Source: Patescibacteria group bacterium (lineage in GTDB: Bacteria > Patescibacteriota > Microgenomatia > Daviesbacterales > UBA10151). From it: DNA of 64,000 bases. Shown here piece by piece: positions 1 to 64,000 of the stretch; positions within the stretch are counted from its first letter, which is position 1, and each line of letters opens with the position of its first letter. The translations under genes were made by a program, and so were the position numbers. Location of the stretch: positions 32,103-96,102 of the forward strand of contig CALRFD010000005.1 in the NCBI GenBank assembly GCA_943356485.1. The letters run 5' to 3'. The notes under the pieces are model-generated. The model was not told the origin of the DNA, ran no database searches, and saw nothing but the letters and a program-made list of their open reading frames with translations.

Positions 1-1
1 A

Positions 2-406
2 GATTTGGGCTATGGTATGTTTGATAAGATAAAAAAAGATTATCCAAATAGATTTATTAATACAGGCGCAGCCGAGCAATCAATGCTAGGTATTGTAATT
101 GGACTGGCGCTGGAAGGGAAAATTCCGTTTGTTTATTCTATTACACCATTTCTAATCTATCGACCGTTTGAAACCATTAGAAATTATATAGATCACGAAC
201 GGATTCCGGTAAGATTAGTAGGTTCTGGTAGAGATAAGGATTATTTCAAAGATGGGTTTTCCCATTGGGCAGAGGAAAATAAAAAAGTTATGAGAATATT
301 TAAAAATATAAATTCTGTTTGGCCAAAGACAAAAGAGGAGATTCCGGGATTAGTAAAAAGAATGGTGGAAGAAAACGTACCTTGGTATATTAATTTAAAA
401 AGGTAA
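2..406 (+). CDS. Transketolase-like ThDP enzyme, C-terminal (pyrimidine-binding) subunit fragment; 5' end lies outside the window
   Basis: It carries the FINTGAAEQ motif, matching the transketolase/DXS/PDH-E1beta pyrimidine-binding signature (FxNxGIAEQ). The ORF is open to the window start (in frame from nt 2). It is unusually short after the motif: GFSHW replaces the GxTHQ motif and the typical C-terminal domain is absent. Confidence 0.5.
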   Translation, partial: DLGYGMFDKIKKDYPNRFINTGAAEQSMLGIVIGLALEGKIPFVYSITPFLIYRPFETIRNYIDHERIPVRLVGSGRDKDYFKDGFSHWAEENKKVMRIFKNINSVWPKTKEEIPGLVKRMVEENVPWYINLKR

Positions 407-414
407 AAAATTTT

Positions 415-1347
415 ATGAATAAAAAAAAGACAATTTCTGCAATAATTGCCTGCTATAAAGACAGTGAAGCCATACCTTTTATGTATAAAAGGCTAACAGA
501 TGTATTTAGTAATATTGGAGTGAACTATGAAATAATCTTTGTAAATGACGGTAGTCCGGACAATACCGAAGAGGTAATCAAAAATATTGTAGGTAAAGAT
601 GGGCATGTGATTGGTATAAATCACTCCCGTAATTTTAGCTCCCAAATGGCTTTTACTTCAGGAATGGAAATAGCAAAGGGAGATGCTGTCGTATTGTTGG
701 ATGGAGATCTACAAGACCCACCTGAATTAATAGAAAAATTTTATCAAAAATGGAATCAGGGATATGATGTGGTATATGGAATTAGAGTAAAAAGAGAAGC
801 AGCTTTTTGGATGCAGGTTGCATACAAAGTATTTTATAGAGTATTTAATAAGATATCTTATATAAATATCCCTGTAGATGCAGGAGACTTCTCTTTAATT
901 GATAGAAAAGTTGTAGAAGAACTTAAAAAATTTCCCGAACGGGATAGATTCATTAGGGGACTTAGAGCTTGGGTAGGATTTAGGCAAATAGGTGTTTCTT
1001 ATGTAAGACCAGAGAGAATGTTTGGTAAGACAACCAATAATTTATTAAGAAATTTTAATTGGGCTACAAAAGGTATTTTTTCTTTTTCATATATACCGCT
1101 TCAGATAATGACTCTGTTATCAATGTTAACCTTTTTAATATCGTTGGTAGCTATGATATTACAAATTATTTTAAGGTTGATTTTGCCAAATTCTCCTCAG
1201 GGAATTACTACGGTTTTGATTGCAATCCTTTTTTTGGGTTCTATTCAGCTGCTTGGATTAAGTATTTTGGGGCAATATATTGGTAAAATATTTGAAGAGG
1301 TTAAGCAGAGACCTCAGTTTATCGTTAAAAGTATTTTAAGAAAGTAA
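415..1347 (+). CDS. GT2 polyprenyl-phosphate sugar synthase (GtrB/ArnC/DPM1-like) with C-terminal membrane anchor
   Basis: The N-terminus has the GT2 signature IIACYKD...IIFVNDGSPDNT and a DxD-like LLDGDLQD. Two C-terminal TM helices end in GQYIGKIFEEVKQRPQFIVK, which matches the typical GtrB/ArnC tail (GEYxGRIYxEVKxRPxYI). The length (310 aa) is typical. Confidence 0.8.
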   Translation: MNKKKTISAIIACYKDSEAIPFMYKRLTDVFSNIGVNYEIIFVNDGSPDNTEEVIKNIVGKDGHVIGINHSRNFSSQMAFTSGMEIAKGDAVVLLDGDLQDPPELIEKFYQKWNQGYDVVYGIRVKREAAFWMQVAYKVFYRVFNKISYINIPVDAGDFSLIDRKVVEELKKFPERDRFIRGLRAWVGFRQIGVSYVRPERMFGKTTNNLLRNFNWATKGIFSFSYIPLQIMTLLSMLTFLISLVAMILQIILRLILPNSPQGITTVLIAILFLGSIQLLGLSILGQYIGKIFEEVKQRPQFIVKSILRK

Positions 1348-1358
1348 ATTTATCTAGA

Positions 1359-2105
1359 CTAAGCCTTTTTATACATAATGTAATTACAAGCACAATATAA
1401 TCTATTAAAAAAAGGTATATTTTCAAAAAAAGGCTCGGTAAATTTTAATAATCTTGCCAGTGGGTCAGGACAGAAGTAGGGTACAATGCCATAGTACTTC
1501 TCGCTTATAACCCGGTATCCCCGCTTTATAAACCAACTATTAAGCAGAGGAGGGAAGTAAGATTTTTCTTCATGTTCCTTATGGTATGGCGAGGCTTTTT
1601 CGATTATCTTTAAAATGGGATTGTAGCCATTTGCTTCTATAATTATAACTGTTTGAAAGACCTTACTTATTTTCCAAATGGCATTTTCAGGTTGGTACAA
1701 ATGATGTAAAACTCCTCGAATGATTGCTAAATTAAACTGATTTTTTTTAAATAATTTATCAACGTCATAAATATTGCCGACTTTAAAAATAATCCCACCC
1801 TTGTTTTTTTTGTCTATTCTTTTTTTGGCAACTGAAATGGCCTCCTTAGCCGGGTCAATGCCTAATATTTGAGTTGGAGAAATACGTTTGAAAAGTTCGA
1901 CCGTATGTTTTCCATCTCCGCAGCCAATATCGACTATTTTTATCTTTTTTTTGAAATGTTTGTTTATAAGCTTTACTAATTCGTCTGTTTGTTTTTGAGT
2001 TGCAACTCTTGCCGAATATAATTTATCACTGGTGTATAAATAACCTGTATTTTTTGCAACATCTTTATTAAAGATATTAATATTTTTTTCTTTTTTAAGT
2101 TTCAT
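1359..2105 (-). CDS. Class I SAM-dependent methyltransferase
   Basis: It carries motif I, VDIGCGDGKHTVEL, in a Rossmann-like methyltransferase fold pattern. Confidence 0.75.
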   Translation of the reverse strand: MKLKKEKNINIFNKDVAKNTGYLYTSDKLYSARVATQKQTDELVKLINKHFKKKIKIVDIGCGDGKHTVELFKRISPTQILGIDPAKEAISVAKKRIDKKNKGGIIFKVGNIYDVDKLFKKNQFNLAIIRGVLHHLYQPENAIWKISKVFQTVIIIEANGYNPILKIIEKASPYHKEHEEKSYFPPLLNSWFIKRGYRVISEKYYGIVPYFCPDPLARLLKFTEPFFENIPFFNRLYCACNYIMYKKA

Positions 2106-2124
2106 GAAAATGATTATACTTCAA

Positions 2125-2154
2125 TTGACATTTATAAGGCAAAAAACTTATTAT
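2125..2154 (+). promoter_or_regulatory. Candidate sigma70-like promoter for the carbamoyltransferase gene (-35 TTGACA, -10 TATTAT)
   Basis: TTGACA sits at 2125-2130 and TATTAT at 2149-2154, separated by an 18-bp spacer, in the 64-bp divergent gap upstream of the start at 2170. Chance matches are frequent in AT-rich DNA. Confidence 0.3.
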
Positions 2155-2169
2155 ACCTGTAAATAATTT

Positions 2170-3873
2170 ATGGGAAAAAATATGGTAACAATTTTAGGAA
2201 TTCATGACGGACATAATGCAGGAGCAGCCTTAATTCAAGACGGCAAAGTCCTGGCAGCTATTTCTGAAGAAAGATTAAATAATATTAAAAATTATTCAGG
2301 AGTTCCAGAGCTTGCCATGAGAAAGGTTTTTGAAATCTCTGGAGTTAAGACTTCAGAGGTAGATTCAGTTGCAATTGCCAGTTTCTTAAGGTTGGATGAT
2401 CCGGTGAAAGTTGATGGAAATAAGCTGCATTTCCTGGCAGAAAATATTTCTCCTCTAATACATAACAAAACGTTTATAAAATATAGTGTTTCCTTTTTGC
2501 ATAAGTTTAGAAAGATAAAAGGGATAGTAGATGTTTTAGATGAAATTGGCATAAATAATAAGAAGGTTAAATTTGTTGAACACCATTTAGCTCATGCAGC
2601 GTGTGCTTATTATCAGAGACCCTGGGATGATAAAACCTTAATTTTAACCCTGGATGGCATGGGAGATGGACTATCTGCTACTGTTAGCATAGGATCAAAT
2701 TTTAGCATTAAAAGAATTGCTGAGACTTCCTTTTACGATAGTATAGGTAATAATTTATATTCTGAAGTTACAGCATATCTAGGGATGAAGCGATGGGAAC
2801 ATGAATATAAGATAATGGGATTAGCTCCTTATGGAAAATATGATCAGGTAATTGAAGATTTGAGAAAAGTTATAAGAATAAATCCTCAAAAACCAATGGA
2901 ATTTGAAAATATCTCAGGGTATTACCTTAAAAAGATGCAAATTTATTATCAAAAGGTTTTAGCCGGACAGCGGTTTGATAATATTGCCGCTGCTACGCAG
3001 AAACTTTTTGAAGAATTAGTTATTTTATGGGTAAAAAATGCAATTAGAGAAACTAAACTGCATAAATTAGTATGTGCCGGGGGATCATTTCTTAACGTAA
3101 AATTAAATAAATTAATCAGAGAACTTGATGAAGTTGAAGATGTGTTTTTTTATCCGGCCTCAGAAGATGGAGGGTCACCGGTAGGAGCGGCCATGGAAGA
3201 ATATTATAGATTTTGCCAAGCAAATAAAATTTCTCCTAAAAAGGCAATTGTTTCTGATGTATATTACGGTCAATCATTTACAGATTCAGAGATAGCTGAT
3301 TTTATTAGGTCTAATAAATTAAGTACTCGAGCAAGGAAGGTCTCACCTGCAGAAATTGCTAAACTATTAAGTCAGGGAAAGATAATAGCACGATTCTCGG
3401 GAAGAGATGAATGGGGTCCAAGAGCTTTAGGAAATAGAAGTATTATGGCTGATCCCAGGAGTATGAATGTAATCAGAAAAATTAATTTCGCTATAAAGCA
3501 ACGTGATTTTTGGATGCCCTTTGCTCCGGCAGTACTGGAAGAGGATCAAAACAGATATTTTAAGAAAAGCAGATTTGCTCCTTATATGATTGAAGCTTTT
3601 GATGCAAAAGATGATGCGGCGAAAGAAATTATTGCCGGATTGCACCCCTATGATCTAACTGGCAGACCACAGATAGTCAATAACTGGAATCCTGGTTGGG
3701 AAGCAATAATCAAAGAATTTAAAAGATTAACAGGGGTAGGGAGTATACTCAACACATCTTTTAATCTTCACGGTTATCCTTTAGTCGGTAGTTTAAAATC
3801 AGCTCTTTCTACATTTAAAGATAGTGATTTAGATGGGTTATTGCTTGGGGAATGGTTAATTTTGAAAAAATGA
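2170..3873 (+). CDS. Carbamoyltransferase (NodU/CmcH family)
   Basis: The N-terminus VTILGIHDGHNAGAALIQDGKVLAAISEERLNNIK is the hallmark of the Kae1/YgjD-like carbamoyltransferase N-domain. The 567-aa length is typical, and WMPFAP and a C-terminal domain are present. Confidence 0.85.
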   Translation: MGKNMVTILGIHDGHNAGAALIQDGKVLAAISEERLNNIKNYSGVPELAMRKVFEISGVKTSEVDSVAIASFLRLDDPVKVDGNKLHFLAENISPLIHNKTFIKYSVSFLHKFRKIKGIVDVLDEIGINNKKVKFVEHHLAHAACAYYQRPWDDKTLILTLDGMGDGLSATVSIGSNFSIKRIAETSFYDSIGNNLYSEVTAYLGMKRWEHEYKIMGLAPYGKYDQVIEDLRKVIRINPQKPMEFENISGYYLKKMQIYYQKVLAGQRFDNIAAATQKLFEELVILWVKNAIRETKLHKLVCAGGSFLNVKLNKLIRELDEVEDVFFYPASEDGGSPVGAAMEEYYRFCQANKISPKKAIVSDVYYGQSFTDSEIADFIRSNKLSTRARKVSPAEIAKLLSQGKIIARFSGRDEWGPRALGNRSIMADPRSMNVIRKINFAIKQRDFWMPFAPAVLEEDQNRYFKKSRFAPYMIEAFDAKDDAAKEIIAGLHPYDLTGRPQIVNNWNPGWEAIIKEFKRLTGVGSILNTSFNLHGYPLVGSLKSALSTFKDSDLDGLLLGEWLILKK

Positions 3874-3920
3874 TCTACGATTTACCTGTAGATTAAAGTT
3901 CTCTTAAAAAAATAATTAAA

Positions 3921-5528
3921 ATGCAAACTAATAAAAACAGCAATTTTAAATTTTATTTTATATCCTTTATTGCAATTTTATTAGTATCTTTTGTCGTTTT
4001 GCTTCCTTCCTTTAGATTAGCTTTTCAAGATGATGATTGGCGTGGGGTAGTACTTCCTAAAACCGATTATGCAAACGGAAGACTAATGACACCATATGGA
4101 ATTCAATTGTGGTTCTGTGGAGTTTTATATGATTTTTTTGATTCTAATTTTTATCTTTACTATATCCTATCATTTATATTAAGAAATTTAACAGCTTTAG
4201 GCATTTTGATATTCCTTTATACTATTACGAAAAACCGTTTAGCTTCTTTTTTAGGCGGCTTAATGGTAGCTGTAGGATTTAGCGGCTTACAAACTACATT
4301 TGAGACAGCAAGTACAAATGTTTATTTTGCACTGATTGGATATACTGTCTTTTTAACATCATTTTTCAAAACAAAAGACAGATTAATATTAAAACATCTG
4401 ATTATAATGGATATCTCTTTGGCCTTAGCTACTTTAGCCTCACCTGTTAGAAGCTATCCTTTGTATGCTTGGGCATTTATAGTGGATGGAATTTATTTGC
4501 TGATGCGATTTAAAAGAGAAAGAGTTAAAAATTTTTTAGTCAGGCAATCTATAATTTTAATGAGCTTTTTAATCCTTTATAAAGCAGGTATTTTTAACTG
4601 GTTTAGTTTAGATGCACCTGCTACAAATCATATTAATGATTTTGGTATTTTTATTTCGAAGGGGAAGCTTTTTCTTGAAGGTTTAGATTTTAATATCGTA
4701 CTAAATTTTATAAGAGGTTTGGGAAATATTGTTATTCCTAGTATCTGGGATAAAAGTGGGGTGATGGCAATATTTGTAGGCAGTAGCTACATAGTTCTTT
4801 TGATAGCTCTTTTGTTTTTTATATTTAAAAAAAGAGATGAAAAAATATTTTATATATTCACTTTTTTGTTTTGGCCACCTCTTCTGTATTTTTGTTATTT
4901 TGTAGTGATATTAAGCGGCTATGAAAATCTTTCTAAGGGTACGGTTGTATTGGAATCATTTCGACGTTATTTGCTTCCTCCGTTCATCGGTTTTGTTGTT
5001 TTCTTAGCAATACTTTTATCCTTGGAAAAAACTAATAAGAGGAAGCATATTTTAATAGGGTTCATTCTGCTTTTTATATTCATGCACTCATTTGCTACCT
5101 ATAGCTTTCTTAGTGAGTTGTCAAAAAGAAGAGATGGTTTTTTTATGGTGAATATATGGAAACAACTTGTAAAACTAATGCCATATTCTAGTTTAGATAT
5201 TAATAAAACAAATATATTTTATTTTGAAACTGATGGGTCAGCTAGGGCAATCTATACTTTGGACGATGGGTTTATCTTGCATGCTACAACTTTATATAAG
5301 ATTTACCCCGGGTCAATGAGTACCCCGGATGAAATTGATTCTTTTACGAAAGTATTAAGGCATACATTTTCTTTTAGTGAATTTATCTCTTTTGTCACAA
5401 AGGGTTTTCCAAATGATTCTGGACCTATTCCCTGGAAAAGGGTTTTTGCTTTCAGGGTAGAGGGTGAAAGAGTGATAAATATTAAGGAGGAAGTTAGAAA
5501 AAGATTAGAAAAAAGTTTAATTCAATAA
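3921..5528 (+). CDS. Polytopic membrane protein, function unknown (possible glycan-related GT-C-like enzyme)
   Basis: It has about 10 or more hydrophobic segments. An acidic QDDDW motif follows the first TM helix. It is co-oriented with the carbamoyltransferase gene and the following PMT-like gene. Confidence 0.45.
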   Translation: MQTNKNSNFKFYFISFIAILLVSFVVLLPSFRLAFQDDDWRGVVLPKTDYANGRLMTPYGIQLWFCGVLYDFFDSNFYLYYILSFILRNLTALGILIFLYTITKNRLASFLGGLMVAVGFSGLQTTFETASTNVYFALIGYTVFLTSFFKTKDRLILKHLIIMDISLALATLASPVRSYPLYAWAFIVDGIYLLMRFKRERVKNFLVRQSIILMSFLILYKAGIFNWFSLDAPATNHINDFGIFISKGKLFLEGLDFNIVLNFIRGLGNIVIPSIWDKSGVMAIFVGSSYIVLLIALLFFIFKKRDEKIFYIFTFLFWPPLLYFCYFVVILSGYENLSKGTVVLESFRRYLLPPFIGFVVFLAILLSLEKTNKRKHILIGFILLFIFMHSFATYSFLSELSKRRDGFFMVNIWKQLVKLMPYSSLDINKTNIFYFETDGSARAIYTLDDGFILHATTLYKIYPGSMSTPDEIDSFTKVLRHTFSFSEFISFVTKGFPNDSGPIPWKRVFAFRVEGERVINIKEEVRKRLEKSLIQ

Positions 5529-5531
5529 TCA

Positions 5532-7004
5532 ATGATGGAAAAATTAAAAGAAAATTGGTTCATTATAGTTATAATATTGTTGATTTTTTTTACCCGTTCT
5601 CTTTTGTTTAATAAAGATGCTGCCTTCTTTTGGGCTGATGAACGCCACTTTCAACAAATGATTATAAAACTTCAGGAGTCAAAAGAAAAAAATGACTTTA
5701 TGATTGCGGTAAATACAATTTTTCACTTAAACGCCCGCCCAGGACTCGGATTATTTTATTTTCCATCAGCAATTCTTCAATGGGAAAATCCTGATATTCC
5801 TTTTGGTTCTTATTTTAATATCTTCATTAATTCTTCAGTACTACTGTTAATTTATTTAATTGTAAAAAAAACTTACGGATTTAGATCAGCAATTTTATCT
5901 CTTTCTTTTGTGTTATTTTCTTCATCCACTGCTATTTATTTAAGACATTTATTGCCATATGATGCGTCGTTATTTACTTTACTACTAGGATTATTAATTT
6001 ATGTGTATACACAAAAAGCATTCAGATTTGGATTATTGGCAGGGTTGTCTTTTCTTACTTATGCCAGTTATTATTATATATTGCCAATTCCATTAGTTCT
6101 CTTTTTGTATCATAAATCCTTGAAGCCAGCTATATTTTTCTTACTGGGGACTGCAGCAACTCTTATCTTTGCAAATTTTATGTATATTTACTTTGACCAC
6201 TCATCCTACTTTCAATCTGTTAAAGCGGAGTCCGCAGGTGTAACTTCTGTTCACATAGGGGATTATGTATCGGCATTTTCTTATATAAGTCAGTATATTT
6301 TTACCATTGATGGAGTTTGGCATACATTTTTAATTTTTACCTCTTTAATCTTATTAATTTTTCAGTGGAAAGAAAAAAAGCTTAATATTTTGGGTACTTA
6401 TTTATTATTAACTTTTCTAATTATGGAAATTACATCCCATGTTCTAAAAATGCACGTGCTATATGGAAGGACTGTAAGGCCTTTTTATTTATCAGCATTA
6501 GTCATTTCCGGAATCATTTTTCATAGAGTATTTGCGCGAGTATCTAAAGGGAGTAAAGTAATCTATTTTCGGTATTTCTTCTTAATAATATTTGTTACAT
6601 TTTTAATTTGGTTACCAAATTTTTTAACGTTTAAAAATCTTATTTACCCGGAGCAATTTAAGAAATTGGCTAAGCAGTATTTAGTAACAAAATATAATAA
6701 TCCCTCAAATGTAGAGGAAGTCTTGTTTGTAAATTATTTCGGTGTAGGTAGCCCTCCAAAAATGAATGTCTTTAAGGAATATAAAGGTTCAAAACAAAAG
6801 ACGTTTTATATAGTTAATGCTAACGTTATTTATCCTTACTATGGCAGTTATGATATGAATTTATTTTGCAAAAATGAAATTTTACTTAAGGAGCTGCATA
6901 TACAGTCTAAATTTAAACCATACCTGTTTGAGGGATGGGGAGAAGCTATGAGAGGGCAAGCAGATAAGGATCCCCTTTATTATCAATTAATATACTGTAA
7001 ATAG
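5532..7004 (+). CDS. Polytopic membrane protein, probable PMT/ArnT-like GT-C glycosyltransferase
   Basis: Multiple TM helices are present. FFWADERHF after TM1 resembles the FDEvHF loop-1 motif of the GT39/PMT family. Confidence 0.45.
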   Translation: MMEKLKENWFIIVIILLIFFTRSLLFNKDAAFFWADERHFQQMIIKLQESKEKNDFMIAVNTIFHLNARPGLGLFYFPSAILQWENPDIPFGSYFNIFINSSVLLLIYLIVKKTYGFRSAILSLSFVLFSSSTAIYLRHLLPYDASLFTLLLGLLIYVYTQKAFRFGLLAGLSFLTYASYYYILPIPLVLFLYHKSLKPAIFFLLGTAATLIFANFMYIYFDHSSYFQSVKAESAGVTSVHIGDYVSAFSYISQYIFTIDGVWHTFLIFTSLILLIFQWKEKKLNILGTYLLLTFLIMEITSHVLKMHVLYGRTVRPFYLSALVISGIIFHRVFARVSKGSKVIYFRYFFLIIFVTFLIWLPNFLTFKNLIYPEQFKKLAKQYLVTKYNNPSNVEEVLFVNYFGVGSPPKMNVFKEYKGSKQKTFYIVNANVIYPYYGSYDMNLFCKNEILLKELHIQSKFKPYLFEGWGEAMRGQADKDPLYYQLIYCK

Positions 7005-7095
7005 TCTAAAAATGGACACGAATTTAGATAGTTCTCTTATATAGGAGTAAGCGATATAATCAAACCACAAAATTAAGCTTTAAGAAAACTATAAA

Positions 7096-8211
7096 ATGAT
7101 TAACTTAACCAATATTTATCTTGATAAAAAAATAGCAACTGAAGTACAAAAAGTTCTATTGTCCAAATCATTAGTGCAAGGAGAAAAAGTAAGAGAGTTA
7201 GAAGCAGAGATGAGTAAAGTTAACGAGACAAGGTACGCTGTGGTGGTTAATTCAGGGACTGCAGCTTTGCATACAGCTTTAGTAGCAATTGGCTTAAGAG
7301 AAGGAGATGAAGTTATTACAACACCATTTTCTTTTATCGCCACAGTAAATACTATCTTAATGTGCAAAGCAAAACCGGTTTTTATTGATGTAAATAAGGA
7401 AACTTTTACGATAGATCCTGATTTAATAGAGGATAGGATATCTAAAAAAACAAAGGCGATAGTAACAGTTGATTTATATGGACAGACCTGTGACTACAAA
7501 AAAATAAGTAAAATCGCCAAAAAATATAACCTTAAAATTATAAGTGATTCTTGTCAGGCAATTGGAGCTATGTATAAAAGTAAGCCAATAGCTAAATGGG
7601 TTGATATTGCTTGTTTCTCTTTTTATGCTACAAAAAATATCATGATGGGAGAAGGTGGAGCTTTGGTGACAAATAACAGAAAAGTTTTTGAATTCGCAAA
7701 GCGATTTAGGCAACATGGTCAGGATATGGAAAAGCCGTATTTTTACCATCACTTAGGATATAACTATAGATCGACAGATATTTTAGCTGTAATTGGACTC
7801 TCACAAATAAAATTTTTAAAAAAATGGACAAAACAAAGATATGATAATGCATGTAAATTAATAAAGGGTTTGAAAGGAATTCCAGGGATAATTACCCCTA
7901 ATTTAAGGGTTGAAGGGGAACATGTATTTCATCAATTTACTATTCGTATAACTAAGGATTATCCCTTGCTAAGAGATCAATTGCGTTCCTATCTTTTTGA
8001 TCACGGGGTTAGATCAGGCGTATATTATCCTTGCGTTTTAGCAGAATACCCTTTTATAAAAGAGATAATTCCTTATAACAAGGATATGTATCCGGTTGCT
8101 GAAGAACTTTCTTCTCAGGTATTGTCTCTTCCCGTTCATCCAATGCTTAAAAACTCAGAGATTAAAAAGATAGTATCCTTGATTAAAAAAGGGGCAAATG
8201 AAAAAAATTAG
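7096..8211 (+). CDS. DegT/DnrJ/EryC1/StrS-family PLP-dependent sugar aminotransferase (WbpE-like)
   Basis: It has DLYGQ, SFYATKN (the Lys region) and GEGGALVTNN motifs. It is followed by a Gfo/Idh/MocA oxidoreductase and an acetyltransferase. Confidence 0.85.
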   Translation: MINLTNIYLDKKIATEVQKVLLSKSLVQGEKVRELEAEMSKVNETRYAVVVNSGTAALHTALVAIGLREGDEVITTPFSFIATVNTILMCKAKPVFIDVNKETFTIDPDLIEDRISKKTKAIVTVDLYGQTCDYKKISKIAKKYNLKIISDSCQAIGAMYKSKPIAKWVDIACFSFYATKNIMMGEGGALVTNNRKVFEFAKRFRQHGQDMEKPYFYHHLGYNYRSTDILAVIGLSQIKFLKKWTKQRYDNACKLIKGLKGIPGIITPNLRVEGEHVFHQFTIRITKDYPLLRDQLRSYLFDHGVRSGVYYPCVLAEYPFIKEIIPYNKDMYPVAEELSSQVLSLPVHPMLKNSEIKKIVSLIKKGANEKN

Positions 8212-9142
8212 AGTAGGTGTAATAGGGGTTGGTAATATGGGAAGAAATCATGTCAGGGTTTACTCTAAAATTGCTAATTTAGTGGCAGTTTCTGATATAG
8301 ATGAAGAATTGGGTAAAGAGATTGCAAAAAAGTTTAATTTAAACTTTTATAAAAATTATAAGCAAATGATAGAACAAGAGAAGCTTGAAGCAGTCTCCGT
8401 GGTAGCCCCCACGTTTTTACATAAAAGTATTGTACTGTATTGTTTAAGTAAAAGCCTTCCTACTTTGGTTGAGAAACCAATAGCTATTAATATTTTGCAG
8501 GCGAAGGAAATAATGGAATGTGCAAAAAAGTATGCTACTCTTTTAATGGTTGGGCATGTGGAGAGATTTAATCCGGTAATTATCAAACTGAAAAAGATTA
8601 TAGATGAGGGTCGTTTAGGAAAAATTATTAGTCTTGTTGCTATCCGTGTTGGTATTAATCCCCCTAATCCTGCTGCATCAGACGTAGCTTTGGATTTGGG
8701 GATTCATGATGTAGATGTTTTTAATTATCTACTCGGAAAATTTCCAAAAAAGAAAAAGGTTATTAAAACAAAATTATTTTCTAAGAATACTGCGGATTCA
8801 TCTATTTTATTGTTAGAGTATGGTGAAGCAACAGGTATAATTCAAACAAATTGGATTACTCCGGTAAAATTAAGAAAATTGTTTGTAAGCGGAACCGAAG
8901 GGTATGTTGAGCTAGATTATATTCAGCAGAAATTAGTCTTACATGATAAAATTCTCAATATAAAGTTTAACGGATCTTTTTATGAGCTTTTATCCATTTC
9001 TGATCAAGCGCCAAGAAAAGAAGTTTATATTTCAAAAAAAGAACCCTTGAAAGAAGAACTACTTTATTTTTTGTCTAATATAAAAAATAGGGAATCAAAT
9101 AATATTGTTGATTCTATCGAGGCGCTCAAGGTCGTAAGTTAA
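8198..9142 (+). CDS. Gfo/Idh/MocA-family NAD(P)-dependent oxidoreductase (WbpB-like sugar 3-dehydrogenase)
   Basis: The N-terminus has the Rossmann motif IRVGVIGVGNMGRNH. The length (314 aa) is typical. It overlaps the upstream aminotransferase gene by 14 bp. Confidence 0.8.
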   Translation: MKKIRVGVIGVGNMGRNHVRVYSKIANLVAVSDIDEELGKEIAKKFNLNFYKNYKQMIEQEKLEAVSVVAPTFLHKSIVLYCLSKSLPTLVEKPIAINILQAKEIMECAKKYATLLMVGHVERFNPVIIKLKKIIDEGRLGKIISLVAIRVGINPPNPAASDVALDLGIHDVDVFNYLLGKFPKKKKVIKTKLFSKNTADSSILLLEYGEATGIIQTNWITPVKLRKLFVSGTEGYVELDYIQQKLVLHDKILNIKFNGSFYELLSISDQAPRKEVYISKKEPLKEELLYFLSNIKNRESNNIVDSIEALKVVS

Positions 9143-9143
9143 C

Positions 9144-9665
9144 ATGAAAAAAGTAAATATTCATAAAACAGCAGAAATAGGTAAAAATACAATAATTGGA
9201 GAGAATACTCGAATTTGGCATTTTGTACAAATACGGGAAAATGTAAAAATTGGTTCTAATTGTATTATAGGTAAAAACGTATATATCGATTTTGAAATAG
9301 AAATTGGAAATAACTGTAAGATTCAAAATAATTGTTCAATTTACCATAAAACAATTGTTGAGGATGGTGTTTTTATCGGACCTCATGTAATTATCACAAA
9401 TGACAAAAATCCCCGCGCAATAGATCAAAAAGGCAAGATAAAATCGGCAAACGATTGGAACGCAGGAAAGGTAACTGTACGTTTTGGCGCATCTATTGGA
9501 GCAGGGAGTATTATTCTGCCCAATATCACTATCGGAAAATTTGCGATGATAGGTGCCGGTTCAGTTGTATCTCATGATGTAGCGGACTTTGCTCTTGTTT
9601 ATGGAAATCCGGCTAAGCTGCATGGAAGAGTTGATGAAAGCGGTTCTATTATTGAACGGTTTTAA
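9144..9665 (+). CDS. Hexapeptide-repeat N-acetyltransferase (WbpD/WlbB/PglD-like)
   Basis: Left-handed beta-helix repeats are visible (IGENTRIWHFVQIRENVKIGSNCIIGKNVYI...). It starts 1 bp after the oxidoreductase stop and its size (173 aa) is typical of WbpD-type enzymes. Confidence 0.75.
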   Translation: MKKVNIHKTAEIGKNTIIGENTRIWHFVQIRENVKIGSNCIIGKNVYIDFEIEIGNNCKIQNNCSIYHKTIVEDGVFIGPHVIITNDKNPRAIDQKGKIKSANDWNAGKVTVRFGASIGAGSIILPNITIGKFAMIGAGSVVSHDVADFALVYGNPAKLHGRVDESGSIIERF

Positions 9666-9666
9666 T

Positions 9667-10608
9667 ATGTACAAACGCAGTAAGATTGCAGTATCGATTC
9701 CTGCTTATAATGAAGAATCTCTTATTAGGAAAACACTTGAAGCTATCCCATCATTGGTTGATTTAATAGTTGTAGTTGATGATAAAAGTAAGGATAAAAC
9801 TGTTGATGAAATTAAAAAGTGCATTAAGAAAGACAGAAGGATCCACTTGATAGTTTCAAAAAATAACATTGGTTTAGGAGGTACTGTCATAAAAGCGCAT
9901 CAATTTGCCATAGAAAAAAATGTAGATATTATCGTGGTTATGGCAGGGGATAATCAGATGGATTCATCTTACCTACCTTTATTGCTGGATGCGGTTATAG
10001 AGGATAGAGTAGATTTAGCAAAAGGAAATCGTTTTTTTCACCGCCAGGACTTAAAAAAAATGCCAGTTTTTAGAATAATAGGAAATATATTTTTGACTTT
10101 TGTGTCAAAATTTTGTACAGGCTATTGGTCGATTTCAGATCCTATCAACGGGTATACGGCTCTAAAAGCGGAGACCTTTAAAAAAATCGATGTTTCCAGG
10201 ATCTCATCTCGATATGGATTTGAGCCATCCTTGTTAATTGAACTTTCACTTATAAGCGCAAAAGTTAAAGATGTCTTTATACCAGCCCGTTATGGAGATG
10301 AAATATCGAAAGTAAATCTTTTTAAAGATCCCTTTTGGGTAGTTAAAACTTTTTTAAATGGATATCTGATAAGAATCTTTTTAAAATATACATTGTATAA
10401 TTTTCATCCGATCGCGCTTTTTTATGGGACAGGTTTTTTATTTAGTTTTACAGGTTTTTTGTTTGGGATTTATATTGCTTTTAACAGCCTTCTGTTACAT
10501 AAGATTGCCACCCCGGCAACGGTCGTATTATTTGTTGTGCCATTTTTACTGGGGGTACAGCTTATTCTTCAGGCAATTGTTTTAGATATTCAAAATGAGC
10601 CAAAGTAA
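9667..10608 (+). CDS. GT2 glycosyltransferase with C-terminal TM helices (polyprenyl-phosphate sugar synthase-like)
   Basis: The GT2 signature is IAVSIPAYNEE...VVVDDKSKDKT. Two hydrophobic C-terminal helices are present. I placed the start at ATG 9667 (MYKRSK), 1 nt after the upstream stop, rather than at 9589, which overlaps the upstream gene. Confidence 0.75.
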   Translation: MYKRSKIAVSIPAYNEESLIRKTLEAIPSLVDLIVVVDDKSKDKTVDEIKKCIKKDRRIHLIVSKNNIGLGGTVIKAHQFAIEKNVDIIVVMAGDNQMDSSYLPLLLDAVIEDRVDLAKGNRFFHRQDLKKMPVFRIIGNIFLTFVSKFCTGYWSISDPINGYTALKAETFKKIDVSRISSRYGFEPSLLIELSLISAKVKDVFIPARYGDEISKVNLFKDPFWVVKTFLNGYLIRIFLKYTLYNFHPIALFYGTGFLFSFTGFLFGIYIAFNSLLLHKIATPATVVLFVVPFLLGVQLILQAIVLDIQNEPK

Positions 10609-10625
10609 GTTATAGAGTAAATAAA

Positions 10626-11594
10626 TTATACTGAATTTTTTCTGTGCCACCTAATTGTTTTTATAATTCCGTTATCCAGATCTATTTTTGGTGAATAATT
10701 TAGCAGTTTTTTTGCTAAAGCAATATCTCCAAATCTTCTGTCTATATTATCAATTAATCTTTTTTCCGTATAAATAGTAGTAGAATTTGTTGCAGAAATA
10801 TTCTTTATTTTTTTTGCCAGTTGTTTAATTTTATACTCTTTTCCGCCGGATATATTGATAACTTTTCCTAAAGCATCTTTGACGAAAAAGGATTTTATGG
10901 TTATTTCTGCTACATCATCAATATAAGTAAAATCTCTGGTTTGGTTGCCGTCCCCATAAATATATAAAGGGGTGTTTGTTAGCGCGTTATGTATAAATAT
11001 TGAAATAACTCCTCCATAGCGTGAATCCTCTCTCTGTCTTGGTCCATAAACATTAAAATAACGCAGGGCAACAACGGGTAAATTGTATAGATGATGGTAA
11101 GCAATTACATATCTTTCAGCTGCAAGCTTTGATACGCCATATGGGCTTAGGGGAGAGGTTGAATCGGTTTCTTTTTCCGGCAAATGTTCTATATTTCCAT
11201 AAACTGAGGCGGATGAGGCATAAACAAGTCTTTTTACCCGGCTTTTTCGCATCAGTTCCAGCATCAATAATGTTCCTCTAACATTTACCTCCAACTCCAA
11301 TAGCGGATTGGCAGTAGAGAGTCCAATGCCCCGGACAGCAGCGTGATAGATATAATCAACCTTGTTTATATACTTTTTTAGTAGTCTTTTATTGCAGAAA
11401 TCTGCTTTTACAAACTCAAAGTTATGATTTTTAAAAAGGTGTTGGATATTATTTAAAGAGCCCGTATTAAGATTATCAATTCCGTATATATAGGCTCCTT
11501 TTGCAAGAAGCTTTTCTGTCACGAAACTGCCAATAAATCCGGCGCATCCTGTTACGAGAAATTTTTGACCTTTTATATTATTTTGCATAGCCAA
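10626..11594 (-). CDS. NAD-dependent epimerase/dehydratase (extended SDR; UDP-sugar 4-epimerase-like)
   Basis: It has the FLVTGCAGFIGS glycine-rich NAD motif, a YxxxK region (YGVSK) and a typical length (322 aa). Confidence 0.8.
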   Translation of the reverse strand: MAMQNNIKGQKFLVTGCAGFIGSFVTEKLLAKGAYIYGIDNLNTGSLNNIQHLFKNHNFEFVKADFCNKRLLKKYINKVDYIYHAAVRGIGLSTANPLLELEVNVRGTLLMLELMRKSRVKRLVYASSASVYGNIEHLPEKETDSTSPLSPYGVSKLAAERYVIAYHHLYNLPVVALRYFNVYGPRQREDSRYGGVISIFIHNALTNTPLYIYGDGNQTRDFTYIDDVAEITIKSFFVKDALGKVINISGGKEYKIKQLAKKIKNISATNSTTIYTEKRLIDNIDRRFGDIALAKKLLNYSPKIDLDNGIIKTIRWHRKNSV

Positions 11595-12927
11595 TTCTTT
11601 TTGTTACAAAACCTAAATTAGAAAGAGCTTTTTTATTAATGATATTTTTGGTGTCGATAACAATTTTTGTTTTGACTTGAGTTTTTACCATGCTCCAATT
11701 AATTTTTTTAAACGCTTTTTCCCCAGTAGTAATAATAATGCAATCAATTTTTGTAAAATCTTCTTTATATTTAAACCCTAATTTTTCTATATCCTCTTTG
11801 CTAAATTGGGGGTCATTTACATAAACAGTTTTAGATAAACTATTTAGCTCCAAAGCAATTTTTATCCCGGGAGATTTTCTTACCTCTTTTACTCCGGCTC
11901 TATAAGCAATACCTAAAATAAGAATATTTGCATCCTTTAAGGGGATATTTTTTTCTTTTAAGGCCTCTTTAGCTAGATAAATAACATGAGTGGACATCGA
12001 ATCATTAATCTGCCGGCTTAAATTTAATAGAAGATTATTTGTGTTTTCTTTAAGTATAAAATAAGGATATACCGGGATACAGTGTCCCCCGACACCGGGT
12101 CCTGGAGTTAGAATCCGGCAATATGGATTTGTGTTGGCTGCATTAATGACTTCAAAAGCATCTACCCCTAACTCTTTGCAGGAAAGATACAAAGTATTAG
12201 CAAAAGCGATATTAACATCACGATAAACTTCACCCCAAATTTTCACCAGTTCTGCCACAGTTGGATTTTGTACTGAAATAACATCCCGCTTATTAATTTT
12301 TTTATAAAGATATTCTGCTATGCGGGTGGTTTTTAAATCTGAGCCTCCGACTATTTTTGGACAGAGTCTTCCTTCTATGTCTTTAATTGCTGTTTGTGAG
12401 CTGATTCTTTCAGGACAATGCGCTAGTCCAAAATCTTTATTAAGTTTTAAGTTACTGATTTTCTCAAGCATTTTACCAATTACTTGTAAAGTAGTATTTG
12501 CCGGCGCGGTGCTTTCCAGAATAACAATATCTCCTTTTTGAAGACCAGTGCCAATTTTTTTGACTACGTCCTTAAGTAAGCTTAAATCCGGATTATTTTT
12601 ATCATCAAGATAGATTGGAATAATAATTATCTTAATATCTGAGGTTTTTGACGCCTCTACTCCGTCAGTTGTTGCTTTTAAAAAACCTGTCTTAGTGACT
12701 TTTCTAATAAGTGAAGAAAGTCCTTTTTCTTCTATAACTGGGTTTATTCCCTTATTGATAGAATCAACTGTTTTTTTGTTTATATCAACGCCTATAACTT
12801 TAAAGTTATGTTTGGCAAAGACGCCCGCAAGAGGCAGTCCCATCTTACCAAGCCCATAAATAGATATTGTTATATCTGCCGGATTTATATTGTTAAGTTT
12901 TACTCTGGATAAGTTATAAAGTTTCAT
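11578..12927 (-). CDS. Nucleotide-sugar 6-dehydrogenase (UDP-Glc/UDP-GlcNAc/UDP-ManNAc dehydrogenase family; WbpA/WecC-like)
   Basis: It has the N-terminal NAD motif ISIYGLGKMGLPLAGVFA, a catalytic Cys region (GGHCIPVYPYF) and a UDP-binding C-terminal domain. It is 449 aa. Confidence 0.8.
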   Translation of the reverse strand: MKLYNLSRVKLNNINPADITISIYGLGKMGLPLAGVFAKHNFKVIGVDINKKTVDSINKGINPVIEEKGLSSLIRKVTKTGFLKATTDGVEASKTSDIKIIIIPIYLDDKNNPDLSLLKDVVKKIGTGLQKGDIVILESTAPANTTLQVIGKMLEKISNLKLNKDFGLAHCPERISSQTAIKDIEGRLCPKIVGGSDLKTTRIAEYLYKKINKRDVISVQNPTVAELVKIWGEVYRDVNIAFANTLYLSCKELGVDAFEVINAANTNPYCRILTPGPGVGGHCIPVYPYFILKENTNNLLLNLSRQINDSMSTHVIYLAKEALKEKNIPLKDANILILGIAYRAGVKEVRKSPGIKIALELNSLSKTVYVNDPQFSKEDIEKLGFKYKEDFTKIDCIIITTGEKAFKKINWSMVKTQVKTKIVIDTKNIINKKALSNLGFVTKRIGYAK

Positions 12928-12962
12928 GCTACTCTAGTATCAGTATTTGGCATTATACAACA

Positions 12963-14000
12963 ATGATAACTTTACAAAAACCAATTAAAGAAGCCCTTCC
13001 TTCGGTATCTGTTGTTATCCCAACATACAACTCATCTGATTCAATTAAAGAGTGTTTAAAAAGTGTTTTTGATCAAGACTACCCGAAAGAAAATTTAGAA
13101 GTAATAATCGTAGATGGAGGGTCAAAGGATTCAACGCTAGAGATATTGACAGAATTTAAGATTAAACCTTATAAAGTACCGCCTAAGGATCAGGAAGCTG
13201 AATATAATAAAGGAACAGGATTATTATATGCAAAAAATGAGCTGGTTCTTTTTATAGATGCTGATAATATTCTTCCGCATAAAAATTGGTTAAGAAATAT
13301 GGTAAAGCCGTTAATGGAGAATGAGCAAATTGTAGGTTGTGAGGTTTTAAGATTTCACTATAACCCGAAGGATTATATTTTAGATAGGTATTTTGCTTTA
13401 CTGGGAGGAACGGATCCGGTGCCATACTATTTAGGGAAAGATGCAAAGCTGTCCTGGGCTTTTGATAAATATAACTTGCTGGGTGAAAGTAAGGATATGG
13501 GAGGTTATTATTTAGTAAAGTTTAGCGGTAAAAGGTTATCTACCATAGGGGCAAATGGTTTTATCCTGCGAAGAAAACTCTTAAAATTTGTTAAACCCGG
13601 ACCTCTGAATTTTTTTCATACAGATATAAATTTTGATCTGATACAAAAAGGGTTTAATACTTATGCATTTGTTAAAGATGACATAATCCATTTTAAAAGA
13701 ACTAAAATATCATATTTTATAAAGTTTTTGTTAAGACGAAAATATATAATGGAGACCCAATATTTTGAAAGGATCAACAGAAGACGACATGCGGTTTATG
13801 TGGCAGAAACTGACAGGTGGAATCTTATAAAATATATTGTTTACGCAATAACTTTTATTAAGCCGACGTATGATGCAATAAGAGGTTATCGCAAGGTTAG
13901 AGACGTAGCCTGGTTTTTGCACCCGATTGTATGCTTTGGATTTTTGATTGTATATTCCTGGGCAGTTATAGCTAGAACAATCAAAAGAGTGTTGGTATAA
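12963..14000 (+). CDS. GT2 glycosyltransferase
   Basis: It carries SVVIPTYNSSDSI...EVIIVDGGSKDST and a FIDADN DxD-like motif. Confidence 0.8.
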   Translation: MITLQKPIKEALPSVSVVIPTYNSSDSIKECLKSVFDQDYPKENLEVIIVDGGSKDSTLEILTEFKIKPYKVPPKDQEAEYNKGTGLLYAKNELVLFIDADNILPHKNWLRNMVKPLMENEQIVGCEVLRFHYNPKDYILDRYFALLGGTDPVPYYLGKDAKLSWAFDKYNLLGESKDMGGYYLVKFSGKRLSTIGANGFILRRKLLKFVKPGPLNFFHTDINFDLIQKGFNTYAFVKDDIIHFKRTKISYFIKFLLRRKYIMETQYFERINRRRHAVYVAETDRWNLIKYIVYAITFIKPTYDAIRGYRKVRDVAWFLHPIVCFGFLIVYSWAVIARTIKRVLV

Positions 14001-14010
14001 TCAACCAGTT

Positions 14011-14910
14011 ATGACAACAACTTCTTCAAAGATTGTTTTTACTGGTATAACTGGGTTGTTAGGTGGTTATTTTTTAAAAACAAAAAAATCTGGTTACGGA
14101 ATTATTGGCATAGGTAATAAGAATATTTCCCAGAATAATGATAATTTTTTCCAAATAGATATAACAAACAAAAAACAAGTTCTAGATTTTATTAATAAGA
14201 TTAATCCCTCGGTGATTATCCATGCGGCCTCAATTGGAAATGTGGATTATTGTGAAAGAAACCCTGATGAGGCATACAAGGTAAATATAGAAGGAACAAA
14301 AAATATTATAAACGCAGCAAAAAAAGCTAGAGCTAAGATTATTTTTTTATCTTCAAATGCAGTTTTTGATGGAAATAATCCTCTCTACGATGAAAAAGCG
14401 CTTTCTAGTCCGATTGATATATACGGTAAGACAAAGAAGGAGGGGGAGAGTTTAATAAAAATGAGCGGACTTAATTTTGTCATACTTCGTTTAATGACTA
14501 TGTATGGCTGGCCACAAGCAGGAGGGAGAGGCAACCCGGTAACTTGGATTATTGATAAGCTAAAAACAGGCGAGAAGATAAACGTTGTAAGTGATATTTA
14601 TAATAATCATTTATGGGCAGGACAGGCAGCAGAGGTTATTTGGGAAATTTTAAAAAAGGATATAAAAAATGAGACCTACAATATTGCCGGAATGGATTGT
14701 ATAAGCAGGTATGATTTGGCCTTGAAGGTTGCAAAAATTTTTGAACTTGACCCATCTTTAATAACTCCTGTTACCAGCGACTTTTTTAAAAGCATTGCAA
14801 AAAGACCAAAGAACACCTGCTTTAATGTTTCAAAAATGGAAACGCAGTTAGGAATAAAAGCAGTAAGCATTGATGAAGGCTTAGCCCTTATGAGAGAGGA
14901 ATCAAAATAA
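14011..14910 (+). CDS. RmlD-like sugar-nucleotide reductase / SDR (dTDP-4-dehydrorhamnose reductase family)
   Basis: The N-terminus IVFTGITGLLGG, the IIHAAS...D motif, FLSSNAVFDG and the ~300-aa size fit the RmlD substrate-binding-domain family. Confidence 0.65.
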   Translation: MTTTSSKIVFTGITGLLGGYFLKTKKSGYGIIGIGNKNISQNNDNFFQIDITNKKQVLDFINKINPSVIIHAASIGNVDYCERNPDEAYKVNIEGTKNIINAAKKARAKIIFLSSNAVFDGNNPLYDEKALSSPIDIYGKTKKEGESLIKMSGLNFVILRLMTMYGWPQAGGRGNPVTWIIDKLKTGEKINVVSDIYNNHLWAGQAAEVIWEILKKDIKNETYNIAGMDCISRYDLALKVAKIFELDPSLITPVTSDFFKSIAKRPKNTCFNVSKMETQLGIKAVSIDEGLALMREESK

Positions 14911-14960
14911 CTGAGCATTATTCTGGTTGATGAAATTTTGATTTAAGTGATAACTGAAAA

Positions 14961-15734
14961 TTAAGATTTAAAATTTTTCTCAAAATATTCTACGTCTTTG
15001 GGAGTGCCTAAGCCCCAGACTTTAGGAGTAATGGCTGCGACTATCTTCATACCTTTGTTAATTAGTCTTTGGTAAATCGGGGCAACATAAAACTCTTTCT
15101 TTCCTTCATCCCCGGTTAAATCATTTTCAAATATAGCTTCTTCTACTTCTTTAACAAAAACATTTCCATGAGTAAAATAATAACCACCAATATTAGCCAA
15201 AGCCCCTTTTTCTGCCAACTCTTTATCTTTTTCTCCAACTGCGGAAATTATTCCATCTTTTCCAACCAGTGAAAAACTCCATTTAGGATCTTTGTCCGGA
15301 GGTATGAAAACAGGAATAATCCCTTGAGTTTGCGGATCTTTGTTTAAAATTTTGTCATACAAAAAACTGCCGTCAAAATAATGATCAGAATCAGATATCA
15401 ACATATCTTCATCAGAATTGATATATTCTTTTGCCTTCAAAACAGTTTCCGCAGCGCCTTTCGTTATTTGATCAATAAATATTACTTTAATTTGATTGCT
15501 AAACAACTCTTTTAAAGACTGTGATATTTTAAATTCATCTTCCTGATCCTGGCGGCAGATAAAAATAAGGTCACTTGGATTTATCTTAAATTTAGCTAAG
15601 GAATCAATTGCCCAAACAATCATTGGTTTACCTTTAATATTAATCAGTGGTTTAGGTTTTTTATATTCAGGGTTAGAATCCTGGGCATCTAAAAATCTTG
15701 ATCCTCTTCCTGCCATTGGTATAACTATCTTCAT
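14961..15734 (-). CDS. Sugar-/polyol-phosphate nucleotidyltransferase-like protein (GT-A-like NTP-transferase fold), paralog 1
   Basis: The N-terminus is MKIVIPMAGRGSRF...KPL..I.GKPMI and the C-terminus carries GLGTPKDVEYF (a GTPEDL-like motif). It is a paralog of the adjacent gene. Confidence 0.55.
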   Translation of the reverse strand: MKIVIPMAGRGSRFLDAQDSNPEYKKPKPLINIKGKPMIVWAIDSLAKFKINPSDLIFICRQDQEDEFKISQSLKELFSNQIKVIFIDQITKGAAETVLKAKEYINSDEDMLISDSDHYFDGSFLYDKILNKDPQTQGIIPVFIPPDKDPKWSFSLVGKDGIISAVGEKDKELAEKGALANIGGYYFTHGNVFVKEVEEAIFENDLTGDEGKKEFYVAPIYQRLINKGMKIVAAITPKVWGLGTPKDVEYFEKNFKS

Positions 15735-16480
15735 TTTTTACCCTTCTCTGCAAGATTTAAATACCTGTTTAAATCCTCAGGTGTTCCAAGTCCGTGCATT
15801 TGCGATTGTTTAATCTCCCAATTTATTACTTGCCCGCCGGATAATATCATTTCGTTAAAAACCGGGCAAACGTAAAAATCATTATTAAATCTAATATTTT
15901 TTTCAATCAAGGAAAAAGCCGCTTTAACAAATGAAGAGCCTTTTTTAAAATAATAAATTCCAACTGTAGCCTGATCTGAAATAACCTTCTTTTCGGCAAC
16001 TTCATAGACAACTCCATTTTTTCCAACCCTGGCATAACTCCAACGGGGATGATGTGAGTTAAAGGTCATAATAACTCCATCAGCCTTTGATTCCCTGGCA
16101 AATTTAATAAAATGATCGATATCAACATCGATTACCTGATCGGCATTAGCAATAATTAATTCTTCATCATTATTAATGTAGTCAACAGCATTTAATACAC
16201 TGCAGACTGCACCCTGGGTTGTGCCAAATAAGGGGATGGAGATATAGTTGCCTTTGGTGGAATTATTAAAAATCTGATGAAGTGAAAATTTATCATACTG
16301 TTCCTTTTTAGAGATCAGGATAAATTTATGCTCTGTCTTCGGGGTTAGATTTTCTATGACCAGTTGAATCATCGGTTTGCCGTTTATGTCAATTAAAGGT
16401 TTAGGGAAAGTGTATCCGGCCTGGATAAAACTTGTACCGCTTCCTGACATTGGTATAACAATATTTAGATTATTTTTCAT
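15731..16480 (-). CDS. Sugar-/polyol-phosphate nucleotidyltransferase-like protein, paralog 2
   Basis: It has NIVIPMSGSGTSF...KPLIDINGKPMI and a C-terminal GLGTPEDLNRY. It overlaps paralog 1 by 4 bp. Confidence 0.55.
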   Translation of the reverse strand: MKNNLNIVIPMSGSGTSFIQAGYTFPKPLIDINGKPMIQLVIENLTPKTEHKFILISKKEQYDKFSLHQIFNNSTKGNYISIPLFGTTQGAVCSVLNAVDYINNDEELIIANADQVIDVDIDHFIKFARESKADGVIMTFNSHHPRWSYARVGKNGVVYEVAEKKVISDQATVGIYYFKKGSSFVKAAFSLIEKNIRFNNDFYVCPVFNEMILSGGQVINWEIKQSQMHGLGTPEDLNRYLNLAEKGKK

Positions 16481-16483
16481 TTT

Positions 16484-17131
16484 TTAAATTAAGTTTAAAT
16501 CCAAGAACAGTGAAAGGTTTACATCCTCAAATCCTGCAACGGCAATAACTTTAGCCCCGCTTCTTTTTGCAGCTTCTATTCCATGTAGGGCGTCTTCAAC
16601 AATAATAGCTTCACCCGGGTTAATCTTGAGCTTTTTAAAGGCTGCTAGATATATATCCGGTTGAGGTTTAGGTTTATATCCCTCGTCATTTCCTAGAATA
16701 AAATCAAAAAAGTGGCTAATCCCAGCTCCATTTAGCATGTTTAAAACAGAATATTTTTGGGCATTACTACAGCAGGCTAATTTGTACCCTTTATTTTTTA
16801 AAGTTGTGAGCATAATTTGTTTTTCATGGGTAGGGGTGCAAAGTTGTCTTACCCTTTCATCAGTATATTTTCTTTTTAATACTCTTACAATCTCATGTAA
16901 ACCAGTAGGAAGGCCTTTGCGCTCTGATAAAAGTTTAAGTTTTTCATGGGTGGGTAATCCGTTGTAGGTGCTTAAATGTTCTTCCATACCTATCTCATAA
17001 CCGAAGACTTTTAGAGCATCATTTAAAGCTTCGAAGTGCCACTGTGTTGCATCAATTAATACTCCGTCTAAATCAAAAATAATTGCCTTGATCATACCTT
17101 TTGTATAGTATACTATATCTACTTTTTTCAA
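16484..17131 (-). CDS. HAD-superfamily hydrolase (subfamily IA, beta-phosphoglucomutase/phosphatase-like)
   Basis: It has motif I IIFDLDGVLID and a C-terminal GxxDxxxG-like region (IIVEDALHGIEAAKRSGA). The start may instead be the internal Met at 17095 (MIKAIIFDL), which would leave a 39-bp divergent gap. Confidence 0.7.
   Translation of the reverse strand: MKKVDIVYYTKGMIKAIIFDLDGVLIDATQWHFEALNDALKVFGYEIGMEEHLSTYNGLPTHEKLKLLSERKGLPTGLHEIVRVLKRKYTDERVRQLCTPTHEKQIMLTTLKNKGYKLACCSNAQKYSVLNMLNGAGISHFFDFILGNDEGYKPKPQPDIYLAAFKKLKINPGEAIIVEDALHGIEAAKRSGAKVIAVAGFEDVNLSLFLDLNLI
17104..17117. promoter_or_regulatory. Perfect 14-bp palindrome TATAGTATACTATA in a divergent promoter gap (candidate operator)
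   Basis: The palindrome is read directly: 17104-17117 is self-complementary. It lies between the divergent HAD gene (-) and the methyltransferase gene (+), whose downstream genes run co-directionally through 44223. Confidence 0.3.
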
Positions 17132-17134
17132 GAT

Positions 17135-18070
17135 ATGAAATTATCAAACAGCGAATCTGCAATTGCGAAATTTTACTCGGAATATCCATTTCCTAACGTT
17201 GCTATCTACAAAAAGCAGGATCTTTATAAAACTTTAATATATGAGCTTATATATGGGCTAAGCAAAAAATATTTAGACAAGTATAAAAATAAAAAGATAA
17301 AAATATTGGACGCAGGATGTGGCACAGGAGAGTTAAGTTTAGGCTTGGCGGATGGAAGAAGAGATATCCTAGGTGTAGATATTAACAAAAAATCACTTAA
17401 GATAGCTAAGAGCAGAGCCTTGAAATTTAAGATTACCAGTGTAAAATTTAGTGAATTTGATTTTGCCAAAGCAGATTTACCTAAAGATCACTATGATTTT
17501 ATTTTTTCTATAGGAGTACTGCACCATACTGAGAAGCCGGAAAAGAATTTTAGCCGCTTAGTCGAAGCCCTAAAAATTGGAGGCTATATTACAATTGGCA
17601 TCTACAATCCGTTTGGTTCACTAAAGGTAAGACTAAAAAGAGGGATATTAAAAATATTAGCAGGTGATAATTTTGAAAAGAAAATTGAAATCTATAGGAG
17701 GCTGTTTTACCGAAGAGAGTTAAGTATTTCTGAGAAAGTAGCAGTGGCAGATGCTTTTGCTAATCCATACAGGAGATATTATACTTTTGAACAGCTTCTA
17801 AAATGGTTTGAAAGAAATAATATTCAGTTTTTAGACAGCGCTCCTTCTATTGAGCTATCTAAAAATATTAAATTAATAAAGGTAATCTTTAAAAATATTC
17901 TGGCGGGTAAGAAAGTAAGTTTGATGTCAATCTGGCAGGATATAGTTTACAAACATGAACCAGTTAAAAAATGGGAAATTTCAAAACCAGTATCTTTCCT
18001 TACCCAACTTTCCTGGTCTGTTATTGGCAGAGGGGAATTAATTAATATGATTGGCAGGAAAATGAAATGA
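17135..18070 (+). CDS. Class I SAM-dependent methyltransferase
   Basis: It carries motif I ILDAGCGTGELSLGLA and the post-I acidic residue pattern. It is 311 aa. Confidence 0.75.
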   Translation: MKLSNSESAIAKFYSEYPFPNVAIYKKQDLYKTLIYELIYGLSKKYLDKYKNKKIKILDAGCGTGELSLGLADGRRDILGVDINKKSLKIAKSRALKFKITSVKFSEFDFAKADLPKDHYDFIFSIGVLHHTEKPEKNFSRLVEALKIGGYITIGIYNPFGSLKVRLKRGILKILAGDNFEKKIEIYRRLFYRRELSISEKVAVADAFANPYRRYYTFEQLLKWFERNNIQFLDSAPSIELSKNIKLIKVIFKNILAGKKVSLMSIWQDIVYKHEPVKKWEISKPVSFLTQLSWSVIGRGELINMIGRKMK

Positions 18071-19380
18071 TACTGGATCTTTCCTTAAAGAGAAAAATAG
18101 AAGAGGCGCAGTACTATAGTAGTCCAATAAATCAACTATACCATCCTACAGCTTTGTTTGGCGTAGAGTCAAAGGAGATAGTTTACTCCTGGGGAAATTT
18201 AAATCTGACTAAATTTATCCCAATCTTACTTAAAGAGTGGTTTTATTTAATAAAAAAAGACGAATTTTTGGTGATAGATTATATCCCAAATGACATTTGT
18301 AATAGTCAGAAATTAGAAGAATATATGGAGTTTTTATGGAAAGGCAAATATAAGATCATCTATCATGATTTTATTGATGATTATGAATTTAAAAATTTGA
18401 ATGCCGAAAAAATTAAAAACTTCATTTATAAAAAAGAACGTAATGTAAAAAAAGATAAATATTTAAGGTTTATCTGTCAAAAGATTATCTCTTTAAAAAT
18501 TCCAAATGATGAGATTACAAAATGGACTTTTGGAATAATTACTAACGGTAAAAGGGATCATTGGGTGGATAAAATTATTGACTCTATAAAAAAGCAAAAG
18601 ATTCCAAGTTATGAAATTATTGTTTGTGGAAACTATGAAGGAAAAAACGGAATAATCCATATTCCGTTTAATATAAATGATGATAAAGGATGGATCACCC
18701 GGAAGAAAAATTTAATCGTAAAAAGAGCAAAGTTTGAAAATATCTGTATGCTTCATGACAGAATAGTTTTAGGTCTTAATTGGTATAAGGGTATGAAAAA
18801 ATGGGGTAATTGTTTCGAGAATTTAGGCTGTAAACAATTATATGAAGGTATTAGAGTTAATGATTGGATAGCTTCACACTATTTTATCAGGAATAAAAAT
18901 AATGAGAAATTTTCTTTTGAATCTTACCTTGATTATAAAGACTGGTATCCTCAAGTGTGGTTTTTAGGACAATTAAATATCTTTAAAAGAAGTGAAATTG
19001 CCAAAAATAATCTTTGGTGGAATGAAAATCTTTTTTATGGACAGAGAGAAGACTTTGATTTTTCTTTAAAACTATACCAAAAAGGTTTTATACCAAGGCT
19101 TAATATTTTCTCAGAAGTTGAAACATTAACTAATAAATATGTAAATCCTACATTCATTAGTTATAGTTTAACATCCCTTAATCCTAAGATGAAGCTTAAC
19201 AATAAAAATGCTTACTTAAAAGCAGCCACTTACCTGTTATTAAAAATATTGGGTTTGATCGGAATAAGGTTATCTTTTAGCGCACTGGAAAATATCAGAG
19301 GTAAAATATATACTTTTATTCTAATGTTTACCCCAATCAAGTATTCCCACAATAGGGAATGGAAAAAGGTTATAAAATGA
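18067..19380 (+). CDS. Hypothetical protein; C-terminal half possibly a GT-A-like glycosyltransferase domain
   Basis: I recognise no hallmark motif. YEIIVCGNYEG and QREDFDFSLKL are reminiscent of GT-A DxD/acidic motifs. The C-terminus is hydrophobic. It overlaps both neighbours. Confidence 0.35.
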   Translation: MILDLSLKRKIEEAQYYSSPINQLYHPTALFGVESKEIVYSWGNLNLTKFIPILLKEWFYLIKKDEFLVIDYIPNDICNSQKLEEYMEFLWKGKYKIIYHDFIDDYEFKNLNAEKIKNFIYKKERNVKKDKYLRFICQKIISLKIPNDEITKWTFGIITNGKRDHWVDKIIDSIKKQKIPSYEIIVCGNYEGKNGIIHIPFNINDDKGWITRKKNLIVKRAKFENICMLHDRIVLGLNWYKGMKKWGNCFENLGCKQLYEGIRVNDWIASHYFIRNKNNEKFSFESYLDYKDWYPQVWFLGQLNIFKRSEIAKNNLWWNENLFYGQREDFDFSLKLYQKGFIPRLNIFSEVETLTNKYVNPTFISYSLTSLNPKMKLNNKNAYLKAATYLLLKILGLIGIRLSFSALENIRGKIYTFILMFTPIKYSHNREWKKVIK

Positions 19381-21125
19381 TTACTATTGGTTTTTATAAG
19401 GGACATAATGCCACAGCCTGTATTTTGAAGGACGGTAAAATATTAGCTGCTGTTTCTGAAGAGAGATTTAATAGAATTAAGAATGCAGACGTTTTTCCAA
19501 AAGAGGCAATTAACTATTGCTTAAATAAAGCAGGGATAAATGGTAAAGATGTAGATTTATTTGTTAGAATTTACGAGCATCCGGAAGGGTATATTAGCCC
19601 AACAGGAGAGGCTAAAAGCCCAAAATTAGTAGAACTAGTCCTTTTTCCTCTACCCTACTTAAAGAAATTTATTTTTCAATTCCCCCCAGTAGGTTTTTTC
19701 CTTAAAGAGACATATGCTTTTTTTTCAGCTAAAATACTTGCCCCCTTTTATCAAAAAATATTTAAGGAAAATATGGCCAGATTTTTAAATATCAGCAAAG
19801 ATAAAATAATTTTTGCTAACCATCATCTGTGTCACGGCTATGCAGCGTATTTTGGTTTTCTGTCTGAGAGTGAAAGGAAAAAGGATCAGCTTGTCATTAC
19901 TTTAGATGGTGAGGGTGACAATATTTGCGGTACTGTTTGGACAGTGACAGATGGTAAGTGGAAAAAAATTGCCGAAACATCAGGAGGAAATTCTATAGCA
20001 ACTTTTTATGGTTTAATTACCCATTTTTTAGGTATGAAAATGAATGAGCATGAGTATAAGGTAATGGGACTGGCGCCTTACGTCTCTTTGGTAGAAATGG
20101 ATAAGATCTATCCTTTTTTTAAAGATTTGTTTTGGGTTGATGATAATCTTTCTATTCATTCAAAATATCCATCAGGTTCTTATCTATACTACTTTGATAA
20201 AGTCCTAATACATCAGAGATTTGATGGTATAGCTGCCGGCGCACAAGCATTGGCAGAAAATTTGGTGGTTGAATTAATTAGCAAGGCCATAAAGAAAACG
20301 GGGATTAAAAATATTGTGCTTTCCGGTGGCTTTTTTATGAATATTAAAGCCAATAAAAAAATCTCTGAGATAGAGGCTGTTGAAAGCCTGACGATTTGTC
20401 CCTCTTCCGGCGATGAATCTGCGCCTTTTGGGGGAGCCTACTTTGGTTTTGAGAGTTTAGGCGGTAAGAGCTTTCAGGGAATTTCTGATTTATATTTGGG
20501 TCCAGATTACTCGGATGAGGATATTGAAAAAGCGATCAAAGAAGACCCCTCAGTTAAAAAATACAGCATAAAAAAAATTGCTGATATAGAAAAAAAAGTT
20601 GCAACTTTATTAGCTGAAGGAAAAATAGTCGGTCGTTTTAAAGGCAGGATGGAGTGGGGAGCAAGAGCGTTGGGGGATAGATCAATCCTGATGGATCCAA
20701 GCAGAGTTGATTTAAAGCAAGAGTTGAATGAACAAGTAAAATCAAGGGATTTTTGGATGCCTTTTGCGGCAACTATTTTGGATGAATGTCAAAAAGAGTA
20801 CATTATTAATCCTAAAAATATTAAAGCTTTTTATATGGCAATAGGGTTTGATACAACTCCAAAGGGTAAAAAAGAGTTGGCTGCCGCAGTGCACCCCTAT
20901 GATTTTAGCTGCCGCCCTCAAATATTAAGAAAAGAAGATAATCCTGATTATTATAAATTGATTAAGTATTTTAAATCACTGACAGGAATAGGAGCATTGC
21001 TTAATACTTCATTTAATTATCATGGGGAGCCGGTCGTTTGCAGTCCGCAAGATGCTCTGCGTACGTTTGAGGTTACCAACCTAAAGTATTTGGCAATAGG
21101 AAACTATTTAATGTCCAAAAAATGA
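19377..21125 (+). CDS. Carbamoyltransferase (NodU/CmcH family), second copy
   Basis: MITIGFYKGHNATACILKDGKILAAVSEERFNRIKN matches the carbamoyltransferase N-terminus. I placed the start at ATG 19377, an ATGA overlap with the upstream stop at 19378-19380, rather than at 19359. Confidence 0.85.
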   Translation: MITIGFYKGHNATACILKDGKILAAVSEERFNRIKNADVFPKEAINYCLNKAGINGKDVDLFVRIYEHPEGYISPTGEAKSPKLVELVLFPLPYLKKFIFQFPPVGFFLKETYAFFSAKILAPFYQKIFKENMARFLNISKDKIIFANHHLCHGYAAYFGFLSESERKKDQLVITLDGEGDNICGTVWTVTDGKWKKIAETSGGNSIATFYGLITHFLGMKMNEHEYKVMGLAPYVSLVEMDKIYPFFKDLFWVDDNLSIHSKYPSGSYLYYFDKVLIHQRFDGIAAGAQALAENLVVELISKAIKKTGIKNIVLSGGFFMNIKANKKISEIEAVESLTICPSSGDESAPFGGAYFGFESLGGKSFQGISDLYLGPDYSDEDIEKAIKEDPSVKKYSIKKIADIEKKVATLLAEGKIVGRFKGRMEWGARALGDRSILMDPSRVDLKQELNEQVKSRDFWMPFAATILDECQKEYIINPKNIKAFYMAIGFDTTPKGKKELAAAVHPYDFSCRPQILRKEDNPDYYKLIKYFKSLTGIGALLNTSFNYHGEPVVCSPQDALRTFEVTNLKYLAIGNYLMSKK

Positions 21126-22195
21126 ATAAAGAGCAACCTTTAGTCACCGTATTAGTACTGACTTATAACAGATGCGATCTGCTTAAAAACTGTTTGGATA
21201 GCGTTTTAGCGTCTGATTATCCTAATCTAGAATTTATTGTTTCCGATAATGGTTCAACTGAGGACATAGAAGGTTTTGTTAAAGAAAATTATTCTAAAAA
21301 AGTGATTAACCAGTTGATACAAGTTGTTAGATTAAAACAAAATAAAGGATTAACCGGAGGTTTTAACTACGGATACAAGTTTTGCAAAGGCAAATACATA
21401 ATGATTTTAAGTAACGATACTAGACTTAAAAAAGATGCAATTTCAAAGATGGTAGAAATGGTTGAAAGTGATCCGACAATTGGAATTATTTCCCCTAAAA
21501 TAATTCAGATGAAGGATCCTCTACATTTTCATCATGCAGGAAGTTTTATAACTTTTTCAGGTCTTTTGTACCACTACGGGTTGCTGCAAGATATAAATGA
21601 TAAAAAATATCAGAAAAGCTACTATGTTTTTAGCTGTAACGGGGCGGGTTTTTTAATACGTAAAGAAGCGGCGGAGAGTTGTGGTTTATTTGAAGAGGAT
21701 TTTTATATTTATTATGAGGAGAGTGATTTGTCCCATAGAATCTGGTTAGCAGGATATAGCATTGTTTATTGTCCTAGCGCTTACCTTTGGCATCTTTGGG
21801 GAGCAACAATGGGAGCAGGACCTGAGATCTGGTACTATAATCATAGAAACCATATAAGCTCTTTTATTAGAAATTTGTCCCTACCTTACCTTTTTTTAAT
21901 GCTTTTAAATTTTAATTTATTGCTTATATTTTGGTTTATTTTGTATTCTTTGCAGTTAAGGTTTGATATAAGTATTGCACTTCCTAAAGCTTACCTTTGG
22001 CACTTAATGCATATTAAACAAACACTAAGAAAAAGAAAATTTATACAAAATAAGATTAGAAAAGTATCAGATAAAGAAATCTTTGAAAAAACTTTAGTAT
22101 CCCCGGGTTGGAGATATTATTTTATACACTTAAAGCTAGCTTACCAGGATATTGAGTTACCCAAAAGAGTATTATATCTGGAGAAAAAGAAATGA
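21122..22195 (+). CDS. GT2 glycosyltransferase
   Basis: It carries VTVLVLTYNRCDLLKNCLDSV...FIVSDNGSTED and a hydrophobic C-terminal segment. ATGA overlaps occur at both ends. Confidence 0.8.
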   Translation: MNKEQPLVTVLVLTYNRCDLLKNCLDSVLASDYPNLEFIVSDNGSTEDIEGFVKENYSKKVINQLIQVVRLKQNKGLTGGFNYGYKFCKGKYIMILSNDTRLKKDAISKMVEMVESDPTIGIISPKIIQMKDPLHFHHAGSFITFSGLLYHYGLLQDINDKKYQKSYYVFSCNGAGFLIRKEAAESCGLFEEDFYIYYEESDLSHRIWLAGYSIVYCPSAYLWHLWGATMGAGPEIWYYNHRNHISSFIRNLSLPYLFLMLLNFNLLLIFWFILYSLQLRFDISIALPKAYLWHLMHIKQTLRKRKFIQNKIRKVSDKEIFEKTLVSPGWRYYFIHLKLAYQDIELPKRVLYLEKKK

Positions 22196-24333
22196 AATCA
22201 ATTACCCGGGATTTAATAATTTTAACCAGCCTTTGTTTAATACTGGTATTTTTATGGTTTTCAAAAGGGTTAATTTTTGCCGGAGGAGAGGAAGGAATTC
22301 CTTTTTATGATTTAAATAAAACTACAGAATTTGTTTCATATTCCTGGCAGGATGTTTCAGCAGGTTACCCAACGCAGCTTCTTTTAAATAGAATTCCTTA
22401 TTTTAATTTTCTAAAGCTTTTTTATCTGATGGGTTTTCCCGGATTCTTATCACAAGCCTTGCACTTTTTCCTTATTATGAGTTTTGGTGCCATCTCTTTT
22501 TATTTTTTACTCAGAGAGACGATACAAAAAGAATTGGCTGTAAAAGATGAAGCTTTTAAATTAGTATCTTTAATCGGTGCTATTTTTTATTTACTTAATC
22601 CTTTTTCAATGACTCAAATTTGGGGGAGGGGACTTTATTTGCAATTTTTCCCCTTTGCTTTATTCCCGTTTTTTTTATTAATGTTTATATTAGGTCTTAA
22701 GGGCAAAAATTTTATCTATGGTTTGCTGGGTTTGTTTGCATCAGTTTTTTTTGCGGGGTCTTTTGGTAATCCTACTTATATTTTCTCTTTATGGATCCTT
22801 ATTTTTATCTACCTTTCTACTTACCTGTTCATTAATCGAAATAAAAAAGAAGCAATATTTGCTATTGGTTACTTCTTATTTATGATGATTGGTTGGTTAA
22901 TAGTTCAAATTTGGTGGATCTATCCTTTTCTTAAAATTTCATCAAACCAATTTAGTTCTGCTTTGAATAATTGGGATGAAAATATAGGAACCCTGAAAGG
23001 GATTAGTAAAGACTATAAAATATACAGTCTTCTAAGATTGATTCATGAAGGCTATTATTTTAGAGATCAGATGTATGGAAGTATATATTTGTCAATCCCG
23101 TTTTTTTTACTGAGCTGGATAATTCCAGTTGCCTCAGCTTTTTCTTATAAAATTCTTAAAAGAAGTAAGTTCTTTTTATTTTTTGCCGGGTTGTTTATAT
23201 TTTCTTTATTTATCTGTTCAGGTTCTAACTTACCTGCTGGTAAGCTGTTTATTTTTATATTCAGAATTTTTCCTCCCTTCCAGGCTTTCAGAAATCCTTT
23301 TGAGAAATTTGGTCTGGTTTTAACTTTGGCCTATGCGCCTTTTTTTGCAATAGGAAGCATAGTTTTATCGCAATATTTAAATAAAATATCTAAAAAATTT
23401 GGACAGAAATTATATTTATCGGGAATATTATTTTTAGTTTTTGGAGTTTTTCTCTGGCCTTTTTGGGTTGGTCAGTTTGCAGGAGGAGTTAAAATCAGCC
23501 CCTGGATTAAAGTGCCGGAATATTACAAACAAGCGGATGATTGGTTAAGCAGGCAGGGGGATGATGGAAGGATAATACATCTTCCGATAAATCCGGGTGA
23601 TGGATTGCGGTATAGCGGTTGGGATTATCCTTATCAGGGGATAGAGCCGGGGGAATATATATTCAGCAGGCCTTCTATCGGTAAAAATGGTCAGCAGTTT
23701 AAGCTTTACTACAACGTGTTGTTGCAAAGATTTAATAATTTTCATAAAGGATCCTATGGTTCTGATCCGGATATAACAAATTCTGAGTTTAAAAGTAAAG
23801 AGTTATTTGAAGAATTAGCAAAGTTAAACGTAAGATATATTATTTTACACCGTGATATTAATCCGGAGATTGGACAAGTCGGTTCCTTTGAAAATGTGGT
23901 TTCTTATTTGCAAAATCAAAAAAATATTAAGAAGATTAATACTTTTGGTAAACTTGATTTATACAAAGTGGAAATACCTGATGAAATTCATTTAATTTAT
24001 TCACCCAGTGTTGATTTGAAATATTCCAAAATTAACTCAACTTTATATAAAATTAATTTTCATAATGTTAAGAATCAGTTTAGCCTATTCTTCTTAGAAA
24101 ATTTCGATCCTAATTGGGAAATAAGTATTGATGGTCAAAAAATTGAAAATCATGAAAGAATATTTTCTTATGCTAATAGCTGGAAAATAAAAAAAGTAGG
24201 CACTTTTTCAGCTGTTTTAAGATATAAGCCACAGGATTATATGAATGAGGGAATGAACATAACGAAAACAGCAGTATTACTTGGAGTTTTTATCTGTGCC
24301 GGTTATTTTTTAAACAAAGGAGTTAGGAAATGA
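22192..24333 (+). CDS. Large polytopic membrane protein, GT-C-like (YfhO/AftD-like architecture); smallest member of the 4-gene paralogous family
   Basis: The N-terminus has GGEEGIPFYD (compare GGGDVGLPSYD in the paralogs). Other shared motifs are NPFSMTQIWGRG (compare NPYMMIQIWHRF), FRNPFEKFG and IIHLPI, plus a C-terminal TM anchor. It is 713 aa and directly follows a GT2 gene. Confidence 0.5.
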   Translation: MKSITRDLIILTSLCLILVFLWFSKGLIFAGGEEGIPFYDLNKTTEFVSYSWQDVSAGYPTQLLLNRIPYFNFLKLFYLMGFPGFLSQALHFFLIMSFGAISFYFLLRETIQKELAVKDEAFKLVSLIGAIFYLLNPFSMTQIWGRGLYLQFFPFALFPFFLLMFILGLKGKNFIYGLLGLFASVFFAGSFGNPTYIFSLWILIFIYLSTYLFINRNKKEAIFAIGYFLFMMIGWLIVQIWWIYPFLKISSNQFSSALNNWDENIGTLKGISKDYKIYSLLRLIHEGYYFRDQMYGSIYLSIPFFLLSWIIPVASAFSYKILKRSKFFLFFAGLFIFSLFICSGSNLPAGKLFIFIFRIFPPFQAFRNPFEKFGLVLTLAYAPFFAIGSIVLSQYLNKISKKFGQKLYLSGILFLVFGVFLWPFWVGQFAGGVKISPWIKVPEYYKQADDWLSRQGDDGRIIHLPINPGDGLRYSGWDYPYQGIEPGEYIFSRPSIGKNGQQFKLYYNVLLQRFNNFHKGSYGSDPDITNSEFKSKELFEELAKLNVRYIILHRDINPEIGQVGSFENVVSYLQNQKNIKKINTFGKLDLYKVEIPDEIHLIYSPSVDLKYSKINSTLYKINFHNVKNQFSLFFLENFDPNWEISIDGQKIENHERIFSYANSWKIKKVGTFSAVLRYKPQDYMNEGMNITKTAVLLGVFICAGYFLNKGVRK

Positions 24334-25511
24334 ATTTCATAATTATTGCAATGACAGCCCAAGGGGAAGGGATTTCCGGTTGTGATCGGATCTCTGTTGA
24401 ACTTTCTAAAAGATGGAGTAAGCAGTATCCACTGACTGTTTATTTATGGGAAGAAGGTTACAAGATGTATAAAAGACAACATTTAAGTGATAAGGAAGTA
24501 GAGTTTAAGATAATTGATATGAATCCCTGGAAAAAGATGGGATTTTTTATTAACTATATTGCTGTTATTCTTTCCTCCATTGTTTTTGCCCTAAATCTTA
24601 AATTAAAAGACGCGAAGGAAACTATAGTTTACTCTGCTTCTGAATTTTGGATGGATTCTTTGCCCGGTCTAATTTTGAAAATCAGATTTCCAAGAATTAC
24701 CTGGGTTGCTACCTGGTTTCAAACAGCACCTGATCCGCTGACTGGTTTTAAGGAAGGAGACAGGGCTCTTTCTTACAGGCTGCATGCTTTGCCATATTGG
24801 TTTGTGCAGTTACCGATAAAACCTCTTATTAAAAAATTTGCCAGTCTTGTTTTGGTCAATAACGAGTTTGAAAAAAAAGAATTTCCCCAGATGGATAAAG
24901 AGCAAAAAGTGAAAGTAGTTTTGGGAGCAGTTGATTTAACCTTAATTAGTAAATTTGCCCGGAGGTTTAAAAACGAAAAAAAGATTTTTGACGGAGTTTT
25001 CCAGGGGCGCTTTCACCCACAAAAAGGAGTAGTGGAATTAATAGATATTTGGAAGTTAGTAGTTAGTAAAAAGCCGGATGCAAAACTGGCTTTAATTGGT
25101 GACGGTCCACTTATGGCGGATGTTAAAGAAAAAATAATTAACTTAAATTTACAAAAAAATATTGAACTTTTTGGTTATGTATTTGATGGGTTTAAGAAAT
25201 ACAAAATATTTTCCCAAAGCAAAATAGTATTGCATCCGGCCTTTTATGATTCGGGCGGAATGGCTGCTGCTGAGGCTATGGCTTTGGGTCTCCCGGCAAT
25301 TGGCTTTGACCTGACATCTTATAGGTCTTACTATCCTAAAGGAATGGTAAAAGTTCCTGTTAATGATTTATTGAATTTTGCCCAAACCGTGCTTGATTTA
25401 TTAAAGGATAAAAAATTATACTCAAAAATAGCAAAAGAGTCACGCGAGATGATTTTTAAAAATTGGTCCTGGGATAAAAGAGCAAAAGAAATATTGGAAT
25501 ATATTAAATAG
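24330..25511 (+). CDS. GT4 (GT-B fold) glycosyltransferase
   Basis: The C-terminal domain has GGMAAAEAMALGLPAIGFD, an EX7E-like donor-binding motif. It is 393 aa. Confidence 0.75.
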   Translation: MNFIIIAMTAQGEGISGCDRISVELSKRWSKQYPLTVYLWEEGYKMYKRQHLSDKEVEFKIIDMNPWKKMGFFINYIAVILSSIVFALNLKLKDAKETIVYSASEFWMDSLPGLILKIRFPRITWVATWFQTAPDPLTGFKEGDRALSYRLHALPYWFVQLPIKPLIKKFASLVLVNNEFEKKEFPQMDKEQKVKVVLGAVDLTLISKFARRFKNEKKIFDGVFQGRFHPQKGVVELIDIWKLVVSKKPDAKLALIGDGPLMADVKEKIINLNLQKNIELFGYVFDGFKKYKIFSQSKIVLHPAFYDSGGMAAAEAMALGLPAIGFDLTSYRSYYPKGMVKVPVNDLLNFAQTVLDLLKDKKLYSKIAKESREMIFKNWSWDKRAKEILEYIK

Positions 25512-25512
25512 T

Positions 25513-26415
25513 ATGAAAACAGGAGTATCAATAGTTATACCCAGCTTTAACGGCAAAAAATTTATTTTTAGGTTGTTAAATTCTATCAAAGAGCTAAATT
25601 ACCAAAATATAGAAACTATTGTTGTAGATAATGGGTCAAAAGACAAGACTTTAGCAGAAGGGCAAAAGAGATATAAATGGGTAAGATGGGTTGATGGCGG
25701 AGAGGAAAATATCGGGCAAACAGGTTGTTATAACCTGGGTTTTGCTTACGCTAAAAAAAACAATCATATTCTTTATTGCGACGCAGATGTGGTCTTGGAA
25801 AAAAATATGGTTAGTAAGCTAGTGGAAAAAATAGAATCAGATGATAAAATCGGCGTTGTAACTCCGATGATCCTTTATTTATCAGATAAAAATTGGGTGA
25901 ATCAGGCAGGGGCAAATGTTGATTTAATAACAGGCAGAGTAAAGGTGGGTTGGGGGCCAAAAGAGAATTTTTTAAAAGCTAAGGTTGTACAAAATTCAGG
26001 TACGGTAATGTTATTTAAAAATTCTGTAGTTAAAAAAATAGGCGGTATGGAGGATTGGTTTATGTGTTATTTTGATCCGGATTATTGTTTAAGAGCCAAA
26101 AAGGCGGGTTTTGACACCTGGTATGTACCTGAGGCAATAGCCTTTCATGACCAGTCAAAAGATCCCAAAGTTTGGCGACCAAGAGTTTTAGGCAGGGCGT
26201 ATCTTTTAGGCAGAAACAGAGTGTTGTTTATAAGAAAACACGGTAATATCTTTACCTTTTCAATCTTTTTACCATTGCTTTTAGCTTATTACTTAATTGA
26301 GGCGATAAGATTTGGGCAGTTTGGAAATTTTTTTGAACTTTTTTGGGGGAGTATTGTAGGTTATTTTTATCCTTTAAATTCCGGCTTGTACATTCCTTTA
26401 CCAAAAATTAAATAA
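25513..26415 (+). CDS. GT2 glycosyltransferase
   Basis: It carries VSIVIPSFNGKKFI...IVVDNGSKDKT and DAD. Confidence 0.8.
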   Translation: MKTGVSIVIPSFNGKKFIFRLLNSIKELNYQNIETIVVDNGSKDKTLAEGQKRYKWVRWVDGGEENIGQTGCYNLGFAYAKKNNHILYCDADVVLEKNMVSKLVEKIESDDKIGVVTPMILYLSDKNWVNQAGANVDLITGRVKVGWGPKENFLKAKVVQNSGTVMLFKNSVVKKIGGMEDWFMCYFDPDYCLRAKKAGFDTWYVPEAIAFHDQSKDPKVWRPRVLGRAYLLGRNRVLFIRKHGNIFTFSIFLPLLLAYYLIEAIRFGQFGNFFELFWGSIVGYFYPLNSGLYIPLPKIK

Positions 26416-26572
26416 CTGTTGTAGTTAAATTTTCATTTACCAAAAAATTAAGTTCAAAATTGGGGATTTAATTTTTCTGTAAAATGATATATTAATAGAT
26501 CTGCTTAAATTATGAAGTGTATTCCAATAAAGCTTCACTATATAATACAGCGGGAAGATTTGGTTTCATTTA

Positions 26573-28810
26573 ATGAAAGATAAAAAATTAGTATCAGTAG
26601 TTATCGTAAGCAGGGATCGGAAGAAAGATCTTACAGAGTGTATTGAATCTTATCTTAACTCCTCATACAAAAATATTGAGGTTATTGTTGTTGATAATGC
26701 TTCCAGGCAGCCAATTTCAGATTGGGTTAGAAAGAAGTACCCTAAAGTAAAAATCATCACCAGTGATAGTAATTTAGGGGCAGCAGAAGGTAGGAATATG
26801 GGTCTTGATGTATCAAAAGGAGACTATATTATTTTCACTGATGATGATGCTTATGCTGATAAAAATATGACAAGGTATTTAGTGGAGGCTTTTGAAAAAA
26901 AGAATGATGCAGGAATTATTCAGCCCTTAGTTTACGACAAACAGGAAAAGAGTACTTTGCAAGGAGCCGGCCATGATATAGATTTGACAACAGGTAGAAT
27001 CAAAGCATGGGGGGTAAAAGAGGAAGATCAGGGTCAATATGAAGGGTTGCGGGAAGTACCGATGTGTGGTTGTGTTTGGATGGTAAAGAGGGAGGTTTTT
27101 AATAAAATTGGCGATTATGATAAGGAGTACTTTATTCCTTATGAGGATTCTGATTTTTCCATTAGGGCAAGGAAAGCAGGTTATAAACTTTATTGTTATT
27201 CACTGGCCAAAAGTTGGCATCAGGGAGTAAAGAAAACCTATATACACCCCTGGATTGAGTGGTTAGGTATCACCTCTTCGATCAGGGCGTATAGAGTAGC
27301 CAGAAATAAAATAATTTTTATGGCAAAGCATTCAGAGTATCCTTCAAATGTCCTTTTTTTTAGCATATTCCTGCCTATCTATATAATTTCGCATTCTTTA
27401 ATAATCATAGCTGCAGGTAAATTTCAGCTATTAAGCTATTATTTAAAAGGAGTTTTTTCGGGTTTAACATATCTGCTTAAAAAGATTTTTAATAGTTTGA
27501 CTTTATTAATTTTAGCCTGGAGTGATCCTCTACCCTGGGTAATTGATAGATCAGCCAAAAGTATATTGGACATAGGTTGTGGGGAAGGTCTGCCTATGAG
27601 GTTAATTAAAAAAAGGATGAAGGTGGAGAGCTCAACAGGGGTTGATTTATTTGAGCCTTATATTAAAAAAGCAAGAAATATACAAACTCACGGCAGTTAC
27701 GAGTTACAGGATATAAGAAAATTAAACTATGGTAGAGAGTCCTTTGATGTTGTAATCGCCTCTCATGTTTTAGAACATTTACCTAAAGAAGAAGCTTTAA
27801 TGGTATTAGAGAAATTAGAGCGGATTGCAAAGAAACAAATTATCATAGCAGCTCCTATTGGTGAAATGTATCATCCGGAGGTGGATGGTAATAAGTTACA
27901 GCTGCATTTATCTGAATTTGAACCGGAAGAATTCGAAAAACGTAATTACCGGATAATAAGATACGGGTGGAAATGGTTGTTGGGCGAGAAAGGTTTAATT
28001 AATAAATATCCTAATATTTTTATTCGAAAGTTAATTTTTATCATCCATTTATTATCAACCCCCCTATTTTACATATTTACTGATATTGGAACATATACCT
28101 TTGTGGCATATAAAACAAAGCCCAAAAAGGAAAATCATGACTTGTTAGTAGATAAACCCAGTAGGCTAAAAATATTTTTAATGTCTCTAACAGATCCTCT
28201 TCCACATGTTGTCGATAAAACTGCCAGGTCAATCTTGGATTTAGGTAGTGGTCAGGGAAAGCCCATGGCAATGATTAAATTTTGGAGAAAGATTGAAAAA
28301 GCAGTTGGAGTAGAGTTATACAGACCTTATATCGACCAGGCTAAACAGCTAGGCTTATATGATCAGTATCTACTTGAGGATGTCAGAAAAATAAATTTTC
28401 CGCCTAAATCTTTTGATATTGTGATGGCCTCTCACGTTTTAGAACATTTATCTCAAAAAGAGGGCTGGGTACTGCTTTCCAGGATGGAGAAAATTGCCAA
28501 AAAACAGGTTATTATTGCAACTCCAATTGGAGAAATTTATCAGCCTATGTTTGATAAGAATATATTACAAGAACATAAGTCTTATTTTTTGCCGGAGCAA
28601 TTTATCAAACGTGGTTATAAAGTTATTAAATATGGAGCAAGATGGATTTTGGATGAACATTCCAATAGTCTAGTATATCAAGCTAGAAACCCTTATTTGA
28701 AAAAATTAGTCTATATCTTTAATTATTTGATTACTCCGCTTTATTACTTTTTTCCGGAGATCTGTGATTATTCATTTGTTGCCTACAAAAATATGACAGA
28801 TGAAAGTTAA
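26573..28810 (+). CDS. Trifunctional fusion: GT2 glycosyltransferase + membrane segment + two tandem class I SAM-methyltransferase domains
   Basis: The N-terminus has the GT2 signature VSVVIVSRDRKKDL...VIVVDNASRQ. Mid-protein TM helices follow. Two repeated units each carry DPLP(W/H)V(I/V)D(R/K)(S/T)A(K/R)SILD(I/L)G(C/S)G(E/Q)G motif I and ASHVLEHL...IAKKQ(I/V)IIA(A/T)PIGE. Confidence 0.75.
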   Translation: MKDKKLVSVVIVSRDRKKDLTECIESYLNSSYKNIEVIVVDNASRQPISDWVRKKYPKVKIITSDSNLGAAEGRNMGLDVSKGDYIIFTDDDAYADKNMTRYLVEAFEKKNDAGIIQPLVYDKQEKSTLQGAGHDIDLTTGRIKAWGVKEEDQGQYEGLREVPMCGCVWMVKREVFNKIGDYDKEYFIPYEDSDFSIRARKAGYKLYCYSLAKSWHQGVKKTYIHPWIEWLGITSSIRAYRVARNKIIFMAKHSEYPSNVLFFSIFLPIYIISHSLIIIAAGKFQLLSYYLKGVFSGLTYLLKKIFNSLTLLILAWSDPLPWVIDRSAKSILDIGCGEGLPMRLIKKRMKVESSTGVDLFEPYIKKARNIQTHGSYELQDIRKLNYGRESFDVVIASHVLEHLPKEEALMVLEKLERIAKKQIIIAAPIGEMYHPEVDGNKLQLHLSEFEPEEFEKRNYRIIRYGWKWLLGEKGLINKYPNIFIRKLIFIIHLLSTPLFYIFTDIGTYTFVAYKTKPKKENHDLLVDKPSRLKIFLMSLTDPLPHVVDKTARSILDLGSGQGKPMAMIKFWRKIEKAVGVELYRPYIDQAKQLGLYDQYLLEDVRKINFPPKSFDIVMASHVLEHLSQKEGWVLLSRMEKIAKKQVIIATPIGEIYQPMFDKNILQEHKSYFLPEQFIKRGYKVIKYGARWILDEHSNSLVYQARNPYLKKLVYIFNYLITPLYYFFPEICDYSFVAYKNMTDES

Positions 28811-31800
28811 AGGTTTAATACCAATATTCCTGATATTTATACTGTCCACAGTTCTTATATTCACCTGGTTTCAAGAAGGGTATATGTATGGAGGCGGCGA
28901 CGTGGGTTTACCTTCATATGATCCAGCCCGTACCCTGGAAAAATCAGAGCATATTTGGTGGGAGGCTTCTGCTCCCGGTACAACAGTTCCACAAGGTTTG
29001 ACCTCTGTTCCTTTTCAGGTTTTACAGTCTTTTTTGCACAATATCGGTTTATCACCGGTGATGATACAGGCTTTTGTCTTCTGGAGCCTGCTCTTTTTGA
29101 TGGGTATTGGGATGTATTTTTTAGCCTTAGGGGTGTTTGAAGAAAACTTTCTTTTGGCAACAGTAGCAGCATTATTTTATATGTTCAATCCATATATGAT
29201 GATTCAAATTTGGCACAGATTTATTCATAATACAATCTTTTTGGCTGCTGTTCTTCCCTTTATATATATTTTCTGGAAAAGTTGGATTAAAACAGGTAAT
29301 TATACAAAATTATTTTTATACATACTGACAAATTTGCTGGGGGTTTATCTTTTCGGAACAATTGCTTTTATTGCCACAATTTTTATTTTAATAAGTTTTA
29401 TTTCCCTGATTGAAATCTTATTTCCCTGGCAAGGTTGGAAAAAATTTCGGATGGTTTCTAAGAGATCTATTCTAGGTATAATATTTTGGTCTTTAGCTAA
29501 TATTTGGTGGTTGTGGCCGGTATTAACGATTGCACCGGCCAGCTTATCCTTGCAGCACTCAATTGGAGAAAGCTTAGGCACCCTGCTTGCAATCAGCAGA
29601 CAAGCCATAATACCCTACAGCCTTTTAGGTATAAATTCCTTTTATCTTTATGATAAGGCGGATTGGGGGGATATATATAATAACTACTTTTTCAGGATCT
29701 TGCCCTGGCTGTCTTTATTTTTTTTAATTCCAGGTTTTATTAAAGGTTTAACAAATAGAAATTGGTTATCCTGGTCGTTACTTTTAATCTTAGGGTTATT
29801 TTTAGCCAAGGGCGCGGCAGCCCCTTTTGGTTATATCTATATTTGGGGGTTTAATCATTTTTTTGCTTTGGGAGCTTTAAGAAATCCTTTTGAAAAATTG
29901 GGTATTTTATTGCCTTTTTCTTCCGCTATTTTAATAACAATAGGTATTGATTGGTATTTAGCTAAGTTTAAGAGTCGATTGAAGATAATGATTAGGACAG
30001 GGATTTGTTTAATAATGGTACTGCTTTTGATAGTTAATCTTTGGCCAATGTGGCTTGGAAAAATATTCGGTACCCTGGAAAAACCCGGTTTTGTGGAAGT
30101 ACCTTCAGTCTATAAAGCGGCGGATAATTTCATAAAAAATCAGAGTAAAGACGGTAAAATTTTACACCTGCCACTCACAAGCGGTGAATCTATTACTTAT
30201 AACTGGCCACATGGTTATCATGGCGTTGAACCTTCTCAATTACTTTTTAAATCATTGCCCTCTGTCTCCCATGGATTCAATATTAATCCGGTTGATGATA
30301 GCTTAAATGCGCTGTCTTATATTTTCTTATTATCGGATTCTGAGGATAAGATAATTTCTATTCTGCAGTCATTTAATATTAAGTTTATTGTTTTACATAA
30401 AGATATAGAATGGCATGGAGGAGATTTAGAAGATCCTCAAAAGCTGGAAAAGCGCTTGGATGAATTTGATTTTCTTGAAAATAAAACTCAATTTGGAGAT
30501 TTGATTGTTTATAGATTGAAAGATATGTATTTTTATTCCAGGCTTAGGCTAACTAATAACATTTCCTATTTTATTTCATCTGAAAATAATATTTATTGGC
30601 CATGGTTACTCTCTTCTAATAAATCAGATCTAATTTCATCTCTGCAAAAAAAGAAAGACGATCTACTTATTAAACTTGGAACCGAAATGATTATTCCTCC
30701 CGACCATGTTTATAAATATAGTCCTCAAAAGATCGTTAAAGAAAATATAATAGGGGAAATGCCGGCTGCTAAAGTTTTACCGGACTCCCCCCTCTATCTC
30801 TTTATAAGAATTAAAGAGATGGTTCAATATTTTAGTCTACCCATTAATGATAAATTTTCTTTTAAGCTAACTTTAGCTGGTAAGAGATTAGTAGAGAGTT
30901 ATCTGATTAAAGAAAAAAAATCATCTTTATTAATTACTCCTCAACTTCAAGAATATCAACGAATCTTGACAGAAATTAGGGATGGGGTTTATGCACGGAG
31001 TAATGGAGATGAAGGGAGTAAGGAACTTTCTATTAATTTTATATTATCTCATCATTTAACCACTTTAGAACTTATTAAACAAAAGACTGTCGGTAAAGAG
31101 ATGAAGATAGTTGAATCAACCATAACGCAGTTAACTAATTTAATGAAAGAGGCAAATATTACTCCCTACAACCAACTCATTGAGAGAGAAAATTTACCCT
31201 CTGTTGGCAGATTAATTTCCAAATTTAACCTGCCTATTTCCGGCAAATATGAACTACTTCAGGCTAATGAACAAAGCCAGGGTATTTATCCAAATGGATT
31301 AGGGACTAATGATTTTCAGATTAATAATACGGTTTCGAACTTAAATGGAAAAGCTGCAGGAAATTTTATCTCCTTTGGGACGGTTAATTTAGAGGAAGGA
31401 TTAAGTGAAATAAGCTTTAATTCGATTCCATCTATAGATTTATCTACAATTAACAGAACTTCCAGAAAAGGGGATGTTAAGGAGTCGGGTGATGGAATTG
31501 AAGTAACCTCCAGTGAACACGATTCAAGTTATGTTGACTTAAATATCGATCCGATTCACGGCGGTAATTGGTATCAGCTTAGCTTTGATGCCTGGTTTAA
31601 ACTGGGGGATACCTTCAAGATACAAATAATGCAGGACACAGATCCTTATGACTCTGAAAAACCGGGTGAAAAGATACCCTCCTATGACAATGATTTTCAT
31701 AGGGATGCTTATATAAATGACTGGAATAATAACGTATTTAATTTCTATGTTAATCCGACTACGAGTAAAGTTGTAATTAGATTCCTGGTTATACCCTGGG

Positions 31801-32285
31801 ATGGCTGCAAATACTTTCTGATCTCAAAGACAGTCTGTTCCAATAAATTAGTTAAATACATTTATGAGAAATCCAGTAAGATCTCCTTTCGGAATATCAG
31901 TGTAATTAGGCCTTTAAGCAATCCTATTTTTCTAAAATCAGAAACTGCTTTCGCTCCTCAAAAAAATGAAGGTACGGTTAAATACACTCAAAATAGTGTT
32001 ACTTCATATTCGGGAAGTATAAGCCTAAGCTCTCCGGCCTTCTTAATATTTAGTGAGACATATCATCCGGGCTGGAAGTTGGAGCTTTTTAATCCAGATA
32101 AGTCTACAGTTTTGCAAAGATTTGTAGCTAATAATTATAGTAATGCCTGGTACATCGACCATCCTGGAAATTATACTTTTAAGCTTGAATTTACTCCTGA
32201 GAGGAAAGTAATTGTTGGTTTAATAATTAGCGGCTTAAGCATTTTGGGTTTACTAATTATTGTTATTAAGAAAATAAGACCATGA
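28800..32285 (+). CDS. Giant polytopic membrane protein (1161 aa), GT-C-like N-terminal domain + large extracytoplasmic domain + C-terminal TM anchor (YfhO/AftD-like architecture)
   Basis: Conserved motifs are GGGDVGLPSYDP, IWWEASAPGT, NPYMMIQIWHRF, RNPFEKLG and KILHLPLT. The C-terminus carries SETYHPGWKL...NAWYI...LEF-P followed by a TM helix. It overlaps the upstream fusion gene by 11 bp. Confidence 0.5.
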   Translation: MKVKGLIPIFLIFILSTVLIFTWFQEGYMYGGGDVGLPSYDPARTLEKSEHIWWEASAPGTTVPQGLTSVPFQVLQSFLHNIGLSPVMIQAFVFWSLLFLMGIGMYFLALGVFEENFLLATVAALFYMFNPYMMIQIWHRFIHNTIFLAAVLPFIYIFWKSWIKTGNYTKLFLYILTNLLGVYLFGTIAFIATIFILISFISLIEILFPWQGWKKFRMVSKRSILGIIFWSLANIWWLWPVLTIAPASLSLQHSIGESLGTLLAISRQAIIPYSLLGINSFYLYDKADWGDIYNNYFFRILPWLSLFFLIPGFIKGLTNRNWLSWSLLLILGLFLAKGAAAPFGYIYIWGFNHFFALGALRNPFEKLGILLPFSSAILITIGIDWYLAKFKSRLKIMIRTGICLIMVLLLIVNLWPMWLGKIFGTLEKPGFVEVPSVYKAADNFIKNQSKDGKILHLPLTSGESITYNWPHGYHGVEPSQLLFKSLPSVSHGFNINPVDDSLNALSYIFLLSDSEDKIISILQSFNIKFIVLHKDIEWHGGDLEDPQKLEKRLDEFDFLENKTQFGDLIVYRLKDMYFYSRLRLTNNISYFISSENNIYWPWLLSSNKSDLISSLQKKKDDLLIKLGTEMIIPPDHVYKYSPQKIVKENIIGEMPAAKVLPDSPLYLFIRIKEMVQYFSLPINDKFSFKLTLAGKRLVESYLIKEKKSSLLITPQLQEYQRILTEIRDGVYARSNGDEGSKELSINFILSHHLTTLELIKQKTVGKEMKIVESTITQLTNLMKEANITPYNQLIERENLPSVGRLISKFNLPISGKYELLQANEQSQGIYPNGLGTNDFQINNTVSNLNGKAAGNFISFGTVNLEEGLSEISFNSIPSIDLSTINRTSRKGDVKESGDGIEVTSSEHDSSYVDLNIDPIHGGNWYQLSFDAWFKLGDTFKIQIMQDTDPYDSEKPGEKIPSYDNDFHRDAYINDWNNNVFNFYVNPTTSKVVIRFLVIPWDGCKYFLISKTVCSNKLVKYIYEKSSKISFRNISVIRPLSNPIFLKSETAFAPQKNEGTVKYTQNSVTSYSGSISLSSPAFLIFSETYHPGWKLELFNPDKSTVLQRFVANNYSNAWYIDHPGNYTFKLEFTPERKVIVGLIISGLSILGLLIIVIKKIRP

Positions 32286-32638
32286 TTATAAATCTTAAAA
32301 AAAATCGTGATACGCTAATTAAAATACTAATTCAATTTATTTTTATCTTTCCAGTGATTTTTTTCTTAAATGCAGGTTCGCTAACAGATACATATTGGAA
32401 AGTTGCCCAATCAGTTATTTTAACCGTTGTATTTATCGCTGGATTAAGCCGGCCACAGCTAAAAAAGAATATTTTTTTATTGGGTTTATATTTAATTATC
32501 ATAATGGTGATCCTGTATGTGTTTGGTTTAGTTGATTCAGCTGATTTAGCAGGAAGTAGCGGAGTAGGAATAATAACGATGAATCTATTAACCTATCTTC
32601 CTGAATTAATAAACTTGGGTTATATTAAGAAGATATAA
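32282..32638 (+). CDS. Small 3-4 TM membrane protein, partner of the upstream giant membrane protein
   Basis: It is 118 aa and hydrophobic. It is a paralog of 36084..36413, sharing the tail LTYLPELINLGYIKK versus LSYLPDLVRIGFVKDK. There is a 4-bp overlap with the upstream gene. Confidence 0.45.
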   Translation: MIINLKKNRDTLIKILIQFIFIFPVIFFLNAGSLTDTYWKVAQSVILTVVFIAGLSRPQLKKNIFLLGLYLIIIMVILYVFGLVDSADLAGSSGVGIITMNLLTYLPELINLGYIKKI

Positions 32639-32646
32639 TCTAAGTA

Positions 32647-35600
32647 ATGAAATCTATAAACATTTTTAAAAATAATTTTCCTCAGTTTTTTATTTTTTTG
32701 TTAGTTAGCCTTTTTTTAACCATAAGCTGGTTTAGATCTGGATATATTTATGGTGGAGGCGATGTGGGTCTGCAGGTATATAACCCAATTAGGATTCTGG
32801 AACTTGTATCTTATATCTGGTGGGAGGCTACAGGACCTGGTTCTCCTACGCCACAGGGTTTAACTGCCCTTCCATTCAATTATTTTTTTTCCGGCTTAAA
32901 ATTAATAGGTTTTAGTCCTCTGATGCTTCAGTCAACTCTTTTTTTTCTGATTCTTTTTGCAATGGGTACAGGGATGTATCTGCTTATATTATTTCTCTTT
33001 AATGAAAATCATAAGAAGTATGCACTCTTGGCCGGTTTATTTTACATTTTTAACCCATATATGATGATTCAGGTATGGCATAGGTTTGTTCATAGTACAT
33101 TTTTTATTTCCGCAGCGTTGCCGTTCTTAATGATTTATTGGTTAAAGTGGGTTAGAAACAGAAAACCCCAATCGCTTTTGATATTTCTAATAATTAATTT
33201 AATATCTTTATATGGTTTTGGGACGATCGCCTATATTTTAACTCTTTGGTCTTTTCTCCTACTGATTACAATTCCTGAAATTATCTTCCCTTGGGGTGGA
33301 TTAAAAAATGCGAGGAGAGTATCACTTTTATTTTTTGTTGGGTTTTTGTTCTGGATTTTGACTAATATATGGTGGCTATTACCAATTTTTAAAATTGCTC
33401 CAAGCTTTCTATCAGAGCAGCACAGCAACGAGCAGACGCTAGCTACTATTTATACGCTAGGGTATCAAACGGTCTTGCCTTACTCCTTGCAAATGATTAA
33501 CCCTTTTTATCTCTTTTCCCAGCTGGATTTTGGCAGTAGCTATCTGCATATTTTTTTGCGCATTATCCCCTGGATTTTTGTGGCAGTTATTTTTGTAGGA
33601 ATTATAAAAGGGTTATTTAATCCAAAAAGCGCAAAATGGTCTATAGTCTATCTTTTAGTCTTAGTTCTTTCAAAAGGGGTAGCATCTCCCTTTGGATATT
33701 TTTATGTTTTAGGAATGAAGTATTTTTTTCCATTGGGAGTTTTAAGAAATCCGTTTGAGAAAATGGGGGTTTTATTGCCTGTAGTCAGCTCGATTGTATT
33801 AGTTATAGGTACGAAGATAATCTTCGATTTTTTTAAAGTAAAAACAAATATTAAATTGGCTAATTTGGTGCTACTTACAGCCTTTGGCTTAATTTTTTCT
33901 TTTTGCTGGCCAATGTTTACCGGACAAATTTTTGGTAAGTTTGATAAGCCGGAGTTTGTGGATGTGCCAAAAAGTTATAGTGAAGCTGATCAATGGATAA
34001 AAGCAGATTACTCTTCAGACTTGCATCAAAACCCCGGTAAAATTTTACACCTGCCTTTAACTAAGGGAGAAAGTATTGACTATAGCTGGGAGCATGGTTA
34101 TAGCGGCCTTGAATCAAGCGCCTTGTTTTTTACCAGCGCTCCTTCTATCTCTCATGGTTTTAATTTAGCACAGGTAGATAATGCCCTAACTTCGCTTTAC
34201 CAGGCTTTTCATAAAAGTTTTGTAAGTCCGGATACAATATTAAGGCTTTTAAACGATTTTAATGTTAAATACATAGTTCTACATAAAGATGTAAAATTGC
34301 AGGGTGGAGAATTTTATGATCCAAAACAAACTGAGGAAAAACTAAACAGCTTAGAGTATCTTACACCACCCAAAAGATTTGGTGATCTGGTTATTTATAA
34401 AATTTCTGATAAATTTTTCAGGCCAAAAATTAGTTTAACAAATAAATTTGTTTTACTCTCTCCTCCGGATAATCCTAGTCTTTGGCCTTGGATTTTAGCA
34501 GGTGATAGAACTTTGATTACAGATTTAAGTAAAAATGGGGAGATAGAGAAAGCCTCTAACGCATTTATTTTTCCCAAAAAATCTTTTTCTTATGAAGAGG
34601 CTTCTCCCTCTTCAGCAATAAGTTTAATCAACCAGCTTCTTATAAACCCTAACTACGATAATTTATGGCTTAGTTCTTTGCTTAATCTTAAAACAATTTA
34701 TCGGGCAAATAATGAAATACAGGGAGAACAGTTAAATGATAAGCTAATATCAGCTTCAAAAAAGATTTTGAAAATTGCCAGATCTATCTTTGTTGATAAT
34801 AAAATCTTTTCCTTGTCTGAATTAGATGATTATGCGGAGGAGATGAAACAGATTCTTTCTTCCAACTCAGCGGTGCTTTCCTTTTATGCTAAAGACAAAA
34901 CTATATCAAATATTTTCCAGGTTCATTTATATCTGCTTAAGGCTATAGCTAAAAAAACTCCGGTAGGTGGAAATAGCGCTGCAAGAGCTGCAGATGATTT
35001 GAAGAAAAATTTAGTATCAAATAATTTTATCTCTGAAAATTATGCAGAAGGTGAGATTCCCGTTTTGTTTGAAAAAACAGTTTTAAAGTTTGAAATACCG
35101 AAAGACTCAAATTACGAACTTTTGCTGACTCATTCCAGTAAAGAGAATTTATATCAGGAGAGATATGAAAAAATGGTAGTGCTGGTTGATGGAAAATTAA
35201 ATAATCTCACCCTTAACAAAAAGGAGAATGTTACTTCTTTAGGCGTATTCTTCTTAAGTAAAGGGACTCATGAAATAGATCTGCCAATACGATATTCAGA
35301 TAATTTGCTTTCTAACAAACAGGAAGATGTAAAAATAGAATCAATTAAGGATAAGTTGGGTTATTTTGAAGATAAGATAAGCTATGTTACAGGTCAAGAC
35401 CGCTACAAGGTAAGTTTTAGTGCAAAGGTTGAGAAAGGAAGTGGGTTTTATATTCAACTGGTGCAGGATACGGATAGTAGGGGGTCAAATAACCAAGTTA
35501 ATTATCAGGTAAATGAGTTTATAAGCCAACCATCCGGTCAGGATTTTAGGGATTATAGTTTTCCTCTTCCTGATTTAAGGTTAACCACTAAAGATGCTGC

Positions 35601-36075
35601 AGTAAGATTTTTAGCATCCTCTCCCGATGGCGGAAATCTGGTTTCTTCTTCTATGCTAATCAGAAATCTGCAGGTTAGAAGGTTTTCTGATGAGGAAGTC
35701 TTCCTGCAGGATTTTGGGAAAACCGAACCGGATATGCCATCATCCGGTCACATTTCGATAAACCAAAAAACACCTACCTTTTATGAAGGACGGATACAAA
35801 TAAGTGAACCGGCATTTGTTATTTTTAGTGAGAGCTATCATCCTGGTTGGAAATTAAGTTTGCAAAAAGAAAATAAGGAATATATTTCTAATACTCATTT
35901 TCTGGCTAATTTGTATGCTAATGCCTGGTATATAAATGAAGCAGGTAATTATAACTTTAAGCTTGAGTTTGAACCTCAGAATATAGTTAATTATGGATTT
36001 ATTATAGCTATAATAAGTTATATAGCATTAGTGTTGTATTCCCTAATTGTTAGCTTTAAAAAAGAGAAAGTATAA
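32647..36075 (+). CDS. Giant polytopic membrane protein (1142 aa), paralog of 28800..32285
   Basis: It shares the same motif set (GGGDVGLQVYNP, IWWEATGPGS, NPYMMIQVWHRF, RNPFEKMG, KILHLPLT, SESYHPGWKL...NAWYI) and a C-terminal TM helix. Confidence 0.5.
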   Translation: MKSINIFKNNFPQFFIFLLVSLFLTISWFRSGYIYGGGDVGLQVYNPIRILELVSYIWWEATGPGSPTPQGLTALPFNYFFSGLKLIGFSPLMLQSTLFFLILFAMGTGMYLLILFLFNENHKKYALLAGLFYIFNPYMMIQVWHRFVHSTFFISAALPFLMIYWLKWVRNRKPQSLLIFLIINLISLYGFGTIAYILTLWSFLLLITIPEIIFPWGGLKNARRVSLLFFVGFLFWILTNIWWLLPIFKIAPSFLSEQHSNEQTLATIYTLGYQTVLPYSLQMINPFYLFSQLDFGSSYLHIFLRIIPWIFVAVIFVGIIKGLFNPKSAKWSIVYLLVLVLSKGVASPFGYFYVLGMKYFFPLGVLRNPFEKMGVLLPVVSSIVLVIGTKIIFDFFKVKTNIKLANLVLLTAFGLIFSFCWPMFTGQIFGKFDKPEFVDVPKSYSEADQWIKADYSSDLHQNPGKILHLPLTKGESIDYSWEHGYSGLESSALFFTSAPSISHGFNLAQVDNALTSLYQAFHKSFVSPDTILRLLNDFNVKYIVLHKDVKLQGGEFYDPKQTEEKLNSLEYLTPPKRFGDLVIYKISDKFFRPKISLTNKFVLLSPPDNPSLWPWILAGDRTLITDLSKNGEIEKASNAFIFPKKSFSYEEASPSSAISLINQLLINPNYDNLWLSSLLNLKTIYRANNEIQGEQLNDKLISASKKILKIARSIFVDNKIFSLSELDDYAEEMKQILSSNSAVLSFYAKDKTISNIFQVHLYLLKAIAKKTPVGGNSAARAADDLKKNLVSNNFISENYAEGEIPVLFEKTVLKFEIPKDSNYELLLTHSSKENLYQERYEKMVVLVDGKLNNLTLNKKENVTSLGVFFLSKGTHEIDLPIRYSDNLLSNKQEDVKIESIKDKLGYFEDKISYVTGQDRYKVSFSAKVEKGSGFYIQLVQDTDSRGSNNQVNYQVNEFISQPSGQDFRDYSFPLPDLRLTTKDAAVRFLASSPDGGNLVSSSMLIRNLQVRRFSDEEVFLQDFGKTEPDMPSSGHISINQKTPTFYEGRIQISEPAFVIFSESYHPGWKLSLQKENKEYISNTHFLANLYANAWYINEAGNYNFKLEFEPQNIVNYGFIIAIISYIALVLYSLIVSFKKEKV

Positions 36076-36083
36076 AAGTCACT

Positions 36084-36413
36084 ATGAATAAAATAGTTAT
36101 TAAATTTTTTATATCAACTATATCAATTGCTTTTTTTTGGGGACTTGAATCAGGTTTTACACAGAGAAACGGGTATGAGTTAATAAAATCTATAATTTTT
36201 GCCTCTTCTTTTTTTATAGTTTTAACTAAAAAGTATAAACAATATATTCTTTGGATATCTACTTTCCTATTGATCAGTATGATTATTCTATACTTACTTT
36301 GGCAAATACAACTCTCTGATTTATTAGGAAGTATTGGATTCGGTATGTTTTTTATATTTATCTTAAGCTATTTGCCCGATTTAGTAAGGATTGGGTTTGT
36401 TAAAGATAAGTGA
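36084..36413 (+). CDS. Small 3-4 TM membrane protein, partner of the upstream giant membrane protein (paralog of 32282..32638)
   Basis: It is 109 aa and hydrophobic, with a conserved C-terminal LSYLPDLVRIGFVKDK. It occupies the same position relative to its giant gene, 8 bp downstream. Confidence 0.45.
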   Translation: MNKIVIKFFISTISIAFFWGLESGFTQRNGYELIKSIIFASSFFIVLTKKYKQYILWISTFLLISMIILYLLWQIQLSDLLGSIGFGMFFIFILSYLPDLVRIGFVKDK

Positions 36414-36570
36414 AATTGTATGTATATTTTAAGATATCTTTCTATTTTTAGTTTTTTGATATTGGATTTATTAATTATTACCGGGCATTTTGGTCTGGTT
36501 AATAAATCAGTGAATTTTGTTTTTATTTTAATTGTCATTAATGTAGTTTTTTATCTTTTAGAAATAAAGA

Positions 36571-39252
36571 ATGAATAAGTTTACCTTGGTTTTTATTTTT
36601 ATATTTGCTATTTTGTTTTGGGTTTTCTGGCTGCCTGGCCCCAGGGTTGCAACAGATTATTATTTAAGCACAAGCGAAATAGTTAAAGATTATACTTTTC
36701 CTTGGGGCTGGAGGGAGAATTCATCAGATGGATTAGGGACGTATACAGTCGGAACTTTATGGTCTCAACCGATACATCTTTTATCAAGAATTCTGCTGGA
36801 GCTTAATATATCTGTTGTTTGGATTACCAAGATTTTACTCATATTATTTCTAGCGGCAGGATTTTTTTCTATAAAAAGGCTACTGGGTTATCTGCAAATA
36901 AAGGGAATGGCAAAATATACAGGGGTTTTATTTTATTTACTTAACACGTATTTCTTGCTTTTGATAGATGGGGGACAGCTTTCTTTAGCCTTTGTGTATT
37001 GTTTAGTTCCTCTTTGTATATATTTTTATCTTAAGACAATGAGTGAGCAGAGCACTAAGAATAGATTAAATTTTATAGCCTCCCTTCTTACGGTTTCATT
37101 TTTAGATATAAGGTTTGTTTTTTTATTATTTTTAATCTTTTTTATTCACATTTTATTCAGTATGGCAAAAACTACTAAAAACACAAAATTAAAATTATTT
37201 AAAAATATTTTCATAACGGGAATATTAACAGTAATATTTTTAATCCTCGCCCATATATATTGGATTTTACCAACATTTTTTTCGCATAGCATTCAATTAC
37301 CTCAAACATATGAAAGAAGCTCGCAGGTAGATTTTTTAAGTTGGTCTTCCTTAGCCCATTCTTTATTTATGCAGCAGCCTCATTGGTACAAGAATATATT
37401 CGGAAATATTTCTAATGTAGGATTAGAGTTTTCAATGATTCCAATATTAGTATTTTTAACGATTATATTAAAAAGAAAGGATAAGGTTGTTGGGTTTTGG
37501 TTAATCATAGCCATTCTAGGAATATTTTTGAGTAAAGGTTCGAAAGAGCCATTCGGAGGGATTTACACTTGGGCATTTACTAATATTCCGGGGTTTTCTT
37601 TATTCAGAGATCCGGTTAAGTTTTATCTGCTAACAGCCCTTTCTTATAGCATCTTAATATCTATTTCAATAAGTGAGATTTCAAAGTTTGATACCAGCAA
37701 AAAATTTATTAATCGGCTTGTCAAACTTATCCCAATTCTTACATTAGTATATTTAATCCTGTTAGCTTGGCCGCTTTATTTTAAGCAGATGACAGGAATG
37801 TTTTCTGAACCAAGTTATGAACAGGAGTTTTTTCAACAGTCGGAAATCTTATCCAAGGACTTCGGCTTTTCCAGAATAGTTTGGATACCAGTTCAGAAAC
37901 CTCTTGGTTTTGCCAGCACCAACCATCCTTCAATCGGGGCGATAAGATTATCCCAAAAGCGGCCGTTTGAGGTAGGTATAACAGGTACCTATGAAACGCT
38001 TAATTTTTTAAGAGATACACCTTTTATGGGAGAGATTTTTGATATTGCAGGTATTGGTTATATTAATTATCCCTATCTTGATGTTAAAAGGGATGAGATG
38101 AGTTTTGATAATAGAAAATACTTTTATACATTTTTAAATCAGCTATCGAAACTTTCCTGGCTTGAAAAAGTACCAGAGTCAAAAATCCCTCTTTTTAAAA
38201 CTACCCATCATCAAGATAGATTTTTTATTGCGCCAAATGTTTGGTGGGTAATAGGGTCAGATAAAATTTATAATGAAGCAACTAAGAGTTCCAATCTAAA
38301 ACTTGCTAACAATGCTTTGATTTTCTCAGAAGAGTACTCAGGGTTAGGGGCGGAAATTAGTAATCTGCCAAATGTAAAGATTATCCTGCAAAATAAAACA
38401 GCCATTGACCTTGCAGCTTCATTTATACAGAAAACTTTAATTTTTCCAGCAAAGCAATTAAAGTTTGATCCGGATCTAAATTCCGGATGGTGGAAAAGGG
38501 AGGCCTCAGATTTGATTAATTGGAGGGATTTTTTGCAGTCTAAGTACGGTATTAATAACCAGGATTTTGATTTAGGCGGAGGATGGGCGGTTGGCGAAGG
38601 AAATAAACAGTTGAAAATTGAAGTTTCCAAAAAAGGAAAAGAGTCTTTGAGAGAAGGAAATGTTTTATTAGCTAGGGTAATGGAGAGCACCAGAAGCGGT
38701 TCATTAAGCTTTTATCAGGATGATCAGTTAATAGGAACTCTAAATACTGAAAAAGAAGGCAATAATATCAGGTGGTTTGAAATAGGCCAGTTACGTAAAT
38801 CAGACGGACAACTGAGGATTCTATCGTTTGGGGATATTAATGTAGTTAATGCCTTAGCAATTTTAGACGCTAAAGACTGGCAGGTATTAAAAAATAAAGC
38901 TGTTTTGCTTAAGGGTAGGATTATGGATTTTAATGAAATGAATGCAAGCAGTTCTGGCGTTCCTAAAATTTCTTACCAGAAAATAAATCCGACTAAATAT
39001 GTTGTTAATATTAATGGTTTAACAAAAAGCTCTCTTTTAATATTTTCCCAAAATTACGACAGATCCTGGAAAATTAATAATCAGGAACCGCTACCTATAT
39101 ATAGTTTGCTAAACGGATTTGCTGTAAATACAGATGGCCGCTATGTTATCGAATTTGAACCTCAAAAATATATTAATTTAGGGTTAATTATTTCTATATT
39201 CACAATGAGTATCCTGATTCTTCTCATAATTAAATACAGCAAACAACGGTGA
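36571..39252 (+). CDS. Large polytopic membrane protein (893 aa), divergent member of the giant GT-C-like family
   Basis: It has the same architecture: an N-terminal multi-TM domain, a soluble domain and a C-terminal TM helix. Related motifs are FSLFRDPVKF (compare RNPFEKLG) and the C-terminal FSQNYDRSWKI...EFEPQ (compare SETYHPGWKL...LEFTPE). Confidence 0.45.
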   Translation: MNKFTLVFIFIFAILFWVFWLPGPRVATDYYLSTSEIVKDYTFPWGWRENSSDGLGTYTVGTLWSQPIHLLSRILLELNISVVWITKILLILFLAAGFFSIKRLLGYLQIKGMAKYTGVLFYLLNTYFLLLIDGGQLSLAFVYCLVPLCIYFYLKTMSEQSTKNRLNFIASLLTVSFLDIRFVFLLFLIFFIHILFSMAKTTKNTKLKLFKNIFITGILTVIFLILAHIYWILPTFFSHSIQLPQTYERSSQVDFLSWSSLAHSLFMQQPHWYKNIFGNISNVGLEFSMIPILVFLTIILKRKDKVVGFWLIIAILGIFLSKGSKEPFGGIYTWAFTNIPGFSLFRDPVKFYLLTALSYSILISISISEISKFDTSKKFINRLVKLIPILTLVYLILLAWPLYFKQMTGMFSEPSYEQEFFQQSEILSKDFGFSRIVWIPVQKPLGFASTNHPSIGAIRLSQKRPFEVGITGTYETLNFLRDTPFMGEIFDIAGIGYINYPYLDVKRDEMSFDNRKYFYTFLNQLSKLSWLEKVPESKIPLFKTTHHQDRFFIAPNVWWVIGSDKIYNEATKSSNLKLANNALIFSEEYSGLGAEISNLPNVKIILQNKTAIDLAASFIQKTLIFPAKQLKFDPDLNSGWWKREASDLINWRDFLQSKYGINNQDFDLGGGWAVGEGNKQLKIEVSKKGKESLREGNVLLARVMESTRSGSLSFYQDDQLIGTLNTEKEGNNIRWFEIGQLRKSDGQLRILSFGDINVVNALAILDAKDWQVLKNKAVLLKGRIMDFNEMNASSSGVPKISYQKINPTKYVVNINGLTKSSLLIFSQNYDRSWKINNQEPLPIYSLLNGFAVNTDGRYVIEFEPQKYINLGLIISIFTMSILILLIIKYSKQR

Positions 39253-40538
39253 TTTTTTTATATAATAGCTATATGCTCAAATCAATTATTAAGAGTGCAA
39301 CTTTTAAACAATCGCAGGTAGCTATAATCAGTACCATAATTAACGGAACATTAGGGGCTTTATTCTATATTACCCTGGCTAGATTAGTAGGTCCCTCTAG
39401 CTTTGGATTATTAACTGTTTCCTTGACCACCCTGGTTTTAATCGCAGATATTGTTGATATTGGTACAAACACAGGTTTAATCCGTTTTGTCTCTTCAAAT
39501 TTAACAACGGATAGGAACAAGGCATATAGGTTCTTAAAGTTAAGTTTGGAGATTAAATTAATAGTATGGCTGATAACTTTTGTTGTTATTTTTTCCCTTG
39601 CTCCTTTCTTAGCGACGAATATTTTTCATAAGAGTTCTCTTGTTAGCCCGCTACGTTTGGTTGGCTTTGGAGTAGGGGGAGCTTTGCTTTTTACTTTTGC
39701 TACTTCAATGTTGCAGGCGTTTCAAAAATATTTTCTTTGGAGTCTAGTAAATATTACTACCAATTTTTTAAGATTACTTCTGATACTTATCTTAGGTTTT
39801 TATCTAAAACTTAATGTTCAGAGCAGCTTGGCTACATATATTGCACTTCCAATGTTTGGTTTTTTTATGACGCTTTTATTAGTTCCTGCTCGGGAAATAT
39901 TTTCTGCTAAATCAGAATTTCTTTTACTAAAAGAATTACTTAAATATAATTTACCGGTGGCAATATTTACTATAATTGCTGCTTTCTCTTCAAAATTAGA
40001 CACTTTTCTAAGCGCTACACTTCTTTCCAGTCGGGAGGTTGGAATTTATGGAGCCGCAAGCCAGCTTGTACAAGTTGTGCCTCAGGTGGTTGCAGGTTTA
40101 GGTTTAGTTGCCGCACCCAAGTTTTCTTCCTTTACGAGTGAACATCAGATGGTAATTTATTTAAAAAAACTACAACTACTTGTTTCAGGGTTAGTACTAA
40201 TAGGCATCTTATTGCTTCCTTTAGCAATCTATCTGATTCCGGTATTGTTTGGGCAAGCTTATCAGGATTCGATATCAATATTCATAATTTTATTTTTTGC
40301 TATGCTTGTATTCCTTTTTTCACTGCCGGTTCACAGTAGTGTAATTTTTTATTTTGGCAGACCAGATGTTTTTATTTGGGTATCAATTGGTAATTTAATT
40401 TTGGTCGGAGGACTAGGGTATTTAATGATTCAAAATTTAGGTATGATAGGTGCAGCAGTTTCTGTTTTAATAGGTACAGCCTTTAGCTTTTTATATCCTT
40501 TGGTTTGGCTGTTAGTTAAATTAAAAAAAAATAAATGA
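39249..40538 (+). CDS. Wzx-like oligosaccharide flippase / polysaccharide biosynthesis protein (MOP superfamily)
   Basis: It is 429 aa with about 12 TM helices. The N-terminus SQVAIISTIINGTLGALFYITLARLVGPSSFGLL is typical of the Polysacc_synt/Wzx family. Confidence 0.6.
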   Translation: MIFLYNSYMLKSIIKSATFKQSQVAIISTIINGTLGALFYITLARLVGPSSFGLLTVSLTTLVLIADIVDIGTNTGLIRFVSSNLTTDRNKAYRFLKLSLEIKLIVWLITFVVIFSLAPFLATNIFHKSSLVSPLRLVGFGVGGALLFTFATSMLQAFQKYFLWSLVNITTNFLRLLLILILGFYLKLNVQSSLATYIALPMFGFFMTLLLVPAREIFSAKSEFLLLKELLKYNLPVAIFTIIAAFSSKLDTFLSATLLSSREVGIYGAASQLVQVVPQVVAGLGLVAAPKFSSFTSEHQMVIYLKKLQLLVSGLVLIGILLLPLAIYLIPVLFGQAYQDSISIFIILFFAMLVFLFSLPVHSSVIFYFGRPDVFIWVSIGNLILVGGLGYLMIQNLGMIGAAVSVLIGTAFSFLYPLVWLLVKLKKNK

Positions 40539-41335
40539 AAATTTGGGTAAATACGATTGTAAATAATGAAGAGAACTTTTTATGGTTTAGCGTAATGAGT
40601 GTAGTTGATTTTGTAGATAAGATTTTAATCTGGGACAGTGGGTCAACAGATAACAGTGTTGAAATAATTAAAAAGCTAAAAGAGCTTAAGGGAGATAAAA
40701 TTGAGTTTAAACAGGTGGGGAGGGTAAGCGGTTTGGAGTTTACGAAGATGCGTCAAAAAATGCTGGATCAGTCAAAAAGTGACTGGATCATAATTCTGGA
40801 TGGTGATGAGATCTGGTGGCAAGCCTCTATTAAAAAAATTATTTCTGAAATTATCAAGCGTGGCAGGCAGGTAGAGGGAATTGTTGTGCCGATGGTAGTT
40901 CCTGTTGGAGATATATATCATATTCAAGATGAGAGAGCAGGTAGATATAATATTCTAGGTAAAAAAGGACACTTTAGTTTAAAAGCTTTCAGTAAAGCTA
41001 TCCCCGGTCTTCACGCAGATTGGCCTTATGGGAAAGAGGGATTTTTTGACAAAGATAATCGTTTAATCCAGGAAAGAGAAAAGATCGTTTTTTTGAATGC
41101 CCCCTTTCTACACCTTACACATTTAAAAAGATCGAATTCTAAAAGGCTTTATAATAAGTTTAAATATGAATTAGGTAGATTAGTTCCGGAGGGATTTAAG
41201 TTTCCGGAAATCTTATATAGGGAATTTCCGGAAATGATCTCTTCCCCCTGGAAAAAAATTTCCGGTATAGATTATATTAAAGCAATAATCCAAACACCAT
41301 TAAGATGGATTAAAAGGAGGATTTATTATAGATAA
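40535..41335 (+). CDS. GT-A-like glycosyltransferase (family 2-like)
   Basis: It has LIWDSGSTDNSVEII and a DxD-like ILDGDEIWW. It is 266 aa. Confidence 0.5.
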   Translation: MKIWVNTIVNNEENFLWFSVMSVVDFVDKILIWDSGSTDNSVEIIKKLKELKGDKIEFKQVGRVSGLEFTKMRQKMLDQSKSDWIIILDGDEIWWQASIKKIISEIIKRGRQVEGIVVPMVVPVGDIYHIQDERAGRYNILGKKGHFSLKAFSKAIPGLHADWPYGKEGFFDKDNRLIQEREKIVFLNAPFLHLTHLKRSNSKRLYNKFKYELGRLVPEGFKFPEILYREFPEMISSPWKKISGIDYIKAIIQTPLRWIKRRIYYR

Positions 41336-41348
41336 ATCAAGTCAAACT

Positions 41349-42020
41349 TTGGAATCAATGAGTCAAGCTGTTTGGTATAACAGATGGGTTGAAGGGCAAT
41401 TTTATAAATATCTTTCCGGGAATATCCTAGAAGTCGGTTGTGGTATAGCTAACTTTAGTCAATATCTGTCTAAATATGGAAAATTAACCGCGATAGATAT
41501 AAATAGAGAATATATAAAGCAGGCAAAAAAGAAAGCGGGTATAGATGTAAGAGTAGGATTTGGGGATATTGAGAATGGCCAATATTTTTTTAAAGAACGA
41601 AATTTCAATACTGTTGTTTGTATCAATGTCCTGGAACATATAAATAATGATAAAAAGGCTCTAAAAAATATTGCGGAGTTGTTATTACCAAAAGGCTATT
41701 TGGTTTTGCTTGTCCCGGCTGGTAAATTTCTCTATAATCTAATAGATAGGTCAATCGGTCATTTCCGGCGTTACGAAAAAAATGAACTTTTGCTGCAGTT
41801 AGAGGAAGCAGATTTTGAGATAGTTAAATCAAAAAGGCTAAACTTCTTAGGGGCTTTGGGTTGGTTTATTTCCGGTAGGGTATTTAAAGACAGTAGTGTT
41901 GGTGAAGGGAAGATTAGAATATTTAATTTAATTGCCCCCTTATTTTTAAAGATTGAAAGTATAATTGAGCCGCCCGTTGGGACTTCAATATTAATCATAG
42001 CCAGAAAGAAAGAGAAATGA
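41349..42020 (+). CDS. Class I SAM-dependent methyltransferase
   Basis: It carries motif I ILEVGCGIANFS and NVLEHI...LLPKGYLVL. Confidence 0.75.
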   Translation: MESMSQAVWYNRWVEGQFYKYLSGNILEVGCGIANFSQYLSKYGKLTAIDINREYIKQAKKKAGIDVRVGFGDIENGQYFFKERNFNTVVCINVLEHINNDKKALKNIAELLLPKGYLVLLVPAGKFLYNLIDRSIGHFRRYEKNELLLQLEEADFEIVKSKRLNFLGALGWFISGRVFKDSSVGEGKIRIFNLIAPLFLKIESIIEPPVGTSILIIARKKEK

Positions 42021-42715
42021 AATTATCAATTATTATTCCTGTCTATAACGAGGAAAAGACAGTGGAAGAAATTCTAAAACGGGTTTTAGCAGTCAAGTTG
42101 CCTTTAAAAATAGAAAAAGAGATAATTGTTGTAGATGATGGTTCATCTGATAATACGCCAGTAATTATAAACAAGTTTACCGGGGTAAAAAAAATATTCC
42201 ATCAAAATAATTTAGGTAAAGGCTCTGCCATAAAAACCGGGCTGAAAGTTGCAACAGGAGAGGTAATTGTTATTCAGGATGGTGATTTGGAATATGATCC
42301 CCTTTATTACCCCCTCTTACTAAAACCAATCCTGGATAAAAAGGCAGATGTTGTATATGGCACCAGGTTGATTAATTATCCTTTGAGGTTATGGGGAGAA
42401 AATAAGACTATTCTACCTTTGCATTTGGTTGCAAACAGATTTTTGACGGTCTTAACTAATATCCTTTATGGTTCAAACTTAACCGATATGGAAACTTGCT
42501 ATAAAGTCTTTAGAAGAAGTTGTATTAGCGGAGTTGAATTAATCTCGAGTGGGTTTGCTTTTGAACCTGAAATAACTGCAAAATTTCTGAAAAAAGGATT
42601 AAAGATCATAGAAGTCCCTATTAAAGTTAAACCAAGAACTCATAAAGAAGGTAAAAAAATTAGCTGGTTTGATGGACTTGAGGCTGTCTTTACCTTGTTT
42701 AGATATAGGTTATGA
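42017..42715 (+). CDS. GT2 glycosyltransferase, DPM1/ArnC-like polyprenyl-phosphate sugar synthase (soluble form)
   Basis: It has LSIIIPVYNEEKTV...IIVVDDGSSDNT and IQDGDLEYDP. It is 232 aa and is immediately followed by a GT-C membrane enzyme. Confidence 0.7.
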   Translation: MKLSIIIPVYNEEKTVEEILKRVLAVKLPLKIEKEIIVVDDGSSDNTPVIINKFTGVKKIFHQNNLGKGSAIKTGLKVATGEVIVIQDGDLEYDPLYYPLLLKPILDKKADVVYGTRLINYPLRLWGENKTILPLHLVANRFLTVLTNILYGSNLTDMETCYKVFRRSCISGVELISSGFAFEPEITAKFLKKGLKIIEVPIKVKPRTHKEGKKISWFDGLEAVFTLFRYRL

Positions 42716-44223
42716 ATAGAAAAGGTATTTTCCTGCTAATTTTGATTTTAGCTCTCTCCTTAATTCTAAGGTTTTATCGTTTACATGATATTTATGTTTT
42801 TAACTTCGATGAGGAATATCAGGCTAGCTATGCCTGGACCTTAGTCAAAGACGTTCATCCAATTTGGATAGGGGTTAGTTCCTCTTTTTTAGATTTTTAT
42901 CTGGGACCTTATTTTACTTATTTTACTGCCGTTCTTCTTTATTTTTCTTCAGGAGACCCGATGTTAACTGCTTATTTTGCAGCTTTTTTGGGTGTAGTAA
43001 CCACAGGTATAATCTTTTTCGTCGGCCGTAAAATATTTAATAACCAGATTGGATATATTGCTTCCCTACTTTATGCCACAATGCCCATTTTTGTTTTTTT
43101 TGATCAGAAATATTGGAATCCGATGTTTACGCCAATAATTGTGTTATTTTTATTTTTGACGCTCTACTACAATTTAAAATCCTACTGGTTTTGGATAGGA
43201 GCCGCTGTCTTATTTGGAACTGTGCTTAATACGCATTTGGGTCCGGCACCACTATTTTTAATAGGAGTTTACCAATTTTTCAAAGGAGGTTATTGGAAGT
43301 CCATTAAATTAATTATTATCAGCTTTTTGGCATTTCTAATATTTTATTGGCCTCTAATAGTCTTTGACTTTAATCATAATTTCAGTAATATCAGCAGTTT
43401 TTTAAGAATTGGTAGCAGTTTGAGCCAATCAAAGATAGCATTTAACCCTCAAGTAAAGCTTCAATCATTAGCAGATACGTTGGGCAGATTCTGGTATTTA
43501 AAAAGTGGAAATCCAAACGCTGATGAGATTAACTTCTCCTGCAATTCCCTAACCGTAAAGCCGGAATTTAAAGATGTTGGTCGGTACGCTAAAAGAACAA
43601 GCGCGCCGCTTGTGTTATCTATTTTAAGCTTGATATTAATTTTTTATTACTCTTGGGTAAATTACAACAGTCAAAAATTTGAGCTAAAATTATTAACTGC
43701 TTTTTTGATGGTGGCAATTTTCTCTTTTTTACTTTACCCCGGGGCTTCTTCTGAGTACTATACTATGTCAATTTTGGTCTTGTTTACCTTTGTGCCGGGA
43801 ATATTAATTAGTCAATCAAACAAAAAACTGGCAGTAGGTTTGTTCGGAATAATTATTATATTCTCTATTTTAGGTATTAACACCGTTCTTCATACTTCAG
43901 ATGAATTTAGTTTAGGCCCAAAGAAAAAACTAATTGCTGAAGTAATGAAGATTGTAGGTCAAGAGGACTTTGCCATTGAAGGAAGGGGAATATGTCATAA
44001 TTATGAAGGCTGGAGATATTTATTTAAAGTCTATGGCAGGGTTCCAACTCAGAGCTATACTGATGATAGCCTTGGCTGGTTATATCCCAAAGAGATAGGA
44101 AAGGAAAAACCTGCCATCACTGTTATCCTTTCTGAAGACAGGATTCCGCTTAAAGAAGATCTATCCAGCCTTACCTCTGTCAGATCAGGAGGGTATAGGG
44201 CGTATATCAGGAAAGACAGGTAA
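42712..44223 (+). CDS. PMT/ArnT-like GT-C membrane glycosyltransferase (GT39/83-like), paralog A
   Basis: It is a multi-TM protein. FNFDEEYQASYAW matches the PMT-family loop-1 FDEvhfgxfaxyY motif. Its C-terminal 143 aa are identical to paralog B (46686..48215). Confidence 0.6.
   Translation: MNRKGIFLLILILALSLILRFYRLHDIYVFNFDEEYQASYAWTLVKDVHPIWIGVSSSFLDFYLGPYFTYFTAVLLYFSSGDPMLTAYFAAFLGVVTTGIIFFVGRKIFNNQIGYIASLLYATMPIFVFFDQKYWNPMFTPIIVLFLFLTLYYNLKSYWFWIGAAVLFGTVLNTHLGPAPLFLIGVYQFFKGGYWKSIKLIIISFLAFLIFYWPLIVFDFNHNFSNISSFLRIGSSLSQSKIAFNPQVKLQSLADTLGRFWYLKSGNPNADEINFSCNSLTVKPEFKDVGRYAKRTSAPLVLSILSLILIFYYSWVNYNSQKFELKLLTAFLMVAIFSFLLYPGASSEYYTMSILVLFTFVPGILISQSNKKLAVGLFGIIIIFSILGINTVLHTSDEFSLGPKKKLIAEVMKIVGQEDFAIEGRGICHNYEGWRYLFKVYGRVPTQSYTDDSLGWLYPKEIGKEKPAITVILSEDRIPLKEDLSSLTSVRSGGYRAYIRKDR
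43783..44214 (+). repeat. 432-bp near-identical direct repeat, copy 1 (3' end of GT-C paralog A)
   Basis: 430 of 432 nt are identical to 47778..48209. The only differences are two adjacent bases in caatcaaa versus caactaaa. The flanks are strongly diverged. Confidence 0.9.
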
Positions 44224-44224
44224 T

Positions 44225-45355
44225 TTAGAGGATTTTCTTCAATACTTCAACCATATAATCTATTTCACTATTTTTAAGCTGAGGGTAAATTGGTAGCCTG
44301 ATTAAGGTGGAGGAAACCTCTTCTGTAATTGGGCAGGATCCTTTTTTGTAACCCAGTTGTTTCCCCATAACTGATGTATGGAGCGGTAGGAAATGAAATG
44401 AGGCTTCGACTCCGTATGATTTAAGCTCTTTAACAATGCGACTGCGGGACGACTTTGGCACTCTGATGGCAAAAATATGCCAGTTTGGATCAGTTCCTTG
44501 ACTAACCTGAGGCAGAACTATTTTTGAAGAAAGTGATCTTAGCTTTGTTAATAGATACTCAGCCTTTTTTTGTCTTAAAGAGGTAATCTGGCTCAATTTT
44601 TTCATTTGGACTAGCGCAATCGCAGATAAAATATCCGATAAAATTAAACTGCGCCCGACTCTAACCCATGAATACTTTCCCCTTTCCCCCCGCATAAACG
44701 AAGAACGGTTAGTACCCTTTTCCCTGATAATCTCGGCAATTTTATTAATTTTTGAATTATTTGTTACAAATGCACCTCCTTCACCTGAAGCAGCATTTTT
44801 TGTGCCATGAAATGAGTAACATCCTATCAGACCAAGGGTTCCCAAGTATTTACCATAATACTTTGCTCCCAGCGCGTGGGCTGCATCTTCTATGACAATA
44901 AGTTTATAAGTGTGGGCGATCTTATTAATTTCTTCCATGTCGGCGGCCATACCGGCGTAGTGAACAACCATAATTGCTTTAGTTCTTTTGGTGATTAATT
45001 TTTCTATATCTTTCGGGTTTATATTATAAGTTTGAATATCAATGTCAGCAAAAACAGGTTTTCCTCCGGCTAAGAGTATGGCATTGGCGCAGGATGAAAA
45101 AGTAAATGAAGGTAATATCACCTCATCTCCTTTGTTTAAGAAAAGGGCAAAGGCTAATTCAAGAGAAGCAGTGCCTGAACCTGTGGGTAGTGCGTATTTA
45201 GAGCCTACTATTTGTGATATTTCTTTAGAAAGAAGTTCACTATAATTTAGATCCCCTACTCCTGTACCGCTACGCATAGCCATGACTGCTGCTTTTTCTT
45301 CGTCTTTTCCCCAGAATGGTTTATGTAAAGGTATGAGGTATTTATTTTGAGACAT
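44225..45355 (-). CDS. DegT/DnrJ/EryC1-family PLP-dependent sugar aminotransferase (ArnB/PglE-like), second copy
   Basis: It has the FHGTKN Lys motif and GEGGAFVTNN. It is 376 aa. Confidence 0.85.
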   Translation of the reverse strand: MSQNKYLIPLHKPFWGKDEEKAAVMAMRSGTGVGDLNYSELLSKEISQIVGSKYALPTGSGTASLELAFALFLNKGDEVILPSFTFSSCANAILLAGGKPVFADIDIQTYNINPKDIEKLITKRTKAIMVVHYAGMAADMEEINKIAHTYKLIVIEDAAHALGAKYYGKYLGTLGLIGCYSFHGTKNAASGEGGAFVTNNSKINKIAEIIREKGTNRSSFMRGERGKYSWVRVGRSLILSDILSAIALVQMKKLSQITSLRQKKAEYLLTKLRSLSSKIVLPQVSQGTDPNWHIFAIRVPKSSRSRIVKELKSYGVEASFHFLPLHTSVMGKQLGYKKGSCPITEEVSSTLIRLPIYPQLKNSEIDYMVEVLKKIL

Positions 45356-45361
45356 TTTTAG

Positions 45362-46084
45362 TTATTTTTTTGGAATTTGAGACCTAAAACGGTATATTTT
45401 TTTTAGGTAATCCAAGGTATCAGGTATCAGATTGACTGTGGATTTTTTGTCAGTTCGTCTGATAAAAAGAACCGGTATCTGACTAATTCTTAATCCTTTC
45501 CAAAAAGAACGGGCGCAGATTTCCGTATCCCAGAACCAACCCTTCTCTGTAATCTTTGAGATAACCGGCAAAATTGCTTCTCTTTTGAAAAATTTATAAC
45601 CTGCTTCCGTATCATCAATGGGTAAGCGTAGAAGCCAATGAACTATTAGTTTATAACCTTTGGAAGAAATCACCCTGGAGATAGCTGATAAATTTTTTTC
45701 ATAAAATCTGTTTCCAACAACTAAATCAAAACCTTTTTCCAGTTCCTGAATAAACAAAGGAATATAGTCTGCAGAAACCTCTAAATCAACATCTAAAAAA
45801 CCACAATAAATGCCTTTTGCCCAGTTGATCCCATCACTAACTGCTTTTCCCCTGCCTTCATTTTTGCTATGTTGAATTAAGCGGCTGTTTTTAAAACCCG
45901 GTAATAATTTTTGTATTTTTTGCAGGGTGTTATCCGTACTTTTATCTTCAACAAAAATTAATTCCCAACTCTTTGTCAATTTTTGTAAACTCTTATAAAT
46001 TATTTTTAAGTTTTGCTCAAGAATTGAACCTTCATTATACAGAGGAATTATTAATGAAAGGTAAGGCTTTGACATTGGCTTCAT
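45362..46084 (-). CDS. GT2 glycosyltransferase, ArnC/DPM1-like polyprenyl-phosphate sugar synthase
   Basis: It carries LSLIIPLYNEGSIL...LIFVEDKSTDNT and FLDVDLE. It is 240 aa. Confidence 0.7.
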   Translation of the reverse strand: MKPMSKPYLSLIIPLYNEGSILEQNLKIIYKSLQKLTKSWELIFVEDKSTDNTLQKIQKLLPGFKNSRLIQHSKNEGRGKAVSDGINWAKGIYCGFLDVDLEVSADYIPLFIQELEKGFDLVVGNRFYEKNLSAISRVISSKGYKLIVHWLLRLPIDDTEAGYKFFKREAILPVISKITEKGWFWDTEICARSFWKGLRISQIPVLFIRRTDKKSTVNLIPDTLDYLKKIYRFRSQIPKK

Positions 46085-46143
46085 TCTAATTAAATGTATA
46101 TATAATGTAAAGGTATGTTATATAATTTTTATAGAACAAATCT
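46085..46143. promoter_or_regulatory. Divergent promoter gap with two TATATAAT-like -10 boxes
   Basis: The sequence reads gtatatataatg and gttatataattt in the 59-bp gap between the divergent GT2 (-) and acetyltransferase (+) genes. Confidence 0.3.
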
Positions 46144-46689
46144 ATGCAGGCAATTAAAGAAATAGGATTCAAAAAGGCATTTAAATTTTTCCTGTTTAGT
46201 TTTTTCCAACTTTTTTTTGGCTTAATGATTTTGCCCCAACTTAGAAAAGTGCTATTGCAGATTGGCGGAGCAAAAATCGGCAGAGATTCTATTATTATGG
46301 GAGTACGGTTTTTTAACTGGCATCATCAAGGATTAAGTGGGGTTAATATTGGAAAAGAATGTTTTATTGGTGATGAGACTCTGATTGATTTATATAATAA
46401 AGTAGTTTTAGAAGATCAGGTGACAATCGCTCAGAGGGTCACCCTTTTAACCCATATGAATGTGGGTTATAGAAACCATCCCTTGCAAAAATATTTTCCG
46501 TCCAGCAGCGCACCGATTCTTTTAAAGAGAGGATCGGTGATTGGAGCTTCCGTAACTATTTTACCCGGGGTGGTTATCGGAGAAAATTCAATGGTTGCAT
46601 CAGGAGCAGTGGTTACAAAAGATGTCCCAGATATGACTTTAGTAGGTGGAGTTCCTGCTAAGGAAATAAGAAAATTAGATGAAAAATGA
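46144..46689 (+). CDS. Hexapeptide-repeat acyltransferase (WcaF/LacA-like sugar O-acetyltransferase type)
   Basis: An N-terminal hydrophobic segment is followed by left-handed beta-helix repeats (IGGAKIGRDSIIMG...IGKECFIGDETLID...). It is 181 aa. Confidence 0.7.
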   Translation: MQAIKEIGFKKAFKFFLFSFFQLFFGLMILPQLRKVLLQIGGAKIGRDSIIMGVRFFNWHHQGLSGVNIGKECFIGDETLIDLYNKVVLEDQVTIAQRVTLLTHMNVGYRNHPLQKYFPSSSAPILLKRGSVIGASVTILPGVVIGENSMVASGAVVTKDVPDMTLVGGVPAKEIRKLDEK

Positions 46690-48215
46690 AGATCTTAAAT
46701 TTAGTAAAGAAGTATAGAGTTTATCTTTTATTTGTCCTGATTATAGCCATTTCTATTTTTCTTAGATTTCACCGTTTGGGCGATATTTATGTTTTTAACT
46801 TAGATGAAGAGTACCAAGCGAGTTATGCCTGGACAGAAGTTTTGCACCCGCACAGGATTTGGATTGGTCTGGTAGCGGCTGCGCTGGAGTTTTATATTGG
46901 GCCTTATGTGGTTTATCTGACTGCAATCTTGCTTGGTATATCACATGGAGACCCACTAATCACCGCTTATTTCGCTGCCGGCTTAGGAGTGGTAACTACA
47001 GCAGCAATATTCTTTATCGGGAAGAAGGTTTTTAATTTAACTACAGCAGTTTTGGCCGCCTCTCTTTATGCCACAATGCCCATTTTTGTTTTTTTTGATC
47101 AGAAATATTGGAATCCGATGTTTGGTCCTTTAGTAACAGTATTACTATTTTTAAGCTTAATACAAACTAAACAATCAAAATGGTGGTGGGTTGTTTTTGC
47201 CGGTCTGGCCGGAATAATATTTGAAACTCATTTACCGCCATTTCCACTTTTATTGATTGGAGGATGGGGTTTTCTAAAGCATCGATATTGGCAGGATCTA
47301 AAACTACTTACTTTTTGTATAGTTGTATTTTTAATATTCTATTGGCCGCTTTTAGTTTTTGATTTTAATCATGATTTCAGTAATTTAAAGGTTGTTACCA
47401 GACTTTTTGTAACAAATAGCCAGTCAAAGGTATCTTTTAATCCAGGAGCTAAATTCGGCACGCTTTTTGATAGTATGGGTAGATTTTGGTATTTAAGACC
47501 CGGCTCCCCGAATGCAGATGAGGTTAATTTTGGCTGTTCATCGCTATCTTTATCAACCGGTTTTGAAACAATAGATAAATATACCAGGAGAACATATGCG
47601 CCATTTTGGTTATCTTCAATCTCCCTTATATTGCTTTTAATCTTTTTAAGAAAGAATCTAAGGAATGCGGACGATAATTGTAGGATTTTAGCACTATTTT
47701 TAACTATTTCCGGATTTTTCTTCCTGATTTATCCCGGAGGATCTTTTGAATATTATGCTCTGATATTTTTGACTTTATTTACCTTTGTGCCGGGAATATT
47801 AATTAGTCAACTAAACAAAAAACTGGCAGTAGGTTTGTTCGGAATAATTATTATATTCTCTATTTTAGGTATTAACACCGTTCTTCATACTTCAGATGAA
47901 TTTAGTTTAGGCCCAAAGAAAAAACTAATTGCTGAAGTAATGAAGATTGTAGGTCAAGAGGACTTTGCCATTGAAGGAAGGGGAATATGTCATAATTATG
48001 AAGGCTGGAGATATTTATTTAAAGTCTATGGCAGGGTTCCAACTCAGAGCTATACTGATGATAGCCTTGGCTGGTTATATCCCAAAGAGATAGGAAAGGA
48101 AAAACCTGCCATCACTGTTATCCTTTCTGAAGACAGGATTCCGCTTAAAGAAGATCTATCCAGCCTTACCTCTGTCAGATCAGGAGGGTATAGGGCGTAT
48201 ATCAGGAAAAAATAA
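46686..48215 (+). CDS. PMT/ArnT-like GT-C membrane glycosyltransferase, paralog B
   Basis: It has FNLDEEYQASYAW. The N-terminal ~360 aa are diverged from paralog A, but the 3' 432 bp are nearly identical to it. Confidence 0.6.
   Translation: MKILNLVKKYRVYLLFVLIIAISIFLRFHRLGDIYVFNLDEEYQASYAWTEVLHPHRIWIGLVAAALEFYIGPYVVYLTAILLGISHGDPLITAYFAAGLGVVTTAAIFFIGKKVFNLTTAVLAASLYATMPIFVFFDQKYWNPMFGPLVTVLLFLSLIQTKQSKWWWVVFAGLAGIIFETHLPPFPLLLIGGWGFLKHRYWQDLKLLTFCIVVFLIFYWPLLVFDFNHDFSNLKVVTRLFVTNSQSKVSFNPGAKFGTLFDSMGRFWYLRPGSPNADEVNFGCSSLSLSTGFETIDKYTRRTYAPFWLSSISLILLLIFLRKNLRNADDNCRILALFLTISGFFFLIYPGGSFEYYALIFLTLFTFVPGILISQLNKKLAVGLFGIIIIFSILGINTVLHTSDEFSLGPKKKLIAEVMKIVGQEDFAIEGRGICHNYEGWRYLFKVYGRVPTQSYTDDSLGWLYPKEIGKEKPAITVILSEDRIPLKEDLSSLTSVRSGGYRAYIRKK
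47778..48209 (+). repeat. 432-bp near-identical direct repeat, copy 2 (3' end of GT-C paralog B)
   Basis: It is the counterpart of 43783..44214 at an offset of 3995 bp. A second identical 60-bp patch lies at the same offset (43069..43128 and 47064..47123). Confidence 0.9.
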
Positions 48216-48217
48216 TA

Positions 48218-49162
48218 ATGAAAATTGTATTTCTTAGCAGATATCAAAACAGTATTCAACGCGGAGCAGAAACTTTCGTTAGAGAATTAAGCAAGCAGTT
48301 AAGTCTAAGTCATGAAGTTAGTATTTTAGTTGGAGAAAAGGCCGATAGCTTAAGCGAAATTTTAAAAGGTGATTATCAAATTGTAGTAGCAGTTAATGGT
48401 GGGGCGCAAAGCCTGAAAGCTTCTATTGGGAGATTAAGAAAAAAGTATAAGTTGATAATTACCGGGCAGGCAGGGATTGGCAGGGGAGAAATTTTTAACC
48501 TGGCGGTTGCCAGGCCGGATTTATATGTGGCGCTGACAGACGCTATGTTTAAATGGGCAAAACCTTGGGCTTGGGGGAGTAAGGTTGTTAAAATATCAAA
48601 CGGGGTAGATATAGAAAAATTTACTCCGTTTGGAAAAAAGATGAGTCTTAATTTAGTAAGCCCGGTTATTTTATCAGTCGGGGCGCTGGTTGATTATAAG
48701 CATCATGAAAGAAGCATTATTGCAGTCTCTAAGTTAAATAAGGGCTCACTTTTGATAGTCGGACAGGGACCAAAGGAGAGTAGGCTTCAGGGTTTAGGTG
48801 ATAGGCTATTAAAATCCAGGTTTAAAATATTACATGCAGATTATCAGGATTTGCCAAAAATTTATCGAAGCGCTGACCTTTTTGTTTTGCCGTCCTGGTC
48901 AAGGGAGGCGTTTGGTATAGTATACTTGGAGGCTATGGCTTCTGGACTGGGAATCGTAGCACCAGATGATCCATCAAGAAGGGAAATTATTAGTGAGGCT
49001 GGAATATTAACAGATGTGCTAGATGATAATAAATATACTGAGGCGATCGAAAGGGCACTTCTAATTGATTGGCAGTCTAAGGCTTTAAAACAGGCAAAGC
49101 TTTTTAGTTGGGATAAAATTGGGAGAAAATATGAAGAAGAGTTTGAAAAATTATTAAAATGA
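48218..49162 (+). CDS. GT4 (GT-B fold) glycosyltransferase
   Basis: The C-terminal domain has FGIVYLEAMASGLGIVAPDD, an EX7E-like motif. Confidence 0.7.
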   Translation: MKIVFLSRYQNSIQRGAETFVRELSKQLSLSHEVSILVGEKADSLSEILKGDYQIVVAVNGGAQSLKASIGRLRKKYKLIITGQAGIGRGEIFNLAVARPDLYVALTDAMFKWAKPWAWGSKVVKISNGVDIEKFTPFGKKMSLNLVSPVILSVGALVDYKHHERSIIAVSKLNKGSLLIVGQGPKESRLQGLGDRLLKSRFKILHADYQDLPKIYRSADLFVLPSWSREAFGIVYLEAMASGLGIVAPDDPSRREIISEAGILTDVLDDNKYTEAIERALLIDWQSKALKQAKLFSWDKIGRKYEEEFEKLLK

Positions 49163-49923
49163 ATATGATTTCAGCAGTTATTGTTACTTTTAATGAAGAA
49201 AAGAAACTGGAAGACTGTTTAAAGAGCATTTATAAAAAGGTAGATGAAATAATAATAGTTGATTTAGGCTCAACTGACAAAAGTCTGCAGATTGCATCCA
49301 AATACGAGGCTAAAGTTTTTAAACATGAAAATGTTGACTATGTTGAAAAGGTTAGGGATTTTTCTATTTCCAAAGCAAATGGTGAGTGGATTTTAGTTTT
49401 GGATCCTGATGAAAGGATAACACATTCACTTTTTGAAAAATTAAAGGAGATAATATCAGAGGGTAAATATACAGCTGTAAACATCCCTCGAAAAAATATT
49501 TTTTTTGGCCGATGGATAAGGCATACAAACTGGTGGCCGGATAGACAAATTAGGTTTTTTAAAAAAGGTAAAGTAAGCTGGAGCAGTAAAATACACAGTT
49601 ATCCGAAGGTTTATGGGTTGAGTCTGGAATTAATTTCCAGACCGGAATTATCAATAACGCATTATGGTTATGATAATATCCAACAGTTTATAGACAGGCA
49701 AAACAGGTATTCCTCAATTGAAGCGGAAAATAGATTTAACCTGGGAGAGAGATTTTCCTTTTTTAAACTTGGCTGGTTTCCTTTAAGGGAGTTTATAGTC
49801 AGGTTTATAAGACACGGCGGTTATTTAGACGGAAAATATGGATTTATTTTAACTTATTTAATGATGGTATATCAATTGATGGTAATGATCAAAATTTGGG
49901 AGTTGAGGAAAAGGGGAAAATGA
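49159..49923 (+). CDS. GT2 glycosyltransferase
   Basis: It carries ISAVIVTFNEEKKLEDCLKSI...IIVDLGSTDKS and LDPDE. Confidence 0.7.
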   Translation: MNMISAVIVTFNEEKKLEDCLKSIYKKVDEIIIVDLGSTDKSLQIASKYEAKVFKHENVDYVEKVRDFSISKANGEWILVLDPDERITHSLFEKLKEIISEGKYTAVNIPRKNIFFGRWIRHTNWWPDRQIRFFKKGKVSWSSKIHSYPKVYGLSLELISRPELSITHYGYDNIQQFIDRQNRYSSIEAENRFNLGERFSFFKLGWFPLREFIVRFIRHGGYLDGKYGFILTYLMMVYQLMVMIKIWELRKRGK

Positions 49924-51350
49924 TTTGGTTGATATTATTTTTAAGTCTAATACTTAGGATAGTGAGTTTAAATCAAAGCCTTTGGTTAGATGAGGCAATT
50001 AATGTCATGGCGGCGCGAAGCTATTCTTTTTTAGGAATTTTAACAGAGTATGCTAAAGCTGATTTTCATCCACCCCTATACTTTATAATTATTTGGATCT
50101 GGACAAAACTATTCGGCTTTTCTGAAGTTTCAGCCAGATTACCTTCAGTTATTTTTGGCTTATTAACAATCTGGCTGGTCTTTTTAATTGGCCGGAAGTT
50201 ATATTCTAAGACATTAGGCATCTTAGCTGCTTTATTATTGGCACTTAATCCACTGCATATTTATTACAGTCAGGAAGCAAGGATGTATTCTATGGCAGCT
50301 TTTGCAGTGGTGCTTAACTTACTTTTTTTTATTTTTTTATTAAAAAAAGAAAGGATAAATTTAGTCTTTATTATTTTTAGTAATTTTTTAATATTAATGT
50401 CAGATTATGTTGCATATTTGATTTTTCCATCTCAGTTATTATTAATATTACTATTAAAGGAAAGGAGCCTTTTAAAAAGATGGGGAGTTGGTTTGCTTAT
50501 CTCTTTAATCTTAATTATTTTTTGGATACCTGTATTTTTAAGTCAAATAAGCATAGGTCTTAATATTTCTAAAGATATTCCGGTCTGGAAAGCCGTTGTG
50601 GGCGCTTTTGATTTAAAAAACATAGCCTTAACTTATATTAAATTTATAATTGGAAGAATTAGCCTGGATAATAAATTAATTTATGTAAGTATACTTATGC
50701 CCGTTTGCGCATACTTTGGCTATTTCTTATTTAGAGGGTTAAAATTTGCTTCCAATTTTAATAGAAAATTATTACTGATATTAACTATAGTTCCTATATT
50801 TTTAGCATCAGCAATTTCGATAGTAGTGCCTATATACAGCTATTTTAGATTACTCTTTCTATTGCCTATTTTCCTTATCATAGTTTCATCTGGGATCTTG
50901 TCATTTAAAGCCAGAAGCAGACACTTTTTTTTAATTGTTTTTATCTTGATTGAGACTTTTTCGTCTATGACTTATTTATTAAATACTACTTTTCAAAGGG
51001 AAGACTGGAGAGGTTTAGTTACTTTTCTTAAATCCAAAAACAGCGTACCCGTTTTATTTGAAAGCTCCGGTGCTTTTTCACCGTTTGACTACTACGGGGG
51101 AAAAACAATTAAAGGAGTTGGTGCGCTGAAGAACTTTCCAGCCAGAGATTTAAAGGATATAAAAGACTTAAAAACAGAACTAGGTAGTAAAAACGATGTT
51201 TTTTTGATAGATTATTTAGTCGATATATCTGATCCTTCAAGATTGGTTTCGAAAAGTTTATTATCTTTAGGATATAAACAGATGAGAACTTATAACTTTA
51301 ATGGGGTTGGATTTGTATATTATTTTAAGAAAGATGAAAATGCGCAGTAA
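49920..51350 (+). CDS. PMT/ArnT-like GT-C membrane glycosyltransferase (GT39/83-like)
   Basis: The N-terminus has LWLDEAINVMAARSYSF (a DE loop-1 motif) and HPPLYF, in a multi-TM protein. I placed the start at ATG 49920, an ATGA overlap, rather than at 49896. Confidence 0.65.
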   Translation: MIWLILFLSLILRIVSLNQSLWLDEAINVMAARSYSFLGILTEYAKADFHPPLYFIIIWIWTKLFGFSEVSARLPSVIFGLLTIWLVFLIGRKLYSKTLGILAALLLALNPLHIYYSQEARMYSMAAFAVVLNLLFFIFLLKKERINLVFIIFSNFLILMSDYVAYLIFPSQLLLILLLKERSLLKRWGVGLLISLILIIFWIPVFLSQISIGLNISKDIPVWKAVVGAFDLKNIALTYIKFIIGRISLDNKLIYVSILMPVCAYFGYFLFRGLKFASNFNRKLLLILTIVPIFLASAISIVVPIYSYFRLLFLLPIFLIIVSSGILSFKARSRHFFLIVFILIETFSSMTYLLNTTFQREDWRGLVTFLKSKNSVPVLFESSGAFSPFDYYGGKTIKGVGALKNFPARDLKDIKDLKTELGSKNDVFLIDYLVDISDPSRLVSKSLLSLGYKQMRTYNFNGVGFVYYFKKDENAQ

Positions 51351-52701
51351 GATATTACTAATTTTAATTATAATTTTCCATATTTTTATTTTATATAAAC
51401 TGATATTTTTCCCTTATCCGGAGTTTTTTGTTTATCCTTATTTAACTAATCACGGACTTTTGCCTTATCAACAAATTTTAGATCAGCATTTTCCCGGTTT
51501 AATGTTTCTGCCAATTAATTTTGATAACTTAGGGATGAATAATGAGCATATTGCCAGAATTTGGCTCGTAATGGTAGTTGTTTTGACCCAGGTGCTTATT
51601 TACTGGAGCGCTAAAAATATACTGAAAAGCTCTTACATTGCGTTGCTGGTAAATCTTCTTTATCTGATATGGCAGCCTTTTTTTGAAGGGTGGGTACTTT
51701 GGATTGATACTTTTCTTCCTTTATTTTTAATACCGGCCTTTTATTTAACTTATAAATTTATAGTTGAAGGTAAAAAGAGTATTAAACTGTCTTTTTTTAT
51801 AGGTTTACTACTAGGAATAAGTGTTGTTTTTAAACAGGTTGTTTTACCTTTGACAGGACTTAGCTTTATATACTTACTCTGGCAGAAAAAAAGTATTAAA
51901 TTTGCCTTACCTTTTTTGCTTGGTTTTTTACCCCCGGTTTTAATGATGTTATTTTTTCTTTATCAAATTGGGGTAATTAAGGATTTTTGGTATTGGACAG
52001 TTGTTTTTAATTTGACAACTTTTGCAGAATATGGCAGAAAATTACCCTTTCTTAGCGGTTTAGTCAGAGTTGGTTTTGTTTTATTTTTTGGTTTATCAGT
52101 CTTTTTTTGCAGGGACAGGAAGCTTTATTTAACCCTAGCTCTTTTTACCTTAGGTTCTTTAATGGCTATTTATGCGCGTTTTGACTTTGTGCATTTTCAG
52201 CCAGCTCTACCTTTTATATTAATATCTACTGTCGTTGGTATGAATTCAATAAAAGATAAAATTTATTTTAAAGGGCTAGTCCTCATTTATTTAGCTGTTA
52301 TTTTTTGGTGGATGTTTATTTTTTATAAAGGCCATCTGGTAAATAAAGTTATGTTTTTTGACACTCAGACAAAAGAAATTGCAGCAAAGGTCAGTCGATA
52401 TACAAAGCCAGGGGATAAAATATTTATTTTCGGTACAGTGCCTCATATTTACCAGATGACAAATACCATGCCAGCAGGGGACGTCTTCGTTTTTCAGTTC
52501 CCTTGGTTTTTAAGAGTAACTGAGGATAGGTTGTTGGAGGGATTAAAAGAGGATAAGCCCCGGATTGTTGTTTCGGATAGAACAGTTGAGATTGAAGGTA
52601 GTAAAATAGTGGATTTTGCAAAGAAGTTGGACACTTATATACAACAAAACTATAGGCAAATAGATCAGGTTGGTGATACTAAGATTTTACGCCGGTTGTA
52701 G
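51334..52701 (+). CDS. Polytopic membrane protein, function unknown
   Basis: It has about 10 hydrophobic helices. I placed the start at the internal Met MKMRSKILLIL (51334), overlapping the upstream stop by 17 bp. The ORF track starts it at 51301. Confidence 0.5.
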   Translation: MKMRSKILLILIIIFHIFILYKLIFFPYPEFFVYPYLTNHGLLPYQQILDQHFPGLMFLPINFDNLGMNNEHIARIWLVMVVVLTQVLIYWSAKNILKSSYIALLVNLLYLIWQPFFEGWVLWIDTFLPLFLIPAFYLTYKFIVEGKKSIKLSFFIGLLLGISVVFKQVVLPLTGLSFIYLLWQKKSIKFALPFLLGFLPPVLMMLFFLYQIGVIKDFWYWTVVFNLTTFAEYGRKLPFLSGLVRVGFVLFFGLSVFFCRDRKLYLTLALFTLGSLMAIYARFDFVHFQPALPFILISTVVGMNSIKDKIYFKGLVLIYLAVIFWWMFIFYKGHLVNKVMFFDTQTKEIAAKVSRYTKPGDKIFIFGTVPHIYQMTNTMPAGDVFVFQFPWFLRVTEDRLLEGLKEDKPRIVVSDRTVEIEGSKIVDFAKKLDTYIQQNYRQIDQVGDTKILRRL

Positions 52702-52745
52702 TATCAATCTGATAGAATGTATTTGCAGGTTTTGCCAATTTACTT

Positions 52746-53768
52746 ATGAAAAAAATTTTAATAGGAATGGATATATCACAACTTGCCCACCCCGGGGGTG
52801 TAGCTACTTATACGAAAAATATTGCAGAAAATTTGTCTAAAATTACGGATCTGGAAATGATTTTTTTCTACTCATCACTTAGAAAGCCTTATAAAGGCAG
52901 TTTAAGTAATGTGAAATCATACAAGCTGCCGCCTTCTATCTTTGAATTGTTTTTTAACAAAATAAGAAATGTCAGGATAGAAAAATTTTTAGGTTCTTTG
53001 GATATTTTCCATTCATCGGATTGGACACAACCTCCTGCAAAGGCTAAGAAAATTACTACCTATCATGATCTTGTTCCTTTAAAATATCCGCAATGGTCTA
53101 ATCCGAAAATAGTTTCAGTACACAAAAGAAGACTAAAATTAGTTGAGAGAGAGATTGACCGGGTAATTGCAGTATCGCAGGCTACGAAAAAGGATCTAAT
53201 TGAAACAAGTAAAATTCCGCAGGAAAAGATTACAGTAATTTATGAAGGCCCAACTGCAGAGTTCAAACAACCCTCCAGGGAGGAGCTTCAAGAATTTAGC
53301 AGAAAATACAGTCTGCCTGAGAAATTTGTATTGGCAATTGGGGGTATTGGGCAAAGACGGAATTTATCCAGAATTAAAGATGCCTGCAAGGGATACAGTT
53401 TACTGGTAGCAGGACAAGACCTGCCTTGGCTCAGTACTGGAGAGTTAGGTTTACTTTATCATAGCGCTCATTTACTGATGTATTGTTCGCTTTATGAAGG
53501 GTTTGGTTTACCGATTTTGGATGCTTTCACCTGTGGTTTACCTGTTGTAACATCCAGCGTTTCGTCTATGCCGGAAGTGGGCGGTGAGGCTGCTTTGTAT
53601 GTTGATCCTTTGGATATTGATGATATAAAAAATAAGCTGAAGATAGTTTGGGAAGATAAGGAGTTAAGGCAGGAAATGATTAAAAAAGGATTTGTGCAAG
53701 CAAAGAAATTTTCCTGGGAAAAATGCGCCAGGGAAACAGCGGCAGTTTACCGGGAGATGATCGGATGA
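52746..53768 (+). CDS. GT4 (GT-B fold) glycosyltransferase
   Basis: It has YEGFGLPILDAFTCGLPVVTSSVSSMPEVGG, the EX7E motif. Confidence 0.8.
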   Translation: MKKILIGMDISQLAHPGGVATYTKNIAENLSKITDLEMIFFYSSLRKPYKGSLSNVKSYKLPPSIFELFFNKIRNVRIEKFLGSLDIFHSSDWTQPPAKAKKITTYHDLVPLKYPQWSNPKIVSVHKRRLKLVEREIDRVIAVSQATKKDLIETSKIPQEKITVIYEGPTAEFKQPSREELQEFSRKYSLPEKFVLAIGGIGQRRNLSRIKDACKGYSLLVAGQDLPWLSTGELGLLYHSAHLLMYCSLYEGFGLPILDAFTCGLPVVTSSVSSMPEVGGEAALYVDPLDIDDIKNKLKIVWEDKELRQEMIKKGFVQAKKFSWEKCARETAAVYREMIG

Positions 53769-54883
53769 ACATTTGGATTGATGGATATGAAGCAAATATT
53801 AAACAAAGATTAGGATCTTCGCAGGTAGCTTTTGAACTAATCAGACATATAGAGAAAAATGATAAACAAAATGAGTATACAATTTTAATTCCATCTATTC
53901 CCCTTGATGATATGCCCCTTGAAAGAGTAGGGTTTAAATATAAAATCTTAAAACCAAAAAAACTTTGGACCAAGATTGCTTTACCTTTGGCTTTATACAC
54001 TGCAAAACAAAAGCCGGATCTTATTTTTTCTCCCACACACTATATTCCCTGGTTTTCACCTGTTAAAAGAATAGTTACTGTATTTGACCTGTCCTTTTTA
54101 CATTTTCCAAAGATGTTTACAAAACGTGATCTTTGGCAGCTTAAAAATTGGACTAAATTTTCCATACAAAACGCAGACCATATTATCACCATTTCAAATT
54201 TTTCAAAAAAAGATATTATCTCCCAGTATAAGTTAGATAACAGCAGGGTGAGTGTTGCTTATCCGGGATTTAATAAAAAAATCTTTATGCCAAAGCAGAA
54301 AGATGAAAAAAGTAAACAGATTTTAGATAAATATCAGATTAAGGATACCTACATTATATATATAGGTACAATCCAGCCAAGAAAAAATTTAATCAGATTA
54401 ATGGAAGCTGTTTCCAGGATTGAGGGGCTTAATCTAATAATTGCGGGAAAGACAAAGGGTGAAGGCCGGGAAGGCTGGATGTTTGAGGAAACTCTGCAGA
54501 CGCCAAAAAATTTAGCCATAGAAGATAGGGTTAAATTTTTAGGGTTTGTGCCGACTGAGGATCTGCCGGTACTTATTTCAAACTCAATTGCCTTTATTCA
54601 GCCCTCCCTTTGGGAAGGATTTGGAATACCGGTTGTTGAAGCTATGGCTTGTGGAGTGCCGGTTTTAGTATCAGACAGATGTTCCCTTCCTGAGGTTGCG
54701 GGAAAAGCTGGGTTAAGTTTTAATCCTTATTCAGTCGACCAGATTGAGCAAGCTATTAGAACAATAGTTTCTGATAAAAAACTACATAACAAATATTCCA
54801 AAAATGCCCTTATCCAAAGCAAAAAATTTTCCTGGGATAAGATGTCTCGGGAAGTGATAAAAATATTTAAAATCTTTGCTTGA
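53765..54883 (+). CDS. GT4 (GT-B fold) glycosyltransferase
   Basis: It has WEGFGIPVVEAMACGVPVLVSDRCSLPEVAG. The start ATG 53765 forms an ATGA overlap with the upstream stop. Confidence 0.8.
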   Translation: MNIWIDGYEANIKQRLGSSQVAFELIRHIEKNDKQNEYTILIPSIPLDDMPLERVGFKYKILKPKKLWTKIALPLALYTAKQKPDLIFSPTHYIPWFSPVKRIVTVFDLSFLHFPKMFTKRDLWQLKNWTKFSIQNADHIITISNFSKKDIISQYKLDNSRVSVAYPGFNKKIFMPKQKDEKSKQILDKYQIKDTYIIYIGTIQPRKNLIRLMEAVSRIEGLNLIIAGKTKGEGREGWMFEETLQTPKNLAIEDRVKFLGFVPTEDLPVLISNSIAFIQPSLWEGFGIPVVEAMACGVPVLVSDRCSLPEVAGKAGLSFNPYSVDQIEQAIRTIVSDKKLHNKYSKNALIQSKKFSWDKMSREVIKIFKIFA

Positions 54884-54895
54884 TTTAAGCCGCTT

Positions 54896-55510
54896 GTGTA
54901 TAATCTTTATATGATCTTTAAAGACAGGATGGGTAAAACTCTTAATTTTAATGAAGTTTTAGGCAAAATTGCAGGAAGAATACTTAGTTGGTTTTTAGAT
55001 TTTGAACTGATGTTAATTACCTGGGCAGGTTTAGTCCCCCTACATACTTTCAGATTGCTTATTTATAAATTGGCCGGAGTTAAAATAGGTAAAAACTCAA
55101 GAATTCATGTTGGGGCAAAGTTTTTTTATCCGGCTAATATAGTTATAGGCAATGGGACAATTATTGGCGATAATGCTTTTTTAGACGGCAGATCAAGGCT
55201 AATAATTGGAGATAATGTGGATATAGCCTCTGGAGTTATGATTTACAACAGCGAGCATGATATAAACTCAACAGATTTCCATGCAATATTGGCGCAGGTT
55301 GAGATTGGAGATTATGTATTTATTGGACCAAGAGTTATTATTTTGCCGGGTGTTAAGATAGGCAAGGGGGCTATAGTAGCGGCAGGAGCTGTGGTTACGA
55401 AAGACGTTTTGGAGTTTGCTATAGTTGGAGGCGTTCCGGCAGAAGTTATAGGTGAGAGAAAGATAAAAGATCTGCATTATAAGTTGGGAAGGGCTAGATT
55501 ATTCCAGTAA
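54896..55510 (+). CDS. Hexapeptide-repeat acyltransferase (WcaF/LacA-like)
   Basis: A hydrophobic N-terminal segment is followed by IGKNSRIHVGAKFF...IGNGTIIGDNAFLDGRSRLIIGDNVDIASGVMI repeats. The start may instead be Met at 54911. Confidence 0.7.
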   Translation: MYNLYMIFKDRMGKTLNFNEVLGKIAGRILSWFLDFELMLITWAGLVPLHTFRLLIYKLAGVKIGKNSRIHVGAKFFYPANIVIGNGTIIGDNAFLDGRSRLIIGDNVDIASGVMIYNSEHDINSTDFHAILAQVEIGDYVFIGPRVIILPGVKIGKGAIVAAGAVVTKDVLEFAIVGGVPAEVIGERKIKDLHYKLGRARLFQ

Positions 55511-55512
55511 AA

Positions 55513-56055
55513 ATGAAGTATCTCTTTACTATTTTTAGTGTTCTCCTGCTAATTTATATGGTGGTGCCAGGACCTGTTAGCATATCTAATTTTAAAGATT
55601 TACCGGCTTCAGAAAAGTCAAAGCTGGAAGGTGATACAATACAGATTCCTAATGTAGCAGGGTATTTTTCAAATAATTATAGAAAATTTGTTACAGATTA
55701 TTATTTAAAAGATTATCAGAAAAAAACCTGGTTACCCTTTCCCCCTTTAAGATTAAACCATCCTCCTGAGTATTCATGGAAGGTGATTAAAGTAAATACA
55801 GACAGTACTTATTTAGAAGAGTTTGTATATCCGCTAAGAGATTCTCTGTATGTTAATGGTTTTGAGCCCTTTTACTCAGATGGAAGTCCGAAATATTGGG
55901 GAGCGGTTAAACTGGAGACAAATAAAGAGAGTTGGTTTACTAAGACTACGTTAAGGTATTATCCTTCAGGTTTAACGGTAAGATTTTTGACCTGGTTTGG
56001 GATTAGTTTGTCTATATTCATGATTTATAGGTTAGGTAAAAAAATTATATTATAA
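55513..56055 (+). CDS. Hypothetical N-terminally membrane-anchored protein
   Basis: A single N-terminal TM helix (IFSVLLLIYMVVPG) is followed by a soluble domain. I recognise no motif. Confidence 0.4.
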   Translation: MKYLFTIFSVLLLIYMVVPGPVSISNFKDLPASEKSKLEGDTIQIPNVAGYFSNNYRKFVTDYYLKDYQKKTWLPFPPLRLNHPPEYSWKVIKVNTDSTYLEEFVYPLRDSLYVNGFEPFYSDGSPKYWGAVKLETNKESWFTKTTLRYYPSGLTVRFLTWFGISLSIFMIYRLGKKIIL

Positions 56056-57474
56056 ATGGAAAAAACAGCAAAGTTTATTAAAAAAGTATTATTTTTTTTG
56101 GTAGTATTGCTATTTATATTTATTCCTTTATACCCAAAATTTCCATTGATTAATATTAAAGGAACCTTTGTGGCGATCAGGTTTGAAGATTTTATTATCG
56201 GGTTGAGCGTTGGAATATGGGTTATATATTTGATTATCTCAAAACAGCTAAAGTTTTTGTTAAAAGATAAATTAAATCAGGCGATACTACTATTTTTTTT
56301 TGTTGGCCTGGTTTCAACTTTTTCAGCCTCATTTTTAACCCATTCGGTAGTTTGGTACCTAAGTTTACTGCACCTTTTAAGAAGAGTCGAGTTTATGATT
56401 TTGTTACCTGTTGTAGCAACTATTGTAACTGACAAAAAAAGATTGATTTGGATTTTGTCTTTTTTAATCCTAACTCTAATTTTAGTTAATATATATGCTT
56501 TGGGACAGCAATATTTAGATTGGCCGGTAATATCCACCACTAATTCTGAATTTTCAAAAGGGCTTATTTTACGTTTAACACCGGGCGCTCGCGTAAATTC
56601 CACTTTTGCCGGGCATTATGACTTAGCTGTATTTTTGGCGATGGCACTCGTGATGTTAACCGCGCTTTTCTTCACTGTAAAAAAGCGGATAAAAGTCTTA
56701 CTTTTAATATTAGGCGGAATATCCCTTTTGGTATTAATTATGACTGCGGCCAGGCTTTCATTTGCGGCGGCTTTTATCGGGGTTATCGCTGCTTTACTTT
56801 TCACAAAAAAAAGAAAGTACATAATTTTTATTATTGTTGGACTAGCAGCTATTTTGATATATCCTTCTCAACTGCAGGAAAGATTTATTTCTACCATTAC
56901 AGTTAACCTGTTTCATCAGGGACAAAGATATGTAGGTCAGAGTGAAGATCAAAATATCAGAAGTAAAATAAATATTCCAACTCTGGCAATAAAGACCTCA
57001 AGCAATTCTGCAAAAACATCAACTTTTTCTACCCAGTCTGGGACTATCTCTTCTGACATTGCTCCGGGTGAACCGGTTGATACAACAGAGTTAGGGGTTT
57101 ACCGGTCTTTTGAAATCAGGTATAAAATTGAATGGCCAAGGGCGATTGAAGCTTTTGTTAAGAATCCTTTCTTGGGGACAGGCTACTCTTCGATTGATAT
57201 TGCGACCGATAATGATTTCTTAAGATCACTGGGAGAAGTAGGACTATTAGGTACAATTTCTTTTATTTTGGTATTTATTGAAATTATTAAAAGAATCTTT
57301 TCAGGATTCAAAAATCCAGACAGGTTTCTGCGATATTTTTATGCAGGTACCTTAGCGATGTTAATTGCGTTTTTGGTAAATGGATTATTTATTGATGTAT
57401 TTGAAGCCTCAAAAGTAGCTTCTCTTTTTTGGATGATGGTAGGACTTTGTTTAGCTATAGAGCAATATAGCTAA
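56056..57474 (+). CDS. Wzy_C/O-antigen-ligase-family membrane protein (Wzy polymerase or WaaL-like ligase)
   Basis: It has about 10-12 TM helices. The large loop carries RYKIEWPRAIEAFVKNPFLGTGYSS...DNDFLRSLGEVGLLG, resembling the Wzy_C R...W...P.FG.G signature, and is preceded by a Ser/Thr-rich stretch. Confidence 0.5.
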   Translation: MEKTAKFIKKVLFFLVVLLFIFIPLYPKFPLINIKGTFVAIRFEDFIIGLSVGIWVIYLIISKQLKFLLKDKLNQAILLFFFVGLVSTFSASFLTHSVVWYLSLLHLLRRVEFMILLPVVATIVTDKKRLIWILSFLILTLILVNIYALGQQYLDWPVISTTNSEFSKGLILRLTPGARVNSTFAGHYDLAVFLAMALVMLTALFFTVKKRIKVLLLILGGISLLVLIMTAARLSFAAAFIGVIAALLFTKKRKYIIFIIVGLAAILIYPSQLQERFISTITVNLFHQGQRYVGQSEDQNIRSKINIPTLAIKTSSNSAKTSTFSTQSGTISSDIAPGEPVDTTELGVYRSFEIRYKIEWPRAIEAFVKNPFLGTGYSSIDIATDNDFLRSLGEVGLLGTISFILVFIEIIKRIFSGFKNPDRFLRYFYAGTLAMLIAFLVNGLFIDVFEASKVASLFWMMVGLCLAIEQYS

Positions 57475-57493
57475 AGATGTTTTAATTTAAGAT

Positions 57494-58960
57494 ATGAAAA
57501 TAATAACTGTTTTAAAAAATCAATATTTTTGGTTGAGTTTAATTATTATTTTTGGATTTTTAGTAAGAATTTATAAAATTGATGCCCCGGTTGCAGATTG
57601 GCATTCGTGGCGGCAAGCGGATACAGCAGCAGTTACCAGAAATTTTATAAAATTAGGTTTTAATCCATTTATACCAAAATATGATGATATGTCAGGAGTT
57701 TCGGAGCAGCCTGTTGTAAATTTAGGTCGATTCCGTTTTGTAGAGTTTCCTCTTTACAATATTTTTGTCTACCCATTTTATTTAATGTTTGGTGTAAGCG
57801 AAAAATATCACCGGCTTGTAACTATTATTTTTTCGATGGGTTCAACAACTTTGCTTTTTTTTATTGTCAGAAAATATTCTGGAGTTTTAGAAGGATTACT
57901 AACCTCTTTTATATATGCTTTTATGCCGTTTAATGTTTTTTTTACTCGGACTATCTTACCGGATCCGACCTTTGTTTGTTTTTCTTTAGGGATGATTTAT
58001 TTTGTCAGTAATTGGATTGAGAAAGAAAGGCGAAAGGATTTATTGTTTGGCTTATTCTTTACAAGCCTCGCTTTTTTATTAAAACCCTGGGCAATATTTT
58101 TCTATTTGCCGCTTTTATATTTGTTATTTAAAAAAAACAAAAAGTTTATCTTAAAATTTTTTATATTTTCCGTTCTTTCTTTTTTACCGTTTCTAATTTG
58201 GAGACTTTGGATTTTGCAGCAGCCGGAGGGGATACCTGCATCAAGTTGGCTGCTTAACAGTGATGGGATAAGATTTCGGCCGGCATTTTTCTGGTGGATT
58301 ATTTCTGAAAGATTGGGTCAGGAAATTTTAACTGCCACAGGCATGGTGCTTTTTTTCATCGGGTTAATTATTAAACCTAAAAATGGAAATTACTTTTTGC
58401 ATTTTTGGGCTTTATCGGCTTTTTTATTTATTGTAATATTTGCCACCGGAAATGTCAGACATAATTATTACCAAATTTTATTTATTCCTGTTGCCTCGAT
58501 ATTTCTTGGCAAAGGTTTTTTAGATTTATTAAAAGGGAGCGGATTATTTTTACCAAGAATATATACTATTCCCTTAGCCCTATTATTTTTTGTTCTGACT
58601 TTTTATTTTGGGGCAAAACAAACAGTAGGTTTTTATCAAATAAATAATCCGGTAATTGTTGAGGCGGGTAAGAAGGCGGATAAAATTTTGCCGCAAAATG
58701 CTATAGTTTTGGCGCCATATAATGGTGATACAGCTTTTCTTTATCAGAGTAATAGAGCCGGATTTGCTTTTGTTCCATTACCCATAACTGATATGATTGC
58801 AGATTATGGAGTTACCAGTTATGTATCGACCACTTATGACCCAAAAACAGCTTGGGTAATCAGACATTTTAAAGTATTGGAACAAAATCCAGGATTTGTA
58901 ATTGTTGATTTAACAACGATTAAGGTAAAGCTTGACTATTTAGTTGATCCTGAGCCTTAA
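57494..58960 (+). CDS. Polytopic membrane protein, probable ArnT/PMT-like GT-C glycosyltransferase
   Basis: The N-terminus has DAPVADWHSWRQADTAAVTRNF after TM1, followed by multiple TM helices and a C-terminal soluble region. Confidence 0.45.
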   Translation: MKIITVLKNQYFWLSLIIIFGFLVRIYKIDAPVADWHSWRQADTAAVTRNFIKLGFNPFIPKYDDMSGVSEQPVVNLGRFRFVEFPLYNIFVYPFYLMFGVSEKYHRLVTIIFSMGSTTLLFFIVRKYSGVLEGLLTSFIYAFMPFNVFFTRTILPDPTFVCFSLGMIYFVSNWIEKERRKDLLFGLFFTSLAFLLKPWAIFFYLPLLYLLFKKNKKFILKFFIFSVLSFLPFLIWRLWILQQPEGIPASSWLLNSDGIRFRPAFFWWIISERLGQEILTATGMVLFFIGLIIKPKNGNYFLHFWALSAFLFIVIFATGNVRHNYYQILFIPVASIFLGKGFLDLLKGSGLFLPRIYTIPLALLFFVLTFYFGAKQTVGFYQINNPVIVEAGKKADKILPQNAIVLAPYNGDTAFLYQSNRAGFAFVPLPITDMIADYGVTSYVSTTYDPKTAWVIRHFKVLEQNPGFVIVDLTTIKVKLDYLVDPEP

Positions 58961-58966
58961 ACCAAA

Positions 58967-60157
58967 ATGAAGATTCTAATGCTTACGCCGTATCTACCCT
59001 ATCCTTTACTTACAGGAGGTCAAACCAGATCATATAATTTAATAAAGAGGCTTGCTGCTTTAGGGCATAAGATAACCCTTTTTTGTTTAGTAAAAAGCGA
59101 CAAGGAAAAAAAATATGTTGGAGAGCTGGAAAAATTCTGTGAGGAGGTTTCCGTATTCAACAGATCTGAGAGGCCTTGGACTTTAAGCAATATTTTTAAA
59201 ACAGGATTTTCAATTTATCCTTTTTTGGTTATTAGAAATTGGGCTAGCGGAGAGCGGTCGGCTATAGAAAAAAAGCTTAAGGATCAAAAGTTTGACTTAA
59301 TACATGCAGAGACTTTTTATGTAATGCCGCACATCCCTAAGACAGAGATACCGATCCTTTTGGTTGAACAAACAATTGAATATTTGGTTTATAGTCATTT
59401 TGCAGAGGAGTCGGGTAATCTGGCGCTGAAGCCTCTTTTTTATTTTGATGTTTTGAAGATGAAGTACTGGGAACTTCGATATTGGCAACAGGCGGCAAAA
59501 GTGGTTGCAATGTCAGATGAAGATAGAAGCATAATGATTTCTGAGGTATCCAGATTGAGTGTAGATATTGTTCCTAATGGAGTTGACAGTGTATATTTCA
59601 ACAAATCTATTGCCAGCCGTTCTAAAGAGCAAATAATATTATATGTCGGTAATTTTACCTGGCTGCAAAATCGGGAAGCTGTAGATATTTTGGTAAGAAG
59701 AATCTGGCCAAAGATAAAAAGCCAGTTACCTTTAGCCAAACTTTGGATTATCGGTAAAGAAGCAGAGAAATTTTTCCCAAATTTATCCGAGCAGGATATC
59801 AGGGTTGAGGAAGTTGCCGATATTAGAGAGGTTTATCAGCAGGCATCTGTTTTAGTGGCGCCTATTTATGGAGGAGGGGGAACAAGATATAAAAATTTTG
59901 AAGCCTTTGCTTCCGGGTTACCGGTGGTGACGACCAGTATCGGGATTTCCGGAACAGAGGCAAAGGATGGAGTGGAGGTTATAATCCGGGATCAACCGGA
60001 AGAGATGGCTCAGGCTGTGGTAGAACTTTTGGGAAGTAAAGATCTGTATAGTAAAATCGCCAAAAAGGCTAGAGAAATGGTTAAAAACAGATACGATTGG
60101 GACAGTATCTCCAAAAAATTAAGTGATATTTATGAGCAGCTAGGGAAAAGGGTATAG
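58967..60157 (+). CDS. GT4 (GT-B fold) glycosyltransferase
   Basis: The C-terminus has GGGGTRYKNFEAFASGLPVVTT, an EX7E-like motif. It is 396 aa. Confidence 0.75.
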   Translation: MKILMLTPYLPYPLLTGGQTRSYNLIKRLAALGHKITLFCLVKSDKEKKYVGELEKFCEEVSVFNRSERPWTLSNIFKTGFSIYPFLVIRNWASGERSAIEKKLKDQKFDLIHAETFYVMPHIPKTEIPILLVEQTIEYLVYSHFAEESGNLALKPLFYFDVLKMKYWELRYWQQAAKVVAMSDEDRSIMISEVSRLSVDIVPNGVDSVYFNKSIASRSKEQIILYVGNFTWLQNREAVDILVRRIWPKIKSQLPLAKLWIIGKEAEKFFPNLSEQDIRVEEVADIREVYQQASVLVAPIYGGGGTRYKNFEAFASGLPVVTTSIGISGTEAKDGVEVIIRDQPEEMAQAVVELLGSKDLYSKIAKKAREMVKNRYDWDSISKKLSDIYEQLGKRV

Positions 60158-60177
60158 TTAATATTTTCCTTAGGTTT

Positions 60178-60759
60178 CTATCTGATGAACACCGGTGTTG
60201 CTTGTACAATTGTCTCGTATCGTGTTACAACAGCCATAAAGTTTTTTTGATGATCCCAATTTACTATCCTGTCAAAAGTATCTCCAAGAGTTATGGCATA
60301 TTCTCTTCCTCTTGTAGTAGGAGCAAACAATTCTCGGCTATCCTCATCTGTTCTAACAATAACTAACCCAAGTCCTTCGAGAGAATATAATTCTTTAAGA
60401 AGTGGTCTTACTGAACCATCTCCTGCAAGAAAGTCGGCTAGCGATCTAGGTTGTTCGTTAGGAGCAATGGGTTCGGTTCTAGGCAATTTGTGTAATTCAT
60501 CAGTAGTATAGCTTAATGATACATGATTAAGAAAAGCATCCTGGAAAAACTTTCTGTGGCGGCCTGCTTTTAACAATTGTGCTGCATGAGATGCTTCTGC
60601 AAGAGATTCAACTACTCCTTGCTGAGTGTTTGTGTCAATAACAGCTGCAAGATCTTCAACTTGTCTGCGCGTCAGAGTACCTAATTGATCAACAACATAA
60701 AGAAGAGCATACTTACGTTCTAACTTAGGAACATTTACCGGTAGTCTTTCTTTAGGCAT
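60178..60759 (-). CDS. Hypothetical protein with atypical (GC-richer, Ala/Arg/Leu/Glu/Thr-rich) composition; probably horizontally acquired
   Basis: The track ORF is 60178..60831 from a GTG start. The first 24 codons are AT-rich like intergenic DNA. The composition shift begins exactly at the internal ATG (MPKERLPVN, 60759), so I prefer that start. I recognise no motif. Confidence 0.45.
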   Translation of the reverse strand: MPKERLPVNVPKLERKYALLYVVDQLGTLTRRQVEDLAAVIDTNTQQGVVESLAEASHAAQLLKAGRHRKFFQDAFLNHVSLSYTTDELHKLPRTEPIAPNEQPRSLADFLAGDGSVRPLLKELYSLEGLGLVIVRTDEDSRELFAPTTRGREYAITLGDTFDRIVNWDHQKNFMAVVTRYETIVQATPVFIR

Positions 60760-60827
60760 CGTATGTTTATTATAAATAGAAATATACCATTTGAAAAAAT
60801 TTAAAGCAATATAAAGTCTAAAACTAA

Positions 60828-60928
60828 CCACAACACCACAATTTGTGGACTTTCACGCACGAAAACCACAATTGTTATCCACAACTATCTCTTGTGGTGA
60901 AAGGGGCTCTGCGACAAGCTGATTGTGG
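60828..60928. promoter_or_regulatory. Cluster of seven CCACAA/TTGTGG hexamers incl. a perfect DnaA-box nonamer TTATCCACA and a 13-bp palindrome CCACAATTTGTGG
   Basis: CCACAA occurs at 60828, 60836, 60866 and 60879. TTGTGG occurs at 60843, 60892 and 60923. TTATCCACA lies at 60875-60883 and the palindrome at 60836-60848. The cluster sits in the divergent gap between the atypical gene (-) and a GT4 gene (+). Confidence 0.4.
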
Positions 60929-60992
60929 TAGAGATAAAAATAATTTACACCAGTAATTACAGTCTTTCTTAAGAAAGTATATAATTGTACTT

Positions 60993-62102
60993 ATGCGTAT
61001 CGGAATTGATGCCAGGATGTATTTAGAGTCTGGAATTGGCAGGTATATCCGTAATGTTATAAATAAGCTTCAGGAACTCGATAAGGAAAACGAGTATTTT
61101 ATTCTGCTGAGAAAAGAAGATTTTGAGAACATAAAGTTTAACAGTAATTTTCATAAAGTATTAGCGGATTTTTCCTGGTATGGAATTACCGAGCAGATTA
61201 AATTACCTAAAATATTAAATTCTCTAAAACTGGATCTAGTACATTTTCCTCATTTTAATGTGCCAATTCTTTATAAGGGTAAGTTTGTAGTTACCATTCA
61301 TGATCTAATCCATCAGCATTATCAAATGAAAAGGGCAACAACTCACGGCTTACCAACTTATAAAATTAAACAGTTAGGATATAGAGCAATTTTTAAAAAT
61401 GCCATCTCAAAATCTGTAAAAATATTAGTCCCGTCAGCTTATGTTAAAGAGTTGTTAATAGATGACTGGAAGATAGATATAGGAAAAATAGTTATTACCC
61501 CGGAGGCTGTCGATGACACTATCTTTTCGGTCGTGAACATAATGAAAGGAAAGGATGAACAGGTGATGAAAAAATTTAACATTAAATCGCCATACATATT
61601 TTATGTTGGTAATGCGCATCCGCATAAAAATGTGGAAGGGCTAATTAAGGGGTTTATCAGATTAAGGAATAAATATAAAGACCTGCAATTGGTTTTATCC
61701 GGCAGTGACCATTATTTTTGGCAGAAAATAAAAAAAGAGTTTCACTGGGAAGGAGTTATTTATACAGGATTTATTTCTGATGAAGAGTTAGTTTCACTTT
61801 ATAAAAATGCCAAGTGTTTTGTGATGCCATCATATGAAGAAGGTTTTGGAATACCTTTGCTGGAAGCAATGGCCTGCAAAACCCCGGTTGTTTCATCTAT
61901 GAGCGGATCTTTAAAAGAAGTTGGAGGAGAGGCAGCGGTTTATTTTGATCCGCATAATCTGGAAGATATGATTAAAAAAATAGAGCAGGTTTTAGATAAC
62001 GACAAATTAAGAAAAGATTTAATATCTAAAGGACAAAAAAGAGTAAAGGATTTTAGTTGGGAAAAACTAGCCAAACAAACCCTGGGGGTTTATTTAAAAT
62101 GA
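60993..62102 (+). CDS. GT4 (GT-B fold) glycosyltransferase
   Basis: It has EEGFGIPLLEAMACKTPVVSSMSGSLKEVGG, the EX7E motif. It is 369 aa. Confidence 0.8.
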   Translation: MRIGIDARMYLESGIGRYIRNVINKLQELDKENEYFILLRKEDFENIKFNSNFHKVLADFSWYGITEQIKLPKILNSLKLDLVHFPHFNVPILYKGKFVVTIHDLIHQHYQMKRATTHGLPTYKIKQLGYRAIFKNAISKSVKILVPSAYVKELLIDDWKIDIGKIVITPEAVDDTIFSVVNIMKGKDEQVMKKFNIKSPYIFYVGNAHPHKNVEGLIKGFIRLRNKYKDLQLVLSGSDHYFWQKIKKEFHWEGVIYTGFISDEELVSLYKNAKCFVMPSYEEGFGIPLLEAMACKTPVVSSMSGSLKEVGGEAAVYFDPHNLEDMIKKIEQVLDNDKLRKDLISKGQKRVKDFSWEKLAKQTLGVYLK

Positions 62103-63166
62103 AAGTAGCTATCGTGCATGATGATTTAGTGCAATGGGGTGGGGCGGAGAGGGTATTGCAGGGGATTTGTGAAGTTTTTCCTGAGGCAGCAATTTATACC
62201 TCTGTTTTTGATAGATCCAACAAGCGGCTCTCTGAAGCATTTAAAGATAAAAAAATTATCACCTCTTTTTTGCAAAAAATTCCCGGGTGGAAACTTTTAT
62301 ATAAATTGCTACTCCCCTTCTACGCTATTGCTTTTGAGCAGTTTAACTTTGACAATTTTGATCTGGTTATTTCGCATACCACCCGGCTTGCAAAAAGCAT
62401 TATTACCAAACCGGAAACAAAACACATATGCCTTTGCCATACTCCGCCCAGATTTTTATGGCACTTCTCAGGAGAGAAGAATTATGGTTTGGGCGAGTTG
62501 CTTTTAACTAAGTTAAGAATCTTTGATCAGGTATCAGCCAAAAGAGTTGATTGTTTTTTAGCCGGTTCCAAAAATGCCCAGAGGAGAATAAAGAAAATTT
62601 ACAAAGTTGAGTCCAGGGTTTTATATCCATTTATTGATCTTGGCAGGTTTAAAAATTTGACTAGTTTTGATGGTGGATATCTTGTTGTGGTGTCAAGATT
62701 AAATAAATATAAAAGGGTAGATATTGCAATAGCGGCTTGTATTGAATTGAATATTCCCCTTAAAGTGGTTGGAACCGGTTCTCAAATTGAGTATCTGAAA
62801 TCATTAGACAAAAAAGATCAGGTTCAATTTTTAGGTAATATTAATGAATCCTTATTAGATTTAGTGTTATCCGGTGCAAAGGCTCTTTTGATACCCGGAG
62901 AAGAAGATTTTGGACTTGTTTCATTGGAAGCCCAGGCTTTAGGTAAGCCTGTTATTGCTTTTGGTAAAGGTGGAAGTTTGGAAACTATAGTGGATAATAA
63001 AACAGGCATTTTTTTTGAGATTCAAACAAAGGATGCAATGGTAGATGCAATTAAAAGGTTTGAATTAATGAAAATAAATGCATCAGATTGCAGAGAGATG
63101 GCAGCAAAATTTAGTAAAGAAATATTCAGCAAAAAGTTAAAAGAACAAATTGCTCAAGTTATGTAG
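62099..63166 (+). CDS. GT4 (GT-B fold) glycosyltransferase
   Basis: The N-terminus MKVAIVHDDLVQWGGAERV is a GT4 N-domain start. The C-terminal EEDFGLVSLEAQALGKPVIAFGKGGSLE is EX7E-like. The start ATG 62099 forms an ATGA overlap with the upstream stop. The track ORF starts at 62057. Confidence 0.7.
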   Translation: MKVAIVHDDLVQWGGAERVLQGICEVFPEAAIYTSVFDRSNKRLSEAFKDKKIITSFLQKIPGWKLLYKLLLPFYAIAFEQFNFDNFDLVISHTTRLAKSIITKPETKHICLCHTPPRFLWHFSGEKNYGLGELLLTKLRIFDQVSAKRVDCFLAGSKNAQRRIKKIYKVESRVLYPFIDLGRFKNLTSFDGGYLVVVSRLNKYKRVDIAIAACIELNIPLKVVGTGSQIEYLKSLDKKDQVQFLGNINESLLDLVLSGAKALLIPGEEDFGLVSLEAQALGKPVIAFGKGGSLETIVDNKTGIFFEIQTKDAMVDAIKRFELMKINASDCREMAAKFSKEIFSKKLKEQIAQVM

Positions 63167-63217
63167 CAGTCACTTCAACTGAACTCATCGTCGAAGTCTT
63201 GCCTTTTTTTGGAACAA
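63166..63217 (+). terminator. Weak candidate intrinsic terminator (imperfect hairpin + T7 tract)
   Basis: ACTTC...GAAGT arms are followed by CCTTTTTTTGG downstream of the GT4 stop. The stem is short and the loop long, so the support is weak. Confidence 0.2.
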
Positions 63218-63236
63218 AACGTAAACTTATAAAACA

Positions 63237-63866
63237 ATGTTATACGATATATTAAAAAGATTAACAGATATAGCCGGTTCTTTGTTTGGTTTAATTATAT
63301 TGTCTCCTGTAATATTGATGGTGGCTATTGCAATCAAATTGGATTCAGCTGGTCCTGTCTTGGCAGAGACTCCAATGCGGGCAGGTAAAAAAGGTAGATT
63401 ATTTAGAATATACAAATTCAGGTCAATGGTTCAAAATGCACAAGAAATTTTAGAAAAAAATCCCCAGCTTTTGGAGGAGTATAAAAAAAATAGCTATAAA
63501 ATCTTTAATGACCCTAGGGTTACTAGGGTTGGTAAGTTCATCAGAAGGTTTTCTATTGATGAATTTCCTCAGTTTCTTAATATTTTAAGCGGAGATATGA
63601 GTCTAGTGGGGCCAAGAGCATATTATCCTTATGAGTTAGAAGAACAGCAGGAGAAATACCCTGAATCCAGAAAATATGTTAAGGTGATATTATCAGGTAA
63701 ACCTGGTCTGACTGGCCTTTGGCAAGTAACAGGAAGGTCAGAGATTAACTTTGATAAAAGGGTCAAGATGGATGCTTTATATGTCAAACGGAGATCAATA
63801 ATTTACGATCTTTGGATTATTATTAAAACTATCCCGGCTGTTTTATCAGGAAGGGGAGCGGTTTAA
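63237..63866 (+). CDS. Initiating polyprenyl-phosphate sugar-1-phosphate transferase (bacterial sugar transferase, PglC/WbaP-C-terminal-domain type)
   Basis: An N-terminal reentrant helix (LFGLIILSPVILMVAIAIKLDS) is followed by GPVLAETPMRAGKKGRLFRIYKFRSM, DPRVTRVGKFIRRFSIDEFPQFLNILSGDMSLVGPRA, the classic Bac_transf motifs. It is 209 aa. Confidence 0.85.
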   Translation: MLYDILKRLTDIAGSLFGLIILSPVILMVAIAIKLDSAGPVLAETPMRAGKKGRLFRIYKFRSMVQNAQEILEKNPQLLEEYKKNSYKIFNDPRVTRVGKFIRRFSIDEFPQFLNILSGDMSLVGPRAYYPYELEEQQEKYPESRKYVKVILSGKPGLTGLWQVTGRSEINFDKRVKMDALYVKRRSIIYDLWIIIKTIPAVLSGRGAV

Positions 63867-63873
63867 AGATTTA

Positions 63874-64000
63874 TGGCTTTAACTAATTTAAATAAAAGAT
63901 TAGATAATTTAAATAGAATTTATCCAAAAAAGTCTCCAAATAAAAAAAGGCTGAGAAGACTGGGAGTAATAATAATTATATTATCAATAGCTTTAATTTT
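63874..64000 (+). CDS. Partial ORF at 3' window edge: basic N-terminus + TM helix (type II membrane topology; possibly chain-length/LCP-like)
   Basis: It reads MALTNLNKRLDNLNRIYPKKSPNKKRLRRLGVIIIILSIALI and continues past the window end. Only 42 codons are visible, so it is very tentative. Confidence 0.25.

Follow-up and report, generated by a model that had tools for sequence, protein, structure and literature searches.

A duplicated two-gene module of predicted AftD-type glycosyltransferases and small membrane proteins in a surface glycan cluster of Candidatus Daviesbacteria

The locus and its gene order

The window considered here is the whole stretch of 64,000 nucleotides that was analysed; the genome from which it comes has a G+C content of 33%. 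Within the window, two gene pairs lie in tandem. In each of them a gene for a very large membrane protein (giant A and giant B) is followed by a gene for a small one (small A and small B). These genes and the neighbors that are of importance below are the following, by position in the window:

26573..28810, plus strand: GT2 glycosyltransferase with two methyltransferase modules, 745 aa, assigned by Pfam domains
28800..32285, plus strand: giant A, 1161 aa, predicted AftD-type GT-C membrane glycosyltransferase
32282..32638, plus strand: small A, 118 aa, predicted four-helix membrane protein
32647..36075, plus strand: giant B, 1142 aa, paralogue of giant A with the same architecture
36084..36413, plus strand: small B, 109 aa, paralogue of small A
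36571..39252, plus strand: 893-aa putative distant paralogue of the membrane GT-C domain of the giants, assigned by hhalign and membrane segments
42017..42715, plus strand: 232-aa GT2 glycosyltransferase, assigned by its best NCBIfam matches and synteny

An earlier note on this DNA had described the two pairs as four co-directional open reading frames with very short junctions, and both the coordinates and the junctions proved exact. The reading frames of the first pair share 4 nt (ATGA), with the start codon of small A on the stop codon of giant A, and gaps of 8 nt separate small A from giant B and likewise giant B from small B. The 745-aa protein is the first gene of this tightly packed block (26573-36413), and its stop overlaps the start of giant A by 11 nt.

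The giant proteins

Giant A matches the Pfam family PF11847 (GT-C_AftD) with 30.3 bits at a cut-off of 26 (E 1.4e-7) and giant B lies just under this cut-off (22.8 bits, E 2.6e-5), while the same family appears in the precomputed annotation of many homologues of the giants. NCBIfam gave no match for either of them. The AF2 model of giant A (pLDDT 89.3, pTM 0.84) was compared with the PDB using Foldseek. Here, the top match was 6w98_A, the AftD of M. abscessus (E 7e-16, probability 1.0), in an alignment that spans the whole chain at a sequence identity of only about 9%. The next matches were STT3, PglB and DPY19 (E 3e-7 to 1.5e-3), and the outer part also matched the beta-sandwich parts of glycosidases and toxins. 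A sequence search of the PDB with a profile of the giants did not recover AftD at E <= 1, and the relation is thus visible solely via Pfam and fold. Taken from predicted fold and sequence, the giants are AftD-type GT-C glycosyltransferases. The earlier note did not contain this assignment.

Giant A has about 11 N-terminal membrane helices up to approximately residue 412, followed by an extracytoplasmic domain of about 700 residues (~420-1132), a single C-terminal membrane helix at 1133-1159 and a basic tail. Since model and hydropathy both place one membrane segment at this end, the chain appears to re-enter the membrane once and then ends. Giant B likewise has one C-terminal membrane segment (1111-1139), and exactly one such segment with a basic tail was found in all giants examined, with the exception of three interrupted or incomplete open reading frames. 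Within the outer domain of giant A, the model displays beta-rich domains at 804-1131, a weak CBM_4_9 match is present (E 0.075), and a helical insert with a weak DUF5667 match lies at ~647-784, the latter being a difference from AftD.

AftD (6W98; PF11847) and the giants have in common an N-terminal GT-C domain with about 11 membrane helices, a very large outer domain, which in the giants has predicted beta-sandwich parts, and the re-entry by a single helix. Both also have an acidic residue near the start of the first outer loop. In the giants this residue is part of the motif GGGD34, which lies 11 residues past TM1, and at least 90% of 117 homologues retain it. In AftD, D41 is essential (bioRxiv 10.1101/2019.12.22.885152), and D34 is its putative equivalent.

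The small proteins form an unannotated family

For small A, the AF2 model (pLDDT 85, pTM 0.70) predicts four long helices (5-31, 38-56, 60-80 and 84-104) instead of the three membrane segments that had been assumed before. The predicted topology is N-in and C-in, which the distribution of Lys and Arg fits: the counts of both residues in the family are 1.5, 2.8 and 3.0 on the inside vs 1.1 and 0.2 on the outside. The small proteins of the related loci are 105-120 aa long. TM2 to TM4 are nearly devoid of charged residues, TM1 carries a near-invariant Glu at its outer end as part of an LExGF motif, and TM4 carries a conserved Gly/Ser-rich motif, GSxGFG, which we interpret as the kind of motif associated with tight helix packing. 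The most conserved region comprises TM4 and the cytoplasmic amphipathic tail (YLPxLIKxGYIxK). This tail, LTYLPELINLGYIKK in small A and LSYLPDLVRIGFVKD in small B, had already been recognized as shared by the two proteins and is indeed the most conserved stretch throughout the family.

A profile search with the small family recovered 99 clusters among 1.84 billion representatives, with E values down to 1e-38. One 4342-aa match (P0166) with 67 matched stretches was set aside, as it looks like a repetitive hydrophobic protein. None of the 41 family members used for the profile gave a meaningful match in Pfam at E <= 10, no match was obtained in NCBIfam, and the profile found no PDB chain sequence at E <= 10, including that of AftD. 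Judged from these searches, the small proteins are a family of membrane proteins that is so far unannotated and is covered by no Pfam or NCBIfam model.

Short and hydrophobic reading frames that lack a database annotation, located 3' of the giants in DNA of 33% G+C, could in principle be chance open reading frames in AT-rich DNA. Against this stand the conserved length of 105-120 aa in every related locus, the conserved motifs, the confident AF2 model and the 99 clusters recovered by the profile, as well as identities between small proteins that are near those of the corresponding giants (e.g., 71% vs 78% and 72% vs 75%). For practical purposes, an origin by chance is already refuted.

Linkage of small and giant proteins

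About 50 pairs of genomic or metagenomic origin were examined, and in all of them the small gene starts within -55 to +9 nt of the stop codon of the giant. The 4-nt ATGA overlap is the commonest junction (11 of 30 pairs). It follows the giant directly in 21 genome loci and in 13 further metagenome contigs with no exception, and even the weakest members of the small family (E 1e-3 to 1e-6) lie behind the C-terminus of a giant. A fusion of both proteins was not observed in these 21 loci and 13 contigs or among the 99 family representatives.

Furthermore, the pairwise identities of the giants and those of their partners are correlated (r = 0.80; none of 2000 permutations reached this value), and each giant paralogue retains its own small paralogue. 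In a partial Mantel analysis, the small protein co-diverges equally with the membrane domain and the outer domain of the giant (partial r 0.34 each). These data bear out the view of the earlier note that the small protein is a conserved and dedicated partner; an unlinked small partner in a homologous locus, which that note held would speak against it, was found in none of the ~50 pairs. Giants without a small partner do exist, namely some at the second position (L004, L014 and L017) and a third giant in L036. Therefore, the small protein is not required by every member of the giant family.

Duplication of the two-gene unit

The two giants align from end to end with 37% identity (BLASTP, E = 0), and a global alignment gives 39% overall. 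By region, the identity is 47.5% for residues 1-590, 22-28% for residues 591-1040 and 45% for the last 120 residues, so the value of roughly 50% noted earlier for the N-terminal domain is a fair one. Small A and small B share 31% identity across 88 residues (E 5e-13), with a Smith-Waterman score of 141 compared to 35.6 +/- 6.5 in 1000 shuffles (z = 16). When both units were aligned at the DNA and the protein level, as had been proposed, homology was clear in the proteins, and in the DNA an identity of 70-81% is left only in short patches. The duplication is therefore old.

The layout giant-small-giant-small is present in 11 related genome loci (L001, L006-L013, L018 and L002, the latter being the contig of the window itself). 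Proteins at position 1 always have their top cross-genome match at position 1. For those at position 2 it is position 2, in one case a locus with a single module, and never position 1. Accordingly, orthologues of giant B are found at position 2 in other genomes, and small B is closest to the small proteins at position 2 of other genomes, e.g., L009 and L001. As read from these comparisons, the whole giant-small pair was duplicated early, and across the genomes the first copies are orthologous to one another, as are the second copies. An ancient tandem duplication followed by divergence had been proposed before, and the position-specific orthology in 11 loci now extends it to the entire two-gene unit. 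The further suggestion of two acceptor or linkage specificities would fit a divergence that is concentrated in the extracytoplasmic domain.

The surrounding glycan cluster

Glycan genes span at least 64 kb in the window, in a host genome that is probably small. In most loci, the first giant is preceded by a GT2 and a methyltransferase; in the window, this is the 745-aa protein, which contains an internal duplication with 47% identity. The 893-aa protein follows the module in most loci, matches the profile of the giants in hhalign (probability 98.6%, E 9e-16) and has a single membrane helix at its C-terminus. Like the other GT-C proteins of the cluster, which are a second AftD-like protein of 713 aa and four PMT_2-like proteins, it lacks a small partner.

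The best NCBIfam matches of the 232-aa GT2 are AglJ, ArnC, PpgS and dolichyl-phosphate hexose transferase, all of them under the curated cut-offs. This gene is conserved in the syntenic cluster, and its protein is the best candidate within the cluster for making the polyprenyl-phosphate-sugar donor. In Pfam scans of the window, no open reading frame matched the families of the pathway for decaprenyl-phosphoarabinose (DPA), the donor from which AftD-type enzymes of mycobacteria carry out alpha-(1->3)-arabinofuranosyl transfer.

The small protein as a putative counterpart of the AftD helix bundle

The structure of AftD provides a possible explanation for the gene pair. Here, 11 TM helices are followed by the periplasmic domain, TM12, a loop of 18 residues and a four-helix bundle formed by TM13-16 (Tan et al., bioRxiv 10.1101/2019.12.22.885152). 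The same study describes TM13-16 as a separate membrane domain after TM12 that packs on TM8 and TM9, and binding of the 4'-phosphopantetheine arm of ACP also counts among the traits of this bundle; a stop codon at T1285, which deletes TM13-16, leads to a loss of function (bioRxiv 10.1101/2019.12.22.885152). The giants do not carry TM12 and TM13-16 in one polypeptide. Instead, the next gene encodes a predicted four-helix protein, which means that a bundle, if there is one, would come from a gene of its own, placed behind the giant just where the bundle follows TM12 in AftD.

Based on this analogy, the small protein may well supply an AftD-type four-helix bundle as a separate subunit, a proposal that we put at slightly below an even chance. 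It agrees with the four predicted helices, the size of about 110-120 residues, the location of the gene at the stop codon of the giant and the N-in and C-in topology, which is the one needed to continue from the equivalent of TM12. On the other hand, neither sequence nor fold similarity of the small family supports homology to TM13-16 of AftD, and no natural fusion occurs in about 50 pairs or 99 family representatives. The co-divergence is also no stronger with the membrane domain of the giant than with its outer domain, and partnerless giants are known from the four loci named above. The proposal would give a more specific version of the 'stabilising subunit' that the earlier note had considered.

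Mechanistically, the following picture would arise. In Candidatus Daviesbacteria (Microgenomates, CPR/Patescibacteria), the two-gene module is a constant component of a conserved operon for a cell-surface glycan, and the window holds two old paralogous copies of it. By analogy with its family, the giant would use a polyprenyl-phosphate-linked donor on the outer side of the membrane and transfer its sugar to a growing surface glycan, which the beta-sandwich domains of the outer region would hold. The translationally coupled small gene would supply the four-helix bundle standing in for TM13-16, as the architecture suggests, and its product would serve its own giant as a dedicated membrane subunit, either structural or regulatory, the two proteins together representing a split AftD. 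Since the two enzyme-subunit pairs differ mainly in the outer domain, which is taken as the acceptor-binding part, they would probably add sugars at different positions or linkages of one polymer.

A more far-reaching form of this proposal, which appears rather unlikely to us, would regard the small proteins as true homologues of TM13-16. The bundle would then be an ancient self-standing subunit that became fused in Actinobacteria and stayed separate in Daviesbacteria, where its regulatory, ligand-sensing role would be to couple surface-glycan synthesis to the state of the lipid or carrier. It would then be the first case of an accessory subunit dedicated to a bacterial GT-C enzyme, a group whose members generally count as single-subunit enzymes.

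Alternative roles of the small protein

The main rival to an AftD-like bundle is a flippase. In this case the small protein would be dedicated to the polyprenyl-phosphate-sugar donor of the giant and would be a counterpart of GtrA/GtcA, ArnE/ArnF or Rv3789 from an unrelated family, which we consider a rather doubtful but serious option. A small membrane protein beside a GT-C gene is a hallmark of the three-component systems, in which a GtrB/CsbB-type GT2, GtrA/GtcA and a GT-C enzyme, or ArnC, ArnE/F and ArnT, work together, and with about 110 aa and four membrane helices the small protein resembles GtrA and ArnE/F. As in these systems, the conserved cluster holds a likely polyprenyl-phosphate sugar synthase, the 232-aa GT2. 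The near-invariant Glu of TM1 can also be quoted in favor of a flippase, and among the open reading frames of at least 100 aa in the window neither a GtrA or SMR protein nor another candidate for a monosaccharide-lipid flippase was found, the only related protein being a MOP/Wzx-type Polysacc_synt. A cluster that apparently makes polyprenyl-phosphate sugars and has no recognisable flippase leaves room for this explanation. However, none of the 41 members of the small family matched PF04138, PF00893 or PF00892 even at E <= 10, and hhalign of the family yielded probabilities of 0.06% against GtrA and 0.5% against ArnE, using GtrA and ArnE sequences whose identity Pfam confirmed (GtrA 2.6e-13). 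The profile tests thus exclude a detectable membership in GtrA or SMR, and the GtrA-like function considered in the earlier note finds no support; a relation to EamA is likewise undetectable. The almost charge-free helices TM2 to TM4 would be unusual for a protein that passes a phosphate-sugar head group across the membrane. In contrast to the three-component systems, the GT-C gene comes first and the small gene overlaps its end, and the two were duplicated together. The small protein is exclusive to the giants, each paralogue having its own, and is not shared with the six other GT-C enzymes of the cluster, which would also need flipped donors. A subunit would account for this more readily than a general donor flippase.

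Alternatively, the small protein could be a partner with a role that has no equivalent in the AftD bundle, for example a factor for insertion or stability, a handler of the product or of an acceptor such as a primer with a lipid anchor, or a regulator whose YLPxLIKxGYIxK tail binds a ligand in the cytoplasm. The strict linkage and the co-divergence show a functional tie and not its kind, and the conservation is highest in the cytoplasmic tail and TM4, in a family that has no known relative in fold or sequence. AftD itself has other membrane partners, as TmaT contacts it at TM8 and TM11. Nevertheless, nothing specific speaks in favor of any of these roles, and the match in position and topology to TM12 plus bundle of AftD would be a coincidence, which is why we regard them, taken together, as improbable.

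Comparison with other membrane complexes

Small membrane subunits of GT-C proteins are well-known from the eukaryotic oligosaccharyltransferase, where STT3, the GT-C subunit, binds DAD1/Ost2, Ost4 and TMEM258. A GT-C catalytic subunit can thus have small multi-helix membrane proteins as obligatory partners. STT3 is found in the second-best group of fold matches of giant A, whereas DAD1/Ost2, Ost4 and TMEM258 have no relation in sequence or fold to the small family.

For AftD, a complex with the separately encoded TmaT has been described in M. smegmatis, in which TmaT contacts TM8 and TM11 (bioRxiv 10.64898/2026.07.31.741936). AftD works there in a membrane complex with a protein from another gene that touches the GT-C membrane domain, similar to what is proposed here. 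In contrast, TmaT is an acyltransferase-3 enzyme with 10 TM helices and not a four-helix protein of about 110 aa, and no AT3 gene adjoins the giants. The setting differs as well, since the host is a CPR bacterium, with no known arabinogalactan, and DPA pathway genes were not seen in the window. Among the papers listed by a literature search joining AftD with CPR, none mentions AftD.

Implications

With the small proteins, an unannotated family of about 100 clusters is now defined that has a clear genomic partner. If they were flippases, they would constitute a new family of lipid-linked-sugar translocators. If, on the other hand, they supply the bundle of AftD, this would show that small subunits can be dedicated to bacterial GT-C enzymes. 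Mycobacteria depend on AftD as an essential enzyme of the cell wall, and a naturally split version would offer a simple genetic system to ask what the bundle does. For the uncultivated Daviesbacteria, the location of the module mid-way in a conserved glycan operon points to a major surface polymer.

Organization of the tandem modules

Two modules lie in tandem at 28800–36413, each consisting of a gene for a giant membrane protein and a gene for its small partner directly downstream. The order and the coordinates of the four open reading frames (ORFs) proposed in the earlier note were confirmed, all of them on the plus strand:

28800–32285, + strand, giant A, 1161-aa ORF
32282–32638, + strand, small A, 118-aa ORF
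32647–36075, + strand, giant B, 1142-aa ORF
36084–36413, + strand, small B, 109-aa ORF

Here, the stop codon of giant A and the start codon of small A overlap by 4 nt (ATGA) and both remaining junctions (small A/giant B and giant B/small B) are 8-nt gaps, which bears out the spacing of 4 or 8 bp within the pairs and 8 bp between the units. The giants share 37% identity in a full-length alignment (E = 0). In a global alignment, residues 1–590 are 47.5% identical, close to the roughly 50% estimated for the N-terminal domain, and the values are 22–28% for residues 591–1040 and 45% for the last 120 residues. The small proteins are 31% identical across 88 residues (E 5e-13), with an alignment score 16 standard deviations above shuffled controls. 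Both pairs are homologous, and on DNA level 70–81% identity is left in short patches only.

The giants resemble AftD

The N-terminal GT-C domain of the mycobacterial arabinofuranosyltransferase AftD (Pfam PF11847) was matched by giant A with 30.3 bits and by giant B with 22.8 bits, the latter being under the cut-off of 26. The AlphaFold2 model of giant A, built on an alignment of 117 homologues (pLDDT 89.3, pTM 0.84), displays around 11 membrane helices ending by residue 412, a mixed alpha/beta domain, a helical insert (~647–784), beta-sandwich domains (804–1131) and a single last membrane helix (1133–1159). A Foldseek search against the PDB returned AftD of M. abscessus (6w98_A) as top match (E 7e-16, probability 1.0), covering the whole chain at 9% identity, followed by the oligosaccharyltransferases STT3 and PglB and the C-mannosyltransferase DPY19. 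A sequence search of the PDB with the giants did not find AftD, the similarity being too low. Directly after TM1, a GGGD motif is nearly invariant among the 117 homologues, and D41 of AftD, at the same early position, is essential. Because of the Foldseek match, the PF11847 scores and this early aspartate, the giants are AftD-type GT-C enzymes by predicted fold. From knowledge of the family, they should use a polyprenyl-phosphate-linked sugar at the outer face of the membrane.

A family of small membrane proteins

Among 5.8 billion proteins, just three are close relatives of small A. When the partners from related loci were combined into a profile, 99 clusters were recovered among 1.84 billion representatives, 98 of which are stand-alone proteins, mostly of 105–120 aa with some shorter fragments. 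The exception, P0166, a protein of 4342 aa, contains 67 separate stretches matching the profile at positions 58–98; rather than a true relative, this is probably a hydrophobic protein of repetitive sequence. That the small ORFs are spurious is excluded by their conservation across loci and clusters. No match for the members was obtained in Pfam or NCBIfam, and the family is without annotation.

Instead of the three transmembrane segments assumed earlier, four membrane helices are predicted: in the AlphaFold2 model of small A (pLDDT 85) they form a bundle, after which comes a short amphipathic tail. Lys and Arg are concentrated in three places, namely the N-terminus, the loop joining helices 2 and 3, and the tail, which fits a topology with both termini inside. 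Conserved elements are LExGF at the outer end of TM1, GSxGFG within TM4 and YLPxLIKxGYIxK in the tail.

Linkage and evolutionary history

Homologues of the giants stem from Candidatus Daviesbacteria and unclassified Microgenomates or Patescibacteria. Many GTDB records with a Daviesbacteria-type locus (L005, L006, L008, L011, L014, L016–L019 and L022–L024) are titled "uncultured Gammaproteobacteria bacterium", evidently a placeholder or wrong label.

A small-family member is present directly 3' of a giant in every case, in 21 genome loci as well as 13 further metagenome contigs, and even the weakest members (E 1e-3 to 1e-6) follow a giant. The distance from giant stop to small start ranges from −55 to +9 nt, the 4-nt overlap being commonest, and a fused form was not seen in these loci and contigs.

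The order giant-small-giant-small recurs in L001, L006–L013, L018, L032, L033 and L036. Across genomes, the best match of proteins in the first module is always a first-module protein; that of proteins in the second module is a second-module protein, once a single-module locus and never the first module. Pairwise identities of giants and partners correlate with r = 0.80, a value reached in none of 2000 permutations, and in a partial Mantel test co-divergence of the small protein was the same for the membrane and the outer domain of the giant. Because of these position-wise matches and this correlation, the duplication is taken to have included the whole unit and to predate the divergence of these species, each giant having retained its own partner. 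The ancient tandem duplication with subsequent divergence suggested earlier is thus upheld by the recurring layout, the position-specific orthologues and the patchy DNA identity.

A small partner is missing after the second giant in L004, L014 and L017 and after the third giant in L036:

4619–7630 of L036, third giant without small partner

Most partnerless giants are shorter (1003–1016 aa), the one in L017 having 1145 aa; the third giant of L036 lacks the region of profile positions ~641–810, the counterpart of the helical insert.

Genomic surroundings

The module belongs to an operon strongly syntenic across related loci, with the order AftD-like GT-C, GT4, GT2, methyltransferase(s), GT2, giant, small, giant, small, 890-aa paralogue, MOP flippase, GT2, methyltransferase and GT2. 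Glycan-synthesis functions are encoded along all 64 kb of the window, including four AftD-like and four PMT_2-like GT-C enzymes, a Wzy_C protein, a MOP flippase, two carbamoyltransferases, sugar-nucleotide enzymes and many GT2 and GT4 enzymes. Further features are:

22192–24333, 713-aa protein, fourth AftD-like paralogue (PF11847, E 1.7e-11)
26573–28810, 745-aa protein with a GT2 domain and two methyltransferase modules
36571–39252, 893-aa protein, distant paralogue of the giants, no Pfam match
42017–42715, 232-aa GT2, best matching polyprenyl-phosphate sugar synthases
63237–63866, Bac_transf initiating transferase

The 745-aa protein, whose stop overlaps the start of giant A by 11 nt, carries a membrane-segment-plus-SAM-methyltransferase module twice in tandem (copies 47% identical, E 1e-75); in other Daviesbacteria its parts are split into a GT2 with one methyltransferase (~534 aa) and a methyltransferase of ~219 aa. 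The 893-aa protein comes after the module in most loci and lacks a small partner. Comparison by hhalign clearly identifies it as a distant paralogue of the membrane GT-C domain of the giants (probability 98.6%, E 9e-16); in NCBIfam it matches the MmpA family weakly and below threshold. The usual catalytic aspartate seems to be missing, since GPRV aligns with the GGGD loop. For the 713-aa protein the PF11847 match is limited to the middle of the profile, and related loci encode versions of 750–890 aa at the same upstream position. The 232-aa GT2, with AglJ, ArnC, PpgS and dolichyl-phosphate hexose transferase as best NCBIfam matches (all below curated cut-offs), is likely the maker of the GT-C donor.

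Possible role of the small protein

In AftD, 11 GT-C membrane helices are followed by periplasmic domains, re-entry via the single TM12, an 18-residue loop and TM13–16. The latter form a four-helix bundle, a separate membrane domain unique to AftD, which touches TM8 and TM9 and binds the phosphopantetheine arm of an acyl carrier protein; a stop codon at T1285 removes the bundle and abolishes function (bioRxiv 10.1101/2019.12.22.885152). Whereas TM13–16 belong to the same chain in AftD, the Daviesbacteria giants end just past the equivalent of TM12, and the next gene, translationally coupled to the giant upstream, encodes a four-helix bundle that is suitable in topology and roughly in size. On the preferred explanation, giant and small protein would represent an AftD architecture split between two chains, in which the small protein would be a dedicated membrane subunit standing in for TM13–16. 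This reading, held tentatively and at somewhat less than even confidence, draws on the architecture, the order of the genes, the topology and the specificity of the partners; homology forms no part of it, and the small-family profile gave no match to AftD.

The main alternative is that the small protein belongs to a novel type of flippase, translocating the lipid-linked donor as GtrA or ArnE/F do. This would suit a cluster that has a GT2 resembling a polyprenyl-phosphate sugar synthase and no recognizable small flippase, a GtrA-type gene being found nowhere in the 64-kb window. Nevertheless, we regard this as unlikely, since helices 2–4 are almost uncharged, profile comparisons did not link the family with GtrA, SMR or EamA, which also counts against the GtrA-like translocator suggested in the earlier note, and the partner is exclusive to the giants, one each, while the six other GT-C enzymes of the cluster have none. 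An accessory protein with some other role is rather improbable.

Among the ten papers listed for a literature search pairing AftD with CPR terms, AftD is mentioned in none. What may be new here is the proposed split form of an AftD-type enzyme, duplicated and with a four-helix protein dedicated to it. If the genome is small, as is usual for the group, a glycan cluster of 64 kb would represent a large investment.

Follow-up and report, generated by a model that had tools for sequence, protein, structure and literature searches.

A Patescibacteria GT2 glycosyltransferase carrying two methyltransferase domains, a predicted gene fusion in a surface-glycan cluster

A GT2 protein with tandem methyltransferase domains

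The window, a 64-kb stretch of DNA from a Patescibacteria group bacterium analysed here at its full length, contains an ORF that starts with ATG, runs without interruption for 745 aa and encodes a protein identical to NCBI entry P0001. A first-pass annotation, made from the DNA alone, had described a single polypeptide with a GT2 domain, a hydrophobic anchor and two methyltransferase (MT) domains, and this description was confirmed by the ORF and by Pfam (Table 1). Glycos_transf_2 (PF00535) matches aa 8-179 (E 3.7e-28, 99 bits, cut-off 23.3) and is followed by Methyltransf_11 in two stretches (E 1.3e-26, 93.5 bits, cut-off 21.2), the first of them at aa 332-421; an Rsm22 profile spans aa 548-648, within the second MT. 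Every motif quoted in the annotation was found in the ORF. The one other GT2-MT-MT protein, orthologue P0002, is 85% identical; at the independently assembled locus L001 (Logan SRR22388239) the orthologue is an unbroken ORF of equal length, 745 aa, and the gene order is unchanged. Comparison with L001 gave a dN/dS of 0.057 for the whole gene and of 0.059 for GT2, 0.048 for MT1, 0.029 for the MT2 core and 0.025 for the MT2 tail; GT2, MT1 and MT2 are all under strong purifying selection.

Table 1. Positions of the fused gene, its parts and its neighbours, counted from the first nucleotide of the window
Feature	Position	Strand	Basis
Upstream paralogous GT2, 300 aa, same subtype, same C-terminal hydrophobic helices	25513..26415	+	Pfam, NCBIfam
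Whole gene, 745-aa GT2 / hairpin / MT1 / linker / MT2 protein	26573..28810	+	ORF list, Pfam, orthologue
GT2 (GT-A fold) catalytic domain, aa 1-255	26573..27337	+	PF00535, AlphaFold2, Foldseek, invariant columns
Hydrophobic helical hairpin, aa 258-280 and 284-317, 3-residue turn	27344..27523	+	AlphaFold2, hydropathy
MT1, aa 319-515, class I SAM methyltransferase, R1 lineage	27527..28117	+	Methyltransf_11, clade, motifs
MT1 hydrophobic helix pair, aa 482-501, between last two strands	28016..28075	+	AlphaFold2, Kyte-Doolittle 1.81
Inter-MT linker, fusion junction, aa 516-530, in frame, poorly conserved	28118..28162	+	L001 comparison, split relatives
MT2, aa 531-745, class I SAM methyltransferase, R2 lineage	28163..28807	+	Standalone-MT orthologues, AlphaFold2
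MT2 hydrophobic helix, aa 707-726, counterpart of MT1 insertion	28691..28750	+	AlphaFold2, alignment
AftD-like GT-C glycosyltransferase, 1161 aa, 11-bp overlap with fused gene	28800..32285	+	PF11847
Small multi-TM protein, 118 aa, between two giant GT-C genes	32282..32638	+	ORF list

The 11-bp overlap with the downstream gene, already reported in the first pass, is correct. The downstream product matches PF11847 (E 1.4e-7, 30.3 bits, cut-off 26), and an AftD-like GT-C gene directly follows the MT gene wherever the locus can be read (L001, L002, L004, L005, L007 and L008). The small membrane protein encoded next has no Pfam match, and counterparts of 109-120 aa occur in the same six loci. Upstream, the paralogous GT2 is 33% identical to the GT part of the fused protein, has a similar NCBIfam profile and is syntenic in L001, L002, L005 and L007. 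Elsewhere the window encodes a Bac_transf initiating transferase, a Wzx-type flippase, Wzy_C and many GT1, GT2 and GT-C genes, and overlapping pairs of a GT2 gene followed by a GT-C gene recur, for example at 21122-22195 / 22192-24333 and 42017-42715 / 42712-44223. Because two DegT-type aminotransferases are also encoded in the window, amino sugars are presumably made. The window's ORFs of 150 aa or more include no ABC transporter, Wzm/Wzt or other, and no phosphoethanolamine transferase was detected in the window.

The two MT domains are clearly homologous, as had been claimed from their shared motifs: they align with 47% identity and 73% positives over 211 aa (E 1e-75), and tblastn of each repeat against the window found, at this level, the other repeat alone. 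Each has signatures of its own (YHP, LQLH and LLGE in R1; YQP, LQEH and LLDEHS in R2). Motif I and the acidic residue after strand 2 read ILDIGCGEG with D358 in MT1 and ILDLGSGQG with E581 in MT2, and both domains retain LD.G.G.G, the strand-2 acidic residue, D.R, S.D.V, EH, P.G and D.N..Q.H. The lack of SAM-binding residues that the first-pass annotation had named as fatal to its reading was not seen, and all family-invariant motifs are kept in both. By these motifs, both MT domains look catalytically competent.

AlphaFold2 was run separately on aa 1-522 and aa 531-745, so that the relative placement of MT1 and MT2 lies outside both models. The hydrophobic insert of MT1 is modelled as helices at residues 482-494 and 496-501 and that of MT2 as one helix at model residues 177-196; the insert is conserved in both fused and standalone MTs of the family, and the MT1 helix pair is possibly a membrane-dipping or substrate-lid element. 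With the MT2 model (pLDDT 93.5), Foldseek retrieved class I MTs at TM 0.55-0.65 and 12-18% identity, N-, C- and O-methyltransferases being among them. Phosphoethanolamine N-methyltransferases are among the top neighbours and the sugar O-methyltransferases RebM and AtmM score alike; going by the model, the fold neighbours do not reveal the substrate. The best NCBIfam match of the MT part is MftM, a sugar 2-O-methyltransferase (E 1.9e-19, 70.1 bits, below the cut-off of 200).

Origin of the tandem methyltransferase arrangement

The first-pass annotation had taken the two MT domains for an internal domain duplication. In BLAST comparisons, the MTs of P0007, P0008, P0010 and P0011 are 60-69% identical to R1 and 46-50% to R2, and those of P0003-P0006 and P0009 are 62-68% identical to R2 and 47-50% to R1. 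NJ trees agree: the R1 clade and the R2 clade were each recovered in 200/200 bootstraps and R1 and R2 as sisters in 0/200, with MT1 in the clade of the P0007/8/10/11 MTs (200/200). For MT2 the nearest neighbour is P0121, one of the standalone MTs P0121-P0129 to which it is 59-71% identical, and it is 63% identical over its full length to the standalone MT of L004. Where related genomes keep this gene order, the counterpart of MT2 is a standalone gene of about 210-240 aa lying between the GT2-MT gene and the AftD-like GT-C gene. The L004 locus has a GT2-MT gene of 516 aa, then the MT, then the GT-C; L007/L010 has a GT2-MT gene of 518 aa, an MT gene of 237 aa and the GT-C; and L008 is another split locus in the same order. 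Gene 1 of these split relatives ends 2-7 aa past FVAYK; the start of gene 2 lies in a different frame, anywhere between 47 nt ahead of the gene 1 stop and 5 nt beyond it.

Since MT1 and MT2 fall into separate orthologous lineages and MT2 stands alone in syntenic relatives, the 745-aa protein is traced by sequence comparison to two neighbouring genes, a GT2-MT(R1) gene that fused with the standalone MT(R2) gene lying directly downstream. The fused state is the derived one, because it is confined to the window and L001 and nested among split relatives. Loss of the stop codon together with a change of frame turned a short overlap or 5-nt gap into a free linker of roughly 15 aa. This linker is 40% identical between the window and L001 (pN 0.39) at equal length, and pLDDT is low at the linker side of the aa 1-522 model.

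Two other origins were weighed against fusion. A recent tandem duplication within the gene would fit the homology of the halves, with their collinear motifs and shared hydrophobic tail, but each half is closer to relatives in other genomes than to its partner, and the placement of R1 and R2 in separate lineages, never as sisters, refutes duplication by phylogeny; with MT2 a gene of its own in syntenic relatives, we regard it as exceedingly improbable. An artefact, in which a sequencing or assembly frameshift joined two genes, has to be considered because the genes of the split relatives lie in different frames a few bases apart, so that one indel error could mimic a fusion. Its probability is nonetheless close to nil: two independent assemblies carry the unbroken ORF, for proteins that have diverged to 85% identity at a dS of about 1.4, and their linkers differ in sequence at the same length. 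The frameshift that the first-pass annotation had named as a possible objection was thus not seen, the L001 orthologue being equally long and uninterrupted in the same gene order.

Across GTDB species representatives the module is found in all its split and fused forms. Among the matches listed, at least 118 GT2-single-MT proteins come from Patescibacteria, and the GT2-MT-MT form is restricted, again among the matches listed, to the window protein and its 85%-identical relative. The rarity that had been ascribed to such fusions therefore holds for GT2-MT-MT but not for a GT2 fused to a single MT, which is common in Patescibacteria; the uncharacterised module is otherwise common and only rarely arranged as GT2-MT-MT. 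The single-MT fusions (about 515-545 aa, for example in Candidatus Daviesbacteria) are 50-66% identical to the window protein over aa 1-520 and share with it the hairpin, an MT that carries the hydrophobic insert, and a place in the operon ahead of an AftD-like GT-C; they differ in having one MT, the second, if any, being a separate adjacent gene. A literature search found nothing specific on Patescibacteria AftD-like systems or on the GT2-MT-MT fusion.

Tandem joining of MTs has occurred elsewhere, in the independent MT-MT fusion P0171. Within the R2 lineage, standalone MTs and MTs joined directly to GT2 interleave, and a clade of R2 with standalone MTs only was recovered in 0/200 bootstraps, which is evidence, at the level of sequence trees, for repeated fusion, fission and domain loss rather than one history. 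The GT2 part groups with R1-type relatives in 0/200 and with R2-type relatives in 0/200 bootstraps and falls among the main-family proteins; its history may include recombination or rate shifts. In the MAFFT alignment, single-MT homologues were split, with the N-half placed on MT1 and the C-half on MT2, an arrangement that would produce false co-evolution if the alignment were modelled whole.

Type of the GT2 domain and the hydrophobic hairpin

The GT2 domain has family-invariant residues at D90-D91-D92 (DXD), E191-D192-x-D194 and H216, the first of these motifs being unchanged across 75 sequences. In the model covering this domain (pLDDT 92.7) the best Foldseek matches are ppGalNAc-T, GlfT2 and TarP, GT-A enzymes at E of about 1e-14. 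When the profile was aligned to the PDB, GT-A positions 7/8 to about 185-208 were spanned only by ppGalNAc-Ts, GlfT2 aligned to positions 61-219 of the domain, and DPMS (5mlz) aligned to positions 4-115 only, in the N-terminal half. An E-D-x-D cluster with a C-terminal His is a feature of hydroxyl-acceptor GT-A enzymes such as GlfT2, ppGalNAc-T and beta4GalT.

In NCBIfam, the GT part matches rhamnosyltransferase, MftF, EpsD, AglG, PgaC, GlfT1, PglI and WcaA models. The rhamnosyltransferase model TIGR01556 aligns over its full length (aa 25-297 to model positions 12-281) with 87 bits, and MftF scores 71 bits (E 8.7e-20) against a curated cut-off of 280; all these matches lie far under curated cut-offs (at best 87 against 200.55), so the sugar specificity is not readable from them. 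No polyprenyl-phosphate sugar synthase family was matched by the GT part in NCBIfam at E <= 1e-6. Two other GT2s of the window, at 42017-42715 and 45362-46084 (minus strand), do match AglJ, ArnC, PpgS, PgfS and Dol-P-hexose transferase. By sequence and predicted fold, the GT-A domain thus groups with glycan-extending GT2s and not with synthases of the GtrB/DPMS type.

The hairpin is modelled as two long helices, of which only the first is strongly hydrophobic (Kyte-Doolittle peak 2.25, aa 259-284). No solved structure reached it in the profile-to-PDB alignment, the furthest ending at profile position 219. We consider it a probable membrane anchor that would hold GT2 and the MTs together on one side of the membrane, the cytoplasmic one. 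The hairpin is also present in the paralogous upstream GT2, and in P0154-P0157 the same GT2 subfamily is joined through the hairpin region to polytopic domains of at least 10 TM segments; hairpin-bearing GT2s can have roles other than polyprenyl-phosphate sugar synthesis. The analogy with GtrB-type enzymes drawn in the first pass is not supported beyond the C-terminal hairpin. The layout, with a membrane hairpin C-terminal to the GT-A domain and a GT-C gene next door, resembles GtrB, DPMS and ArnC, but family-level similarity is missing, the C-terminal half of the GT-A domain is of the GlfT2/ppGalNAc-T type, and the DPMS/ArnC/AglJ-like GT2s lie elsewhere in the window.

Proposed function and known counterparts

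The reading we favour, with a probability of roughly 0.6, is that the protein, anchored in the membrane and facing the cytoplasm, acts as a trifunctional enzyme in a pathway for a cell-surface glycan and arose by fusion of a GT2-MT gene and an MT gene. Addition of a sugar followed by two methylations is the best functional reading, as had been proposed from the sequence at first sight. Working at the membrane's inner face, GT2 would move a sugar from a nucleotide sugar to a hydroxyl group on a lipid-linked glycan intermediate, and MT1 and MT2 would next methylate two different positions, on the added sugar or on neighbouring residues, with their hydrophobic helix inserts keeping both at the membrane surface. 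The product would then be flipped and handled further by the AftD-like GT-C of the overlapping downstream gene. Fusion would set a 1:1:1 stoichiometry and provide proximity for the two-step methylation, for which the relatives would use one fused and one free MT.

Several other functions were compared with this one. In a GtrB-like route, GT2 would make a polyprenyl-phosphate monosaccharide, the MTs would methylate the lipid-linked sugar in the cytoplasm and, after flipping, perhaps by the 118-aa membrane protein, the AftD-like GT-C would transfer it to an extracytoplasmic glycan. GtrB-type enzymes consist of a GT-A domain, juxtamembrane helices and a C-terminal two-helix hairpin, an order that recurs here; the overlapping, conserved GT-C gene with the conserved small multi-TM gene behind it, the repeated GT2/GT-C overlapping pairs of the island and the MT hydrophobic inserts, which suit a lipid-linked substrate, point the same way. 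The hairpin layout and the overlapping pairs were counted against the favoured enzyme, as they also fit a GtrB-like donor synthase. Yet synthase-family similarity at E <= 1e-6 is found for two other GT2s of the window and not for this one, the DPMS alignment is limited to the generic N-terminal half, and the invariant E-D-x-D and C-terminal His match the hydroxyl-acceptor type, and we therefore consider the route rather unlikely. It is unlikely, too, that GT2-MT-MT works with the AftD-like GT-C and the small conserved membrane protein as a new kind of three-component glycosylation system, in which a sugar is dimethylated on its carrier lipid in the cytoplasm, flipped and transferred to the surface; if true, a lipid-linked sugar from a non-DPMS-type GT2 would reach the surface of an ultrasmall Patescibacteria cell ready-decorated.

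The remaining alternatives concern the MT domains. Many class I MTs act as dimers, and one MT might be catalytic and the other a scaffold or activating partner, the two forming an obligate pseudo-heterodimer tethered by the fusion. The constant adjacency of fused and standalone MT in split genomes and the existence of the tandem fusion P0171 would suit such a pair, but motif I and all family-invariant polar residues (EH, D.N..Q.H) are kept in both MTs, purifying selection is equally strong on both, and most family members have a single MT with no partner, which makes this very unlikely. Equally doubtful to a high degree is that the MTs act on a non-hydroxyl target, by successive N-methylation of an amino sugar or a phosphoethanolamine-type substituent. 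The tandem di-domain phosphoethanolamine N-methyltransferases of plants and nematodes among the top structural neighbours of MT2, and the amino sugars suggested by the two aminotransferases, speak for it; against it, the likeness goes no further than the class I fold in general (12-18% identity, TM about 0.6), with RebM and AtmM scoring similarly, the best NCBIfam match is the sugar 2-O-methyltransferase MftM, though under its cut-off, and the window has no detected phosphoethanolamine transferase.

The genomes of Patescibacteria (candidate phyla radiation, CPR) are tiny, and yet at least 64 kb is given here to surface-glycan synthesis. Taken as a natural "Rosetta stone", the fusion suggests that the GT2-MT and the neighbouring free MT of relatives cooperate on one substrate, points to two distinct methylation specificities and predicts that the envelope glycan of these bacteria contains a sugar with two methyl groups; the single polypeptide is convenient for biochemical testing. 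Beyond this, the protein adds a further permutation to a highly modular class of enzymes, so its general significance is modest.

WbdD-type terminators had been proposed as the closest analogy. WbdD of E. coli O8/O9a and the ORF6 terminator of Klebsiella O7 resemble the window protein in SAM-dependent methylation tied to polysaccharide assembly, ORF6 being reported as a single protein with MT-kinase and GT modules (PMC3482155; PMC11231755). This analogy is weak and not the closest: WbdD and ORF6 have a kinase domain and a coiled-coil ruler and need a Wzm/Wzt exporter, none of which was found in the 64 kb, where Wzx, Wzy_C and Bac_transf are found instead. In the 745-aa protein itself, Pfam detected no kinase or coiled coil, and the AlphaFold2 models contain GT-A, hairpin and MT folds only.

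By analogy, closer counterparts would be MftF/MftM, the di-domain phosphoethanolamine methyltransferases, A064R with A061L, and WsaE. MftF and MftM, a GT2 and a class I MT acting on the same sugar chain in mycofactocin, are the best or second-best NCBIfam matches of the GT part and the MT part; they differ in being separate proteins with a small-molecule cofactor as acceptor and no membrane anchor, and the scores are below equivalog cut-offs. The di-domain phosphoethanolamine N-methyltransferases (plant PMT1/2, nematode PMT) share tandem class I MTs in one chain, between which successive methylation steps are divided, but they act on another substrate, are soluble and lack a GT domain, the likeness being at fold level only. 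PBCV-1 A064R (GT-GT-MT) adds a terminal sugar and methylates its O-2, after which the standalone A061L (~209 aa) methylates O-3, the first methylation being required (PMC9614988). This pair resembles the split form, in which one MT is fused and the other free, whereas in the window protein both are fused; A064R differs in that it is described as soluble and has two GT domains, with A061L, the second MT, unfused. WsaE of Geobacillus stearothermophilus, with an MT and two rhamnosyltransferase domains, 2-O-methylates the rhamnose it helps build on a lipid-linked glycan (PMC2943079). It is likewise a multidomain GT/MT enzyme on a lipid-linked glycan, but has another domain order and one MT, is soluble and belongs to an ABC-transporter-dependent pathway in which the methyl cap ends the chain. 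With its GT and MT catalytic domains joined in one chain and its gene in a glycan cluster, the window protein falls into the same class as WsaE and A064R, a functional class and not a sequence family. MT-GT-GT architectures also occur among relatives of the window protein.

Architecture and selection of the fused protein

The first-pass annotation had described a single ORF joining a GT2 glycosyltransferase to two mutually similar methyltransferase (MT) domains, and this anatomy holds: the fused gene is an uninterrupted, ATG-started ORF whose 745-residue product matches Glycos_transf_2 in Pfam at aa 8-179 (E 3.7e-28) and Methyltransf_11/25/23/12 twice, once at aa 332-421 and again further on, where Rsm22 covers aa 548-648. 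The two domains, MT1 (aa 319-515) and MT2 (aa 531-745), align over 211 residues with 47% identity and 73% positives (E 1e-75), and each matches only the other at that level within the window. Every sequence motif quoted earlier is found in the protein, and the 11-bp overlap with the downstream giant gene is confirmed by the start of the next ORF at 28800, which encodes an AftD-like GT-C above threshold for PF11847. NCBI has an identical protein (P0001), and an independent assembly from Logan (L001) shares the gene order and encodes an 85% identical, 745-residue orthologue (P0002); the ORF is not a frameshift or assembly artefact.

Comparison of the window gene with the L001 orthologue (Nei-Gojobori) gave dN/dS values of 0.059 for the GT2 domain, 0.048 for the MT1 core, 0.029 for the MT2 core and 0.025 for the MT2 tail. 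Between the MTs, the 15-residue segment aa 516-530 has the same length in both genomes and remains in frame, at an identity of only 40%. Judged by selection, GT2, MT1 and MT2 would thus all be functional and aa 516-530 a free spacer. The 745-residue protein is real, selected, and rare.

A word-indexed search of 5.8 billion cluster representatives yielded 295 matches, 120 of them listed. Nearly all of these (118 of 120) are GT2 proteins with one MT, 451-556 residues long (nearly all 500-556), at 57-70% query coverage and 50-66% identity, with source names, where given, of 'glycosyltransferase' from Patescibacteria or Candidatus Daviesbacteria; a length of 745 residues is found among the matches listed only for the query and P0002. 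An exhaustive HMMER search of 1.84 billion representatives returned 164,460 matches (E <= 1e-3), the best 150 of which were sorted by BLAST against three pieces of the query, with Pfam confirming key cases. These 150 comprise 12 GT-MT proteins, nine MT-GT-GT or MT-GT-GT-GT proteins, one each of MT-MT (P0171), MT-GT-MT (P0211), MT-MT-GT-GT (P0218) and GT-MT-GT, no GT-MT-MT, and otherwise single GT2s or multi-GT proteins. Thus, two-MT proteins are known in several permutations and the GT2-MT-MT order is very rare, as the first-pass annotation had supposed for such fusions, whereas GT2-MT is a common fusion in Patescibacteria.

Coordinates of features in the window and at related loci
Feature	Locus	Coordinates	Strand	Size
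Carbamoyltransferase, NodU/CmcH-type	window	2170-3873		
ORF weakly similar to polytopic fusion domain	window	3921-5528		
Carbamoyltransferase, NodU/CmcH-type	window	19359-21125		
Spacer upstream of fused gene	window	26416-26572		157 bp
Fused GT2-MT-MT gene	window	26573-28810	+	745 aa
AftD-like GT-C	window	28800-32285	+	1161 aa
Small multi-TM protein	window	32282-32638	+	
Counterpart of small multi-TM protein	L001	15716-16072		
Counterpart of small multi-TM protein	L005	15137-15469		
Counterpart of small multi-TM protein	L007	12153-12515		
AftD-like GT-C, paralogous to the first	window	32647-36075		1142 aa
Protein at position of ~890-aa gene of related loci	window	36571-39252		893 aa
GT2, DPMS/ArnC/AglJ-type	window	42017-42715		
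GT-C, PMT_2-type	window	42712-44223		
GT2, DPMS/ArnC/AglJ-type	window	45362-46084	-	
Two extra genes at spacer site	L001	7577-9909		611 and 166 aa
One extra gene at spacer site	L005	7638-9935		765 aa
Divergent upstream MT	L002	9349-10011		
GT2-polytopic fusion	L024	3576-6245		
GT2-polytopic fusion	L025	3948-6662		

Origin from adjacent genes

The mutual similarity of MT1 and MT2 had been read as an internal duplication, and this reading fails because each domain is closer to MTs of other genomes than to its partner. In BLAST by piece, the MTs of P0007, P0008, P0010 and P0011 are 60-69% identical to MT1 and only 46-50% to MT2, whereas those of P0003-P0006 and P0009 are 62-68% identical to MT2 and only 47-50% to MT1. 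Neighbour joining recovered both groupings in 200/200 bootstraps and MT1 and MT2 as sisters in 0/200. Moreover, MT2 stands alone in collinear loci. With MT2 alone as the query, standalone MTs (P0121-P0129) of 206-237 residues were recovered at 59-71% identity. At L004, a GT2-MT gene (516 aa) is followed by an MT, 63% identical to MT2 over the full MT length and 53% to MT1, and an AftD-like GT-C. L007 (= L010) is collinear with the window in the order GT-C, GT1, GT2, GT2-MT (518 aa), MT (237 aa), GT-C, small protein and GT-C, and L008 has the same core order.

Where the genes are split, the first ends 2-7 residues past a conserved FVAYK and the second starts in another frame, between 47 nt before that stop and 5 nt after it; the window and L001 carry the variable in-frame linker in place of this junction. 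The linker, KKENHDLLVDKPSRLKIFLM, resembles the stretch that extends standalone MTs at the N terminus, which in L007 reads MKHNHRHEFEKDSQSKFKLFLM. Since the fused state is limited to the window/L001 pair, nested among split relatives, and the closest neighbour of MT2 is the standalone P0121, the fusion is the derived state. The protein arose when two neighbouring genes of a glycan module, widespread in Patescibacteria and uncharacterised, fused in this lineage only. We consider its anatomy and origin highly probable as described.

Across GTDB species representatives, the module takes several forms: a lone GT2-MT gene; GT2-MT with a divergent MT ahead of it, or with a standalone MT behind it; GT2 and one MT, or GT2 and two MTs, all as separate genes; and GT2 joined to a polytopic membrane domain. 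In the lineage of MT2 (R2), GT2-fused and standalone MTs are interleaved, fused P0006 being sister to standalone P0124, and where GT2 is fused to an R2-type MT, the genome often has a third MT, divergent (30-33% identity), immediately upstream, as at L002. These patterns imply repeated domain loss, fusion, and recruitment in the module.

Predicted biochemical role

An AlphaFold2 model of aa 1-522 (75 family sequences; pLDDT 92.7, pTM 0.86) places GT-A strands between aa 7 and 216, helices at 236-253, 258-280 and 284-317, the second and third joined into a hairpin by a 3-residue turn, and a Rossmann MT1 domain from aa 330-429 onward, with two hydrophobic helices (aa 482-501) inserted ahead of the last strand (aa 509-515). 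MT2 modelled alone (aa 531-745, 32 sequences; pLDDT 93.5) has the same elements. Hydropathy is strongly TM-like at aa 259-284 (2.25) and weaker at aa 487-505 (1.81). Relatives join the same GT2 through the hairpin region to domains with at least 10 TM segments, which supports the prediction that aa 258-317 are a true membrane anchor. We infer that the hairpin returns the chain to the cytoplasmic side, because GT2 needs nucleotide sugar and the MTs need SAM, both cytoplasmic. In these relatives (P0154-P0157, 879-899 aa; also at L024 and L025), whose GT2 belongs to this subfamily (51-64% identity), the polytopic domain is of no known family and weakly similar to a window ORF (3921-5528) and to the 611-residue L001 protein; it is a further uncharacterised partner to which GT2 is fused in such operons.

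The hydrophobic helices had prompted a comparison with GtrB-type polyprenyl-phosphate sugar synthases. However, no such family is among the NCBIfam matches of the GT part, which are TIGR01556 rhamnosyltransferase (full length, but 87 bits against a cut-off of 200.55, so not a member), MftF, EpsD, AglG, PgaC, HpsN, GlfT1, PglI and WcaA, whereas two other, short GT2s of the window (42017-42715 and 45362-46084), an internal control, match AglJ, ArnC, PpgS, PgfS and Dol-P-hexose transferase. In PDB Foldseek, the top neighbours are ppGalNAc-transferases, GlfT2 and TarP. Only ppGalNAc-Ts give a profile match spanning GT-A positions 7/8 to about 185-208; the GlfT2 alignment covers positions 61-219, including the E-D-x-D region, and DPMS (5mlz) is confined to the generic N-terminal half. 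The family-invariant residues D90-D92, E191-D192-x-D194 and H216 fit a GT-A that depends on a metal and has a catalytic acid suited to a hydroxyl acceptor. Taking these results together, we prefer a glycan-extending role over a less likely GtrB-like one. The first control GT2 directly overlaps a PMT_2-type GT-C gene, resembling a classical polyprenyl-phosphate sugar donor and GT-C pair apart from the GT2-MT-MT/AftD-like pair; the short minus-strand GT2 likewise looks part of a separate donor and GT-C system.

Both MTs keep LD.G.G.G and the acidic residue after strand 2, as well as D.R, S.D.V, EH, P.G and D.N..Q.H. Near these motifs, the lineages differ in fixed signatures (YHP/LQLH/LLGE in R1, that of MT1; YQP/LQEH/LLDEHS in R2), which fits a difference in regiospecificity or in substrate. 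By fold, the neighbours are generic small-molecule MTs of class I (TM 0.55-0.65), including phosphoethanolamine N-MTs (some tandem di-domain), LahSB, TleD, and the sugar O-MTs RebM and AtmM. Di-domain phosphoethanolamine methyltransferases divide successive methylations between tandem MT domains and offer a parallel for such a division here. The best NCBIfam match is MftM, a sugar 2-O-methyltransferase, under its cut-off. By the tests run, the protein belongs to GT2 and to class I MTs, and not to GtrB/DPMS, WbdD or MftF/MftM, the last a functional parallel.

Most likely, GT2 would add a sugar to a lipid-linked glycan at the cytoplasmic membrane face, where MT1 and MT2 would then perform two distinct methylations, all before the AftD-like GT-C acts. 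We give this biochemical role even odds, and our account of the protein as a whole a probability of about 0.6. Among the best functional parallels are chlorovirus A064R, a GT-GT-MT protein methylating O-2, with the separate MT A061L, which methylates O-3 only after O-2 (PMC9614988); WsaE, an MT with two rhamnosyltransferase domains (PMC2943079); and Klebsiella O7 ORF6 (PMC11231755). WbdD, proposed earlier as the closest analogy, is a weaker one, because no ABC exporter, among the ORFs of at least 150 aa, and no kinase or coiled coil was found in the 64-kb window.

The surrounding glycan island

The whole window (1-64000), in a genome of roughly 33% GC, is one glycan-biosynthesis island, a sizeable commitment for a genome of Patescibacteria type. 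Its products are RmlD, nucleotidyltransferases, a UDP-sugar dehydrogenase, dehydratases, two DegT aminotransferases, hexapeptide acyltransferases, two carbamoyltransferases, at least three MTs beyond MT1 and MT2 (at least five methyltransferase domains in all), about ten GT2s, seven GT1/GT4s, three AftD-like and five PMT_2-like GT-Cs, a Wzx-type flippase, a Wzy_C protein and a Bac_transf initiating transferase. This content predicts a surface glycan heavily decorated with methyl, carbamoyl, acyl and amino groups. In L001 and L005, too, the second carbamoyltransferase heads the syntenic block, which suggests O-carbamoylated sugars.

The tandem AftD-like GT-Cs occur in organisms without the known decaprenyl-phospho-arabinose pathway. 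In each, the C-terminal part comprises a large extracytoplasmic region and a TM helix; beyond them lie a 713-residue AftD-like GT-C and the 893-residue protein, which has no family match. Directly after the giant GT-C, a 110-120-residue multi-TM protein without family match is conserved, and relatives have a second after the next GT-C; the first may serve as a flippase or as an accessory subunit of the GT-C. Many operon-bearing contigs (L010, L011, L015, L020, L021 and others) are titled 'uncultured Gammaproteobacteria bacterium isolate binchicken_...'; these organism labels of third-party assemblies look unreliable, the operon being clearly Patescibacteria-type. In place of the spacer that precedes the fused gene, genes for a polytopic membrane protein and a smaller protein are present in L001 and a single gene in L005; a membrane protein gene was apparently lost from the window lineage.

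Follow-up and report, generated by a model that had tools for sequence, protein, structure and literature searches.

The locus considered here lies within a stretch of 64,000 nucleotides (the window) of a Candidatus Daviesbacteria genome and raises the question how two glycosyltransferase genes (A and B), which have clearly diverged over most of their length, came to share one long and one short segment of (almost) complete identity. The initial annotation read this mosaic as the trace of a recent gene conversion, or of homologous recombination, between tandem paralogs, or else as the result of assembly collapse or a chimera of strain variants. Two recent and separate homologous gene-conversion events between A and B very probably explain the shared tracts, which lie in register and are identical at synonymous sites, while each copy keeps its own flanks, paralog pairs of related genomes are free of such tracts and independent assemblies agree with the window.

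Identity tracts in genes A and B

Realignment of the two genes with a constant offset of 3995 nt, with no indel between the start and stop regions, reproduced both tracts as well as the diverged N-terminal two-thirds that had been described before (Table 1). Outside the tracts, A and B share 55-60% of their nucleotides and 45-57% of their amino acids, and their synonymous sites are saturated. The 3' tract, which makes up the 3' 28% of the gene, contains an exact core of 397 nt (43818..44214 in A, 47813..48209 in B). The mismatch directly preceding this core also occurs elsewhere, with TC on contig L001 (A) and the CT equivalent on contig L004 (B), and it probably shows where the converted segment begins on its 5' side. 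At the other end, identity stops at 44214/48209, 3-9 nt short of the stop codons, beyond which the flanks are unrelated (the minus-strand DegT gene after A, a GT4 gene after B). The 3' tract thus ends where the A/B homology itself ends, and its distal resolution point is not visible.

Table 1. Coordinates of the features at the A/B locus (positions within the window)
Feature	Position	Strand	Remarks
GT2, polyprenyl-phosphate sugar synthase-like, directly upstream of A	42017..42715	+	Matches to AglJ, PgfS, ArnC and PpgS, all below cut-off
Gene A, A-type, predicted GT-C family membrane glycosyltransferase	42712..44223	+	ORF of 503 aa
Putative 60-nt conversion patch, A copy	43069..43128	+	Encodes LYATMPIFVFFDQKYWNPMF; 60/60 vs B in the window
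Window-specific base in the patch	43092	+	T in gene A of the window (the base of B), C in L001, L008 and L009; synonymous
Putative 3' conversion tract, A copy	43783..44214	+	430/432 vs B copy
Sole A/B mismatch in the 432-nt tract of the window	43816..43817	+	TC in A, CT in B; Ser vs Leu
Window-specific base in the 3' tract	43980	+	A in gene A of the window (the base of B), G in L001; synonymous
DegT/WecE-type sugar aminotransferase, between A and B	44225..45355	-	Pfam DegT_DnrJ_EryC1, E = 2e-97
GT2, polyprenyl-phosphate sugar synthase-like, between A and B	45362..46084	-	Pfam Glycos_transf_2
Hexapeptide-repeat acetyltransferase, directly upstream of B	46144..46689	+	
Gene B, B-type, predicted GT-C family membrane glycosyltransferase	46686..48215	+	ORF of 509 aa
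Putative 60-nt conversion patch, B copy	47064..47123	+	60/60 vs A in the window
Putative 3' conversion tract, B copy	47778..48209	+	

The comparison of synonymous divergence along the two genes, which the initial annotation had proposed, sets the tracts apart far beyond what chance would give: at identical residues the same codon is used in 42-47% of cases outside the tracts, compared to 17/17 in the patch and 140/140 in the 3' tract. Since the identity reaches synonymous sites, selection at the protein level cannot account for it. Constraint on the nucleotides themselves (exerted, for example, by an RNA embedded in the gene, by a regulatory site or by extreme selection on codons) would keep the copies identical at such sites too, and the protein motifs encoded by the patch and by some of the 3' tract are indeed the best conserved in the family. 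However, in all 14 other pairwise A/B gene comparisons (from three genomes) the same regions are only 46-50/60 (patch) and 60-72% (3' region) identical, with a longest exact run of 38 nt, and Rfam gave no family match over 42000..49000 at E <= 0.1, which leaves this explanation a negligible chance.

The mosaic was also looked for in relatives. In five tandem pairs (L002, L003, L038, L039 and L040) the longest exact run between A and B is 20-38 nt and no such tract occurs, which indicates that the event is recent and lineage-specific, in support of the recent conversion proposed earlier. L002 and L003 have the same gene order and are the two relatives of this kind with DNA for both copies; their A and B genes share 64-72% identity over the 3' region and 47-50/60 positions of the patch. 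Over ~180 nt of the same C-terminal region, A and B of L002 reach 91-93% identity, compared to at most 86% between orthologs, which suggests an older conversion that has since decayed. A scan of genome contigs for further genomes with both copies returned 23 loci, most of them single-copy, with the order A-cassette-B only in L013 (which is the same as L002). The two-copy gene order is, besides L002 and L003, also present in L036; in L038, L039 and L014 two family members are directly adjacent, while L037 carries a GT2, an A-type GT-C and a GT4 gene without the cassette. Contig breaks within family members were checked in three MAGs, and the L029/L014 break turned out to be a 55-nt graph overlap rather than an A/B repeat.

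With arrangements varying in this way (cassette-free in L037, adjacent members in L038, L039 and L014) and the variable segment being bracketed exactly by identical 3' ends, the latter could be the scar of a Campbell-type insertion, in which a circular DNA carrying DegT, GT2, acetyltransferase and B entered by a single crossover in the GT-C 3' region. In L002, L003 and L036, however, the two-copy order is found with diverged 3' ends and with B orthologs whose N-terminal parts are 68-76% identical, so that the arrangement is older than the identity. Furthermore, a single crossover between diverged partners yields hybrid rather than identical repeats, and the separate 60-nt patch would be left unexplained. 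Such an insertion is therefore very unlikely.

Recurrence of the locus in other assemblies

The window is part of a metagenome-derived contig and, in an exact-protein look-up, the gene B protein had no record beyond that contig, which fits an assembly artefact in which diverged 3' ends were collapsed or strain variants stitched together, so that the tracts would exist in no single genome. The comparison set consisted of 7 contigs, taken from 4 further assemblies of short reads from the same population (MEGAHIT at k=141 and Logan at k=31), and both copies recur in it with their own flanks. The contigs flanking both copies are 99.96-100% identical to the window, across four assemblies, two assemblers and two k sizes. 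L001 (ERZ27280321), an ENA contig that also encodes the exact gene A protein, runs from upstream of A across the whole A tract into DegT. L004 (ERZ27280317) leads from the last 79 nt of A through DegT, GT2 and acetyltransferase into B and ends at 47953, 141 nt into the B core. L007 begins exactly at 47813 and covers the whole core followed by GT4. On the A side, the last base of L008 is 43958, at a depth of exactly 141 nt in the exact core, and two Logan contigs built with k=31 (L005 and L009) stop 30 nt inside the shared segments, L005 at 47117, i.e. 30 nt (k-1) past the A/B SNP at 47087. Over the B copy of the patch, L004, L005 and L006 are 100% identical to the window.

The breaks thus fall exactly k or k-1 nt inside the shared segments, which is how a de Bruijn graph is expected to fork when the reads do contain the repeat. 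For a chimera, moreover, each copy would need two switch points, and no other 3' end of B was ever assembled. Based on these assembled contigs, collapse or chimerism as the origin of the repeat is largely excluded and very unlikely. An exact 50-nt pattern from the core had no match in the JGI metagenomes, and the 90% cluster of gene A contains a single member.

The suspicion of collapse raised in the initial annotation, although contradicted for the overall structure by the agreement of the seven contigs, may hold in a small way at two sites. Compared to the other assemblies, the window has just two substitutions in 25.8 kb, both of which are inside the gene A tracts and give gene A the base of gene B (Table 1), which shows that variants of the two paralogs can become mixed to some extent. 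With the bases of the other assemblies, the patch becomes 59/60 (three assemblies) and the 3' tract 429/432 (one assembly), which are probably the true values, the window slightly overstating the identity. Orthologs are uninformative on the ancestral state at either site.

It could be that the tracts and both bases are real, conversion being ongoing and further rounds having erased the last A/B differences in the strain of the window. Conversion would indeed turn A into the base of B, and the chance that the only two substitutions across 25.8 kb are placed in this manner is, by our own arithmetic, ~1.6e-4 ((984/25821)^2 x (1/3)^2). However, the sites are 888 nt apart with diverged sequence between them, which would call for two extra events in a strain otherwise free of substitutions over 25.8 kb, and C is found at 43092 in all three of the other assemblies. 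Bubble merging, or mis-mapping of reads between near-identical paralog segments, yields the same pattern without any biology. Homogenisation of the paralog variants by the assembler is therefore the most likely source of T at 43092 and A at 43980, and additional conversion in this strain the less likely one, which we regard as possible but doubtful.

Predicted fold and the probable course of conversion

The earlier assignment of A and B to the PMT/ArnT-like GT-C proteins is supported by their predicted fold, even though both remain under the gathering cut-off of Pfam PMT_2 (22.6 bits for A and 21.1 bits for B, versus 26.1). Homologs are named glycosyltransferase family 39, many having a precomputed PF13231 match, while no NCBIfam model matches A or B and the family profile found no PDB sequence at E <= 1; with these sequence searches empty, the family was placed by fold comparison alone. 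An AF2 model of B (pLDDT 79.6, pTM 0.85) has ArnT (5f15) as its best fold match, with AglB, PglB, STT3, Pmt4, ALG12 and AftB also among the top 19 Foldseek matches (E 2e-6 to 4e-3, probability 1.00, TM-score 0.40-0.57). Both proteins are thus predicted to adopt a GT-C fold of the ArnT/AglB/PglB/PMT kind. In GT-C enzymes an acidic motif of the first outer loop is catalytic. In 19 homologs, F37, D40, E41, E42 and Q44 of the motif FN.DEEYQ show no variation; the model places this motif in the loop that follows helix 11-28, i.e. after the first membrane helix.

In the model, the 3' tract encodes the end of one transmembrane helix, the last transmembrane helix (1.3 helices together) and a soluble alpha/beta domain of ~105 aa. 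The latter probably lies outside the cytoplasm, judging by the helix count, which agrees in part with the shared periplasmic C-terminus proposed in the initial annotation. Of the 143 shared residues, however, ~38 are in the membrane, and 'periplasmic' is doubtful: Patescibacteria are usually considered to have no outer membrane, and 'extracytoplasmic' may fit better.

Envelope-glycosylation genes dominate the 64-kb window. The aminotransferase between A and B scores 386 bits on NCBIfam NF008687 (cut-off 375), and the best NCBIfam matches of the GT2 next to it are PgfS, AglJ and ArnC-type, all below their cut-offs. The adjoining GT2 genes are consistent with A and B using a polyprenyl-phosphate-linked sugar donor. 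The N-terminal part may set the specificity for this donor, with the C-terminal domain having an acceptor-side or common role.

The course of events was very probably as follows. A and B are old tandem paralogs of a Daviesbacteria-specific GT-C family, located in a very large island of envelope-glycan genes, between which non-reciprocal homologous recombination took place at least twice in the lineage of the window. One event spanned ~400-430 nt, beginning at the conserved FTFVPGILIS region and reaching as far as the last codons of the ORF that both genes share, and a separate one affected a 60-nt micro-tract at FFDQKYWN, the motif with the strongest conservation, in which D, Q, K, Y, W and N never vary within the family. 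The tract ends lie where the paralogs were already most alike, and short exact matches would have seeded the pairing; a RecA-type mechanism with seeding at conserved stretches seems plausible. Because the converted parts carry little or no A/B-specific signal, their replacement would be functionally cost-free, whereas the diverged transmembrane core, which presumably adapts each of the two enzymes to a lipid-linked sugar donor of its own, was left untouched. A single long heteroduplex with patchy repair was also considered and rejected, the 654 nt between the tracts having diverged (55%) to the same degree as the remainder of the genes.

Diagnostic columns, leave-one-out profile HMMs for the A and B types, and log-odds in bins were used to seek the direction of conversion. 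Across 34 typed homologs, the soluble C-terminal domain is free of any A/B type signal, and therefore the 3' tract gives no direction; the shared C-terminus scores 256 bits on the A-type profile and 255-257 on the B-type profile, where the own-type advantage is usually ~10 bits. Log-odds and the NPMF residue make the patch B-like, but its Met occurs only in A-type homologs; overall, the patch leans weakly towards copying from B to A.

The tracts also form in-frame direct repeats of 432 nt that bracket 3.56 kb, comprising the aminotransferase, GT2, acetyltransferase and the N-terminal two-thirds of B. One homologous crossover between them would excise this sugar-modification module and leave an intact gene, A-like except for its last codons and followed by GT4, comparable to the arrangement in L037. 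It could be argued that conversion preserves the 3' identity as a recombination handle for the high-frequency gain and loss of a surface-glycan modification, with the type-less C-terminal domain as its long-term trace in the family, but we consider this unlikely.

Significance and comparison with known systems

Gene conversion between bacterial paralogs is already well documented, so that the present case leaves current understanding unchanged and is of modest interest. It does point to homologous recombination being active in a small Patescibacteria genome and shaping its envelope-glycosylation genes, and to a modular evolution of GT-C enzymes, in which the membrane core diverges while the last helix and outer C-terminal domain would stay interchangeable. 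For users of MAGs it is a caution: the repeat is very probably real, yet the contig probably has the base of the other paralog at two sites, and short-read assemblies of this population fragment exactly at the A/B tracts.

In the ArnB/ArnC/ArnT and GtrA/GtrB/Gtr(type) systems, three partners cooperate: a cytoplasmic enzyme that modifies the sugar, a polyprenyl-phosphate sugar synthase of the GT2 type, and a GT-C transferase. Similarly, a small GT2 (AglJ/PgfS/ArnC/PpgS-like) precedes each of the present GT-C genes, and B is additionally accompanied by an aminotransferase of the WecE/ArnB type and by an acetyltransferase. In contrast to these modules, no GtrA-like flippase adjoins A or B and the GT2 matches are all below their cut-offs.

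The classic experimental case of paralog conversion is tufA/tufB. How bacterial paralogs, including rRNA operons, undergo gene conversion and evolve in concert has been surveyed (PMC6053082), and conversion rates were reported between the rrn operons of E. coli (PMC8022953). A and B resemble tufA/tufB and rRNA operons in the non-reciprocal copying within one genome, the identity at synonymous sites and the paralogs being more similar to one another than to their orthologs. Here, however, conversion is partial, limited to domains and recent, between paralogs that are otherwise ~50% diverged in protein, and the host is a Patescibacteria (CPR) genome from a metagenome.

In Neisseria, gene conversion acts on a surface gene family (pilE/pilS). 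For the antigen loci of M. tuberculosis, gene conversion in repetitive surface/virulence families has been described (PMC13061034). What A and B have in common with both is that mosaic tracts occur in envelope-related paralogs and are poorly handled by short-read assembly. Unlike those systems, there are only two copies, with no silent cassettes, dedicated element or other sign of a programmed system. Whereas conversion diversifies such surface families, that between A and B hits the conserved parts and thereby homogenises them.

Identity tracts within two diverged paralogs

The two neighbouring open reading frames of the initial annotation, gene A and gene B, were both found (see table), and a base-by-base comparison shows them to be colinear at an offset of 3995 nt, without any indel from the start to the stop regions. 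The near-identical segments described for them were likewise recovered in the window: the 3' tract matches at 430 of its 432 positions, the sole mismatch being at 43816-43817 (TC versus CT), and includes an exact core of 397 nt, while the shorter patch matches at 60/60. The identity ends at 44214/48209, i.e. 3-9 nt short of the stop codons, and the flanks 3' of the two genes are unrelated to each other. Outside the tracts the paralogs are indeed diverged, with a nucleotide identity of 55-60% and an amino-acid identity of 45-57%. Identical residues there use the same codon in just 42-47% of cases, so that synonymous sites are near saturation; within the tracts they do so in every case (17/17 and 140/140). 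None of the remaining repeats of the 64-kb window (all ≤85% identity and ≤121 nt) is comparable to the A/B tracts.

Coordinates of the features discussed, in the window and in related loci
Feature	Location	Coordinates	Remark
Gene A	window	42712..44223	ORF, 503 aa; GT-C type
Gene B	window	46686..48215	ORF, 509 aa; GT-C type
3' tract (A / B)	window	43783..44214 / 47778..48209	
Exact core (A / B)	window	43818..44214 / 47813..48209	
Patch (A / B)	window	43069..43128 / 47064..47123	
AftD-like	window	22192..24333	GT-C type
AftD-like	window	28800..32285	GT-C type, 1161 aa
AftD-like	window	32647..36075	GT-C type, 1142 aa
PMT_2-like	window	49896..51350	GT-C type, 484 aa
PMT_2-like	window	at 51301	GT-C type
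PMT_2-like	window	at 57494	GT-C type
Wzy-like gene	window	at 56056	Wzy_C
MOP flippase	window	at 39249	
Carbamoyltransferases	window	at 2170, 19359	n = 2
GT2 fused to two methyltransferase domains	window	26573..28810	
Single A-type copy between GT2 and GT4	L037	9290..12498	
Two family copies directly adjacent	L038	453..3495	
Two family copies directly adjacent	L039	786..3870	
High-identity segment, A vs B	L002	7190..7370 / 11200..11380 (approx.)	nt 1215-1350 of gene alignment

Independent assemblies and two discrepant bases

Exact-protein look-ups with A and its neighbouring genes retrieved seven contigs from four other assemblies (ENA MEGAHIT assemblies ERZ27280317, ERZ27280321 and ERZ27280322, and the Logan assembly of ERR5863124), which clearly represent the same population as the window and jointly span 32017..57837 at 99.96-100% identity. 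Two of these contigs (L008 and L004) end at 43958 and 47953, precisely one k-mer length (141 nt) inside the exact core in both cases; another (L007) begins at exactly 47813 and carries the whole core followed by GT4, and the termini of the Logan contigs (k=31), at 43122, 44185 and 47117, lie 30 nt into the shared segments. Breaks at such points are the forks expected of a de Bruijn graph for a repeat that the reads contain. Contig L001 starts upstream of A, crosses A's entire tract and reaches the aminotransferase gene, and the junctions of each copy with its own flanks are reproduced independently. Wholesale collapse or a chimera of the A/B region, which the initial annotation had considered, is therefore very unlikely, since the forks lie as expected and the junctions of both copies recur.

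Over 25.8 kb, the window differs from the other assemblies by two substitutions only, both synonymous and both giving the window's gene A the base of gene B: at 43092, L001, L008 and L009 have C, and at 43980, L001 has G. By our arithmetic, two substitutions placed at random would both land within the tract sequence (984 nt) and both carry the paralog's base with a probability of ~1.6e-4. We favour the explanation that paralog variants were merged at these positions by the window's assembler or polisher, because no extra events are required; that conversion is ongoing in the population, so that the window's bases are real, is the less likely alternative. Whichever of the two holds, the population consensus is 59/60 (instead of 60/60) for the patch and 429/432 (instead of 430/432) for the 3' tract. 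That the 43092 SNP splits the patch in the Logan sample is shown independently by its contig break, which is at 47117 and not at ~47093.

Relatives, mechanism and arrangement

Two related loci, L002 (GCA_964649615.1) and L003 (Logan SRR22388342), conserve the order flippase, GT2, methyltransferase, GT2, A, DegT (-), GT2 (-), acetyltransferase, B, GT4, GT2, PMT_2, and a third (L036) keeps it in part. In the relatives holding the conserved order, A and B match at 47-50/60 in the patch and at 64-72% in the 3' region. None of the 14 other pairwise A/B comparisons contained a long exact tract (longest exact run 38 nt), and the differently arranged tandem pairs of L038, L039 and L040 have exact runs of only 20-22 nt. 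Being absent from the relatives' pairs, the tracts are recent and confined to the window's lineage, and this absence, together with their reproduction in other assemblies, upholds the earlier proposal of gene conversion between tandem GT-C paralogs. In L002, its own A and B are 91-93% identical over ~180 nt encoding GRGICHNYEGWRYLFK, while no ortholog comparison in this region exceeds 86%; an earlier conversion of this C-terminal domain, since decayed, possibly left this trace.

The tracts are best explained by homologous recombination between A and B that was non-reciprocal and took place in two separate events. One long tract is ruled out, as the 654 nt between them are 55% identical, diverged like the rest of the genes. 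Judging by the relatives, both tracts fall where the paralogs were already most alike; strand invasion may have been seeded by short exact matches at these stretches, from general knowledge presumably through a RecA-type mechanism, and the encoded parts would be functionally interchangeable between the A and B types. In the 34 typed homologs, A and B types can be told apart cleanly by the N-terminal two-thirds, but the soluble C-terminal domain has no such type signal. The 3' tract leans to neither direction of copying, scoring 256 bits with the A profile versus 255-257 with the B profile. For the patch, the sequence weakly suggests conversion from B to A: the P in NPMF is diagnostic of the B type, and the log-odds of 2.9 lies within the B range (0.1-4.6) and outside the A range (6.8-14.4).

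At least three arrangements of the family occur in related genomes, i.e. a single copy, two adjacent copies (see table), and two copies with a three-gene sugar-modification segment between them. Because the arrangements differ, the segment is variable within the group, having been gained or lost. These arrangements are also what hints that the in-frame direct repeats might be a handle to excise or regain the segment, which we regard as a long shot. In one MAG (binchicken_co227_340), the A-like gene is split across L014 (1..2295) and L029 (7001..7757), which have an overlap of exactly 55 nt; a gap in the 3' part of the gene removes residues 413-466, and a B-like gene follows directly, without the aminotransferase/GT2/acetyltransferase segment. 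Many binchicken co-assembly MAG records (L013-L015, L017, L020, L021, L025 etc.) are titled 'uncultured Gammaproteobacteria bacterium', a label that looks wrong or generic, as the records hold a Daviesbacteria/Patescibacteria-type locus (L002/L013 with the conserved gene order).

Encoded enzymes, glycan island and precedents

Genes A and B have at least 270 homologs, of which the named ones come from Candidatus Daviesbacteria or Patescibacteria and are called 'glycosyltransferase family 39'. Sequence-based evidence on their identity is thin: Pfam gave PMT_2 matches only, all sub-threshold, the NCBIfam search gave no match, and the family profile found no solved relatives. The predicted fold points more clearly to GT-C enzymes. 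When B was modelled with AlphaFold2 from 19 homologs (pLDDT 79.6, pTM 0.85), the best Foldseek matches were GT-C enzymes, namely ArnT, AglB, PglB, STT3, Pmt4, ALG12 and AftB (E 2e-6 to 4e-3). The motifs FN.DEEYQ (after the first helix) and FFDQKYWN are invariant. In the model, the 3' tract comprises the final part of helix 367-374, then the last membrane helix (378-400) and an alpha/beta domain (403-509; B numbering), which would lie outside the cytoplasm given the eleven membrane helices counted.

A small GT2 gene precedes each GT-C gene, with the polyprenyl-phosphate sugar synthases AglJ, PgfS, ArnC and PpgS as best matches, all below cut-offs. The aminotransferase beside B is WecE-type (386 bits, passing the NF008687 cut-off of 375), and the hexapeptide acetyltransferase also groups with B. 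The lipid-linked sugars transferred by A and B presumably differ, and such a difference would account for the lasting divergence of the two membrane cores.

Almost all of the window (1..64000; G+C 30-38%) is one envelope-glycan island with at least eight GT-C type genes and many GT2 and GT4 genes, a striking content for a small-genome lineage. The giant AftD-like pair, likewise colinear (offset 3865-3883 nt), has no conversion tract, its common patches being 70-75% identical over 71-121 nt; the third AftD-like relative shares a 71-nt patch. In the GT2-methyltransferase fusion, a 53-nt stretch 85% identical between the methyltransferase halves, 669 nt apart (27740 and 28409), points to internal duplication. 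The first PMT_2-like gene, intact in the window, is split into ORFs of 140 aa and 317 aa in L007 (2108..3537; ERZ27280317), which has one T fewer in the T-run at ~50332 (window 50325..50340); either homopolymer slippage, with possible on/off variation, or an assembly error may be responsible.

Published accounts document both gene conversion and concerted evolution among prokaryotic paralogs (PMC6053082, PMC8022953, PMC13061034). The A/B example is recent, partial and domain-limited; its host lineage belongs to uncultured Patescibacteria, and no curated model covers its GT-C family.
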